Assembly: GCF_964355755.1 (NCBI RefSeq)
Contig: NC_092672.1
Coordinates: 25,736,437 to 25,800,436 of the forward strand
Direction: 5' to 3'
Length of the DNA: 64,000 nucleotides
Source of the DNA: Antedon mediterranea
Lineage: Eukaryota > Animalia > Echinodermata
Below the pieces are notes generated by a model. That model was not told the DNA's origin. It saw nothing but the letters and a program-made list of their open reading frames with translations, and did not search any database. Positions 1 to 64,000 of this stretch are shown here, piece after piece (position 1 is the first letter of the stretch; each line of letters starts with the position of its first letter). The position numbers and the translations under genes are program-made.

Positions 1-2895
1 TTCTACTAAACCGAGTTGTATTTACTGATTAAGCTACCAAGCTTAGTTTGCTGTCTGTTCAGGCAAGAAATAAATTACAAAAATCTGCTGACTTTCGTAA
101 TGTATTAATGTTTCCTGATCGAACCCTTAAGGAGAGAAAGGCTAGAAAACAACTCGTAGAAATGAGGAACCAAAAAAACTGGGAGCTCGAAAGTCACGGG
201 ATAAAAGAAAAACGATGGATAATAAGAAACAGGTTACTGAAGGAAATCAAAGTAGACGAAAATCACCCGGGTCAAATACAGACAGGCCAACGGCAAAAAC
301 CAAACCAAGCGAATTAAAAAATCTTACATGCCTGTATACAAATTTAGATGGTTTATCGAACAAAACAAACCTTTTCAGTTCATTGGTTGTGAAAGAAAAC
401 CCCCATCTTATTTTTGTTACTGAGACAAAGTTGGAAGAGAGTCACGATACAATTACTTATTTTGATACTAATATTTATTTAGTTTATAGAAGAGATAGAA
501 TTCCAAGTGATGGAGGTGGTGGCGTCCTAATCCTGGTGCGCAAGGATATTGTTTCTGAAGTTGTAATTGACGAAGTCCGGATTGATATAGAAGTGATAAC
601 TTGTCTATTGAAATATGGAGAGAAATCTGCTCTTACCGCTTGTGTCTACCGTAGCCCTAGCTCTCGAGGTGAATACAACCAGATGATCAGGGATATGCTG
701 TTGAAATTTAATTCATACAAAACTGACCAGATTTTAATTTGCGGTGATTTTAATATTAAAGACATAGACTGGGATACTCTTTCTACTAGACGCGGCGAAT
801 TGAGTGAACAGCAGAAACTTTTAGATATAGTCAATGACTCGTTCTTGACGCAACATGTGACACAATTTACACGTGTAAGAGGAGACGACGAGCCTTCATT
901 ACTTGACTTAATTTTTAGTAAACATGAACTTGATGTTGATATTTTACGTTATGATGCTCCAGTCGGGAAAAGCGACCATGCCGTTATAATTTTTGTTTTT
1001 GTATTAGATTGTTTTGTTGATCAAAGCGCAGAAGAATATACTAAATTTAATTTTTTTAAAGGTGATTTCACTACAATGAATGCCCAACTCGCTGATGTTG
1101 ATTGGGAAAGCTTGTTCGAAACCGTGGGACATTTTTCACAATAAGATTAACTTTTTGATTTCTGATTGTGTTCCGAAAAATATTGTGAACACAAATCTCC
1201 GCCCAAGTAAACAGAAGTGGATGACAAAATTCGCACTAAATAAAGTTCAAATGAAGGAGAATGCATGGCAACGTTACAGACGTCATAGGTCTAACAAAAA
1301 ATATAAATATTACTGTAAGGTCAGAAATGATGCCAGTAAGTAAGAATGGCTAAAGCTAATTTTGAGAAGGATGTCGCACTAAATGCTAAGAGAAATCCGA
1401 GGGCATTTTATAGCTATGTTCGTAGTCAAACTTCAATTAAGGAAGGAGTATCCAAACTAAAAAAACAGGATGGATCTTTTTCTTCCACCAACCAGGAAGC
1501 AAGTGAAATAATGAACGAGGTCTTCCAAAAAGTTTTTACAGTAGAAGATGATCGTAATATTCCAAACATGGCTTCTGTTTTTCATGGACATCCTTTGACC
1601 AATGTGGACTTTGCACTTGATGATGTTAAAATGCATATTAAAAATCTTTGTGATTCATCATCCCCTGGACCATGGCATCCACCCTAAAGTGTTGATAGAA
1701 TGCTGTGACCACATATCCCCTCCACTGTTATTACTGTTCAGAAAGTCGTTAGCAACAGGTGAAATACCAGCTGCCTGGAAAGACGCAACCATTACACCAA
1801 TTTTAAAAAATGGCAGCAAGTCTGATCCCCTAAATTACCGCCCTGTTAGTTTAACTTCAGTTATCTTTAAGATTTTAGAAAAAATCATAACTAACACAAT
1901 TATGATCCATCTCGAAACTAAAAATATACTCACCAAACATCAACATGGTTTTTGTACTAATCGTTCTTGTTTAACACAATTGCTTGAATTTTTTCATGAT
2001 GTAGAAAATGCTCTCGCTGACAGACATCCCGTTGATGTTATATACTTCGACTGCCGTAAGGCCTTCGACACAGTTCCGCACATTAGGTTGAAAATTAAAT
2101 TGCAAGCTTATGGCATTCAAGGTAATATTCTAAGTTGGATAAGTGGATTTTTAGAAAATAGACATCAATGTGTTTCAAAGGTTCGGTTACCTGTGTTCAG
2201 TGGCGTGCCTCAAGGCACAGTTATTGGTCCGGCTTTATTTCTAGTCTATGTAACGTCTGACTTTAAAGTGTCGACACAAGTTTCTAAAGTGGCAGCCAAA
2301 GCCAATTCAATTGTAGGCCGAATACGGAAATCCTTTACATATATGGATAAACAGATGTTTATGTCGCTTTATTCTTCCCTTGTGCGTCCGGTTATGGAGT
2401 ATGCAGTTCAAGCCTGGTCACCATATCTACAACAAGACATCAATAAACTTGAGAAAATCCAACAACGAGCAACAAAACTTGTACCAGAACTCAGAAATTT
2501 GCCTTATGAAGAGCGCAGGATACAGCTTGGTTTAACAACTTTACAGGAAAGAAGGGAACGCGGAGACCTCATCGAAGTTTTTACATTTTTGAATGGTTAC
2601 GAAAATATAGATCGCCACTCCTTTTTTAAATTAGCATCTGAAGTTGGTCCAAATATCACTCGAGGCTCAACTTTTAAATTAAAGAAACCTAGATGGAACT
2701 CAACTAAACGGAATAATTTTTTTGATACAGGAGTAATTAACAAGTGGAACTTGCTGCCTGAATCTGTTGTCAATAGCAAGAGTGTAAATTCATTCAAAAA
2801 CAAACTTGACAAACACACACACATACACACATATGAGAGAAGAGGCTCCTTACGAGTTTAAAAACTCATTGCCTCTTAACTTTACTAAAGGTAAG
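1..2895 (+). mobile_element. Decayed CR1-clade LINE (3' part of ORF1, ORF2, 3' UTR stem-loop)
   Basis: ORF1 tail at 48-317 (FPDRTLKERKARKQL). AP endonuclease at 215-1144 (YTNLDGL, VTETKL, YRSP, GDFN, LLDLIF, SDH). RT at 1602-2861 (NYRPVSLTS, QHGF, DCRKAFDTVPH, SGVPQG), ending in the CR1-type ERRERGDLIEVF...KWNLLP. Contains frameshifts/stops, and the YADD region is deleted. Hairpin at 2840-2877. Confidence 0.92.
215..2861 (+). pseudogene. CR1 ORF2 (endonuclease-RT) pseudogene
   Basis: Broken into ORFs 215-1144, 1080-1343, 1346-1687 and 1602-2861. LFLVYV joins directly to TSDFKVSTQV, so the catalytic YADD block is missing. Confidence 0.9.
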
Positions 2896-3699
2896 AATTA
2901 CTATTAGTATTACAATGACATTGATTATAAGCCTGGAAAGGCAATCCCATCATTATCTATTATAAAATTGCATCATATCACTACTATATGTCGTAAATGT
3001 TGACGTGCGTGTGTGTATTCGTCGTACGTCCATGTTTGTACGTATTATTCCGTGCCTCTTCACTGTCTTGTTTAAACAAACACCCGATATGAGGATATTT
3101 ATTAGGCATGATAATTAGAATGTTCTATAACCAAAAGGGTTGAAAAGAATTTCTTTAGTAAAATGATCATTGTGCTGTTGAATAAAAGGCGACTCCAATC
3201 TGAAATCAATCTGAGCTGGCCTTCTGGTATCTGTTTCCTCACAACAACAACACTCATTGTCTTACAACGCTGTTATTGTTTTAACTACACTGTAAATCTA
3301 TACGAAGGCGTACTACACATTTATACATTTATTATATTATCCTAAAAAATGAGCTGGTATCCACGCATAGGTTGAAGAAAAATTCGTAATTGTGGCACTG
3401 GTAACTAATTTTAAAATCATATTAAATTAACATTTTCGAAACTATAAATCAGGGATAATTTTTTTAGAACTTTCAAACAAGGAACTATTTTTTTAATGAT
3501 TTTTAAAAACCACATCACTCCATTAAAACCTGTAAAATAAAAATTAAAACACAAATTATGTATATAAATACGATAAACATTATAATGTATACGACATTTA
3601 GCGCGACCAAAGTAATAACGATTGATATCAAACGCAACCGATATGATTAAAACAGCGTGCTACTAGCGGGGGCGCTTCATAGTCATACCGAAACAAAAC

Positions 3700-3836
3700 C
3701 GTGGACGACTCTGCGATGGGGAGACTTTGCGTTGGGGTGACTTTGCAATGCATGGGGCTACTTTGTGATGGGGCGACTGTGCCAGGGAAACTTTGTTTTG
3801 GGGCGACTTTGCGATGGGGCGACTTGACTGGATCCC
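3700..3836. repeat. Short tandem array of (gggcgactttgcgatg)-like units, probably the subterminal region of a non-autonomous DNA transposon
   Basis: About 7 degenerate ~16-bp units ending in gggcgacttgactggatccc; no partner end found. Confidence 0.5.
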
Positions 3837-4449
3837 GAGGAAATATATAGGTCCTACCTTTGTTTCACAACAAACAAAGTTGACGGTTTGTTTGTTGATA
3901 TATATTTACTCCATTGCATTGGTTTCAAGGGGTGTTTCCCTTTCTAACCTGCCTTATATTTTGACTCCAAATTTTAATTAATTAAAATTCAACAAATTTT
4001 ATCCTGAATACCACACCTTAGAATTAGGCCTCATAAGTACTTTTATGAAGGCGATTCACATAAAAAGGAACAAATAGTCAGTTATGTGTGTTCATTTCAT
4101 AGTCGTCTGGTAAATAACCGAGAAATAAGCAAAAAGCTCTTCATCAGGTTGTATTTGTCTGATTTAGTTTGTAATTTTTGATAAAGCACCTGATGGGCAA
4201 ACTACAAAAATTTTTTTTATTGAGCTACGATGAAAACTTTTGTTACAGCGGCCAAAAATGTCATGTATTTGGACAAAATTGAATGTCTCATTGCAAAAAA
4301 TCATTTTTATGAAATGCATTGTTGTTGTTTGTATGTTATATATTTATATGAATTATGTACATTTAAATTGGTTGATCTACCCCCAAACGTATAAGGTATA
4401 AACAATGAGTGTGAAATGTATACATTTAAAACTTTTTTGTTGTAATTCT

Positions 4450-6600
4450 GTCCGTCCAAAATGTCCACTCCGACACGTTGGCTTATATCCAGAGAAAATA
4501 AGTAAGCAAGTCTACTGTTTTTCATCTATATACAACACTGATAAGATTGACCATACATTAACTTAAATAATATATTTAACTGACAATTTGGCTGAATGCG
4601 AATCGAAATCTGTCCGTCCAAAAAATGTCCACTCCGACACCTCATTAACTACTATTAATTTTTATGTTAATAATATAAAAAGTTGAATATTCATAGCAAA
4701 AATTATAAGCTGACATACTACAATTAATATAATGTACATATAATGTTTCTAAACCCAAGTAATTCACTGTAATGCACCCTAATATGGTGCTCACATAATG
4801 TCCACTCCGACACACATATTTGATCAAAGTAAAATGGCTGATTTTTTAACAACTATGAGACAATGTTATTGTTATTTTATTTATATCTGTTTTGTGTCAT
4901 TGATATTTAAGTGAAAATAATCTTGTTTAACTGTATTTTCAGTATTATTAACGAGCCACCGGCACCTGCTTCGAGGCGGAATTTTAGCCTCTCAGACAAT
5001 AATTTTAAACTAGTTGAAGCCACCATGGAAAAAGTTATGAATTACTAATTAATACTGGTTGTTATAGGTGATCAATTTAAGTATTTAATGCAAAAAAAAA
5101 AAAAAACACAAAAAATTTAACATTTTTAATATTGAAGTTTTTCATGTCCTGTTTGATATGTCCAAAAATTGTCCACTCCGACACATATGAACAATCCTTG
5201 TTTTAACGACATCTTTTTATTTAAAGTAGGTACCAAATATAACCACAGTAAACTTTATAAGTGCCAACTGATGGTTTGATGGTGTTTGGCTATGATAAGA
5301 CCATTATTTTTTATATTTGGATAAAACGTTTGTTAAAATTCTCTGACAAATTCAATTTTGTTTTACTCAGATGATGTTTTGGACATGGCAATGAGTGTTA
5401 TGGTTGTACATTTTTTTGTGACATGTACTAATCCATAAAATAGCAAATTGAATTGATTGAACATGCTTAATATTAACAAGTTTTTAATTATTTATAATCC
5501 TTGTTAAAAGACAGTTTTTATCATACTAAAGCTTAAAAAGTACAAAATGTTAACACTGTACACTTTAGAAGTTCCAACTGGTTGGTTTTAATGTGTTTAT
5601 GGAATAGTAAGACCATTATTTTTTTCATTTGGATAAAATGTTTGTTAATTTTGTCTTACTCAGATGATGTTTTAGGTGTGGTCATGAGTGTTATGGTTGT
5701 ACATTTTTGTTTTGTGTCCATTGGTGTCATGTACAGTACTTATGCATAAAATTGAATTCATTTAACATGCTTAATATAATAACAAGTTTTTAATTTATTT
5801 ACCTCCGCCAAGGAGGTATATGTAATCGGTAGCGTGTGTTTGTTTGTTTGTTTGTTAGCAGGATTACTCAAAAAGTAATTACAAGATCTTTACCAAAATG
5901 AATATACGGATAGATATGTGGTCAGGGACCATTCCATTAAATTTTAGGACCATTTGGGACCATGGTCCCAATTCTTCATTTTTATACAAGAGGCAAGAGG
6001 TATAATTTGTGATTTGTAAATTTAAAACATAATTTGATTTAATGTGCACGTGTTTTTTTTATGCGAGTAGTTTAAAAAACCTATTTCTTTTCAAATTCAC
6101 TCGTTTGATTTTCGCGTTGCTGTTCTTGTTAGTCAACTGAAGCTATTGTTAATTGAAAGGCTTGTTACATAACCATTACACCAAACTCGCATACACATGC
6201 TTGTAGTGAAATTAGCCTAAATCACAAACAGCATTAAGACACAGACAAATATATATATATATACTGTATTTCTTTTTTACCGGAGAAATCTTATGTAGGA
6301 GAATTTAACAGTAGACGGAGGTATGCACTCTCGGAGTGTCTAGTTTATACTGTTATTCATGTCCAAAAATGTCCACTCCGACACAAATGAACAATCCTTG
6401 TTTAAACGACAGTTTTTATCATGGTAAAGCTTAAAAAGTACACAGTAAGCTGTAGAAGTGGCAATTAGTTGGTTTTATGGTGTTTGTAGCTATATAATAC
6501 CACCAATTTTTTATTTGAGTCTAATGTTTGCTAATTACTCAACATTTATTGTTAAAATTCTCAGACAAATTCAATTTTCCCACTCATATATATTTATTTT
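4450..6600. repeat. Repetitive element interior with a recurring TGTCCACTCCGACAC motif and internally duplicated blocks
   Basis: Motif near 4462, 4627, 4799, 5170 and 6370. Blocks at ~5250-5490, ~5560-5795 and ~6370-6580 resemble each other. Confidence 0.6.
5798..6344 (+). mobile_element. Helentron-associated (HINE/DINE-1-like) non-autonomous element
   Basis: 5' ACCTCCGCCAAGGAGG, then a (GTTT)n microsatellite. 3' inverted copy CGGAGGT, then hairpin GCACTCTCGGAGTGT and CTAG. Inserted in a T-rich site. Confidence 0.7.
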
Positions 6601-7891
6601 TTAAATTGATATACTCTGTACTAGTAATTAAATATTAGCCAAATAAGCAGTGGCTTTTGTGTTATAATAAAAAAATATTGAGATGTTGATTTCCAAATTT
6701 TTCAATAAAGATCTTCCAGTTACTAAATTCCTACTATTACTGTGAAAATGTCCGGATAGGTAGCTTTATAATATTATTTTTTAATAAATATGAACAATGT
6801 ATGTTTCAAAATTAAGTGAAAAATATGTAAAAAAAAGACTTTGAATGCTTGACCCTGTGAGACACTTGCAGCCTAGGTTACCTTAAAATTACCCTTTCTG
6901 ACTGGAGAACAGTGACTTAAGTTGAATCTGGTTGAATATTCTCGCAGTTTCCTGTTCAGTTGAAGGAACTCTATTTTTCATTTCATTTTCTTATAGTGTA
7001 TATGTATCATATGTATGATTTATCATGAAACTAAGAGAAAAAAGGCTGATTACGTCATCATTAATTGCATATATTAGATAAAAAATTGTTATTTTTGACA
7101 ATCAAACAAACTATGAAATTTTCTTTTATCAAATAGATAAACTTAACTAACATTAACCTTCTTTTAAATGGTCATATATTAAAGTTGAAAGTATACTTTA
7201 TACTTTGACAGTGCATCATTTCAAAAAATTGTTAAAGAAGTCATAGTAAAAAAGTATGATTCATTGCGGTAAGTTATAATCGATCTGCACTAAAGCTTTT
7301 ACTGCATAGTAAATACACAAAATTCAGGTGTGCAAATGCCTCTAGGGTCTGTGCCGCGTCTATTATATAGCATTCAAGATCGAGTCTAACCTTGGAAAAC
7401 GAAACAAAATTAATTTTTTAATATCCGTATTGTTTGTTCAATTTTATTTCTTAGTGTATAATTTTTATAATGAAATCTAGAGAAAAGGTAACTTATGTCT
7501 TTATAATTATGTAATAAGTGTGGTTTATGATATATACGCGGAGGGATCTTTAATTGGATTGTTTTTTCATGGGTTATTTTATCAATATGTTCATGATTTT
7601 ATTCAAGTGTATATGGCTCGATGTGCAGTGACACCGACTATGGTACTTGCGTTACCAAGATCCTATCTTTCATATTACAATTACATATATTGTTCTGACA
7701 AAATCAATCAATCTATATTTAAATCAATGCATATAAGCTATAATTTGTCATAGTGATGAATGACAAATTAAATATAATTTTATTTTTGTATTGCTTGCAT
7801 TACAAATTTTACTTTATAAAAACTTAATTCTCTTTCATTAACAGCTATATACTAGATGTTACACATGCTTCTCCAATTTTTTTTTTTGCAG

Positions 7892-10800
7892 ATCCACAAA
7901 ATCAGCAGTCCTTACAAAATATATATTCAGCATTGTTACAAAATCCCCAGTTTGCAGGTGCATACCAATTAAAAACATTAGGAATGGATTGGGGAGGATT
8001 GAAACACCAATTTCAACAACCAACCAAACTTTCCAAAGCTGCAGTACAGTTACCAGTTAAGCAAATTAATGCACATAAATTGCCGAATACTACCTCTCCT
8101 GTAACTTCATATTCACCTGTCCAACCAAATTTGAGTGCAAAAACATCTTCACCAAAGGGCATTTCTGCTACCAGTACCATATTAAATAAAAACAGCATTA
8201 AAGCAGCAAGTAACAGCTCTTTAGATGGAAGTGGAAAACCTTTTCAACCTATAGTTCATATGAATGATGATCTGTTAAAAGATTCATTGGGTGATAAGAG
8301 AATAGTCAAAATTGATAGTAATGCTATCACAGGTGTAAAGTCTGAGTCTGCTCAGCCTTTTGATGAGGAGTTCATTAAAAGCACAGGATTAAGACATAGA
8401 GATAGCAGTGATTATTATTCTGATAACTATAGTACTTCTGCAGCTGCTTTTACATCTATTACCTCAGAAGCTACAACATCTTTAACAGGAAAACCGGTCA
8501 TTCAAGCGTCTGATAAAGAATCTTCGGTGACCGATGTCATGAATCATGAGTTCAAACCTTTAACCACTGGCGATTTTATGTTGACTCTGAAATGTCGCCA
8601 GTTCCAAGAGATCCCAGAGGAAATTTTAAAGGATCAAAGATGTAAACATACTACAAAAGTTAACATATCCAGTAACCGCCTGAAAGAGATCCCAAGGTAT
8701 CTAGATATTGAGCATTTTCCAAGTATGAAAATTCTAGATGGCTCTAAAAACAAGTTGGTAGATCTGCCCACAACTATAACCGAATTCAGAGGAATGGAAA
8801 ATTTAGATATCTCACATAACCAGTTCCGCATTTTTCCAGAGGTTGTTGCCAGTTTAAAACAACTCAAAACTCTGAAAGTGAATAACAACAGTATTGAGTA
8901 CATACCAAATGGATTAGGCTTTTATAAAGATTTGGAAATTTTAGGACTTGAAGGCAACAAGCTTTCAAAAATTCCAGAAGACATTAGACAGCTCCAGACT
9001 CTTCAGAACTTAAACATTTCAGACAATCTGTTGGATAAATTTCCTTTAGTTATCTGTCATTTAAAGAAGTTGCAATTTTTCTACATGTCTTCAAATAAGA
9101 TTAAAGAAGTTCCGTACTATTTGTATATGAATGAGTGTCTTGAAGTTGTACAAGTTGATAAAAATCCAATTGTAAAACCACCACCAGATGTTCTTGCTAG
9201 ACCAATCCAAGAGATTCGCAGATACTGCAAAGAAATAGCTGCTGGAAGATTCAAAGATGACAGGATTGTTATAATAGTTCAAGGAACTTTTAATTCTGGT
9301 AAATCCAGCGTCTGCAGTGCTCTTTGTAGTGATGTAACCAAAAGAGCAGTAAAACCCACTGAAGGAGTTGAAGAGCGGACTGCTGTAATTCGAAACATAA
9401 ATGTTACAATCCGTGAATTTGCAGGAGATCTGCATTATCGAGGTCTTGCAGAAATTTTCATAGTACCAAATGCTTTGTATGTAGTAACTGTTGATCTGAA
9501 GAAGTACAAGAGCAACGTAGGCAATGTTGGTTGGTTTGGTAGTAATGTTTGGCCATACTTAAAGAAGATTGTTGGTAATCAAACAGTGTTCATTGTAGGA
9601 ACACATGCAGATTTAATTCCATCTAACTCAGTTGAAGATCTACTTTCCAGTTTGTTAAGAAAATCAGAAGCAGCTTTGAGAAATGAGGTACAGTTGTTGT
9701 ATTAGTTCAGATTTTAATGTTAAATGTAGGTAAAAGGTCACAGATAAGATACATGCCATGTTTTTTTTTTTTACATCACATGATGCGTTTGAAATATGTA
9801 TTTTCTGTATCTATTTAGGACAAGCTTCTACATTTAGTGACAGTATTTGTAGATGCAACAATTGACAGTTTTGACCAGTTGAAAGATGATGTTACTGGTT
9901 GTCTTCTCAACAGAAAACTATTCCCTGAAAGAGGCCAGTACAGACCTGTTAAGTGGATAGATAAAGAACCAGTCCTTACTACTGCTAGAAATTCACAGCA
10001 GAATATGGGTAGGCATTTTTATTACTAACGTTTTTAAAAGATGACATGAAGAATTGGATTCACTGGGGTAAAAAAATCCCAAACCGTAAAAATAAAACCT
10101 ATATAGAAACGCCATTTATGAATGAAATTATGTAATAAAACGCTTGCTTCAAATTAATAAACGTACAGTACATTTATTTTTTCTTATTTTCTTAACTAAT
10201 GTATCTAGGAGGAAATAGTTGCCAATTTTGTGCTATTAATTTTTACAAAAGCCGGCTTGTTCTGGTATCAATTTTTTAACCCTTAACCTCTATCTACACT
10301 ATCAAACTTTATGTCAAACAATATATACACTCACATTTTTACCATTTAAAGGACAACTTGACAGAGGACTATGTTTTTTTACAACGTATTAGGAATGTAA
10401 TATGATTTCAAAACAATTGCGATATTAAGGATTTTGCCACATGCTCTCGCCGTACAGCCTCTTTGAGGCGGTCCCTAATACATTGTTAAAGTATGGTCGT
10501 CGGTCAAGTTGTCCTTTAAAGATGAACAAAATTATCACAATAGGCCCATATAGTATTTGTATGTACATTAAATTCAGTTTGTGACCTTATTTTAGAGCGA
10601 AAAAACGTACTGTAGGGAAAGTGGCTGTAAATTCAGGCTTGCTGTCTGTACTAACTGTCATCACTATTTTATTTATATTTATTATAGCTTTGTGGCTTCC
10701 AATTAAAACTGTTCGTGAATTGCTGAATGACTTTGATCGTGTAGAAGAAATAAAGACTTTCTTAAGATATCTGAGGTCTGTTGGATCTATTCTTTGGCAC

Positions 10801-12835
10801 GAAGAATTGCTTCTCCTTAAAAACTTTATTTGTGCAAATCCTGCTCTGTTGATAAAAGCTATCAACATCATAATGATGGAAGATCATAAAGAGGCCCTTA
10901 TAAAGCTAAATCGTGTCCTAGAAGGTGCCACATATGTGGTAGCAAACCAGATGTATTTCTCTCGTGGATGTATCAATATGGAGTCCATTAGACAGATCTT
11001 GAAGGCAGTTTTGGAAGACAAAGAGGATATAAACATGCTTATGGTAGCTCTTACACACTTTGATGTTTGCAAAGAAGTAAATATCTGCACTCCTGACATC
11101 AAAATTCTGGAAATCCAAGAAGGATTAGAAGCTGGTGTCACTATTCAGGAGGAGAAATGGCCTCAGATAGCCACAGAAGTGCTTCAGCCAAATTCACCTT
11201 TCAATGGTAAATACCTTTGAAAATACTATTAATGAAAAACAAAGTATACCTTGATAGTACATAGCCAAAAAATTAACTAATCTGTAAATATTTATATATT
11301 CTATACTGCATCTGTTGTTAAATAAATACAAATACCGTAGATACGTATTAAAGTTGTTGTTATTGTACAAACACTGTATACCATTATTGTTTCATCAATT
11401 TTTATTTTTACAATTTATTTACACTACAGATGATGATCTTCCACAAGATCTCTTAACGGCTGTTGCTAGAAACCTTGGTAAAGACTGGTTTGCATTGTCA
11501 CTGAATTTAGAATTCACCAAGACAGAAATCAACATTGTGTCCGCTCAATTTGCTGGGAAGTCTCATGAAACTATTTTATATATCCTTGAGACTTGGAAGA
11601 AAAGAAGTACGGATCAAAATATTGATGCTAAGGCACAACTTATGGAGACTTTGAACAAGATTGGAAGATCTGATCTGATGGAAATCATCAAACAGTTTGG
11701 TAAAATTTCAGTCAAAAGAATGCATCAGTGTAAAAATTTGTTTGTATTTGATTAATATAATATACATAAAAGAAATTGTAAATTTATTTCAGATCTTCAT
11801 GACGTTCTTGCACGACAGTTACACATTGTGTTACCTTCTTTTAAGAAATTAAAGAGGGAGAAAATTTTCTTTTTTCCTGCGTTTTTGAAAAATGGAGAAG
11901 CACAAATGTCAACCTTCTGGCAGGTGATTCAAAGGAAGTTTATGAACCATCAGAATTACTCCTTTGATCTCGGTACAGATCATGGACACCCCTTTGATGA
12001 AATATATGTGAAGTTCTATGTAATTCTTGTGGAGACAACACTGACTCACCAGATATGGAAGGATGGCATGCTAACTGAAGGAATTGATGATGCTAAAGAT
12101 AAAGGTGTTCTTTATTATTTTCAATTTACATGCACAGATGACAATATCCATCTAAATGTCTGCGCTGCTTCTAATAAAGGTTAGCATGTATTGTTGTTTA
12201 CTTTTACTTTTTTGTTTGTTTACTGTTAACTTTGTGTATGCAATGAATCTGGAATTTCACGCCAAAAGTTGTTGATAGATCACGTCACATCAATTTTGTT
12301 GATTGGCCAGAATCTAAAATTACCATACAATATTTTGTTAAAAATAGAATTTGTTTCTATCGTGATTTCTATTCAACCACCCATCCGCTCCACGTTCTGT
12401 TTAAATGATAAAGATTCTATATTTTGATTTTCCGCTCGTTACTGCTTCTGTGTAAATTGGCCTTTATACTGTAATTGCTACAATACTCTGTTTAAGTATT
12501 GTCAGATTTACTCAAAATTATTTAACTATTGCTTGTGTCTAAAAAGTGAAATGCATTTTACATTAGCAATAACAGGACAGAAGACACTATGTACAACCAT
12601 AACTCTCGTGCCGTCTACTTTACATTTACCGTCCCTATGTGAAAGCCCACTATTGCCATATTGGCAACCTTCCCAAACTTTGCTTTTTTTTAAAATATGC
12701 AATAGATTATAAACTTCAAGATATATTTTGTGCCTTTTTCAAAAATTCATTGCTATTTTTTATGTTTTGTTAGATATTTCAAAATACTGTAAAGAAATGC
12801 TTGCACAGCTTGTTGAAAAAATTACAGAAATTTAA
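7892..12835 (+). CDS. ROCO-family protein (MFHAS1-like): low-complexity N-terminus, LRRs, Roc GTPase, COR with an inserted Death domain. Exons 7892-9687, 9819-10008, 10688-11206, 11430-11699, 11793-12179, 12774-12835; 5' exon(s) not located
   Basis: About 8 LRRs (LxxLxLxxNxLxxIP). P-loop GTFNSGKS, G2 PTEGVE, G3 REFAG, G4 VGTHAD. COR motifs FLRYLRSVGSILW, NPALLI and FFFPAFL. Death domain VARNLGKDWFALSLNLEF...ILETWKKR...LNKIGRSDL. All introns are GT-AG and phase-compatible. Confidence 0.85.
10350..10515. mobile_element. Kolobok-type MITE in a ROCO intron
   Basis: TTAA|AGGACAACTTGAC ... GTCAAGTTGTCCT|TTAA: TIRs with AG termini and a TTAA TSD. Confidence 0.75.
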
Positions 12836-12879
12836 TTGTAAGTATCATACAACATAATAAATAATCAATTGCATTAATA

Positions 12880-14222
12880 ATCATCATTGACAATCATCAC
12901 CATCATCATTGACAATCATCACCATCATCATTGACAATCATCACCACCATCATTGACAATCATCACCACCATCATTGACAATCATCACCATCATCATTGA
13001 CAATCATCACCATCATCATTGACAGTCATCACCACCATCATTGACAATCATCACCACCATCATTGACAATCATCACCATCATCATTGACAATCATCACCA
13101 TCATCATTGACAGTCATCACCACCATCATTGACAATCATCACCACCATCATTGACAATCATCACCATCATCATTGACAGTCATCACCATCATCATTGACA
13201 ATCATCACCATCATCATTGACAATCATCACCACCATCATTGACAATCATCACCACCATCATTGACAATCATCACCACCATAATTGACAGTCATCACCATC
13301 ATCATTGACAGTCATCACCATCATCTTTGATAATCATCACCATCATCATTGACAATCATCACCATCATCATTGATAATCATCACCATCATCATTGATAAT
13401 CATCACCATCATCATTGATAATCATCACCATCATCATTGATAATCATCACCATCATCATTGATAATCATCACCATCATCACTGATAGCCATCATCATTGA
13501 AACCATCACCATCATCATTGACAATCATCACCATCATCGTTGATAATCATCACCATCATCGTTGATAATCATCGCCATCATTAGTGATAATCATCGCCAT
13601 CATCGATGATAATCATCACAATCATCATTGATAATCACCACCATCATCATTGACAATCATCACCATCATCATTGATAATCATCACCATCATCATTGATAA
13701 TCATCACCATCATCATTGGCAATCATCACCATCATCATTGATAATCATCACCATCATCATGCCATCACCATCATCATTGACAATCATCACCATCATCATT
13801 GATAATCATCACCATCATCATTGATAATCATCACCATCATCATTGACAATCATCACCATCATCATTGATAGTCATCACCATCATCGTGCCATCACCATCA
13901 TCATTGAAACCATCACCATCATCATTGATAACCATCAACATCATCATTGATAACCATCATCATCATCATTGTCAATAATCACCATCATTGAAACCATCAC
14001 CATCATCATTGAAACCATCACCATCATCATTGTCAATAATCACCATCATTGAAACCATCACCATCATCATTGATAACCATCATCATCATCATTGATAACC
14101 ATCATCATCATCATTGATAACCATCATCATCATCATTGATAACCATCACCATCATTATTGATAACCATCACCATCATCATTGATAACCATCACCATCATC
14201 ATTGATAACCATCATCATCAAT
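12880..14222. repeat. 22-bp minisatellite (catcattgacaatcatcaccat)n, about 60 units
   Basis: The ttga motif recurs every 22 bp (12887, 12909, 12931...) on a (CAT)n background. Confidence 0.95.
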
Positions 14223-17200
14223 CTCCTTAATAACATTACCTGTACCAATTTCTTGGTTTCTATTTGTCTTGTCCTCATTGTTTAAATGTCAGTATAAAAT
14301 GCAAGAAATGTTTATATTGTGATTTTTTCAATTTGTCGCCCCCATGAAACATGAAGCTTGTAAATGTTCGTGCCTATTGGCAATATTCAATACTCTTCCA
14401 TTCATTGTTTTCTTCACTAAAGTGTAAACCTTGAAAAATGGTGTTAAAAGTTTATGAAAATCAGTCCTCTTGTTACTGGACAGTCTTTGAGTTGGTTTGT
14501 TAAATACAAGTGAATAATTGACAACAATACAACACTCTTCTATATTGTTTGTTTCAATATTTAATTATATTTTTTTCTAATGATTCTGTAGGTACAAAAT
14601 AGAAAGACGATTCTATTGTCTTTGCCTTTACGTTTTGCTGTATATTGCACAGAAACATACATGATGGTATTGGTTATGAATGAATTGTAGATACAACGTT
14701 AGCATGTTGTTTGATTTTGGGAAAGCAACTTGAACAGGAAGAATGATAGGCAACAGCCATGAAATCCACTCCTGTATGAAAGCAGATCAGGTGACCTTGT
14801 TATTGGTTTACAAATACCTATTTCACATTTGTTTGCATATAAGAAAATATGAAAAATGGTGATTTTGAAAAAGAATGAAAGAGCAACTAGATCGAAGTCT
14901 ACATTTTTAGAAATACATTTCTGTAAGATCATATTTGTTAATGTTAGATGGATGACAGATGAATTAAGATTTAATATTAAAGCTTTTGTTTAAATGATGA
15001 GCTTACATAATAACACATTGTTGCAAAACATTATACTTCATATTAAAAATAGAAATAATATTAATATTAACCATGACTATAAATAGGAACCTAAATAAAG
15101 TGCGAGGTCAAGAGTGTTTATCAAGCTTTTAAGCTTGACCTATGACCATGTCATTTTTCAAATATAGGCCTAGATAGTTTTTGCTGTGACTTACTGTGTA
15201 GTGTAAACGAATTTGTATAATCATGGAGTAAAGGATTGCTCCATGTAATTATTACACCCAATGTGAATGTTCTTTAAATTAACTGAACTTACTAAAAATG
15301 TGTTTATAACATAACAATATCTATCAAGTAAATGATTTTACAATGGAATTGTTTCATAACAAAAACATTTATTTACAGAATGTTGAAACTTTTTAGTAAG
15401 TAGTAAAGAAAAGGATTATTCACAATTCCTGTTTTGTGGCATCCTGTGTTGGTTTTATTTATTGTTGTCAATGTCAATACAGTAAGTTACAATGTTCTGG
15501 ATAGTTAGTGTGAAGTATTAAAGAAACAGTTTACTTTATCTTAGTCTTAAATCGTATTTCTATTCTTACTATTAAACAAACTTGTTGGAGATCCAAAATT
15601 GTAGAATTATAAAAATAGAACCCAAACAGTAAAGACAAAAGAATACTGTTTTGTTTATGCATTAATTTTTATCAAATCAATCTTCATCCTTATTTGTAAC
15701 AACTCCCTGTTTGTAAACTCTCTAGTAACTAAAGATGGATACATTTACATATTTTGTACTCAACGACTATATTTTAGTATGGTTATACATTTTACGTACT
15801 GTAGGCCTACTATAGTTAGAACAGTTGTTTAGCTTGCTGCCCTAACATTTTTTTATAAATATATAAAATAAATAGGAATTGTAAAGCTGTAACATGTTTT
15901 TTGTTGTTGTAAAGATAGCTTTTTCAATTAAAGTTAAATGTTTATGTTTGTAAAACAAATTGGGAAACACATTTTAACATAGAAACCGATTGGTCACTGA
16001 AGTGGAAAATAAAAAGGTAGTTAAGATAATAAACTTAAACAGTTGTATCACTCCCATCAAAATATGGCTCTTTAAATGGACAATTATTAACACAGATACT
16101 TGCCTGAAATGTAGTAGAGGATGATGCACTGAAGAAAAGGCATTATAAAAACTATAGTAACGTTTATACTGTACACAAATTTGGTATCGAAGTAAATTTT
16201 CGATATATTGTGATCGGTACAGGAAACATGTATGTCGACCGCATTTTCTTGGATATCCTCTGTATTTACAAAGCACACATTAAACAATGTAAAGAAATGG
16301 ACGGCTCACTCTCCCATCTTTTTATGACTGAAAAATATAATAGCCTGTTAACATTGTTATATTTATGTAAATCTTATTATGCATATTATGTATTTGTATA
16401 AATACAGCGAGGTTACATAGTATTACTACTAGGGCCTACTGTTTAACACAAGAAACATAACGCAATATAAGGTTAACGCATGAGATGCTAAGCAACTAAT
16501 ATAACCATGGGACATAAACTAAACACAGAAGTAAGAAAAGCATTAGTTGTAACATTAAATCTTTCTTTTTCGTTTTGCGTATTTTATGAAATAATGTATC
16601 TATGCTTTATATATTTATGCGGGTATGTTATGCATTTGTGTGACATACAGTAGGCTATCGTACATCTGTAAAAAAGAAATATAGAGTATTAAAACAAATA
16701 ATTACATTACAGTAGTAAATTTATTTTCTGTAGTTCATTTTATTATTAAAGTTTTGAAAGTGTTAGATTAGAAGAGTATTAGAAAATGATTAAGTAATAG
16801 TGGATAATAAATAAAAAAAAAAATAAACAATCCGATTTTACGAACGTACTCATTGACTAAATTGTCGTGATCAAATTGCTATAAAGAGAAAGATATATAG
16901 AACAAAATCAGAATAACAATGGAATAGGAAGATGTATGGAAATAATGTAGTCCCCTTCTGATCTTTGAAGTGCTGTAGTGGTGAATGCCACAGAAGAGAG
17001 AAAAATAGGATATATTTTGTAGTGAAATACTGTACATACAAAAATTTTTTTTAAAAAGGACAACCCATTATGTCGGCATAGGCCTAAATGTGAGTAGTAT
17101 TTCCTTTATCTTGTTCTTTTTTTGGTGAAGGAGAACAACTCACCACTAACTTTTGCTGTTATCACACTTTCCTTGATACGTACACATTTTCTTCGCCAAA

Positions 17201-17970
17201 GGCACGTTATCTACTTTATATTAAGATGATTTGGCTATTATGGTTTCTTAATAATTACTTAATATTTGAAGTTCCACGTTTATTTTAATGAATATTCCTA
17301 TTTATATATTAAATATTTAGTTTAACATTTTGCATTGTCTTATTTTTGTCTACTTTTAAGATACAGTATATTGTCAGATCCCCTGAAAAATTAATTTAAT
17401 GCAAAAACATAGTTAAATTGGCTGCCAGCCATTGGGTTTTTGTTGAACTTCCGTTTATTTTGTCATTTTACAAGTGAAAACATTAATTTTGTTAAAACTA
17501 CAAAGTGACATATTCTAAGACTGATTTTATAAATCTTCACTTGTCATGTTTTTGGACAATACATCATTTTTAAATAGAGTAGTTTAAAGTGTATAACGTT
17601 TGAATGAGCTAAACATATCCACTGATTCAAAATAATTTAATTGTCAAAAATTGTAACAGATAATCATGCTAACAATAGAGCAAATCAACAAAGTTACAGA
17701 CACATTTTGTCACATTACATTACCCTGGATACAGGTACACCTATTCAGGGCCGACAAAACTCACTTTCAGGGCCTGTTTCTGCTGCATAAAAAATAACCG
17801 GAATAAATTAAAATCGGTGTGAATAAATTAACTCCATTTTCTTGGCAGCAGAAACAGGACACATTTGTGGTAACCGGTTAAAAGGCAGCGCAAAATAACC
17901 GGTTAAAAACACCAATTTAAATCGGTGTTAGAACGCCGTTCTATCGCTGAGCAATTCTTAGCTGCAACAC

Positions 17971-19812
17971 CAGCGTTGCCAGCGATAAAATTTAAATTAT
18001 GCCGTATCCTGTCTCAAATAATGCCAGATTGGGAAAAATAATGCCAGATCCCCAAAATGTGGCCCTAATCAGCGCCACCAACGGTTGTATGTCTAATAAA
18101 CGTTTGTAAAACCCCAACTGACACAAAATAGGGCCTAAATTGTATCCCTATGTCGTTCAAAAATTGTATTTTTAGTTTTGTGAGTAATAATTCTAAAAAT
18201 ATCTAGGGTGCGAAAATGGTAATTGCAAATGACACAAACACCAACCCACGAACCCTTATCCCCCCCACCCCCCACCCCCCCCCACCTCCCCCCCCCACCT
18301 CCCCCAAAAAGAAAACTGTTACAGCCATGGGAAATTTAGAATTTTTGAGCTGAAATATGAGAGCTGCTCGATCTTTGCACTTAATTTCAAATATGAAAGG
18401 ATCTTAGCCCACCATAATTAGAAAATTATAATTTAAAATAGGAAATAAAAATATATATCTCAGCCCCACCATGGTTGATAAGAAAATTTTGAAAAATGCT
18501 CATGGCCGGAAATGCCACTTAATTTAAAAAATGAAATAAAAATATAGGCCTATTTATTAGTGTCTCCAGGATCTTAGCCCACCATAGTTCGAAAATGGCA
18601 ATTATAATTGAAAATAGGAAATCAAAATATATATTAAGTGTCTCCAGGACCTCAGCCCCACCATGGTTGGGACTGAGGTACAAAAATTTGGAAAATAGAG
18701 CTGCTCGATGGCCGGAAATGGCACTTAATTTCAGATATGAAATAAAAATATATTTATTAGTACCTCCAGGATCTTAGCCCACCATAGTTCGAAAATGGCA
18801 ATTATAATTTAAAATAGGAAATAAAAATATATATTAAGTGTCTCCAGGACCTCAGCTCCACCATGGCTGGTGCTGAGGTAAGAAAATTTGGGAAAAATAG
18901 AGCTGCTCAATGGGCGGAAATGGCACTTAATTTCAAATATGAAATAAAAATATATTTATTAGCACCTCCAGGATCTTAGCCCATCATAGTTTTGAAAATG
19001 GCAATTATAATTTAAAATAAGAAATAAAAATATATATTAAGTGTCTCCATGACCTCAGCCCCACCATGGTTGGGGCTGAGGTAAAAAAAAAATGGGAAAA
19101 ATAGAGCTGCTCGATGGGTGGAAATGGCACTTAATTTTAAATAAAAATTACCTCGCCCACATGGTCACTACAGGGGCTGAGAGGTGAAGAACATTTGGAA
19201 AAATAGGGTTGCTACGACGATGCAAATGGAACATAATTTGAAATATGGAAAACAAATTCTCCTAGAAGAAATTCTTTTTTAGTTACTGGAAATTGCCATT
19301 TCAAGGGTTGGGGTAGGGGTGCGGCCACTTATAATTATGAACTGAAACAACAAAACCCCTTTCATAATGTTTTCGTTCAATTGTCTCTATATCTGGGGAT
19401 CCAATAACCTGCATGATCTCTGAAATAGAGCAACATAATTGGCCAATAGCTAGCCTCTTCGGATTTGTTGTGCTGCCTATATCGCACACACGGTAGTTTT
19501 CGAGCAGCCTTCCTATCCGAAGAATCTATTTAAGTCCGAAACAAAAGGATGGAAGAACTATTGTACGGAAAACCCGAACAGATCTGTTTTGTACGATATG
19601 ATATTGTGTAAGGTGATATGTATTAAATTGCAAGATTAAACAAAATATTTTATTTTTGTTCTGTGGTATATCATTTTTTTGGTTGTTCAAAAAACACAAA
19701 ATTATGCCAGATTATGCTAAAAACGGCTAAATAATGCCGCGGCATTATGCCAGATGCCGTGGGCCTCTAAATAATGCCAAAAAGCATAATAATGCCAGAA
19801 ATGGCAACTATG
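17971..19812. mobile_element. hAT-like non-autonomous element with internal ~200-bp tandem repeats
   Basis: TIRs CAGCGTTGCCA / TGGCAACTATG. 8-bp TSD TGCAACAC at 17963-70 and 19813-20. Subterminal ATGCC repeats. GAGCTGCTC-containing units across ~18330-19240. Confidence 0.8.
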
Positions 19813-20123
19813 TGCAACACGAAATAACGGTTATTTGATTGACAGTTGTGACCCCGGGTCAGATACCGTCGCATACGATGTGTGTTTTCCTCGTGGTTTT
19901 GACAGTCGAACGAAGAAGTGAACATGTATGTGGATGAATGAAATCACAAGATATGTTATTCAGTTGTGGGGGGAGAGAAAGTACGGGGAAGGATGGCAGG
20001 CAATAGAAAAGAATCACAGATAATAAATAAGAGCATTTTTGCGAAAGTAAAAGAGGAGTTTGGGGTGGAGTTCCGGGGACTACCCAAGCTAAGCAATTTG
20101 AGGCGTTAGTACACGCTCGCGAA

Positions 20124-21372
20124 GGGTCCTATATAAACACCAAAACGGAAACAAAAGGAACTCAGAATGTTGCAAATACCTACCAAACGATAGTAGATAA
20201 TGGTTAATTAATTATGAAAACCCAAATTTGATAGCAAAAATCATCCGAATTTATGTTATAAACGATGAATTTAGCAACAAAAACTTAATCCAAACGAGCG
20301 TATTTATGGCACGCCCTTAGTGCCTTTAATAGGAGAACAATGAACATTCTTACTTTGATCGTTTTACATAATATAATTTTTTAGAAAAACATCACATCGA
20401 CCGAAAACAAAGGTAATCAGAGCCTTTGATAATATATTAAATATGATTTTATTAAGCATAGAAATGTGTTATTATTTATGTTAGTACATAAATATACGAA
20501 ATAATGTTCAATACTCATTATTTTATTAAAGGCACTATATGCGTGCGATATTCTATGACTTGGATACTCTCGTTTTTAAAGCCCCATTCCCTACGTTTTT
20601 GAGATCTAATTTAAGATCACAAACTATATTTAATGTAAAAATAATACTACATGGTCCTATTGCGATAACTTTTTTCGTCTTTAAACGGTTAAAAATGTGA
20701 AAAATAAATCGATTCTAATAATTATAGCGGCCCGCTATAAATCCCAAAATGCATTGCGCGCGGATTGATATTTTTGTTTTTCACCTGTAATTCGCCCACT
20801 TTTCGATCGATCGTGAAGCCAAAACAAATGGAAGACTCCTAACTTTTCAGCGAAAATACCGGGTTTTCCCCAATTTGTATCAACGGAGTCTGGCAAAAAT
20901 AGAAAGACAATTAATGCAGCAACTATACAACGTCAGGCTAGGTATATAGCTAGCGTACGATGTTCGTATGTTATCGATGTTTACCAGCTAGGCCTACAAA
21001 ACTAAGCCTAGCTAGGCTAGGCCTAAGACCGTCCACGAGAGGTCGATCGCCGCGAGCTACTTAGGTATAGTGCATTGTTTCTCACTTTTTATCATAATTT
21101 ACCATAAAACGTACATTTAAGACAAGGAATGACATGGTTTAATGTTTTTAAAGTGATATATATGTATTATTTTCCAAAAAACGTCCAAAATTGCAGGGAA
21201 GGGGTCTTTAAGTTTTTGTGGCTAAACTCATCGTTTTTAACATAAATTCGGACAATTTTTGCTATAAAAGTTGGGTTTTCATAATTAATTAACAATTATC
21301 TACTCTCGTTTGGTAAGTATTGCAACATTCTGAGTCTCGTTTTTGTTTCCGTTTTGGTGTTTTGTAGGACCG
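20124..21372. mobile_element. MULE (Mutator)-type foldback MITE
   Basis: Inverted arms of at least 165 bp starting GGGTCC. 10-bp TSD CGCTCGCGAA at 20114-23 and 21373-82. Confidence 0.8.
20580..21207. mobile_element. Kolobok-type MITE inserted in the right arm of the MULE
   Basis: TTAA|AGCCCCATTCCCTAC ... GCAGGGAAGGGGTCT|TTAA. The MULE arm continues on both sides. Confidence 0.65.
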
Positions 21373-21978
21373 CGCTCGCGAAAGACAACAGTCGTTCACG
21401 TGGGAAGGGCCGTATGTCATCGCCTTTGTTGAGGATAAAAATTATCCTAGTTTAGGCGATCGGGCGCTGCACGACCCTCCCCATCATGTTCTTGAAGGCG
21501 CCATGAGAATTAATTTTATTAGCGATGTAAGTAGGCTTTACAAAAAACAAAACTTGTAGACCTGGAGACAACATTTTATTTTTTTAACATGTTTGAGTGA
21601 GATGTTCGGCGATATAATACACACGTGTGTACTCACGACGTCGATGTAAACAAACAGCCAACTTCTACTTCCGTCTGAGTGTATTGCATTTTGGGTAATG
21701 ATGACGTTTTGCTCGACGACCACCCATAGAATTTAACCGGTTATTTCGGAGCACAAATTGAGCAGAAACGCGGTCTTGTTATTGTTATCTATTTTTAATC
21801 TATTTTAAAATAACCGGTTAAATTGCGTTATGCAGCAGAAACAGACCCTCAGTAAAATATACAGTAGGCCTACTTATGCCACCCAGTATGGTTTTCTGTC
21901 TGAAAGGTAAAATGACGATTTAACTCCCTGAAGCATTATTTGTTAAGACAAAATCATGGTCATCATAACATTTAATTG

Positions 21979-22596
21979 ACCAAGTTTGCGTTCGCCATGA
22001 TTTTACTTAAACCAAGTTTGCGTCGCCATAATTTCACTTATTCCAAGTTTGCGTCACCATGATTTTACTTAAACCAAGTTTGCGTCGCCATGATTTCATT
22101 CAAATTAAGTTTGCGTCGACATGATTTTACTCAAATTAAGTTTGCGTCGCCATTATTTTACTCAAACCAAGTTTTATTTATAGGTCCATGCTTAAACCAA
22201 GTTTGCGTCGCCATAGCCTAATTTTACTCAAACCAAGTTTGCGTCGCCATAATTTCACTTCAAGTTTGCGTTGCCACATTTTTATTTACTGTTAAACCAA
22301 TTTTGCGTTGCCATAATTTTACCTTAACCAAGTTTGCGTCTCCATGAATTTACTCTCAAATTAAATTTGCGTCGCCATAATTTCACATAGGCCTAAACTA
22401 ATTTTGCGTTTCCACATTTTTACTTTTTGTAGGCCTAAACTAATTTTGCGTTGCCACATTTTTACTTACTGTAGGCCTAAACTAATTTTGCGTTTCCACA
22501 TTTTTACTTACTGTAAACTAATTTTGTAGTTTCTAATAAGTTTTCGTCACCATAATTTAAACCAAGTTTGTGTTTCCATATTTTTACTTAAACCAA
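21979..22596. repeat. ~30-bp degenerate minisatellite (ccaagtttgcgtcgccatgattttacttaaa)
   Basis: About 18 units with a conserved tttgcgt core. Confidence 0.9.
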
Positions 22597-23772
22597 CCTT
22601 TTTGAGAAATGTTCTACCTTTGTAATCTCTACGTACACCGCAGCCAACATCTTAAAATGTCATAACTTAAAGATGGAAGCGGACACTACAGAGTGTGTTG
22701 TGAAACAAATGATACAAAATACACGTAGGCCTATATCATTGAATGAACATTTGCATTGTTTTCCCCGAGTACCGTAAACAATAATATCACTATAAAAAAC
22801 AGATTCTGATTAAACACAGAATGGACAGATGACTGGCTTCTTATGTTATTTTTAATTATTAAAAGATTTACCGTGTGAAAAGCCACACGGATAAATGTTG
22901 TTGGATATCGACACAAACAGCAATGACAGCAACTTTATCGGGTGTCACGAAAGCTCAGACCCCCTAAGACCTAAGATCACGAAAGCTAAGACCCAACACC
23001 TAAGATTACAAATACTAAGATATACTACAGCTTAAAAACAATACTTGTTTATCCATACATAATTTTAAACACAGTAGGTTTCATTTATTACCATAAATAT
23101 AATTTAATACTACCGCAAAACATAGATAAACTCACATTATTTTCGCCCGTTGAGTAAATGTATATTTTTTCTTTACAACAAACAAACTTGACGGGTTGTT
23201 TGTTGGTATATATTTACTCCATTGTGTTGGTTCAGAGGATGTTTTTCTTACGCACCTGCCTTTCTTGTATTTTGACTCCAAATTTGTTGACTAACTTTAT
23301 CCTGAACACTATAGTTCACTATGTCGGTCGGTCGGTCTGTCTGTCGGTCCGGTATCACTATGCGTTTTAGCACGCGACTCATGGCTGTTGTTGGCCTTGT
23401 TTGTAGACGTGTTGATTATGCGTGTAATAGCGTGTTGTATAAACTAAAAATTATTGTCTATTATCGTCGATCGTTATCGTCCTAGTGTGAATGGGCCTTT
23501 AACCTGGTTGAAGCACATAATGCGACCAGATATGTATATTCAAGTAGTCGGACCCTTGTGAAAAGTGACGTCAATTGCGAAATAAAGTCTTATCTCTGAA
23601 TATCTTGAATTCTGGAGTTGTAATGGTATTTATAAAACTAGTAATAACATAATAGCATAAAACAAAAACGTATACGCACAATTTTTTAAGTGAAAAAATA
23701 ATAATTTAATAACTGACAAACAAAAATAAATTGTGGAATCTACGGATTTTTAAAAGTGTTAATAAAGTATTG

Positions 23773-26700
23773 CTAAATAGGCCTATGAGGCTTATGCCTC
23801 TTAATTGGATATCTTTTTGGTGTAGATACTGGTCTAGGTTTATAGAATTTTGATCTTGAATGATATCTGTTATCATATTTTGACATCATTGAAATCATTG
23901 CTGCGCGTCTAATTGTTCCTGTAAACTGTTCATCGCTCAGTAACATATATCTACAAGTTTGTCCAGATACTGGGTTCACTTTGTACGTGTATGCTCTGTG
24001 ATCTACTAGTGGCCTATCGTCTAGCATCGTACAATCACTAAATGTTGAATTCAATTTATCATCAAATTCCTTTAAATCTTTTTTAAAATCTGGACCGTAC
24101 TCTGCAACTTTTTGCCAAAATGTTTTGTTGAAAAAATCGTAGAGTATTACGTCTGCGGAATTCCAATCACGTGATTTTTGTTTCAGATTATCCGAGAGAC
24201 CGAAACGCAAGTTTGTAACTCTCACTCCTTTAATAATGTATAAAATATCATCCATGTCCCAACACAAAAGCTTTTTAAGCAAAAGTAGAGACTCGTTAAA
24301 ATATTCCTGTAGAAGAACCAGGCTAAATTCCCGTGCTATGGTTTTAATGTGCAACTGAACTTTATCAACATTCGAATGTTCAGAAGGATCGAGACCCAAA
24401 TCGTACAATAAAGGATTTTTTAAATAGTTTCGCATCGAGAACTTCTCATATTTATCTAAGAAATATTGCGGTTTAGATATAAATTGCTCGAATGGGTTTG
24501 CCCGTTGTGATAAATTCAAATGTCGAAAAATTTGGAAGTATCCGAAAATGGATTCCGCTTGCGTTGCCGGATCGCGTAAAATGGTGATGTACTTTGTGTC
24601 TGGTTTCATCACGGCATCCATCTCTTTCCGATTGTATCGAACGTGGTTCACCAGCATATCGTACTTCCTACGAACGATAGGACGTTTATATAAGCCTGCA
24701 CTAATCACATGACCTTGACTTGGAAGAACAAAACTTAAGTTACGAAGAAATCCAAATCTTTGAAATATAGATGTTATAGTTGAACTTCCGGTTTTGTGCG
24801 TCTTTAGAAACACAATGCGCGTAGATGGTTTGCATTTGCTGCTATCTGACGTTTCTCGAATACCGTTTGATGCATTTGTTTGTTTAATACTATTTGTTGA
24901 AATGACTTGTTTGTCAATGCGATCCACAACGTTTGGTTTCAGCATTGTAGGCATACCTCTCTTCGAGTTTTTGCTAATCGATGTTACATTGATGAGTTTT
25001 GGAGGCGACGGAGTTACTTCTTGGTTTCCTGAAACATGTTTCGCAGCTTTACCTGTACTTCCATTTGTCTTGCCTGTTACAAGAGGATCTTTTGAAGAAT
25101 TTTGAAGATTAGCAAGCTTTCGTTCATTCTCACTAACAACAATACCATCTATTTTTACCTTCTCGATTTGAGAACCTATTTTATCAGCTGTCAAAACCTT
25201 CGTGTCGTTTCCTTTTAAATGACTTGTAGAATTTTCACTTTGATTTCCTGATCGATAGTTTGTTTCTAAACTGTTAACTTGTTTTGAATCTGGATGAGAT
25301 TCAGTTCTCAATACAGCTGACGTCACAGTTTGAGTATCGTTTCTTTTAACATCACTGTCATTGACAACATCATGTGTTTTAAAATGATTGTCATGTGATG
25401 ATGTTTTTGGAAAAGTTGTCGTATTCTTTCCTTTATTGTATTCAGCTAATAATCGGTTGTTATTTTGAAGAAGCGTAGGTCTACTGCTATTGTGACTTTT
25501 ACCAAATTCTTGCTCAATTCTAAATGAAGATAAAAAAAGATGAAAACACGAATCATTAGAAATGTTGGTCTATTGTCTTTTTGTGTATTGACAACAAGAT
25601 TTTGTCAATAATATGATTGTGTAGGAACAGGTAGGTAGTCACATCTGTCGACAACAGCCAAACACATTACAATGCCTGTGCATTTTGTATTCTACTTAAG
25701 TAACAATACATTTAATTAATACGTTTAACTGAATGTAATAGGAAGTAAATGGTAAATTAGCTTGCCATGATGGTTGTATTGTCACGCAAGCTGTTACATT
25801 ATATTAATGTAATTAAATTAGTAATTAAAATGCGAACTAAATACGACTTTTTGCATAAAGATGACGTAAACGTTTTAATTATGAGGTTCGCATTAATAAT
25901 GTTTGTTATCCATTTCTGTTTGCCACCGAACCGATTTTTCTCATTTTGTAGCGAATTGACCAATTGCTATCGAGAGTTTGGATGACCCAGGGCTTATGAT
26001 TGGTCCTTGCGTTGCGTCTCTAGTGTGAATGGTTCACAGTAGGTCAGTTTTATTTTTGTAAAAGCAGTCAGTTTTGGTTCGTTGGGCAGACAATCCGACT
26101 ATGTGTGAACCCATTCGGCCTAATTATAAGATCTGATTTGTCATCTTTAAAATTGCCCAAGTTATACAGTAGCCGTTGGGCTTGTATTCTGATATCTGCT
26201 AAAATACTCTTTATTTTATCGATTTTTGTGACTTTTATAAATCAACATAATTGCAAAGCTCTTAACAATAACAAGGTCATTCACATGGATACGATGATTT
26301 TAATTGACAACAAAGTAGACGACTTTCAAGAAAAAAGAAGGAGAAAAGACTGATTTTCTGCTTAATAGAAACAGGCCCTAAGATGCTTGTCAGACTAGCG
26401 TGTGTTTCAAATGGTGGAACATGACATTTGTAAACACATTTGACACACTACAGTGCAATACATACCTTTGCACATACATGACGATTATAAATATAATAAT
26501 TAAAATAGATAAATAATAAGTTAGTACTTCTATCATAATTATTAATTACGGAAACCATTGTATAGAAATGTGATATACATTTGAGTACACGCCCCCTCGA
26601 ATAAACGCCCTGCCACATGCATTATACACACACTATTGAATTACAACACATTTTTTATTTAGTAGAATTCATGATCTACAAATTATTAACAAAAATTTTT

Positions 26701-29700
26701 ATACAATTTTTACTGTATTTTTTCACTTCTCAATATTAATTGTGTAGAATTTTTTCATACCTATAGGGGATATCTATATGATTATAGCCTACATGTTATC
26801 ATATTGAACCCAAAAAATAAACGTCTCCCTCAAATAAACTATCCACTAAAAAACCCCCTGAACAATAACCGCTCCGGGATGTTTATTCGAATAAATACGG
26901 TAATTTTTCTTATCAATTTTAAGTTTTCAATTTAACTTTATTTCGTCCTCAGTAAAAAGGCAAATAGAACATAAAAAATATATAAAACATTAGGTTAAAA
27001 TACTTATATCAAACACATTTCATTAATTCAATTCAATTCAATTCATTTAGACATAATTATAATAAAATCAAAAATACAAACACAATAAAACTGACTGGCG
27101 GATTGTAGAAAAGTGACGAAGTCACTTTGTGAGTACTCTCCTTCTGGTGCGGACAAAAACAACAAGTTAACAGTAAAAGACATTAAATAAGGCAGGGAAA
27201 AACATCAAAATGTTATACAGATAAAACAGATGAAGTTACAAAATTATAAGTCATTTAAAAGTCTGATGGAATATGGTACAAATGAATTAAAATATCTGTT
27301 TGTCCGACTATTGTATGATCTCAGCAAGTTAATTTTTTTATGTCATTTTATTATAGAATGATTTAAATCTTCACATATTTACGTAGCCTTAGTACCGTAA
27401 ATCTTCTAATTGTAACCCTGGGTTATTATTCTTTGATTTCTTTTTAGGGTGGGTTACTATTAGAACCCTACTACTACCGTATTAGAGTAGTGGGTTACTA
27501 TTACTAATCTTAAATTAGGCACCTGAAAATGGTAACCCACCCCCAACTTTTCCAGTCAGCAACTCATAACAAAATAATAAAACTGTACGAATAAACAAAT
27601 TGGTTGAACTCTAACTTTATTTAATAAACTCAAAAACACTCAATCCTCCCCACACTCCCGAGATCAACATGCATTATCTCCTTCTTTTCAAAATACGGCT
27701 ACGTCATAGGTTTTTGTGACTCTAATAGTAAGCCCCATGGGTTTATTTATTTATTTATTTCGTTTTCTTTTAGTAGGGTAGCCCTCTCAGTAATAAAATA
27801 AAACTGCTCTTCCGAGGGGCCCTACGGCACATTTAAACAAAATTTGAAAACAACTTAAACTAAAACTTAAACTAAAACTAAACTTCAATGCATGTTCTCA
27901 TTATTATTATACTTTTATACCATATTTAAATATATTTCACTGGAACCATCCTAGACCACCGGCAACAATAAATGAATCTTAAGAAGTGATTTAAAACGGT
28001 TATAATTGTTTTGTTTTCTTAATTCATAGGGTAGGCCATTCCAGAGTGAACTTCCATAATAAACAAAACTACGTTTGTATATTTCGAGGTTACATCTGGG
28101 CAAATACAACAGATTATTTTCATAGTTTCTGGTTTGAATATTGTGTACACTACTAATATATTGCAAAACATCACATAAGTATGAAGGTACAGATTCTTGT
28201 AAACATCTAAATATTGTACAAATTGTATGATATTCAATTCTTGTCTTAATTGTTAGCCAACCTAAATCATGTCTAACAGGAGTTCGAATATCAGCACCTA
28301 GTATTAATCGTGCAGCTCTATTTTGTACCCTTTGCAATTTTAAAATATGGGCGTTTGAACCAGTACCCCAGACTGTTGAACAATAGTCAATATGTGATAA
28401 AAATAGAGCATTGTATAATCTTTTAATAATTTTAGGAGATGTAAAACTTTTCAATCTATAAAATAGATGTAGAATTTTTGATAGTTTTGCACATATAGAA
28501 TCAATATGTACTTTCCATGAGAGTTGTTCATCAAATGTAAGTCCCAAATATTTAAACGTTTCAACTTTCTCAATCGGAATGTTATCAAAAATTACTGTTT
28601 CATCTGTTGTTTTATTAAAACGTGCATGAGTACCAAAAAGCATGTATTTGGTTTTATCAATGTTTAGAGTTAATTTATGTTTATCTAACCATTGTTTTAC
28701 ATTTTCCAACTGTTCAGTTAAAACTGTTGTAAGCTCTTCATTTGATTTACATGCATAAAAAAGCGCAGTGTCGTCTGCATAGAGGACTGTTTTACAAATC
28801 CCATCAACACTATCATGTAAGTCATTTATGTATAAAATAAACAACAAAGGGCCAAGAATTGAGCCTTGTGGTACCCCATAGTTGACATTTAAAATTTCAG
28901 ATTTTTTTCCATTAAAATTAACAAATTGTTTGCGATTTTTTAAATAATTACTGAACCATGCAAGCTCAGTGTTTATCATTCCAAAGGTGCATAATTTACG
29001 TAATAAAATATCGTGGTCTACCGTATCAAACGCCTTTTTTAGGTCAAGAAAAATTGCTCCAGTTACCAAGCCATTATCAATATTTTTATATATATAATTG
29101 CATACATCTATCAGTGTAGTAGAAGTTGAATGTAACGACCTAAAACCAGATTGATTTTTACATAATAAATTAAACTCATTTATATGATTCATAACTTGAT
29201 TATGGATGCATCTTTCAAAAACTTTCATAACAATAGGTATAACAGATATTGGACGGTAGTTGTTAAGTTCATGTTTACATCCTCCTTTATAAAGCGGAGT
29301 AACCTTAGCACATTTCCATTCACTTGGAATAACACCAGATCTTAATGACCAGCTAAACAAAAAGGCAAGACTTTGAGAAATTTGTGAAGATGCAATTTTA
29401 AGTAACCTAGCGGAAATCCCATCAATTCCAGTAGCTTTTCCAATTTCTAACTTTTCCAACAAAGCTTCAATTTCATTTCCATTAATATCTTTAAAGTTGA
29501 AACGTTGTTGAAATTGTGATAACGATTCAACGGTAATATCGTTTTGGTTGTCATTAAAATGGGATGCAAGTTCATTAGAAATTGAATAAAAATATTTATT
29601 AAAATGATTAGCAATATCAGTTGGATTGTTTATTTCATTACCGTTTACATTGAGAGTTGTTTTAGTTTGTTTCTTTTTATTGGGTAAAAAGTCTTTCATG

Positions 29701-32700
29701 GTTTTCCATAATGTTTTAGTGTCATTAACATTATCCTTTAATTTATTATTTATATAGTCGCGTTTTAGTGATTTAGACAAATTATTTAATTTATTTCTTG
29801 CCTTTTTGTAAGAATTCCAATCATCTATGTTCTTAGTTTTTTCGGCTTTTTGTTTTAAATAATCACGGTCACGAGAAAGGGAAACAAATTCGTCTGTAAG
29901 CCATGGAATATCAGTTCCCTTCCTCCTGACCGTCACCATAGGAGCATGAATATCACAAATATCAGTAAAAATGTGTTTCCAAATGTCCCAAGCCTCGTCA
30001 GCATCCTCGGACGCCTCACAAATACTCCACGGAGCAGATGCAAGATCAGAAATAAACAAATCTTCGTTAAATTTCCGGAAGGTTCTCGTATGTAAAATAC
30101 GCGGGGGCAATTTTATTTTAATTTTTTTACGTATTGCATATATCAATGAGTGATCGCTAATTCCAATTGGTACAACTCCAGTTTTGCTTATAAAGTCATC
30201 CCTATTTGAAAAAATTAAATCAATACAACTACTACTGTTTTCCGTTACGCGCGTTGGAGTTTTAATATACTGGTTTAATTGGAAAATTTGGTGGAGGGTT
30301 TTAATGTTCCGAGAATGCTGTTTATCAAATATATTCCAATTTAAGTCACCAACAACAATAATCTCTCTTATACTATCTAGTATAAAAGATATTTGATCAT
30401 GCATTATATCAACAAATCCAGTACACGAATTTGGTGGTCTATAAACATTACCTATAACGAACGGTTTAGTGTTAACCGGCTTAATTTTTATCCATACCGA
30501 TTCAATTGTATTTTCACCAAAGTCAATGACATCAAAATCAACATTTTCGTTTACATAGATAGCCACCCCACCTCCGTGTCTATTTCTGTCTGTTCTAACT
30601 AATAGGTATCCTGGGATTGCAAGTTCACTATTATGTATATTTTGATCTAGCCAGGTTTCACTAATTCCTAAGACATGGAAACGGCATTCTGAAAGTAAAC
30701 TCCGAACATGGTCCACCTTATTATAGAGACTTCTGACATTTAAATGACCAATTTTAAAACCCTTTGTACAATCAATCTCGCATAATTTGCATAGTATGCC
30801 AAAAGCAAAATAAACAATAGAGTCGTTACGTAATTCAGCGTCGTCTACGTCGTTGTCTAAAAGGCTTCCCCGTACGATGTTCGTTTAACAATTGAATTGG
30901 TTTAAATGGTTTATTACATGCGTTACAAATAAAATCTAAAATCATCTTATCTACATAAAATACAATACAGATTTAGGACATTTAAAATTCTTACACATTA
31001 CCTTTTACATTTAGGTAATTGTTTAAGATCGGAAGTTCTGGATAAAACAACTTTCTCGTTACTGCCAGTGATTATGGTATGTATGCGACCATCTTGTGTC
31101 CAAACTGCAGATACCACTGATGCATAGTTTTGCTTTACAGTACGTAGTAAACTTGATCTTTTGCTCGTAAGGTTTTCATGAATGTAGATATGGCTCCCCT
31201 TTAATTTTTTCTTTGCTCTATATACTTCATTTCTAACATTATACGAACTAAACTTTACTATTATTCCTCTTGCTCTTCCGTTTTTCTTAACTTTTGGCTC
31301 CAATCTATGACTCCTGTCTATGCATGTTTTATCTACTTCTACGCTTAGCTTTTTCTTAAACAAATTCAAAACTATATTGTCTGTTATCTCACCTTGTTTC
31401 TCTTCTATTCCTTGAATAATCAAACAGTTCCTTCTTGAATATTGTTCTGCTTCATCTAGCTCATATTGTAAGTTCTCTACCTGTTGTTCTACTTTGCTGA
31501 GACGATCTTTAGTATCGTCAAGTTCGAAACGTATTGCTTCAATTGCTGCATCCGTTACAATTTGTGTAATGCTTTCAATCAGCTGATGTTTAACAATGCT
31601 CGCAATTTTCTCGGCTAGGTCATTGAAAATACTCGTATTTCCTTTAATTATATTGGAAATTTCATTTTGTACAGTAATAGTAAGCGGTTCCACATCAATG
31701 ACAGGTGCTGTATCAGTGTTCAGTTCGCAACACTCCTTACCGCTGTCCTTTTTACCACCTTTCCTTGTATTCTTTCCGGCCATGATGGTGTATTAATACG
31801 TACATGTACAGCAGACAAAAACCGACAAGTAAATGCTAGGCTACAGGAGTGCCCTAACACAACAGCTGTCCTGCGGGAAATTTGAACTGTCACCGCGTAG
31901 TGAGGCTGAATGTAGTGAGGCTAGAGAGAGCGATTTAGGACACGTCTGCTCTTAACGACGACTACACTACTACTTGTCTTTTTGTGGGTTATTATTATAG
32001 ATTGACTTATAAGGTGGGTTACTATTGGCAGATTTACGGTAACTATAATTTTGTTGCATGTAAACTAAATTAGGGTTAGATCCTGTGATCCGACCCGCTT
32101 TATTTAGTACTAGCTTGGGAACACTTGTTCAGTTTCACATAATGGGGAGAATGGAGATGGGGCTGTTTTGTGAAATAACGCAAAATGATATAAAGAATAA
32201 AGAAGCACTGTCATCCATTCGGAAGGACAACAAGTGAGAATGTTGTGAAAAATGATTGAACAAGTTATGTTTAGGTTTTAGGCATGGCACTCACTCCACT
32301 AATTTGAGTGTTTTAATTGAGTAGGTCTATAGAAGATTTAACATTAAGATTAAATTTACACCCCTCTCAAATATTGTTTTTTATTTGATTTTTTTTTTAA
32401 TATCTCTAATCAAAAAGTAATTATTATCAGGTTCCAAATATTATACATTGTTGTATTATTATCAAATTATAAATATTTGTATATCTTATATTCCATCATT
32501 TATAACACTATATAGCAAGTTGCGTTTTTACAATGTATGGCTCTGCTCACTTGCTTAAAGCAGTGCTTCCTATATTTAGTACAAATTAATTGATTTTTAT
32601 TATAAAAAAAAGTATTATGTAATTGGATACCTGAATGCATTTTGAGTTATCTTGGCTGTGTTTTTATTATTATGCAAAACTTCACATTTTAATAAGTAGG

Positions 32701-35632
32701 CTAAATATTTGGAATATTTACAAAATATGTTATGTAGGCCTATATCACAATGTAACATGGTAAAAGAAGTTTTTTTTATTTGTTACAGATTTTATTTTCA
32801 TCTTTATTGTTTTACTTTTATTTTCAGCATTTTGGCTGAACGGTTTAAGTTTCTCCTTTAATATAAGTATACAGTACAATGTATAAATTTAAACATTAAT
32901 ACAGTAAATGAATTATAATTGGTCTGCTATCTAGTGTATAATAAAAAACAAAGGGCAAGTAAATATATCTTACTAGCAGTTATACTTACCCAGGGCAGGT
33001 TTCAAAATTAGTTTTCGCAGTAAATAACACCCGACGTCAGTATCTCACAATACTCACAAACCTCCACCCCTCTTCAATAATATCCCAAACGCTTTTTAAA
33101 AAACACATTCATCCCAGTGATAGACAAATTCAATTTAACTTGAGCTTCAAATTGAGAGGGGTATAGTTATGATAGGCCTATAGTTTAAGTACGTTTTAAT
33201 CTGTGTAATTGAATAGGTGTCATATTGGCTGATAATTCAAATATCTAATTTTGATACTGCGGTCTCCCAGCCTTCTTTCTCCTCTCACCATCCCAGCCAC
33301 AATCAACAAACCATAACTCCTTCCCTGGACAGTTCAAATGTAGTAACTTTTCCTAGTACAATTCCAATCATATATAGGCTACTTCTTTACGCCAGTATTT
33401 TCGCTCCTTCCCTCCCAACACACCCTAGATAATGGGTGATGTGTTTAAGACGGTTCCAGTACAAATTATGTTAGCCATCACTCCCAACCCATAATCCCTC
33501 AGTGGTAGTTTTCAAATTTAGTTTAAAACATTCCCAGTACAGTTTCGGCCATGGTGATAGGCCTACATAAACGCCCAGCCCCTTCCCAGGGATAATTAAA
33601 ATACTTTTTCCAACCACAATTCTGATCAATTTTATAGCCTACTACCCCTAGCCTAAGCAAAATCCCCACTATTCCCTGAACCCCAACTCCCAACCCCCCC
33701 CCCCCCCCTCTCCCACCAAATCCCAAGACTTTTTGAAATGTAGTTTAAAACATTTCCGGTACAATTACGATCATTTTGATACCCCATATGTATGATTACG
33801 TGCAAAAAAAAAAAAATTTGTATAACGAACTAACATCGAAAGTGGGGAAAAGTTGGCCATTTTGACCACATTTTGGCCCCTAACTTGGGTCCTAGATGGC
33901 GGATGATGTTCAAATGTAGTTTAGACCCTTCCCGGTACAATTCCGGTCAGTAACAACAATTTGTATATAACGAACAAACAGACAGACAAACAAACGTACA
34001 AACTCTCTATAGATCTAATATAGATAGGCCTACGTTGTATAAATCTGGTTTTCGCTTCTACACTACATCCACTAAAACCAGACAAAACACCAGAAAGTGA
34101 GCACACTTTCAACTATCCATCGTAGACTCATGCATTGGTGATATGCACACGTATACTTTATATATACTATATTCTTTCTTCTATCGTTTCTCCTTTTTTT
34201 GCTGGAGAGGGAAGGGAGGTATGGGTTTATTAAAAATATATGATTCTTATTTGTTGTAGACACGATTAGTTAGGTACGATTCGACCGTGTTGTCTATGCA
34301 TTAGGATTAAATGGAACAAAATGAATTATGAAGTTTTATGATTTTGTCATCTTAAAATAGATTTCCGCATCCAACTACAAGAAGGTTTAATTCATACGCC
34401 GGGCTTAATATTTCTGCTGGCATATAGTCGAATGTTTGTAGATATCGACTTGATTAAACAACGAACCTCTAAACGATAACAAATCAGTAGAAGGCGATGT
34501 AAATCTATTTCAATATGTGTGAAAACGGTTCAAATTAATGGGTGCTAATCGTTCATAATTTGGTATACAAAGACGTATTCCACACGTACGTTTATGGGTA
34601 GGCCTACATACTGTAGAGGTCAGTTTACAGAAGCACTGAAAATATTATTTATATAACGAAAGTCAATAGTCGATACAATATGGTATAGTGGTAAAATCAT
34701 TTTCCTGTTGTATTGAAAACGGGGCCACACATATTATTTTGTTAAAGATAATTTAATCTGATTTTAACTTGAATACATAATAGTGATACACAATATACAA
34801 TTATGATTTAAGTATAACACGTTTATTTGAGATATATCAATATAGATAGTTCATTCAGCAGACAACATCTGCAAGCTAACACTCTTTTTGTCCATTACTA
34901 ATTGATTGGATTCGATAACACTGTCATTTGAACGATAATATAGTTAATGAAGAGGATGCTTTGAATGATCCAACTCCCTTTCGTGAAATGTAGGTACTTC
35001 TTTATAGACCGTGCACATTTACACTGTCATTGACTTGGGCCTAAGCATTCATTCACATTAAGCTGTTATTAGGGGCCAACAAATTCTAATTCTGTGAAAT
35101 CCGTGATGTAAACATATTGCTTGGTTGTCCGTCCGGTGATCATGGCTTTACTAGTACTGTACATTTTTTTTTTTAATAATCACTCAGGCCTACTTAATTG
35201 AAATTTTTTTTTTACGTTATAAATATGGAATAATTTATTTCTGCTTTGGGACACACGCTTATTCAGGAGACAATGCGGAAAACCCTTTAGGGGATACCTC
35301 TTTTAAGAGGACCTTTTCTCGTAAAACGAACGCCGGGAATTGTGTTTGAACACTGAATTGATGGTCTACTTTTAATAATAGGGGTTATTATTAATAGTAG
35401 TACTAGTATTATTATTCAGGGGATGGACACCTCTTTAAGGGAGCACTTTCTCGTAACGAATGGGATCGCTTTAATAAGGATTCTGTACTTAAATCTAAGT
35501 ATGAACTTACTTGTTCTGTCTAAAGTCTAGGTATCTGTTCTTGAAGTCCAAACGTTGCTGGTAGTAATATAATGACGCTGAAAGCATGACAACAAGCACC
35601 ACTAATAAATATCGACTATAACGTTTCGACAT
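23773..35632 (-). CDS. Galactose-3-O-sulfotransferase family protein (GAL3ST-like), type II membrane, ~622 aa. Exons 35632-35511 and 25519-23773
   Basis: PAPS motifs VFLKTHKTGSSTI and YITILRDP, plus YFNESLLLLKKLLCW, WNSADVILYDFFNKTFW. Exon 1 encodes MSKRYSRYLLVVLVVMLSASLYYY (signal anchor). The phase-2 donor (AA|GTAAGT) matches the acceptor (TTTAG|A) and joins in frame. Confidence 0.9.
27951..30884 (-). CDS. LINE ORF2: AP endonuclease plus reverse transcriptase
   Basis: Open from ~30884 through KIGHLNVRSL, ISETWL, YRPP, GDLN, CIDLIF, SDH, NYRPIS, QSGFR, DLKKAFDTVDH, GVPQGSILGP and YADD to the stop at 27951. Confidence 0.93.
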   Translation of the reverse strand, partial: TNIVRGSLLDNDVDDAELRNDSIVYFAFGILCKLCEIDCTKGFKIGHLNVRSLYNKVDHVRSLLSECRFHVLGISETWLDQNIHNSELAIPGYLLVRTDRNRHGGGVAIYVNENVDFDVIDFGENTIESVWIKIKPVNTKPFVIGNVYRPPNSCTGFVDIMHDQISFILDSIREIIVVGDLNWNIFDKQHSRNIKTLHQIFQLNQYIKTPTRVTENSSSCIDLIFSNRDDFISKTGVVPIGISDHSLIYAIRKKIKIKLPPRILHTRTFRKFNEDLFISDLASAPWSICEASEDADEAWDIWKHIFTDICDIHAPMVTVRRKGTDIPWLTDEFVSLSRDRDYLKQKAEKTKNIDDWNSYKKARNKLNNLSKSLKRDYINNKLKDNVNDTKTLWKTMKDFLPNKKKQTKTTLNVNGNEINNPTDIANHFNKYFYSISNELASHFNDNQNDITVESLSQFQQRFNFKDINGNEIEALLEKLEIGKATGIDGISARLLKIASSQISQSLAFLFSWSLRSGVIPSEWKCAKVTPLYKGGCKHELNNYRPISVIPIVMKVFERCIHNQVMNHINEFNLLCKNQSGFRSLHSTSTTLIDVCNYIYKNIDNGLVTGAIFLDLKKAFDTVDHDILLRKLCTFGMINTELAWFSNYLKNRKQFVNFNGKKSEILNVNYGVPQGSILGPLLFILYINDLHDSVDGICKTVLYADDTALFYACKSNEELTTVLTEQLENVKQWLDKHKLTLNIDKTKYMLFGTHARFNKTTDETVIFDNIPIEKVETFKYLGLTFDEQLSWKVHIDSICAKLSKILHLFYRLKSFTSPKIIKRLYNALFLSHIDYCSTVWGTGSNAHILKLQRVQNRAARLILGADIRTPVRHDLGWLTIKTRIEYHTICTIFRCLQESVPSYLCDVLQYISSVHNIQTRNYENNLLYLPRCNLEIYKRSFVYYGSSLWNGLPYELRKQNNYNRFKSLLKIHLLLPVV
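30998..31783 (-). CDS. LINE ORF1 (coiled coil plus RRM/CTD, transposase_22-like)
   Basis: Coiled coil followed by EQYSRRNCLIIQGIEE, IDRSHRL, IIVKF, IYIHENLT and WTQDGRI. Confidence 0.9.
   Translation of the reverse strand: MAGKNTRKGGKKDSGKECCELNTDTAPVIDVEPLTITVQNEISNIIKGNTSIFNDLAEKIASIVKHQLIESITQIVTDAAIEAIRFELDDTKDRLSKVEQQVENLQYELDEAEQYSRRNCLIIQGIEEKQGEITDNIVLNLFKKKLSVEVDKTCIDRSHRLEPKVKKNGRARGIIVKFSSYNVRNEVYRAKKKLKGSHIYIHENLTSKRSSLLRTVKQNYASVVSAVWTQDGRIHTIITGSNEKVVLSRTSDLKQLPKCKR
32972..34024 (-). mobile_element. Probable non-autonomous Helitron
   Basis: On the minus strand it starts TCTATATTAGATCTATAG, followed by a (GTTT/GTCT)n tract, and ends CTAG|T at ~32972. Internal recurring blocks. 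Confidence 0.45.
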
Positions 35633-37934
35633 CTCGTTTGGTAACAAAAATAAGTACTGTACTAAAAAATATACAGTTACACCACAACCATCAAGCACCA
35701 TGTCTTAATCCCTATGGAGATAATATCACAACATTTGAATGTATTTCAAACGAAACAATGGTTTAAAATAATTGCAGAGAATTGACCAATCAGTGATTCG
35801 TATCGTATCAGACACGTCAGAGATCCTCAAATAATTAATACAACACGGTGTACATTAATTGTTTTGATGATCATGACAAATAATTTGTTCATCATAGGCC
35901 TACATTAAAAAAAGATCAAACATGAAAATATGAGAGGGGTTTTATAGTAGGATGTTGTTGTTTTGTATTTTCAATCTGCTAATGGCGACTGTTCGTTTTC
36001 AAGAAGCGACTACGCAGCTATCGGGTCTAATGGTCATTCTGCGCTTGCTTGGTTCTGAGCATGTGCAAAATGACTTTACGATGCAGTTTATTGATTATTG
36101 TATGTTGTCATCGCAACAGCGAAACCGTCGAACCACTAATTAGCAGTTATTTGAAGGTTCAATTTTGACGTAGCTTGTCGCAATGAAATCACAATGATAT
36201 CAACAGTCATATATAATTGTTCAGCAGGAACACTAATTTCTCTAACCGACTTTCATTTGATTAGAACATAGTGTAGAGCTACATACAAATATCAAACAAT
36301 GAACGTGTCGCAAATTATAACATCACTACTTAGAAACCAAAGATAGCTAAACGTGTACCGAGACGTCTCATCGTATCTATATTTTCAATTCCAATAATAT
36401 TATAACATTCATTTCCTTACTTTTTGATTAAAACATTAATATGAATACATAAATATAGTATAAATAGATAATAAAAAAAGAAATAAAAGATAATAAAACG
36501 AAAAAAAACATGACCCCAGGAAGATACAGGATTTTGAGTGGGGTGGTCTGCCCTGACAACTGGGTCCGAAGGGACAGGGATACCGTAAAAGGACGTTGAC
36601 CAATGACAGGCAATAGTTCGAATAATACATCGCTTTTGATTGACTAGTATGATTTTAAAAAGTTTTATAATCTCAGATGAGAAACTAACATTTGTGTTGG
36701 CCCTTATAATAGCTACGAAGTGTGGTTGATGACAATGTTGTTAGGCCTATGCTTACCAACCAGGAAGATGGTTGGTGAATTATTATTTAAAAAATGTACA
36801 GAAATAATGTTAATTCATTTGCCACCATTTTATGATTATTTGTATTACTCAGTCTCAACAACTGTCCGCAACCGCAAAGAGACAAAGTTATTTAGGACTA
36901 TTATTATTTACTAGAGGGTGAGCTCGCTTCGCTCGCTCTCCCTCTAGGAAGTGTAGTTGGTCCTGAGGCCATTCAAGAAATAATACGATTACAATGTCCT
37001 TGACAATATTGTATCATAAGAACGAAATTAAACGTATAACGAGTGTGTAATTAAGTTTAATGCTGCCAAATAATTGATGATGAAGGATGATGTGATGATA
37101 ATCTGAACAATGATGACGGTGGTGAACAATAGGCCTACCTATTTTTCAGTATTACTTACTTACTGGCTGACTACTCTATCTATAATATTAGTAGTTGACT
37201 GGCTAGGTTGGAAGGCTTGCTTTACTCACGTTAATATTTTCGGAACGTACACACTAACAGCATGGCATGTTTTTAAGTTTTATCTCAATTTAAAGGAAGC
37301 CTGTAGATCCGCAAAAGTCATCACAAATAAAACTGCAAGATACCGAGGAATTACGTAAACGTTTATAGCTATATACATTTTAGATATATTATTCCTTACC
37401 ATCGTAATTTAATTTTCTATGGGCTCACTACCGACCACATATTTCCACGCTTTGTCGTTCGCGATAAGACGTCCCGTCCCGAAGTACCGTCCCGTAGCGA
37501 CGTATAGCGATCTTATTACACTCCGTATGGAACGCCAATGTTAAGCTTACAATAATCATCTGTCGTGATTTAAGCTGGTTCCCGCTACTACAAAAGCAAA
37601 CTCTGTCACAAAGCAACTAAAACCGACACAACGTAAGAAAGTACTTTTCTATACCTACCTATACAAATTAGTCGATAAAGTTCCTAACCGATTTCACGCA
37701 AAAAATGTAATACCAATGATGACGCGGATCATACGAATTCGCTTGTGATTTGTCAACATATTCACTTGCGTTGCGCCTAACGTCGTTGCATTGCGTCTTT
37801 GACGCAAAGCAGAAAGCAGTGTTAAATTAAAAAAAGAAAACTGAAATGCCCACAGTATCGTCTTAACTACGTGGTATATTGATATGTTTTTTGTACCAAA
37901 ATACTCAGAACATACATATTTTTATTTGTTTTAA

Positions 37935-38528
37935 AGCTCAGGTAGAGGCATGAATTTTAAATATAATATTTGGTTAATTGTACATAAATCAAATATTTGT
38001 AACAGAAATCAAGACGAAAAAACATCAATTTACCGTAATATGGTCAAATACAAAATTTGGCCAAATTCTTCCATAAAAACAAGGATAATTTTTTTTCAGT
38101 AGTTAGGTAGTTAACCTAATGTAATAACATGTCTGGTGACTTCCTAGACGGTGAAAAAAGATGGTGGATATACAGTAGATAATTTTTGCTATAGCATGAA
38201 AATAAAAATCTGAAGTTGAATAAAAATATCAGAAATGTAATATTTAAGTTATATTACCTATATTTAGTCATCTGATAACATTTTTTACCACACCGTTTAT
38301 TTTTCATAGCTTTTTAAAACGCCTCTCTATTTACAAAATTTGTGTACAAAAGAATATAGATTTTATTGTGTAATTTGAACTATTCCCCCACTGATTAGAA
38401 AGTGCTTATTTTCAACAAGCTCGTGTAACACAAATAAAATCCCAAAAATTATGAAACATAGGGGAAACTATAGATCGATAATTATTGGAATGTATGATCA
38501 ATAGAAATTTTTTACCCGCACCTGGCCT
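37935..38528. mobile_element. Possible degenerate Kolobok-type MITE
   Basis: TTAA|AGCTCAGGT ... ACCTGGCCT|TTAA; imperfect TIRs. Confidence 0.35.
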
Positions 38529-38757
38529 TTAATGAAACATTTTTTGATCATCGCGCGCCAAATTTTCGAAAATTAATGCATGGTTCAGGACCTTTTGAGT
38601 GTTTCAAATTTAAAAGTTTTCATTTTTCGCGTTGTTTTCCCTACCCAGTATCATGCATATTTTGGTATGATGATAAGGACGTCGAGATAGGAATATTTAT
38701 TGATGACAGGCTAGACTGAAAAGTAAATTACCAATTATTACAAACTGTTGGTATGAC

Positions 38758-39540
38758 CAAAGAATATATATCACAAGAATGAGTAATCCGCGATTTTCCC
38801 TGTAACAGTATATTGTCCATGTGGTAGGGCGCCGCAATAAGTAGTGAGGATGTATACAACATTTTGTGACGGTGCCTCGACTCCCGGTAGTATTTTAATG
38901 ATAAAAAATGTTATCAACTACATGCCAACATCATGTTAAATGCTGTTTGGATATTTAATTGTTCGTTTCATGCAATTTATTTAGTAAAAACTGCCGAACA
39001 AACAGTTCGCTTCATCAACCGTGTTTTCAAAAAGGATAGTTTAATAATATTTCTATATTTAACTTGTTTCTGGTAAAATAAATAAATGTTAATAAAATTT
39101 AATATTGTATCCTATAAATAACATGTATTTCATACGAATTTATTTCATAAAATCAATAATTAATTTACCGGGCGTAGATTAGTATGCGGCAATGGCAAAG
39201 AATCAACCAAGCGTTATGTGCTGAGTAATTACTCAGCACATAACGCTTGGTTGATTTTTGGTGTGGCTGTTCAGCCTTTCTTTGTGAACTAATTTAGTAA
39301 TTCATTTTCTGTAGAAGTGAATAATTATACACTAGTTTGTTATTAAATATGTTTTATAAAATGTTTTACAATTTCAAAATATATTATCATAATTCTATTT
39401 AATGTGACATGTATATCTATTAAATCAAGTCTTATTTAGTCTGTATACATCCGCCCTTATGAGGGCGGGCATCACTCTCTGTTACAAATTTCTCATGCTA
39501 AAATCGCGAAATACTCATTCTTGTGATATATGATTCTTTG
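38758..39540. mobile_element. P-like MITE with CAAAG ends and a 7-bp TSD
   Basis: TIRs CAAAGAATATATATCACAAGAATGAGTA / TACTCATTCTTGTGATATATGATTCTTTG. Flanks GTATGAC / GTATGAT. Confidence 0.65.
39201..39256. repeat. Perfect 56-bp palindrome with no spacer
   Basis: aatcaaccaagcgttatgtgctgagtaa|ttactcagcacataacgcttggttgatt. Confidence 0.95.
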
Positions 39541-39583
39541 GTATGATGTACAAACTGAACTTCAACATTTCCTCAGAATGTAT

Positions 39584-39982
39584 TACCGTAAAATCTTGTA
39601 AAAATAACCCCCCTTATAATAGTAACCCCCCACCCCCTACTTATAATAGTAACCCACATTATAAGTAAATCTATAATAATAACCCACTACTCTAATCTCA
39701 TGTTGATCTCGGGAGTGGAGGGAGGATTGAGTGTTTTTTTAGTTTAAAATAGTATAAAATAAAGTTAGAGTTCAAACAAATTTGACTATTCGTATTGTTT
39801 TATTATTTTGCTATGATTTGCTGACCGGAATAGTTGGAATGGGTTACTATTTTCAGGTGCCTAATTTAAGATTAGTAATAATAACCCACTACTCTAATAG
39901 TAACCCCCCTTCTAATAGTAACCCACCATAAAAAACAATCAAAGAATAATAACCCAGGGTTTCAATTAGAAGCCCTACAGTA
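39584..39982. mobile_element. pogo/Tc1-like MITE, second copy (inverted relative to 27393-32041)
   Basis: taccgta...tacagta ends. The interior is the reverse complement of ~27400-27670 and ~31985-32040. Confidence 0.7.
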
Positions 39983-40745
39983 AATACTTTTTATTCCAAT
40001 CTTATTTAAATGATTGTTTTCTTGCCTGTAGTGGGGAACATACTAAATCAATAATATTATTATAATGTATTTGATCCAGAAAGAACTTCAGTATCAGAAT
40101 TATCCTGTTGGTAAGCTCTCTTTTATGATTTCATTTAATTTTATATTTTTTTAATTGTAAAAAGTGAATTTTCATCATGGACCAATCAAATATCTTGTTT
40201 CGCTTATGATTTTGTATATTCTTTGAAATGTACGCATTTTGCATTTTTTCTGTTTTCTTTTAAAGACTTCCTTTAAAAACAATTATATAACAATCATAAT
40301 ATAATTATATAATAATTATATAATAATCATATATAATGTAAAGAGGGACTACAGCGACAGGCCCATTGGGCCTTTTGTAGTCTCTCGACTATATATATTA
40401 TATGCCAACCATTGTTATGATATAATATTTTTGATCAATAAATGTTTCTTGAATTGAATTGAATATCTCGTTGTCATTTACTCGGACCTTCAAAAAATTA
40501 AATATCGTTTATACGAAATCAGGTCTAAACAACAGAGGGCGTTATAATATTTAGACAAGTACAATCAATCAATCAATCCATTTATTTGGAAATTGCACCT
40601 TTACATCGGTGGCACACACATGAAGTGGTGCATCCATATTGAACACAATTAACATAAAATGACGGATACGGATACTTAATTAAATTAAAATTAGTACTAC
40701 TGTATATACTGTGGCCCATAGAGGGCGCTACTCAAGTATTTTATT

Positions 40746-41558
40746 CAGAGCCATTATATAAAGAGTTACGACATTGGATTATAGTCACGTGATATGCAGG
40801 TCAATTTGTGTCAAACTTGTCTCCGTTAATGCATGTAAAGTATAGGAGCAAGAAAATACTTTAAACTTTTTCTTATATTTAAAAAAATGTAATTTCACAT
40901 TTTACGGTGAAATATCGATGTGCACAGCGTACTTGCGGCAAAGAATATTTCGCGCGCGTGCGCTAGTACATTATAAAGTTCGATTGATTGATTTTGGAAC
41001 GAAACATCCCATAACTACGTCCTATTAATAACAATTATGTAATATTTTCAATCCATAATGTATGCTTTGATGACTAAATAAAATAATAAAGTGTCGTGGA
41101 TATATTTGTTAATATATTGAATAGGGTATGAACAATATTAAAATAATAAAGGCAAATTATTACAAATAAAATGATGAACGAGTCTCTGAAAGTTTGTGTC
41201 AAAAACACACAGAGAGCCATATACTGTATAAAAAGAGGGGTGAATTTGTGTGTTTTTTGTATTGGTTCATGCTTTGATGTATCCTGACTTGCATGTAGGC
41301 CCTAGCATTTATTCTTTTGTTATTATAGACACAATATATATTTGTTACCAAATTAATACCATTAATAAAATTAATTACTAAATAAAAACGGAATATAAGC
41401 GTTATTTCATAGACAAAACAAATATAAAAATAACGCATGAACTACAGGAATACGCCATACAAAATAGACGCGCGCACCCTCAGCGTGCGAATTCTTTGAC
41501 ACAAAAATGGCTTCTAATTTTCAATGTCGTAACTCTTTATATATATAATATAGCTCTG
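40746..41558. mobile_element. TIR MITE (P/hAT-like) with an 8-bp TSD
   Basis: CAGAGC...TATATAAAGAGTTACGACATT and its inverse at the right end. TSD ATTTTATT at 40738-45 and 41559-66. Confidence 0.75.
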
Positions 41559-42094
41559 ATTTTATTGCTATTATATTATTAGTAAACATGGCAGTTGGTC
41601 AGACGTGCCAAATGTGCAAAATACGATGCCAACTCATTATTTCATATTACATGAATTAATTATCACACCATAAACATTTTGTGGACCGAAATTCTTTAGC
41701 ATTTTTCTTTCTTATTTTTCGATTATTTAGCCTAATGTAGGCCTAATAATAATATAATATAGGCCCTAATACAAATTGATATTTTGGGATATTTTTTTGT
41801 TTATCCAAAATATCGGAAGTAAATTGCATTTATCGGAAAATGAATCAAATTATTGAGGGAGGCACACTTTTGAACGATTTTTCTAAAAAAAATGATATAT
41901 AATTATTATATTATATGTAATTAATATCAAAATATTATTACCAAACAACTCAGCCAACAGAATAAAAATGCGGGATAGCCGATCAATTCGGCCGCCATTC
42001 ACTCTAAGGCCCTTAACCTTAATAATAATAATTATTATTAATAATTAATGTTGTGCAGACATAGGCCTATGCTAGCTAGGCCTAGTCAAGCTAT

Positions 42095-44777
42095 TAGTGG
42101 GGAACCTAATGTTCCAAAAATCAGTTCCGTGAGATTTTAATGCTCAAGTTGAGTTCTTGGCAGTTTTGGAATCCTTGGGACCAGCAGAATTCATTGCAAC
42201 AGGGGGCCAATTTTTCCCGACCCTATTTTGGCCGCCATCTTGGATTTCAAAATGGCCCCCATTTTTTACTCAAAACTGATAGTAGCTCCTATTTTAAACC
42301 ACGTACGAACGTAATTTGTGTGATAAATCTTACAATATTTTGATAAATCAGTCCAATGGTACAATTTATAATAATAGCATATGGCAGCCATATTGAATTC
42401 CAAGATGGCCGCCATTAAAAACATATATAATGTATGCATTTTATAGTCAGGGTCCTCGTGTATTTCCGTAGGATTTTAATGCCCAAAGTAAGATTTCACT
42501 TCTTTAATATGGTGGTAGGATACCAAAAATGCTAGGTAACCAATTTTCACGATCCCGTAACCATGGTAACAGCCCCAAGATCAAAATGGCTCCCAATTGG
42601 CCCTATCTCCGTATCCCTTTGGTCTATCAACAAGATATTGGTATCAAAATACTCGGAGCGTATATATTTATATTCATTGTAATGGAACATTTTGACGAAA
42701 TGTAATAGGAAATGCTATTTTTCTGCACTATTGACCTTTGACCTTGACTTTCATTGTATCTAAAAAACGGCTGGTCATTGAAATTTAAAAATGGTCTCAA
42801 ATTGCTGAGACCATACATATTCATATTTATTGTAATGCAACATTTTGTTAGAAAATGACCGGAAGTAAAGTTATTGACCTTTGACCTAATAAACATGAAC
42901 TTGATATATACAATAATCGGCAATTATTTGTGGTAGGTATTAAACAATGGGTTTATAAATATTATTATCATTTGAATATCTAATTTCTAATTCACATACT
43001 TAGTTTTTATATATTTATAAATATTAATCAATCAATACCATGCATTTATTGTGTCAGCATTCTCGTCCCATTCTTTCCATTAAGACAGTCAAAGGAGTGA
43101 GTGTGGTTGATTCTTAAACTTTGTACCTTTCCATTTTATTTCCTAATGCTTGTTTTTCTTGAAACAATTTCATATATATAGGTTTCTTATACATTGAACT
43201 GCTGCCGGCCATACATTATTACGTGTTCGTAGATGATAATTTGATTGCTTGGTTCAGTTGCTTGATTAGACGTTCCTTGGGGTTGCTTCTTTGATGTGTC
43301 GATATAAGAAGTAATCTTCCAATGCTAACATTGACTGCCATTTTGTAGTTATATCGCCAACCCAAGGAATCATTTTAGATTAGATAGAGTGAGATTGTTA
43401 GAAGTGACCAAGAGGTTTTGGATGTTTACAGCATTTTATGTTCCCTTCAAGCTACTAAATGTGTTTAGTTTCATTTTTTTTCAAGGAGACCACAACCAGA
43501 CTTTGCTCACAAACTTCAAAAAGCTTTCTTTTTTTATCATCTCTGTTTAAGATATATTTCTTGACTTCATTTGAAATTATTACTAAGACAATGTTTAAAA
43601 AAAGTGTTGATTTTGTTATGAATGTATTTTGATAAAATCTTGAAGGATTTGTGTGTTTTGTGTTTAAAGAGTGAATTCGATGGGAAATCCAGTTCGATTT
43701 CCTCATTTTGAGTAATGCCGCCAACAAGACCACCAACCCATTTTAACTATGTTCCTTCTGTTCCTTCCTGATCCGGGAAAAGAGAACTATTTAAATACAG
43801 ATTTTTTTTCTTTACATTCAAATTAATTACATTCTTTTATTCTCTGTTACTTAGTAATCTACATCAAGCCAAGCTGGTTCATTATGTGAATTAAAAATTA
43901 GCTATTCAAATGATAATAATATGTATAAATCCATTGTTTAATACCTACCACAAATAATTGCCGATTATTGTATACATCAAGTTCAATGTTTATTAGGTCA
44001 GAGGTCAATAACTTTACTTCCGGTCATTTTCTAACAAAATGTTGCATTACAATAAATATGAATATGTATGGTTTCAGTAATTTGAGACCATTTTTAAATT
44101 TCAATGACCAGCCGTTTTTTAGATACAATGAAAGTCAAGGTCAAAGGTCAATAGTGCAGAAAAATAGCATTTCCTATTACATTTCGTCAAAATGTTCCAT
44201 TACAATGAATATAAATATATACGCTCCGAGTATTTTGATACCAATATCTTGTTGATAGACCAAAGGGATACGGAGATAGGGCCAATTGGGAGCCATTTTG
44301 ATCTTGGGGCTGTTACCATGGTTACGGGATCGTGAAAATTGGTTACCTAGCATTTTTGGTATCCTACCACCATATTAAAGAAGTGAAATCTTACTTTGGG
44401 CATTAAAATCCTACGGAAATACACGAGGACCTTGACTATAAAATGCATACATTATATACGTTTTTAATGGCGGCCATCTTGGAATTCAATATGGCTGCCA
44501 TATGCTATTATTATAAATTGTACCATTGGACTGATTTATCATCATATTGTAAGATTTATCACACAAATTACGTTCGTACGTGGTTTATAATAGGAGCTAC
44601 TATCACTTTTGAGTAAAAAATGGGGGCCATTTTGAAATCCAAGATGGCGGCCAAAATGGGGTCGGGAAAAATTGGCCCCCAGTTGCAATGAATTCTGCTG
44701 GTCCCAAGGATTCCAAAACTGCCAAGAACTCAACTTGAGCATTAAAATCTCACGGAATTACATTAGGTTCCCCACTA
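42095..44777. mobile_element. Academ-type non-autonomous DNA transposon with ~900-bp TIRs
   Basis: Arms 42095-42998 and 43883-44777 are near-identical inverted copies. Termini are TAG...CTA. 3-bp TSD TAT at 42092-94 and 44778-80. GGCCGCCATCTTGG motifs inside the arms. Confidence 0.8.
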
Positions 44778-44780
44778 TAT

Positions 44781-45295
44781 GCCTTGCTTGCCCTAGCTAA
44801 CTAGCCTAGCCTAATATATAGCCTGGCCTACCCTCTAGTATCTATAGGCCCCTACCTAAATAATAATAATATATTGCGAGTTTAAATAAGCGTACGTACC
44901 AGATTGCCAGCCTAGTAGGCTAGGCCTATTTTTATACTTGGCCTATCCTATTATATACTCCTAGCTTGCTAGCTAGGGCTAGGCTAGGGCCTAGCCTAGG
45001 CCTAGCTAGCTAGCTAGGTAGGAAGGAGGCCTAGGCCTAGATCTAATATTTAATAATACTACCAGCTACATTTCCTGCATATGGGCCTAGGCCTAGTGTT
45101 AGTTAATATAGGCATACTGTAGTCTAGGTAGGACCTAGCTAGTAGTATTGTAGCTAGTCTGAGCCTACATGTAGGCTAGTAGTAGGCCTAGGCTAGTAGT
45201 AGGCCTAGCTAGGCCTAGCGCAGGCTAGCCCAGCCTACGCTAGGCTGGCTTGAGGCATACATACAAATAATAGGCTAGGCTAGGCCTAGCCTAGT
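44781..45295. repeat. Low-complexity TAGGCCTA/CTAG-rich tract
   Basis: Dense irregular taggcc/ctag/agct palindromic words. Confidence 0.8.
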
Positions 45296-48200
45296 AATAT
45301 TCTGGTTGTTTCTTTTTTACTTCAATTACCTGCAAATTATTTGCATTCTCTCTCATTTTCATAATATATAAACATGGCTCGTGGGTGGTGTGATGTCCGT
45401 GTAGTCTTTCTATAGCATGCAGAAAAGAGAGGGGGAGAGGAGGAGGAGGCTGCATGCAGAGGTAGAGAGTGCATGCTAGCTGGAACAAGAGAATCACGCA
45501 TACGTACGTGTGTGCGCGCTTTTGTCGCGTATACGAAGTCGTCGTGCGCGTGATGTGTGGCCCCCCTCTGGGGGAAAAAGATAGGGACAATAATATGAAA
45601 AACAAAATTACTATAACAAATCATAATGTTTATTCATTTATTGTTTAAAAATATTGATTGATGAGATTTTTATTTAAAAAAAGGTGAATTGGGGTACAGT
45701 ACACGTCAGTAGAGAGGTTTCGCAACTCTACAATAATACGACAAAGAAAACGAATACGAACAAGTTGCGAATCAGCGATAGTCCAGTAGAGCAGCATGGA
45801 ATATTCATTAGTCCATGAGTAAAGATAAGTCAAAATTGCAACAGAATATTGTTTTTGTTTTGTCTGGTAAATATATATTAAAGTATCTCTTCGGAGATCC
45901 CGCCTCGTGAATAAAAATACTGAAAGATGAGGGCGTATAAATTTGATCTCTGGTGGGCGTCGTGCGTACAATTGAGGACTAGTGCTATTCCGCCGTACCA
46001 CGCCGAGAATGTTAAAGAGTCGCTATCCAATCGAGTTTGAACAATACCATGAAAGCCCCAGTAGTTACCAAGTTACGCAAAGTCCTAACTTTGACCATAT
46101 TGACCTTTTGGCCCCTGCACTGACCAAGCATCCCAATTTTGTTTTCGCCCAAGTAACGAAGTAATAAACATTAATCAGTTTGCTAAAGGGTGCAAGAAAC
46201 CCCTTTCTATCTCCCCAAGTATAAAGGCTCATATATATATTTAAAAAAAAAGAGATTCTTAAGTCTTTAAAGTCTGGGGTTAATAATTCGACCCCATTCC
46301 AAATATGGATTGAATCACAGTTTTAGTATCCAAAGTCCATACATCGAAAATGTAAGAGTTGGCGCCTGTAAAATACTTCCACCATAAATGTATGCACAGC
46401 AAGTTAATTTTGGACTAAACTGTTTTTGCTTCGAATGTAATTCATCATCCCTCTGTTTTTTTGCAAGTATGTGCAGAGAGTTACAAAGATGTTGCAAAAT
46501 ATTCCACTATTATTTTTTGTTTCTTCTGTTTTAAAACGCAATTGTTTTTTTAATGATGGCAAAGTAATAGATTTAATAGATCCCCATCTGCATTCAAAGT
46601 TTCTATTGATTTTTTTCTGACAAGGAAGTTGAAAACTGCTGGTTGTCGACAAATTAAATACTGTTACAGTCATTGATTTATCTAAATTCTTGACTATGTG
46701 CACAATACATTTGGGTTGATTTTTAAAGATTCGAAGCTTTTGATTTTGTTTATCAACATTAAGTTTTAATAGTCACATAAATTTTAAAATGGTTCTCACG
46801 GCAGTAAAAACAACAATAGATTAATATCGTTTTATTATTTAACAATTCATCGAATTAATACAGATTATTATTTAAATTATTAAATTAATTAATAAGATAA
46901 ACCTGCAAAAGACAAATAATCAGAGCTTTAAGCCTGGTTTCACCAGAACAAATGTACTTCTACGACTAGTATAATAATTGTATCAAATAATAATACAGTA
47001 TCACATTTTGATTGTGAAATAACCAGTCAATAATAATAATAATAATATAGAAATATAAAAACAATGACTTGTTGCTGTATATTGTTAGAATTTAGTATAC
47101 AAATGCAAATAGCCCGTTTTGGAAGTTTGTCTAAATTAGAAATCATGTGTGGAAGTCCATGGTCAAAGTTTTGTAAATAAATTTACGTAAGAGCAAAATT
47201 CGGTAAATCGCGTAACTTATAAATTATTGTACTCAATGTAAGTCGGTAGACACTTTCGGTACTGATTTTTAAAACCTAATATAAACCTGTTTACCGATTA
47301 AGTTTAGTTAGATAATCGGTTATTGACGATTAAAACGAAATTCGGTTAAACGATTTTCACCAAAAAGGGATGTTTTCCGAACTGTGTAATATTCGATATA
47401 GATTTGTTTGGATTGCAATTAGATCTTCCATTGGAGAAAAGTGTTGAAGCCTATATTCAGTTTTGAATTGTTTATATTTTTAGTGATAGTTTATTAAGTT
47501 TAAGCCAGTCAGATACATATTTTATTAGCCTATTTAAATTTCTAAGGGTGTTGTAGACAAGATAAGAGGAAATGTTTGTATCGTCAGCAAACATGAATGA
47601 TATTGATCTAATGAGAACATGGAGAGAACCAAGCATGGATTCTTAAGGAACACTGCATGTTATAGGAAGAATATTATGAAGAGTACAATTCGAAGGAGGT
47701 GGATTGTTGTCTGTTTTTAAAGTCGTTCGAGCATTTGAGAAAAAAAGGGCAAAATAGAGACTTCAATATCCTGGTATTTTTCAACGGAATGAGACTCATT
47801 TTTCGTTATTAATTAGAATTATTATACTTCGGCAATAAATTGTAAAGATGAAGGAAATACAAAATTAAATATATTAGTAGGAAGTCTGAATAAAAGGTAC
47901 ATTTTCATTTTTAGTTGGTTTAATATTTATTTCATTTTGTAATTATTCATGCAAATACAAAATATAATAGGAATCAAAACATTAACAAACACGACATAAG
48001 GAGATAAGATATCATAGTCAGTCGCTGCAGAAAAGCACAACAGCAGCCGAAGCCACACTTATGTGTGTACCTCCAACTAAAGGCTACTAAATATAAAGTA
48101 ATAATATCATCGAGGCCGGTACTTTGGATTAGAAATAATGTTAATGAATTTCTCAACTCAGATGTGGGAAGAAAGAAAATATATTTTTTAGTAGAATTCC

Positions 48201-49560
48201 TTATTTCTAGAAGTAGCTTGGATTTTAGAAGACAGTTTGGGTCCTATTTCAGTAAGAATGTGATTGAATTTAGTGGCAAATTGAGATTGTTGTACCATTA
48301 TCTGTAAAATAATTAGGTAGTGTCTTTTTTGTTTTTACAGAGAATTCTAGATTTTCAAGGTTTAAAGTCGGATTTTGAAATTTAAAAGAATACATATTAA
48401 TATTAATGAACTTCAATTGTAAAATTGTTATCGTATTGGTACTCACAGCAACAGTTTTTGCATTAAATGGGGAAAATCCATCTCTCGGTGGTGCTTGTAA
48501 GGAAAGGAGTGCGACTACTGTATAATGTTTACATAGATGATCTGAATATAGCATTTAGTAGAATATTGTCCTCACTAATTTAAGTTATGCTGATGAAATG
48601 ACCATTATGGCTCCATCTTTTTATGGATTAAAAAATATGGTTGATAGCAGTATGAACATTATATAACGCAAACAAATCTAGTGGTATCTAATATTTTATG
48701 CTAAATAATGATATATTATCTTACGTCAATGAAGTGACTTATCTAGGACATATTTTACGTAATAATTTAGGTCATTATGATGTCATTAATCGCGCCAGTA
48801 TAATCGCGCTCTTTGCATTCGTTCGTTCGCTGGTTCTTGCGCTGCATTACATGCGTGGTGGCTCAAGCGTCGCACTTGGGGCGAGTCACTTTAGAAATAC
48901 TTTTGGTATGTTTTTTCTTGTATTTTTTTCTTGCAATATTTTTATGTAGGCCTACAGCTTTCGTAACTCATTTCATTTTTACGGTATTTTAACAAATTGT
49001 AAATAAGTGCCTCAATTCAAATTTTTGGCCATTTTTTTTAGATTATATTTTTGATGTTTGTATATTGAAATAAAGATACCGATATATTTTTTATTTATAT
49101 GGATTATTCTGAAATAAAGTGATCAATCAATCAATTGCTTCATATATTTTTGGCCTCAAGTTTGATATTGTATATTAATTAACGAGAAAACTACCTTGAT
49201 AGATATTGAAAATTATGATCTATAACATATGGTCAAATGAACTGCTATATTAAGATTCACATTTTATTTGGCAATCGATAACAATTTTAAAATTTACAAC
49301 ATTTATTACATTTGGCGAGTTTGAACCTAATTTATGAAGATAAAAGTAAGGGATTTTTCCAGGGTGCCACATCATTAACGATTTTTGCAGCCATTTGATT
49401 CTAAAATGTATAAAAACTTGAATACAGTTTAGAATATTAACACCACCTATATAATATTTGAGTTTTTCTGTTTTTTTTAAAAACAGATTACCATATTTTA
49501 ATATTAAGTAGGCCTATGCCAATTATTATTCGAACAATTAAGTAACACATTGACTATAAG

Positions 49561-50066
49561 CAAAGAACTTATAACACAAGAATCTTCTGTTCGTCCGAAG
49601 CGCGTAACAATTTCGAAAGGCATTGTGGGATAGAATAGAGCTATGGGTGGCGCCATTGTGAGCCATGGAGTAGGGCGCCCGCATCAAATTAGAAAGTCAA
49701 AATCATAGAGGGGATCTGCTAATGCTCTAGGGGGGATAGAGTAATTGACTTAGGAGTAGGGCGCCCGCATCAAATTAGAAAGTCAAAATCATAGAGGGGA
49801 TCTGCTAATGCTCTAGGGGGGATAGAGTAATTGACTGAGGAGTAGGGCGCCCGCATCAAATTAGAAAGTCAAAATCATAGAGGGGATCTGCTAATACTCT
49901 AGGAGGGGGGGGGGGGGGTAGAGTAATTGACTTCCTAGTTTGGAGGGGGCGCTGCTCCATGCTGTGAAATGGCGTCGCCCAGTTTGACCTTTTAACCCCG
50001 TACTTCCGATACTGTGTTTTGAATGCAAATTGAAGAAAAGTAGATTCTTGTGTTATAAGTTCTTTG
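49561..50066. mobile_element. P-like MITE with CAAAG ends, a 7-bp TSD and three internal 86-bp tandem units
   Basis: 25-bp perfect TIR CAAAGAACTTATAACACAAGAATCT. TSD CTATAAG at 49554-60 and 50067-73. Units start at 49667, 49753 and 49839. Confidence 0.8.
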
Positions 50067-51220
50067 CTATAAGTATAATTTGTATTCTATATTAGTAATG
50101 TCGTGGTTTGGGAATCCCTCAATATATTGATTTGGTTAATGTGTATCATTAGGGTTTTGTGTAGGTGGGCGTAGCATTTATTCGAAGGAGACATTTATTC
50201 AAATTTTTAAAAGAGTCGGTAACTATGTATTAATTGTTATACTGTTTATAATCTGTTTGTTCGCCTGTTAACAATACATTGATCGTAATAACGATATAGT
50301 ACAGTTTTAATACACAGTTCTTTTTTCTGACATAAATTCATAGGATAAAAACACAATAAAGTACCGTACCGATACGGCAAACTTACTTCTATTGTGGTCC
50401 TAAACAAATAAACAAGAATAAACAAGAAAACCACACTTAATTAACATAATAAACATACATATAGCAAATTAAATTTCTCTCAATCTAAGAATTTCACGAA
50501 AGTAGCCTTTAAATCTCTGTTTAAATAATTGTATTGAAGAGGAGCTTTGAACAAAATAGGGGAGTGAATTCCATAACTGAATTCTTGTTATTAAGAAGGT
50601 TGACCTGTTGTGAGTTCCTATGACTGGAATATGGATCGAAATGCTGTCTCTGGATTGTGATTGTGTCGATGTCTCGTCAGGGTAATTGTATCCAGGTAAG
50701 TTCGAGCACTTTTATTCATTATTTTATACATAATAGTTTCCTCTCCTGTACTATTAGGTCAACTGGTAACCAATTTAAGTGGTAATGTAATTGTTCAATT
50801 TAAACTTTTCATAAGCCTACACTTTTATATATTAGGTAACCAACTTGTGCCAAGACATTTCTAAAATTGTTTATCCATCTTATAATTTCCTAGTTGGGTG
50901 TATGAAATTATAAAAAAAAGTTAATTTTAATTAACTTTTTTAACCAGTCTTAAGAGACTGGTTAGAGATGCAACCATAAAATTATGTTTCTGTTTTTATA
51001 AAATTATTGGTATTTGTATAAATACCATTGTTATGATAATTTAGACACGCCTATTATACAATTATACTTCTGCTATTCTAATGTTACTGTCAATTAGTTA
51101 CCAGAGTCCAGTCTAACAAAATATCTTTATGATAACCTTTTTAGCCTAAAAAATGTGCAATGTCTTAAAAAAATACATCTGCAATTGGCGTTACCATACA
51201 TATTATTGTCATTAAAACCA

Positions 51221-51254
<34 letters not shown>

Positions 51255-52754
51255 AGGACCCAAAAAATCACTTTGCATACATTGTAATGCTATTTTGTGT
51301 GATAATATTACGTTTTAAGGATATGAAATGAAATCATGAATGCTCCATGTCTTTGAATTTGTGTTAGTATGTCAATTAGTTAACATACAATTGCCATTGC
51401 CAACACAACAATGATTACACATTATTGTTGCTATAGCATTTAATTTGGTCTTGAATATTCCCTAATAAATATTGCATAATTATGCCAATGCTATCATTGT
51501 GTTTTATATAATATTTTTCACCAATTCTGTCAATATTTCAAATAGTATAATTTTTCTTGTAATTGTCGAGTAGCTCGCTGTTGGATGCGTATGAAATAAA
51601 TAAATAGATATTGTTGGTATAGTCTTGACTTTGCTATGGTGATTATGACCATCTGAAAAAGGGTATTCTGACATTTAGTTACATAAGGTTTTGACTTTAT
51701 AGGGCAAAATAATTTACTAAAGTTTATTATACTAATTTTTATTTTATTTATTAAATTAAAAAATGATCATATTTGTCTATTCATTTTATTCTTTAATTAA
51801 TTTTAACGTATATATTTTATATAGGCCTACTTGTTTACTTTCCTTTTGTCTCAATTATTGTGAAAAAATCAAAAGAAAATTCGGTTATTTTGAAGTTATA
51901 TGTCTTCATTACAGTTGTTTGTTCTGCGTCTTGTTCTGTTCTTTTTAAAGTTTATGGGCCCCGGCTGCCTTTCACAAGCTTTGACTTTATTAAAATAAAA
52001 TTTCCCCTCTTAGTTAGCAAAAGGATTGTTATTATCATGAATTTATAAGATAAATAATTTCTTATTTAACAAAAAGGCGGAAAAATTGTTGACGCTTCTG
52101 CACATGTGTCTGAAATTAGCATACCTCATGATCAGATGATCATGATCAGATCAGATCACATTATATATATAATGATACTAAATAAATATTTTTCTTTAAA
52201 TAAAAAAGGGCTATAGTTATAACAATCAACGACAACGAATTTTACTTTATATTATTATTTATTTTATATTCTTAACCGAAGCATGTTTATTCAGTCTGAT
52301 ATTATGTAGTATTTATATCTTGGAAACATTAATTTATAACACAATTTGTATGTATACTTGTATGTATGAGTAAAGTACCTGATCGTATAATAGAATTAAG
52401 TTCATTAAAAAATGTTATGAGATACGAGAAGAGTTAGTACCTCATATCATTTTCCACAAGAAATAAATATAAATGTTAAGCCTTTATGATGAAAATTACT
52501 AATATTTTAATAATACAGTAGTAGATAAAAAAATGTGTTTCTCAAACATTTTCGTTTTGAACTTTGGTAGCATGTTTAGAAGCCATCCATTGATAGGATG
52601 GGGAATGAAGATGAACCTTTTTTTAAATCATTGAAGATTGGAAAATGATGTTAGGAAAATGGTTAGAAAAGTAATTATCTTCTTTGTAACGCAAAGGTAT
52701 TTTATAAAAGTCGATCTGGTAAAATTTAAATGTTGTCTGATATTTACATTTTAG

Positions 52755-52836
52755 CTGGTGCCATCCAATGTTACCAATGTGTAGATTGTGATAAACCAAA
52801 AGATAGCATCACCTGCCCAGCATCAGCTGACACATG
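52755..52836 (+). pseudogene. Ly6/uPAR (three-finger) domain exon interrupted by an LTR insertion
   Basis: Polypyrimidine-AG acceptor, phase 1, then (A)GAIQCYQCVDCDKPKDSITCPASADTC, the Cys1-Cys5 pattern of LU domains. The LTR begins inside the fifth Cys codon. Confidence 0.65.
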
Positions 52837-52926
52837 TGTGATGGGTTTGTCACACGGAAGTGAGCCCTCTAGAGTAAAAGAGGTGAGATGAATAAAGATG
52901 GACGACAACTACAACGTGTTTTGTTA

Positions 52927-53696
52927 GGGTGTGTAGAAAGCGACGACCTCGAATTGGACGACCCCAACGACCCGGGCGACCTCGAATTGGACGACCTAGA
53001 ATTGGACGACCCATAACACGAAACCGACGACCCTAGCCTAGCCTAGCCTAGGCCTAAGTGAAATATCGCCATTTCATACTGAATGTGTCGACACGAACAA
53101 ACGAACAGATATGGAACATCATCATTAAAACTGCATTCGATCCGATTAGCACACGAAATACCAGGTCAAAACGGCCCCTTTTTCAGCGGCGGGTGAGAAG
53201 GTTTGACCGTATACAATGCATGTGTGAAATGTAAAGCTTTTCTTATGGCCCTCCCCCCATGCACATGTTCGCAACACGCTGCTTGGTAGGCCTATAGTGT
53301 TCGTTATAAGAAGACCAGATGTAATTATACGTCCATGGTTTAACCATGTAATGTATAATATTTATTTCTTTTTAATTTATTTTTAATATGTCGAATGCAG
53401 TTTTAATGATGCACTCTTGGCGTTCCATATCTGTTCGTTTGTTCGTGTCGACACATTCAGTATGAAATGGCGATTTTCTGTATTTTTTCAATCAATTACT
53501 TGCTTGCGAGTATTATATAAGGTATGGTTTAAAGATCTTTGGCTATGTTCGGCTTCGGGATGTTATACCACACTTAGGCTAGGCTATAGGGGTCGTCGGT
53601 TTCGTGTTATGGGTCGTCCAATTCTAGGTCGTCCAATTCGAGGTCGCCCGGGTCGTTGGGGTCGTCCAATTCGAGGTCGTCGCTTTCTACACACCC
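52927..53696. mobile_element. MULE-type MITE inserted in the 5' LTR
   Basis: ~110-bp TIRs GGGTGTGTAGAAAGCGACGACC... built of GACGACC repeats, plus an inner inverted pair. 10-bp TSD TGTTTTGTTA at 52917-26 and 53697-706. Confidence 0.85.
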
Positions 53697-54106
53697 TGTT
53701 TTGTTATGTTCTTATTGTTGGTTTCAGCCTAACGAGCGAGCCCGTAACAAATTGGGGGTCATCCGTGAACAAAGTACGGAATTGTAGTTGTAGATCGAAC
53801 TGATGGTAATTTTAGTTACTTATTCTAAGCTGGTTTTAGGTTTAGAGGCGTTTTATAACGAACGAGATTTGGCGGTCGTCGAGCCAGTAGTAGTACACTG
53901 TGTTGTTGTTTTAGGCTTGTGTAGGCTTGCCTGTGATACTAGAAGTCGGTTTGGCTTTGATTTTAGGGGTCTAGTTATTGAGACCACGGCGCACGGTAGG
54001 TTTAATACTGTGTGGGCGTGGCAGGTAATTTATTACTGGTGCCTTAATTATCGTCATATTGGTTATTTTAACCTGTGTTTTTGTTTGTTTGTTTCAAATA
54101 GAAACT

Positions 54107-57100
54107 ATGTCAGAAAGTGATTTTGACGAGGAATTTTTGGATAGCATGTCCATTGAGGTGGTAGCTCAGCTATCAGAGAGGAGCGTTTGCGACTCCTAGG
54201 TACTAGGGTTGGAGCATCTATAAATGATTCCATGAATAAATATGACTTGATAAATGTGATTGGAAGTCATGTTGGTTTAATTACTCATGAATCCGTAAAT
54301 ACTGCGGGAAATGAGGTAGAGTTGGCTAGAATCGCATTGGAACGTGAAAAATTAATTTTTGAAAGAAGAAAAATAGAGATTCTAGAGATGCAAACTCAAA
54401 GAGAAATGGAAAAAGAAAACATGAATTTGAGTTAAGGAAATTAGAATTAGCTAACCAAATGGGTCACACCACACGGGTTTCTACACCTAATGATTCAGAG
54501 ATTACTCAGAATATTAAATGGGTTCCCAAGTTTAATGAGGACGAGGTAGAGAAATATTTTTTAGCTTTTGAGAAAATTGCTAATAGATTAAAGTGGCCTG
54601 CTAGACACTGGACTGTGTTGTTACAAACTGCTCTTGTGGGTAAAGCCCAAGAGGTGTTTTCTGCATTGGCTGATGATCAATGTGAAAGCTATGATGCGGT
54701 TAAAACTGCTGTTTTGTCAGCTTATGAGTTAGTTCCAGAGGCGTATCGTCAGAAATTTAGGAACTTAGGTTAACCTGATGATCAAACGTTTACAGAATTT
54801 GCACGTAAGAAGCAGATTCTTTTTGATAGATGGTTTAGTTCGGAAGGAGTAAAGGGTGAATTTGGAAAGCTTCGTGAGCTTATGTTAGTTGAGGAGTTTA
54901 AATCTTGTTCCCCTACTGAAGTTCGTACACATCTGGAGGAGCAGAAAGTTGATAATTTAGTGAAAGCGGCTTCTGTTGCCGATAATTATGTGCTCACGCA
55001 CAAGGTGGTGGATACCAAATCGGTTTCCAAATCTGTTGGTGATTCTAAGGTCCAAAGTCAGAAAACTACAGTTAATAGTAGTAGTAAATTTGTCAGAACT
55101 TGTTTTTACTGCAAGAAAAAGGGTCAAATAAAGGCAGATTGCTGGCTGTTTCAAAGCAAATCTAAAGGGGATAATAAGAAACCCCAATCACTTCCAAACA
55201 CGTTAGTAAATACAGTCCCGTTGAAAGTGACAGCGAGTCATGACGTTGATGAATGTGAGAAGTTGATCCAATCTTCAGGTCCGGGAAAAGTGCGAAAGCT
55301 ATTTAAGCCTTTCCTCTCTACTGGTTCTGTAGCATTGATCAACGATGTGAATCTGAGTAAAGTTCGTGTCTTAAGAGACACAGGGGCGTCACAATCCCTG
55401 ATAATAGAATCGGCATTGTCATTTTCAAACGAGTCTTCTGCTGGAGCAAGTGTGCTCATTCAAGGTGTTGAAGGGGGTTATAAGGAAGTCCCACTTCATG
55501 TAGTTCGGATTGAAACAGATATTGTTAGCGGAGATTTTGTTGTCGGTGTCGTTCCGAGTCTTCCAGTATGGGGTGTCACACTCCTTTTGGGGAATGATTT
55601 GGCCGGAGACAGAGTGACAGTAGAACCGGTTGTGTGCAAGAGTCCTGTTGAAGACGAAAGCACGGTGTGTTTAGAGAAAGAATTATCACATGTGTTTCCA
55701 TCATGTGCGGTGACGCGATTTATGGCAAATAAAACCATAGATGAGGATTAGAGTATTGACTTATGTGATAGTTTTTACGGAGACATTACGGATCGCGTTT
55801 CCCAAGAGGCTGTCTGCTCAGGTCCCGAGTCACACATTGCCCAGGCTGAACAACAGCACCCAAAAGTGTGTGATTTCGGACCAACAATTCTCAATCGGTC
55901 TAGGTTAGTGGAAGAGCAGAGTAAAGATCCTGATTTGGTGTCATTTGGTCAGCAAGCTCTTTCTGTAGAGGAAATGTCTATTGTTCCTGTTTGTTATTAT
56001 ATAAAGGATGGCATACTTATGCGTAAGTGGAAGCCACCAGATATTCCAAGTAGTGATGTTTGGAATGAGATTCACCAGATAGTTATTCCTAGTGGATACC
56101 GTCAGGATATTATTGGTATTGCGCATGATGATCCTCTTTCAGGTCATTTAGGTGTCAATAAAACGGTAGACAAAATTCTCAGGCATTTCTTTTGGCCAGG
56201 TCTTAGAAAAGATGTGTCTAACTATTGTAAATCCTGTCATGCGTGTCAGGTAGTGGGGAAGCCTAATCAAAAGGTTCCAGTAGCCCCACTTAAGCCTATT
56301 CCTGCATTCGGTGAACCATTTTCAAGAGTTATTGTTGATTGTGTGGGACCATTACCACGTACTAAAAATGGAAATGAGTATCTATTAACAATAATGTGTG
56401 CATCAAGTAGGTTTCCAGAAGCGATTCCTCTTAGGCGTATTACAGCTAAGAATGTTGTTAAAGCATTGGTAAACTTCTTTACATGGGTAGGATTGCCTAA
56501 AGCTGTTCAGTCCGATCAAGGATCAAACTTCATGTCAAAGATATTTAAACAAGTCTTAGAGCAGTTAGGTGTTGCCCATATAAGTTCAAGTGCTTACCAT
56601 CCACAGTCTCAAGGGGCACTTGAGAGATTTCATCAAACACTTAAGAATATGCTTAAAACCTATTGTTTTCAATGTGAAAAGGAATGGGATGAGGGAGTTC
56701 CCTTATTGTTATTCGCTGTTCGTGAAACAGTGCAAGAGTCCTTAGGGTTTAGCCCATTTGAGTTGGTGTATGGTCATTCGGTCCGAGGCCCTCTTAAAAT
56801 AGTCAAAGAAAGGCTGTTAGGGAATGCAGAAGAGTCTGTATCGATACTAGATTATGTGTCTGAATTTCGTGATCGATTAAATCGTGCTCGTGAGATGGCT
56901 AGAAAGAATCTTGTGAAGGCTCAGGGTAAAATGAAGAGATTGTTTGATAGGAAATCAGAAAAGAGAAGCTTTAGTTCAGGTGATGAAGTGTTAGTTATGT
57001 TGCCTCTTCCCAGTCAGCCATTATCTGCAAGATTAGCTGGTCCTTACAAAGTACTAACAAGAGTAGGAGAAGTTGACTATGTGTTAGATACTCCAGATAG

Positions 57101-58552
57101 GCGTAAGAAGAAGCGACTGTGTCATATAAACATGTTGAAACCATACACAGCGAGAAATAATAGTGATACCTGTACGTCAACACCAGTTACGTGTGTTGTT
57201 GAAGAGAATTCTGAAGAGTTTGGGGATCCTGATACATGTGTTAAGTTCAGTAATTCAGATGTTCTTGCAAACATTGAAGAGAAAGTTGGTCATTTATCTC
57301 GTGATCGTAAGGTTGAAATTGTTAGTTTGATATTTGGAAATCTGCAGTTGTTTTCGGATGTTCCAGGTCGAACGAACTTAGTGGAGCATGACGTTAAGAC
57401 AGCTGATTGTTCACCAATAAAACAAAATCCATATAGAGCAAATCCGTTCAAAATGAAGATATTACAAAATGAGATTGATTACATGATTAAGAATGATATA
57501 ATCGAGCCTAGTTGCAGTGCTTGGAGTTCTCCATGTATATTAGTTCCGAAGCCAGATAAATCGTATCGTTTTTGTACTGATTATCGGAAGGTTAATGCCA
57601 AATCTACTACAGATTCATATCTCATACCGAGGATAGATGACTGTATTGATCGTGTGGGTAGTGCTAAGTTTGTCAGTAAATTTGATCTTCTAAAGGGTTA
57701 CTGGCAAATTCCTTTAACCGAGCGTGCGAAAGAAGTGTCAGCTTTTGTAACTCCTATGGGTCTTTATCAGTATAAGGTCATGCCTTTCGGTTTAAAAAAT
57801 GCACCAGCCACGTTCCAGAGATTGGTTAAGGGTATAATTTCAGGGTTGGAGGGCTGTGAAGCTTATATAGACGATTTGGTTGTGCAGAGAATTAAGGCAT
57901 TGTTTGATAGGTTGACAGCTGCAAATTTGACAGTAAATTTGGTGAAAAGCGAGTTTTCGTGTGCAGAAATTGTGTTCTTAGGTCATAAAGTTGGTTGCGG
58001 AAAAGTGAAACCATTAAGTGCTAAGATTAAGGCAGTCTGTGATTTCCCAGTTCCAAAGAGTAAGCAGGAGTTAATGCGGTTCCTGGGAATGGCTGGGTTT
58101 TATCGACGTTTTTGCAGAAGTTTCTCAACGCTTGTAGCTCCATTAACGAATCTGCTGAAAAAGAATGCGAGCTTTGTGTGGTTGGAGGAATGCAATAATG
58201 CGTTCATTAAAGTTAAAGCGATGTTATCAAACGAACCGGTGTTGATGGCTCCACAATTTGATAAACAGTTCTCGTTAATGATTGATGCCAGTGATGTTGG
58301 TTCTGGTACTGTGTTGGCGCAAAGAGACGAGAATGGTGTTGACAAGCCGGTGTGTTTCTACTCGAGAAAATTCAACCAGCATGAGAAACGTTATTCTACT
58401 GTTGAGAAGGAGACATTAGCTTTGATGTCAGCGTTAAAGCACTTTGAAGTGTATCTTGGATCTACTCCGTTTCCAATTGTAGTTTGGACTGACCACAACC
58501 CATTAACGTTCTTGGCAAGAATGAAAGACAAGAATCAACGCTTGTTGAGATG
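54107..58552 (+). pseudogene. gag-pol polyprotein pseudogene of the Gmr1-like element
   Basis: Frameshifts in gag, stops at 54771-73 and 55749-51, a deletion right after YIDDLVV, and truncation at NQRLLR. Confidence 0.88.
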
Positions 58553-61500
58553 CACAGCTGTTTCAACTAGTGTTAAGATATCAGAAAAAGTAAAGCGCCC
58601 TCAGTGTTAGCAGACGACGCTCTCCGATCCGCGCGAACTTATGAATTTTGTACACAAACCATTATTTCGCGAACGCCAAATTAAATTTTGCTACCGTTAG
58701 TTTTTATGTAGAAAACACATTTTATATAAAACCAAACGATTAAAAAAGTTTATGTTCAATTAAAAAATCAATATTTTATTGTTTCTTTAATATAAATTAA
58801 TAAATAAACGACGATATTGTCCATTTTACTGAAATAATCTCCCACACATAAACCAGGAAGTCGATAGAAACTGTGTAATGAAATAGTAAACAATCGTAAG
58901 TAGAAAATATCATTGTATTCCTAACTTATTTTTTGGATATAATTCATTTTTTTAGAAAAAGAACGAACTAGAATATAGGCCATCATTATTATATAAATAA
59001 AATAATACAAGTTATGTTAATATAGCCTGGTTCAGTTTTTAGTAAAACTCGCATATTTTGCAACCCTTTTATACATTGTTATTGTTATCGGCGAGAAAAC
59101 TGTTTGGCGATAGGCTTAGAAAGTGCGTTGAAGCCGGCGATAAACTTGACAGTAATGTGGGCCTAGGATGAAGCTAGGCCCAAACATAGAAAATTCGTAG
59201 TAGTAAAACCTTTAATTATCCTAATCCTAAATTTAATCATTATAACTGTTATCAAATAATTAATGGCATGTGTTTATAATAATAATTATTGCTTTTCTGG
59301 TGCATTTTTAGGCTAGCTGGTGTGACTGAGTGACAGTCATTACTGTAACTATACTACTATTATAGGCCTTTATAAAAATTACACATACAATTACAAATAT
59401 ATTTCACAGATAAGCTGCGGAGCTATTTTTATTTAAAATTTTTTATATTATATTTTATTTCATATACAGTAATGGAGTTTCACGAAAGGGCATTGAGTTC
59501 CCTTTGCTACTGTTGCGGAAAAAAATTTAAAATAAAAGATGTAAAGTACACTTATGAATATAATTTGGATCCAAATCTTAAGTGGCTATGTGGAAGCTGT
59601 CACGTTAGCGCACTTGGTGGACACAACATAACACCATTTAATTTCAAAGACCATGGAGACAAATGCTTAGCGTGCTACTTATTCAGTCAACAATCAAGAC
59701 CTGGTCGAAGGCTGAAGAAATGCAAGTTTCCCGAAAACAGAAGCAATACTACTGGCAGTTTTATTCCCACTCATGAGCACTTGCTACTAAATCCTCAATT
59801 TAAAATTTTTGAAAATTACGATAATCAAGTGTATGAATGTCAGATATGCAATAATTTGTTGTCAATTGACAGCCAGCAGACGCCTTGTCAACATTTTTTT
59901 TGTACATTTTGCATAAACAAATTGTTTAAGGCAGTAGGACGAGAATCAATTGATTGTTTTAACTGCAGCCAAATTGTCAGTAACAAAGATCTCAAACCAG
60001 TTCCACTTATTGTAGAACAATCGCTTAAACGAGTCCTTTTGCAATGCAAACAATGTAAAATTCAATTAGTTTGGTCAGAAACCCCCAATCATGTTTGCAA
60101 AACGTTTAAAGAACAGGCATTCACCAAAATTTTAAGTGCAGTTGAAGAAATTACATGTACTGCCCAAACAAATGAGGTTTGGCCAAAAGAATTGAAAAGC
60201 ATGGCACACAACATAGTACGGAAAGACCTTATGAATAATAAGAAAGTGTCACTTATGACTCGAGGACGGGTGAGTTTTTTAACCCATTACAATTAATTTA
60301 AATTTATCATAATGTAGGCCTACACTCTTGATTCACTCATTATACATTATTATTTGATAAATCATACAAATATTTTATTTGATCAAATTCAGCCAATCAA
60401 CATTGTTAAACAATCAGAGTGCACAACAACTGTTAGTGTTACCAGTACTGAAGAGAAAATGGACCCCCAAAGATGTTTGGCAATCATGAATGCCTGCCGC
60501 ATAAATTGGAGCCAGCAACGAGCACTGCGGAGGTAATTTATTTTATTATTGCTTTTCGTGTCGGGTATGTGGACCTCCGTTGGGCCACACAGCCACTGTT
60601 TACTATTATTCAGTCAACAGTTTACTTTTTTTTTAATTGAATTTAGAATACTATAGAAAACTATAAAAACTATAATTAATCAGTACTGTATATACATTTT
60701 TTTTTTAATATAGATTTTGCCCAGGAGTTTTGGCTTCTGAAAGGCAAATGCGCATTTGCCAAGAACAGATTATCGGTGATCACATAGTAGATTCTATGGA
60801 ATACATGTTTGTCAAACGAGATGGAGCCACATCTATAGGAGGTCTTGTTTTGGAGGAGGTTGCAGTAGTCCGACTAACCAAAATCAAAGAACTAATCTAT
60901 GACTACCTAAACAAATATGATATGTATGTAACATTTTTTGTTGTTATTTTTAAACAAACCTATTTCATACATCAGTACTGTATTATTGGCACAAATTATA
61001 TATACTATAATAGATCGCATGTGGTATAAATATAAGAATAAAATAATTACAAATCTAGTCAGGGAAGACTTAAATTATATTTAATTTTGTAACAAGCAAT
61101 TTTAAATTTTGTAGGTCTGATGAATTGAACTTCTTCAAAGATGGAGACATATTTCTCAAGTTTGGAGGAGACAAGGGTGGTGATACCACTAAATTTGAAG
61201 TTCAAATTTGCAGTTTACCTAAACCCAATGCGCTGCACAATATTATTGTCATTTTGGCATTCCAAGCACCAGATTTTATAGTTAATGTCGAAAAAGGCTT
61301 GAAACTGGTTCTTGATGAAGTCATGGATTTAGATGGAAACCAGTGGACCTCACCAAAGACCAAAAAGTAATATTAAATACAGTAGTATAATATTGGAATG
61401 AGTAACACTGACTTAAGTATATAGCAGAGCTACATAATTATAATATGCAACTTAATTTGAAAATGTTACATAATTTGTATATCTTTAATTATGATTAATG

Positions 61501-64000
61501 TAATTAATTAGAATTCATGGTAATTGAATGAAAATAACTTCTCATTTTACAGAACTCACAATATCCGCCTATTCTTTTTTGGGGATTATGATTTTTTGTC
61601 AAAGGTATATGGACTTGTTGGCCCAAATGGTAAGTACAATTTCCAGTTTCAATACAATTTTTTTTTTATATTTTGGCTATTAGCTCTCATTGTTTGGCAT
61701 TTGTTACACAAAACTGAAGTACTATATATATTATGTAGATTTAAAAATTGATTTTTTTAAAGGAAAGTACAGTTGCATCTATTGTTTTTGTAATCAAGAT
61801 GACATTAGAACCAACAATGTTCCTCAAGCCTGTAGATGTCTCAAGACCTACAATCGTGACTACAAGTCTTTTGTAGACCATGGGAGTGACAAAAAAAAAA
61901 GCAAAACAATATCGCACAGCGTTGTTAGGCCATACCTGGTACACATCGAATTAAACAGGGTAGGTAAATAATCATAACAGCACAGGTCCCCAGTGTTTAT
62001 GTTAGGTTAAATTCAAAATTAATTAAAATCTCAATTTAGAAAGTTTAATACACACTCCAAACAATGAAATGTGTGTTTGTACTTCCATATTAAATAACAA
62101 TGTTAGTATAAAATAACTGTCAAAACAAACAATTGTTACAGTAATTTATAAATATACCTCTTTATTAAATATTTCCTCAACTATTTTTCCAGGTGTCAAT
62201 ACCAGCATTACACATTTCTCTTGGGTTGTTTAAGAAACTCTATGATATGCTGGAAAAAGACGTGCACAATCTTGATGTTATAATTTTTAACATGCGACAG
62301 GATGGTGACATCTTGACTGGTAACTTCAAATGTTGTTTTAACTTTACATTGACATTAAATAAACTCAATTGGTGAAGTTGCTTTTAAAATATACATTGTC
62401 CCTTTCAGCATAGAATTCAGTAAATTTCGAAATTGTTTATCCTGTTTTTATGCATAATAAACAAACCTTTGGCTGAAACTTATTTTTCTATGAATTATCC
62501 ATATTATCATTAACATTTTTTAAATATACTCATTTTGATGCTCATTTTTGATGCAGATTGAAATTTATTTGATTGACCAATATTGTTTAATCTCAGGTGA
62601 TCATCTAGCAGACTTTGAGAAAAGCATATCAGAAGCTGCAGCGCATCGAAATGCTACAATGATTAAAATCCAGTCTTTAGAAGAGAATCTTGAGGATTTA
62701 AGAAACGAGCTCTCAGTGTCACTTGTGACAAAACAGCATAACAAGATTGCAGAGATTGCAGAGACTGGCCACAGAATAAATCTGAAAGAACAAGAGGTCA
62801 AAGACTTGGTCAGTACTACAGTATACACCTTTAAAATTTAAAATTATGTCTAAAATATACAATACTATAAAAATTAATGCTATATTTCTTTTATATTTTA
62901 TATAGCGAAGCACTATGAACCAAGAGATAAAATTTGGAACTGGACCTCTATGTACAAAAATGGACGAGGTGTTGAGGAAGAATAAAATTCCTCGACAGCA
63001 GTACCACGGAAAGAGTTTTGTGGGAAACCATGTATACAGAGCATGCAAAGTGAGTAACTAAAATTTCTAAAATGTGAAGTTCGTTAATTTTTACACAGCA
63101 AAATAAGTAATAAAATTAAGAATTATTTGCGATTGACTCTCGCCATACTGTAAACGTTTTATTTTAAACTATATATTTTATTTTTAGTTCAACATCATAG
63201 AAAAGCTCATGGATGGTGTCTCAATGACTTTAAAGCAACAGATACATCACTGTCCTACAAACTGTAAGCAACTGCTAGAAACAAAATTGCACAAGATACA
63301 GGAATCATTTACACCTGTATTCAAAACCTTTACTAATGTCCATGAATGCATAAACCATACGAGGCGCATCACTGATTCAGAAATAGATCAATATGGTAAG
63401 CAAAAACTGATGACCAAATTATGTGAATTTTGTCTGGTTTTATTTATTCTTAATGTGTGATTAATTTCTTCAAACATCTGTATAATTTAAATTCTCATTT
63501 ATAAACTTTCTTGTTACATTAAAATTTAATTCATGATTTTTTGTCATTTCAAAAGACAATACATCTTTCAAATAAAATATTAAATTTTTTTTCACAAAAC
63601 AGAAACCTACATACAACTGTTCTCCAAAGAATACAGACGCATCGCTCCAAATGTGATTCAACCAAAATTGCACATGTTGGAGCACCACACAATACCGTTC
63701 ATGAGAGAATGGAGAGTAGGAGTTGGACTCTTAGCTGAGCAAGGCGGCGAATTAATCCACTCAGAATTTAATCGCCGGAAAAGGGCGGTATATGGATTAA
63801 AGAGCAACCTTGACCAGCTTATGTCAATCATGAAGTCACATCTGACTTTTATTTCACCCGAGATCCAGCATGAGGTGACTAGGCCCAAGTGCAGAAAAGT
63901 TGAGGAATAGTTTGCTATTTCTCACTCACTTAATTGTTACAGTATTGTACATATTATGAATGGTAGTGGTTTTTTTGTTATTGCCAGAACAATGATTTTG
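58553..64000 (+). mobile_element. CAC-ended DNA transposon of the Chapaev / RAG1-like group; right end outside the window
   Basis: Retroviral homology stops abruptly at AGA TG|CACAGCTG and the composition turns AT-rich. A spliced DDE transposase gene follows. Confidence 0.85.
59472..63910 (+). CDS. Chapaev-type DDE transposase with a RAG1-like N-terminus, ~890 aa. Exons 59472-60269, 60393-60532, 60714-60923, 61115-61366, 61553-61629, 61763-61959, 62193-62319, 62597-62808, 62906-63049, 63188-63395, 63603-63910
   Basis: Ten GT-AG introns, all phase-compatible; 2673 nt of exon sequence with no internal stop seen. N-terminus: H-x7-CYCCG..CGSC..H-x3-CxxC, C3HC4 RING, CxxC..HxC, RGRP, PQRCLAI...WSQQRALRR. 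Core: KFGGDKGG (D), FFGDYDF (D), CIYC, PALHISLG, YHGKSFVGNH, PKLHMLEHH, GLLAEQGGELIH (E). Confidence 0.88.

Follow-up and report, generated by a model that had tools for sequence, protein, structure and literature searches.

The plus strand of the window (the whole 64,000-nt stretch of Antedon mediterranea DNA analysed here) carries at 59472-63910 a transposase gene of 11 exons, which lies in a DNA transposon that is itself inserted in an LTR retrotransposon (Table 1). We conclude that the gene is very probably intact and spliced and encodes the transposase of an autonomous, RING-bearing Chapaev element, likely one that was recently mobile.

Table 1. Features of the transposon, its transposase gene and the interrupted host element
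Feature	Position	Strand	Content
Host LTR retrotransposon gag-pol	54363-58552	+	Pfam SCAN, rve, RVT_1 and RT_RNaseH up to the insertion point
Left terminus, candidate left TIR CACAGCTGTTTCA	58553-58565	+	Empty-site contigs; CAC start
Left subterminal region	58553-59339	+	Common to abundant internally deleted derivatives
Candidate 5'-UTR intron	58896-59469	+	Donor GTAAGT at 58896; pyrimidine tract; AG two bases before ATG
Exon 1	59472-60269	+	Compact Chapa/NZD, RING, C2HC finger; RGRP motif closes the exon
Exon 2	60393-60532	+	RAG1-core-like fold begins (helices 291-314; predicted)
Exon 3	60714-60923	+	Pre-RNase-H segment; DUF1280 match begins
Exon 4	61115-61366	+	Predicted RNase H strands; D402 (GGDKGG), catalytic candidate; DUF1280
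Exon 5	61553-61629	+	D478 (GDYDF), candidate second catalytic Asp
Exon 6	61763-61959	+	C(2)C zinc ligands C497/C500 (predicted)
Exon 7	62193-62319	+	LH motif, L564 and H565
Exon 8	62597-62808	+	Long helical hairpin insertion 601-683 (predicted)
Exon 9	62906-63049	+	Conserved QxYH.KSFVGN motif
Exon 10	63188-63395	+	Helical insertion domain (predicted model)
Exon 11	63603-63910	+	H(4)H, H812/H817; E838 (EQGGE) candidate; basic C-terminal tail; stop

The gene and the element that carries it

The sequence-only reading had proposed 11 exons, ten canonical introns and a frame of about 890 residues, and this model holds. Splicing at ten GT-AG introns yields 890 open codons plus a stop, whereas random choices among nearby GT and AG sites, our chance control, left the frame open in 3 of 200,000 trials. 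The coding introns measure 97-277 nt and have a GC content of 23.2%, against 38.6% in the exons. Further, the RefSeq protein XP_071961268.1 (P0005), from another locus, aligns without gaps over 890/890 residues with three substitutions. The translation contains GGDKGG, GDYDF, LHISLG, EQGGE, PQRCLAI and SQQRALRR, together with CIYC (497-500) and HMLEHH (812-817), which hold the candidate zinc ligands that had been pointed out earlier.

Contigs of the public sequencing runs X1, X5, X6, X9 and X10 were compared with the element; that these runs, X5 among them, are RNA is our guess. Five of the ten junctions occur spliced, with introns 2, 4, 7, 9 and 10 appearing as GT..AG joints in X5 contigs and introns 2 and 10 also joined in X9, and these spliced contigs come from two organisms. 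Among the joints listed, none in X1 or X6 was a spliced transposase joint, and introns 1, 3, 5, 6 and 8 had no joint in any contig. A single X5 contig covers intron 1 and retains it, with intron 2 spliced, and the RefSeq model P0001 terminates within intron 4. RNAs of this kind would encode N-terminal fragments in which the active site is incomplete. Upstream of the start codon, one X9 contig has the donor at 58896 spliced, through a GT..AG joint (58895->61877); from the sequence context of this donor, we infer that it pairs with the acceptor at 59469. No Rfam match was found in 52000-64000.

The left end of the element (CACAGCTG...) lies upstream of the interval first given for the gene. Empty-site contigs of the host retrotransposon in X1, X5 and X9 part from the window sequence right after 58552, and two different flanks adjoin 58553 in X5 and X9 contigs. 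The candidate terminal repeat equals that of a related locus (L056) at 11 of 13 bases. In the host, integrase precedes reverse transcriptase, and the Chapaev insertion has split the RNase H domain. The window closes 90 nt past the transposase stop; the element continues beyond it, and its right terminus and the target duplication of this copy lie past position 64000. A search of the rest of the 64-kb window found neither a further copy nor another element end. Internally deleted derivatives are seen as a joint 59339->61664 in X5 and as a loose contig end at 59338/59339 that recurs in X1, X5, X6 and X10. The summed depth of the left subterminal region is far above that of the coding-only part, read depth not being taken as copy number.

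Other copies bear out the earlier suggestion of a young, multi-copy element: five near-identical RefSeq cluster proteins, with 0-3 substitutions each, map to at least four loci on three chromosome-size contigs. Residue 189 is L in the window copy and P in both P0005 and contigs of X1, X5 and X6, while copy P0004 carries G837V, adjoining E838. Because of these two changes, some copies may be inactive. A scan of related, core-containing loci returned 49 CAC-ended inverted pairs of at least 10 nt, of which six had 4-bp target-site duplications (TSDs), five had 2-bp duplications and none had duplications of 3 bp or 5-8 bp. Chapaev elements are marked by 5'-CAC ... GTG-3' terminal inverted repeats and 3-4-bp TSDs; the terminal repeats of these relatives occur at both ends and measure 10-13 bp. 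Five of the six 4-bp elements span 4.4-4.9 kb and one spans 6.2 kb, with 518-678 nt after the core and thus no room there for a second gene. The part of the Antedon element inside the window likewise offered no reverse-strand candidate for a RAG2L-type gene upstream.

A Chapaev core behind a shortened N-terminal zinc domain

The core was previously read as Chapaev-type, and the profile searches agree. PF06918 (DUF1280) matches P0005 with 52.9 bits (cut-off 25; E 5e-14) and exon 4 alone with E 7e-11. DUF1280 is equated with Chapaev in a passage of PMC3985635, and the Chapaev motifs C(2)C, LH and H(4)H, lying after the second D and ahead of the E (PMC4079192), are all present in the 890-residue protein. 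DUF1280 occurs in 26 of 26 core homologs, and core identity to Chapaev-type homologs is 27-38%. In a core tree of homologs only, from which the truncated P0031 was left out, three sea-star proteins and another Antedon family group with the protein (100/99). The same homolog set includes P0021, whose RING, in a by-eye count, agrees with the Chapaev-4_HM row at 52 of 66 residues.

The three acidic residues earlier nominated for catalysis are encoded by codons starting at 61170, 61584 and 63749. D402 and D478 are invariant in 25/25 aligned rows, as are C497, C500, L564 and H565; E838 and H812/H817 are found in 24/25, the exception being a truncated protein. (This alignment, A1, omits P0011 and P0015, at 40% coverage.) D478 follows a predicted strand (468-476). 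We prefer E838 to the equally conserved E834, as it lies at the start of a predicted helix (837-850) and fits what we take to be the RAG1 motif.

In an AF2 model (pLDDT 79.3), the protein is predicted to adopt a RAG1-like core fold. Its best match is RAG1 (4wwx; Z 26.5, rmsd 4.1, 464 aligned residues), followed by BbRAG1L (6b40; Z 25.0) and HzTransib (Z 17.2, 11% identity). RAG1 ranks first because neither fold search has a solved Chapaev structure among its matches. Identity to RAG1 and BbRAG1L is 14-16% over 457-467 structurally aligned residues, the RAG1 Pfam family gave no match at E<=1, and a family profile reached BbRAG1L with E 0.53 at best. In the model, D402, D478 and E838 would sit on an RNase H scaffold, and C497/C500 with H812/H817 would form a zinc site. 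A likeness of PQRCLAI..SQQRALRR to RAG1 had also been noted, but the stretch has no significant RAG1 match, and exon 2 alone found no PDB sequence at E<=10. The structural alignment with the RAG1 core starts at model residue 286 (RAG1 459), with this stretch at its beginning; it is thus part of the core rather than of the non-core N-terminus.

The N-terminal Chapa/NZD motif and RING that were recognised in the first reading are both present. All eight Chapa ligands are kept (H4, C12, C15, C40, C43, H61, C65 and C68); the pattern H4-x7-C12xxC15...C40xxC43...C65xxC68 is invariant in an alignment with five relatives, and H61 comes from reading the sequence. The first spacer, however, has 24 residues, versus more than 32 in 128 relatives (median 42), after exclusion of three short-spacer relatives as mis-parses (two 5'-truncated, one without the last CxxC). 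The domain spans about 65 residues (H4-C68) and is missing the central helix and the D-x4-HP motif. By its ligands it is a Chapa domain, though in a reduced and eroded form: a leave-one-out Chapa profile matched residues 1-21 only, with 6.6 bits, a score that 3 of 500 shuffles also attained. Residues 1-84 alone had no PDB sequence match at E<=10, the RAG1 NZD entry 21wb included, and Atlas gave only leads below 0.9 for them. When exon 1 and P0001 230-467 were used as protein queries, P0001 was the sole match.

The RING (C3HC4, residues 123-165) is clearer, with 26.2 bits for PF00097 (cut-off 21) and 56.7 bits for a leave-one-out profile (0/500 shuffles); it is followed by a C2HC finger (C192, C195, H207, C209). 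The N-terminal model is unreliable for residues 1-106, so its fold search tested the RING only. Between the GRP motif and W305 lie 39 residues. Of 13 relatives, 11 have 82-91 there and the other two 44 and 49; the pre-core segment is thus about 50 residues short of the length that most relatives have. The helices after the GRP motif, which we take to correspond to the nonamer-binding domain of RAG1, are largely absent from the Antedon protein.

Alternative readings and the state of the element

The 890-residue product is predicted to excise the element at short CAC-ended inverted repeats through its RAG1-like DDE core, and it would insert the element elsewhere, likely with a 4-bp target duplication. 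By analogy to RAG1 and Transib, the chemistry may be dimeric, with a nick followed by a hairpin; RGRP may contact the DNA ends, RING and C2HC finger may serve as a dimerisation or E3 module, and the internally deleted derivatives may be mobilised in trans.

Whether such activity persists is a separate matter. The element could already be immobile, its burst over, with the short Chapa domain and pre-core segment being products of decay and not of a compact design that works; we regard this as possible, if on the unlikely side. The spacer, shorter than in all 128 relatives, fits this reading, as do the low model confidence (at 21-35, and at 1-106 with the N-terminus folded alone), the retained introns and the substitution close to the active site in one copy. 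On the other hand, all eight ligands survive, and the compact form occurs in both proteins covering the region (P0001 and P0005). Moreover, a contig from organism B spans 59544-59887 without gaps, and codons 37 and 70 differ among reads only synonymously. The converse is a Chapaev that is still active, has hardly any nonamer-binding-like segment and, with eight ligands kept and the central helix lost, carries a two-zinc NZD/Chapa domain smaller than any other known; we put this forward tentatively and hold it to be rather unlikely.

The sequence-only reading saw instead a RAG1-type N-terminus joined to a Chapaev core, informative for how the non-core region of RAG1 was assembled. The pairing is indeed present; its novelty is not, as Chapa, RING and C2H2 on a Chapaev core were published for two Chapaev subgroups by Kapitonov and Koonin in 2015 (PMC4411706), whose Additional file 5 shows Chapaev-1/2_BF, -1/2_NV and -4/6/7_HM. 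Several results favour a RAG1L lineage or a chimeric missing link. The top PDB match of the RING is RAG1, both by sequence (E 8e-5) and by structure (1rmd; Z 12.5, rmsd 3.8, 110 aligned residues); the N-terminal family profile matches mouse RAG1 101-373 (E 5.7e-22), over NZD and RING, and 21wb (E 9.5e-11); the Chapa domain has the type-I ligand pattern of RAG1; and RAG1 and BbRAG1L are the solved structures closest to the predicted core. Yet TRAF6 RINGs lie less than 2 Z behind RAG1, whose first place for the core is by default. The same type of N-terminus sits on DUF1280 cores family-wide: the best 150 matches of the N-terminal profile are mostly Chapa and RING Chapaev proteins, and 7 of the 18 longer ones scanned carry DUF1280 and none the RAG1 core family. 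Finally, RAG1L and TransibSU cores are more than 30% identical to the RAG1 core (PMC4411706), a level from which the Antedon protein falls well short. We therefore consider such a lineage very improbable. The bearing on RAG1 assembly was overstated, and the relatives of the protein are just as close to RAG1 as it is itself.

Domestication of a Chapaev transposase as a host gene is equally improbable: the ten introns, the intact frame, the spliced contigs in two organisms and the synonymous character of 5 of the 6 exon 1 read differences listed (from the best-supported 40 of 204 places) would suit it, but the gene keeps a transposon end, sits in a retrotransposon with empty sites elsewhere, and has its near-identical loci and deletion derivatives.

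Relation to known systems

The family and its layout are already known, and the account of the origin of RAG1 is unchanged, since that layout is published and widespread; what differs here is the shortened front zinc domain and pre-core segment. The family may already have a Repbase entry, and an equally short Chapa domain may already be on record. The function of the Chapa domain is without experimental validation according to a 2026 NZD preprint, and a literature search for an active Chapaev or a transposition assay found work on other families only. A young copy that is intact and spliced and whose left end is known is thus a plausible starting reagent for Chapaev biochemistry, and the shortening of its Chapa domain offers a natural deletion with which to ask which of the NZD helices are required. 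Were the still-active, compact reading true, it would define the minimal RAG1-type N-terminal zinc fold, provide a first working Chapaev transposase to set beside RAG1 in RING function and hairpin chemistry, and raise possible self-regulation through intron-retaining N-terminal isoforms.

Vertebrate RAG1, the antibody-gene recombinase and a distant cousin of Chapaev, resembles the Antedon protein in predicted core fold, in the RING/C2H2 module and, at family level, in the NZD, but its core has diverged to the low identity given above, and the Antedon gene, unlike that of RAG1, belongs to a mobile element. RAG1L, ProtoRAG and TransibSU share the CAC start of the terminal repeat, here at the left end, intron-bearing transposases, invertebrate deuterostome hosts, the predicted fold and the H-x7-CxxC module; they differ in having 5-bp TSDs and a RAG2L partner, whereas the relatives of the Antedon element have 4-bp TSDs and lack space for a second gene. 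TransibSU is without a RING (PMC4411706). Transib itself (HzTransib) has a similar DDE core with a C(2)C/H(3-4)H zinc site, but neither Chapa nor RING, both of which the Antedon protein has, and a canonical 5-bp TSD. The closest counterparts are the RING-bearing Chapaevs (CMC group, DUF1280), with the same order of Chapa, RING, C2H2-type finger and DDE core, the same type-I ligand set, beginning with H-x7-CxxC, the C(2)C/LH/H(4)H motifs, CAC at the left terminus and, in the relatives, 4-bp TSDs; the RING row of Chapaev-2_BF has 'IDC' and 'DLKPV' in common with the Antedon RING. Unlike them, the latter has a compact Chapa domain, a short GRP-to-W305 segment, a total of 890 residues versus about 950-1190 in full-length relatives, and ten coding introns in its gene.

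Gene structure, boundaries and copies

The transposase gene spans 59472-63910 on the forward strand of the window. Joining the exons by coordinates (58000-64000 read) gives eleven exons, ten GT..AG introns (97-277 nt) and 890 codons plus a stop, as the sequence-only reading had proposed; its candidate D, D and E are D402, D478 and E838, whose codons begin at 61170, 61584 and 63749. Random picks among nearby GT/AG sites kept the frame open in 3 of 200,000 trials. P0005 (XP_071961268.1), a RefSeq protein labelled Antedon mediterranea, aligns gap-free over 890/890 residues with three residue differences.

Contigs of four public runs were compared with the model. Those of X5, which may be RNA, contain GT..AG joints for introns 2, 4, 7, 9 and 10, and those of X9 for introns 2 and 10; no splice joint of the gene was found in X1 or X6, and none for introns 1, 3, 5, 6 or 8 in any of the four runs. 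One X5 contig with intron 2 spliced out retains intron 1. The RefSeq model P0001, from the same near-identical cluster as P0005, terminates within intron 4. One X9 joint uses a GTAAGT donor at 58896; together with an acceptor-like site directly upstream of the ATG, this makes a non-coding first exon likely.

The gene sits within a larger insertion. Upstream is the pol frame of an LTR retrotransposon, whose RNase H match extends up to 58550. Contigs of X1, X5 and X9 track this retrotransposon to 58552 and then continue into sequence absent from the window, and X5 and X9 contigs start at 58553 preceded by two other flanks; therefore, the left end of the element is 58553, CACAGCTGTTTCA. Its right end lies past 64000, beyond the window edge. 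The interrupted retrotransposon has a high summed read depth, and its order of integrase and reverse transcriptase is Gmr1-like.

The P0001 cluster comprises five proteins on three chromosome-size contigs. It represents at least four loci, because P0004 and P0005, though on one contig, differ; members carry 0-3 substitutions apiece, and P0003 additionally has a 3-residue gap. The element is real, intact and young, and its classification as Chapaev-type was correct. Further, the joints 59339->61664 and 63025->63826 and many shared base differences suggest an abundant family of internally deleted derivatives, as does a summed depth (not equal to copy number) that is far higher at 58600-59400, at 61650-63025 and from 63826 on. 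Traces of this family occur in organisms A, B and C.

Other features are tabulated below. One ORF beyond the LRR-Roc GTPase gene resembles a death domain by eye, and the layout of that region is immune-receptor-like.

Features of the window accompanying the Chapaev element
Feature	Position	Strand	Remark
Broken LINE	146-2861		
LRR-Roc GTPase gene	7828-12184	+	further ORFs after it
22-bp tandem array	12880-14220		62 copies
200-bp array	18497-19143		3.2 copies
Single long ORF	23773-25569	-	galactose-3-O-sulfotransferase domain
LINE	27951-31792	-	seems intact; both frames open: ORF1-like, 264 aa, and endonuclease-RT, 977 aa
MITE-like element	52926-53697		108-nt perfect inverted arms; internal nested inverted repeats
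LTR retrotransposon	54363-58552	+	SCAN-like gag; integrase before reverse transcriptase; interrupted by Chapaev element

The transposase core and its predicted fold

Pfam places a C3HC4 RING (123-165) and DUF1280 (351-455) above cut-off in the transposase; its RAG1 families give no match at E<=1. DUF1280 denotes Chapaev transposases in PMC3985635. A core search returned 26 homologs (27-39% identity; echinoderms, Hydra and abalone among the sources), all with DUF1280 and several with a RING; RAG1_imp_bd is above cut-off in two and below it in one. The core is of Chapaev type, as first supposed. When 24 of the 26 were aligned with P0005, D402, D478, C497, C500, L564 and H565 were invariant, and H812, H817, E834 and E838 were absent from one truncated row only. 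In the homolog-only tree, the partner of the transposase is another Antedon family, 37% identical to it, and three sea-star proteins join the two in an echinoderm clade (support 100/99). That second Chapaev family, P0006, is annotated in A. mediterranea.

In the AlphaFold2 model (pLDDT 79.3, pTM 0.63), a predicted RNase H-like sheet carries D402 on its first strand; D478 follows a later strand, and a C-terminal helix begins with E838. RAG1, BbRAG1L and HzTransib hold the top Foldseek ranks. VIA-align gave Z 26.5 against RAG1 4wwx (rmsd 4.1, 464 aligned, 15% identity), 25.0 against BbRAG1L (14%), 17.2 against HzTransib, 12.5 against the RAG1 RING domain and 12.3 against the P element. The fold is predicted to be RAG1-like. 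In the Atlas ranking, DUF1280 or unnamed animal clusters lead, with RAG1 clusters below.

The Chapa/RING N-terminus

Seven RING-bearing Chapaevs were aligned by Kapitonov and Koonin (PMC4411706), and the homolog P0021 shares 52/66 residues, counted by eye, with their Chapaev-4_HM RING row. The 2026 NZD preprint 10.64898/2026.01.24.700457 models the eight-ligand zinc (Chapa) domain, distinguishes types I and II and describes its function as still lacking an experimental test. The Antedon N-terminus has the type-I ligand pattern. A profile from six N-termini matches mouse RAG1 101-373 (E 5.7e-22) and NZD entry 21wb, and reaches 870 clusters at E<=1e-10. Many of these are probably RING-only, and an eight-ligand-like pattern is present in 131 of the best 150 matches. 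Among 18 longer matches, a domain scan found DUF1280 in seven and a RAG1 core family in none. A Chapa/RING N-terminus on a Chapaev core is thus the normal state of the family. The combination singled out by the sequence-only reading is real, but it is already published and usual.

Two other database proteins carry such domains. P0032 (1239 aa) combines a Chapa/RAG1_imp_bd domain with five CXXC fingers and three RINGs and shows no match to a transposase core; it is possibly a gene-model fusion or a host capture of a Chapaev N-terminus. P0146 (1290 aa) has three RAG1_imp_bd/Chapa repeats without a Chapaev core match.

What is peculiar to the Antedon protein is its compact Chapa domain. Only 24 residues separate the first two CxxC pairs; this spacer exceeds 32 in 128/128 database relatives (median 42; three mis-parsed rows removed) and is 38-50 in aligned homologs and related loci. 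The central helix and D-x4-HP motif are missing. A Chapa profile built without the Antedon protein scores residues 1-21 only, at 6.6 bits (matched by 3/500 shuffles); the RING scored 56.7 bits in the same test (0/500). Between the GRP motif and W305 the protein has a segment of 39 residues, versus 82-91 in 11/13 relatives, and the difference is not hidden in intron 1, which is only 123 nt. Both cluster proteins spanning the domain have the compact form (2/2), an organism-B contig crosses the region gap-free, and read differences at codons 37 and 70, among the 40 best-supported of 204 places, are synonymous. Predicted models of this part are unreliable. The compact form may be a minimal working domain or a decaying one.

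Ends of relatives and comparison with known transposons

From a scan of metagenome contigs, 80 related loci were kept, and 69 with a plus-strand core hit were examined for ends. Flanking the core were 49 CAC-ended inverted pairs of at least 10 bases. Six have 4-bp duplications (L031, L056, L073, L074, L076 and L080) and five have 2-bp duplications; none of the 49 has a 3-bp or 5-8-bp duplication, and the remainder are mostly nested repeats or microsatellites. The six 4-bp loci have 10-13-bp TIRs, with the element end 518-678 nt beyond the core, and the L056 TIR, CACGGGTGTTTCA, is identical at 11/13 bases to the left end at 58553. As a separate observation, the Chapaev copies of L074 (about 8578-16512) and L076 (5065-12849) are located inside or next to long inverted repeats, and L074, L076, L079 and L080 share one TIR pair, that is, one young family with several insertions.

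The element most likely moves by cut-and-paste: a RAG1-fold DDE enzyme would act on short CAC-ended repeats, insertion would leave 4-bp duplications, and internal-deletion derivatives would be mobilised in trans. The gene, its left end, its copies and the family assignment are established and the fold is predicted; we infer the chemistry, the RING function and the present activity of the transposase by analogy.

The suggested bearing on how the RAG1 N-terminus was assembled was overstated: the element adds a further member to a described Chapaev family and brings no fresh clue to that account. The ends of the six relatives fit the Chapaev hallmarks given in PMC4079192. RAG transposons, as characterised in 10.1101/100735, have a 5-bp duplication and a RAG2L partner; the six relatives, with their 4-bp duplication, do not fit that pattern.
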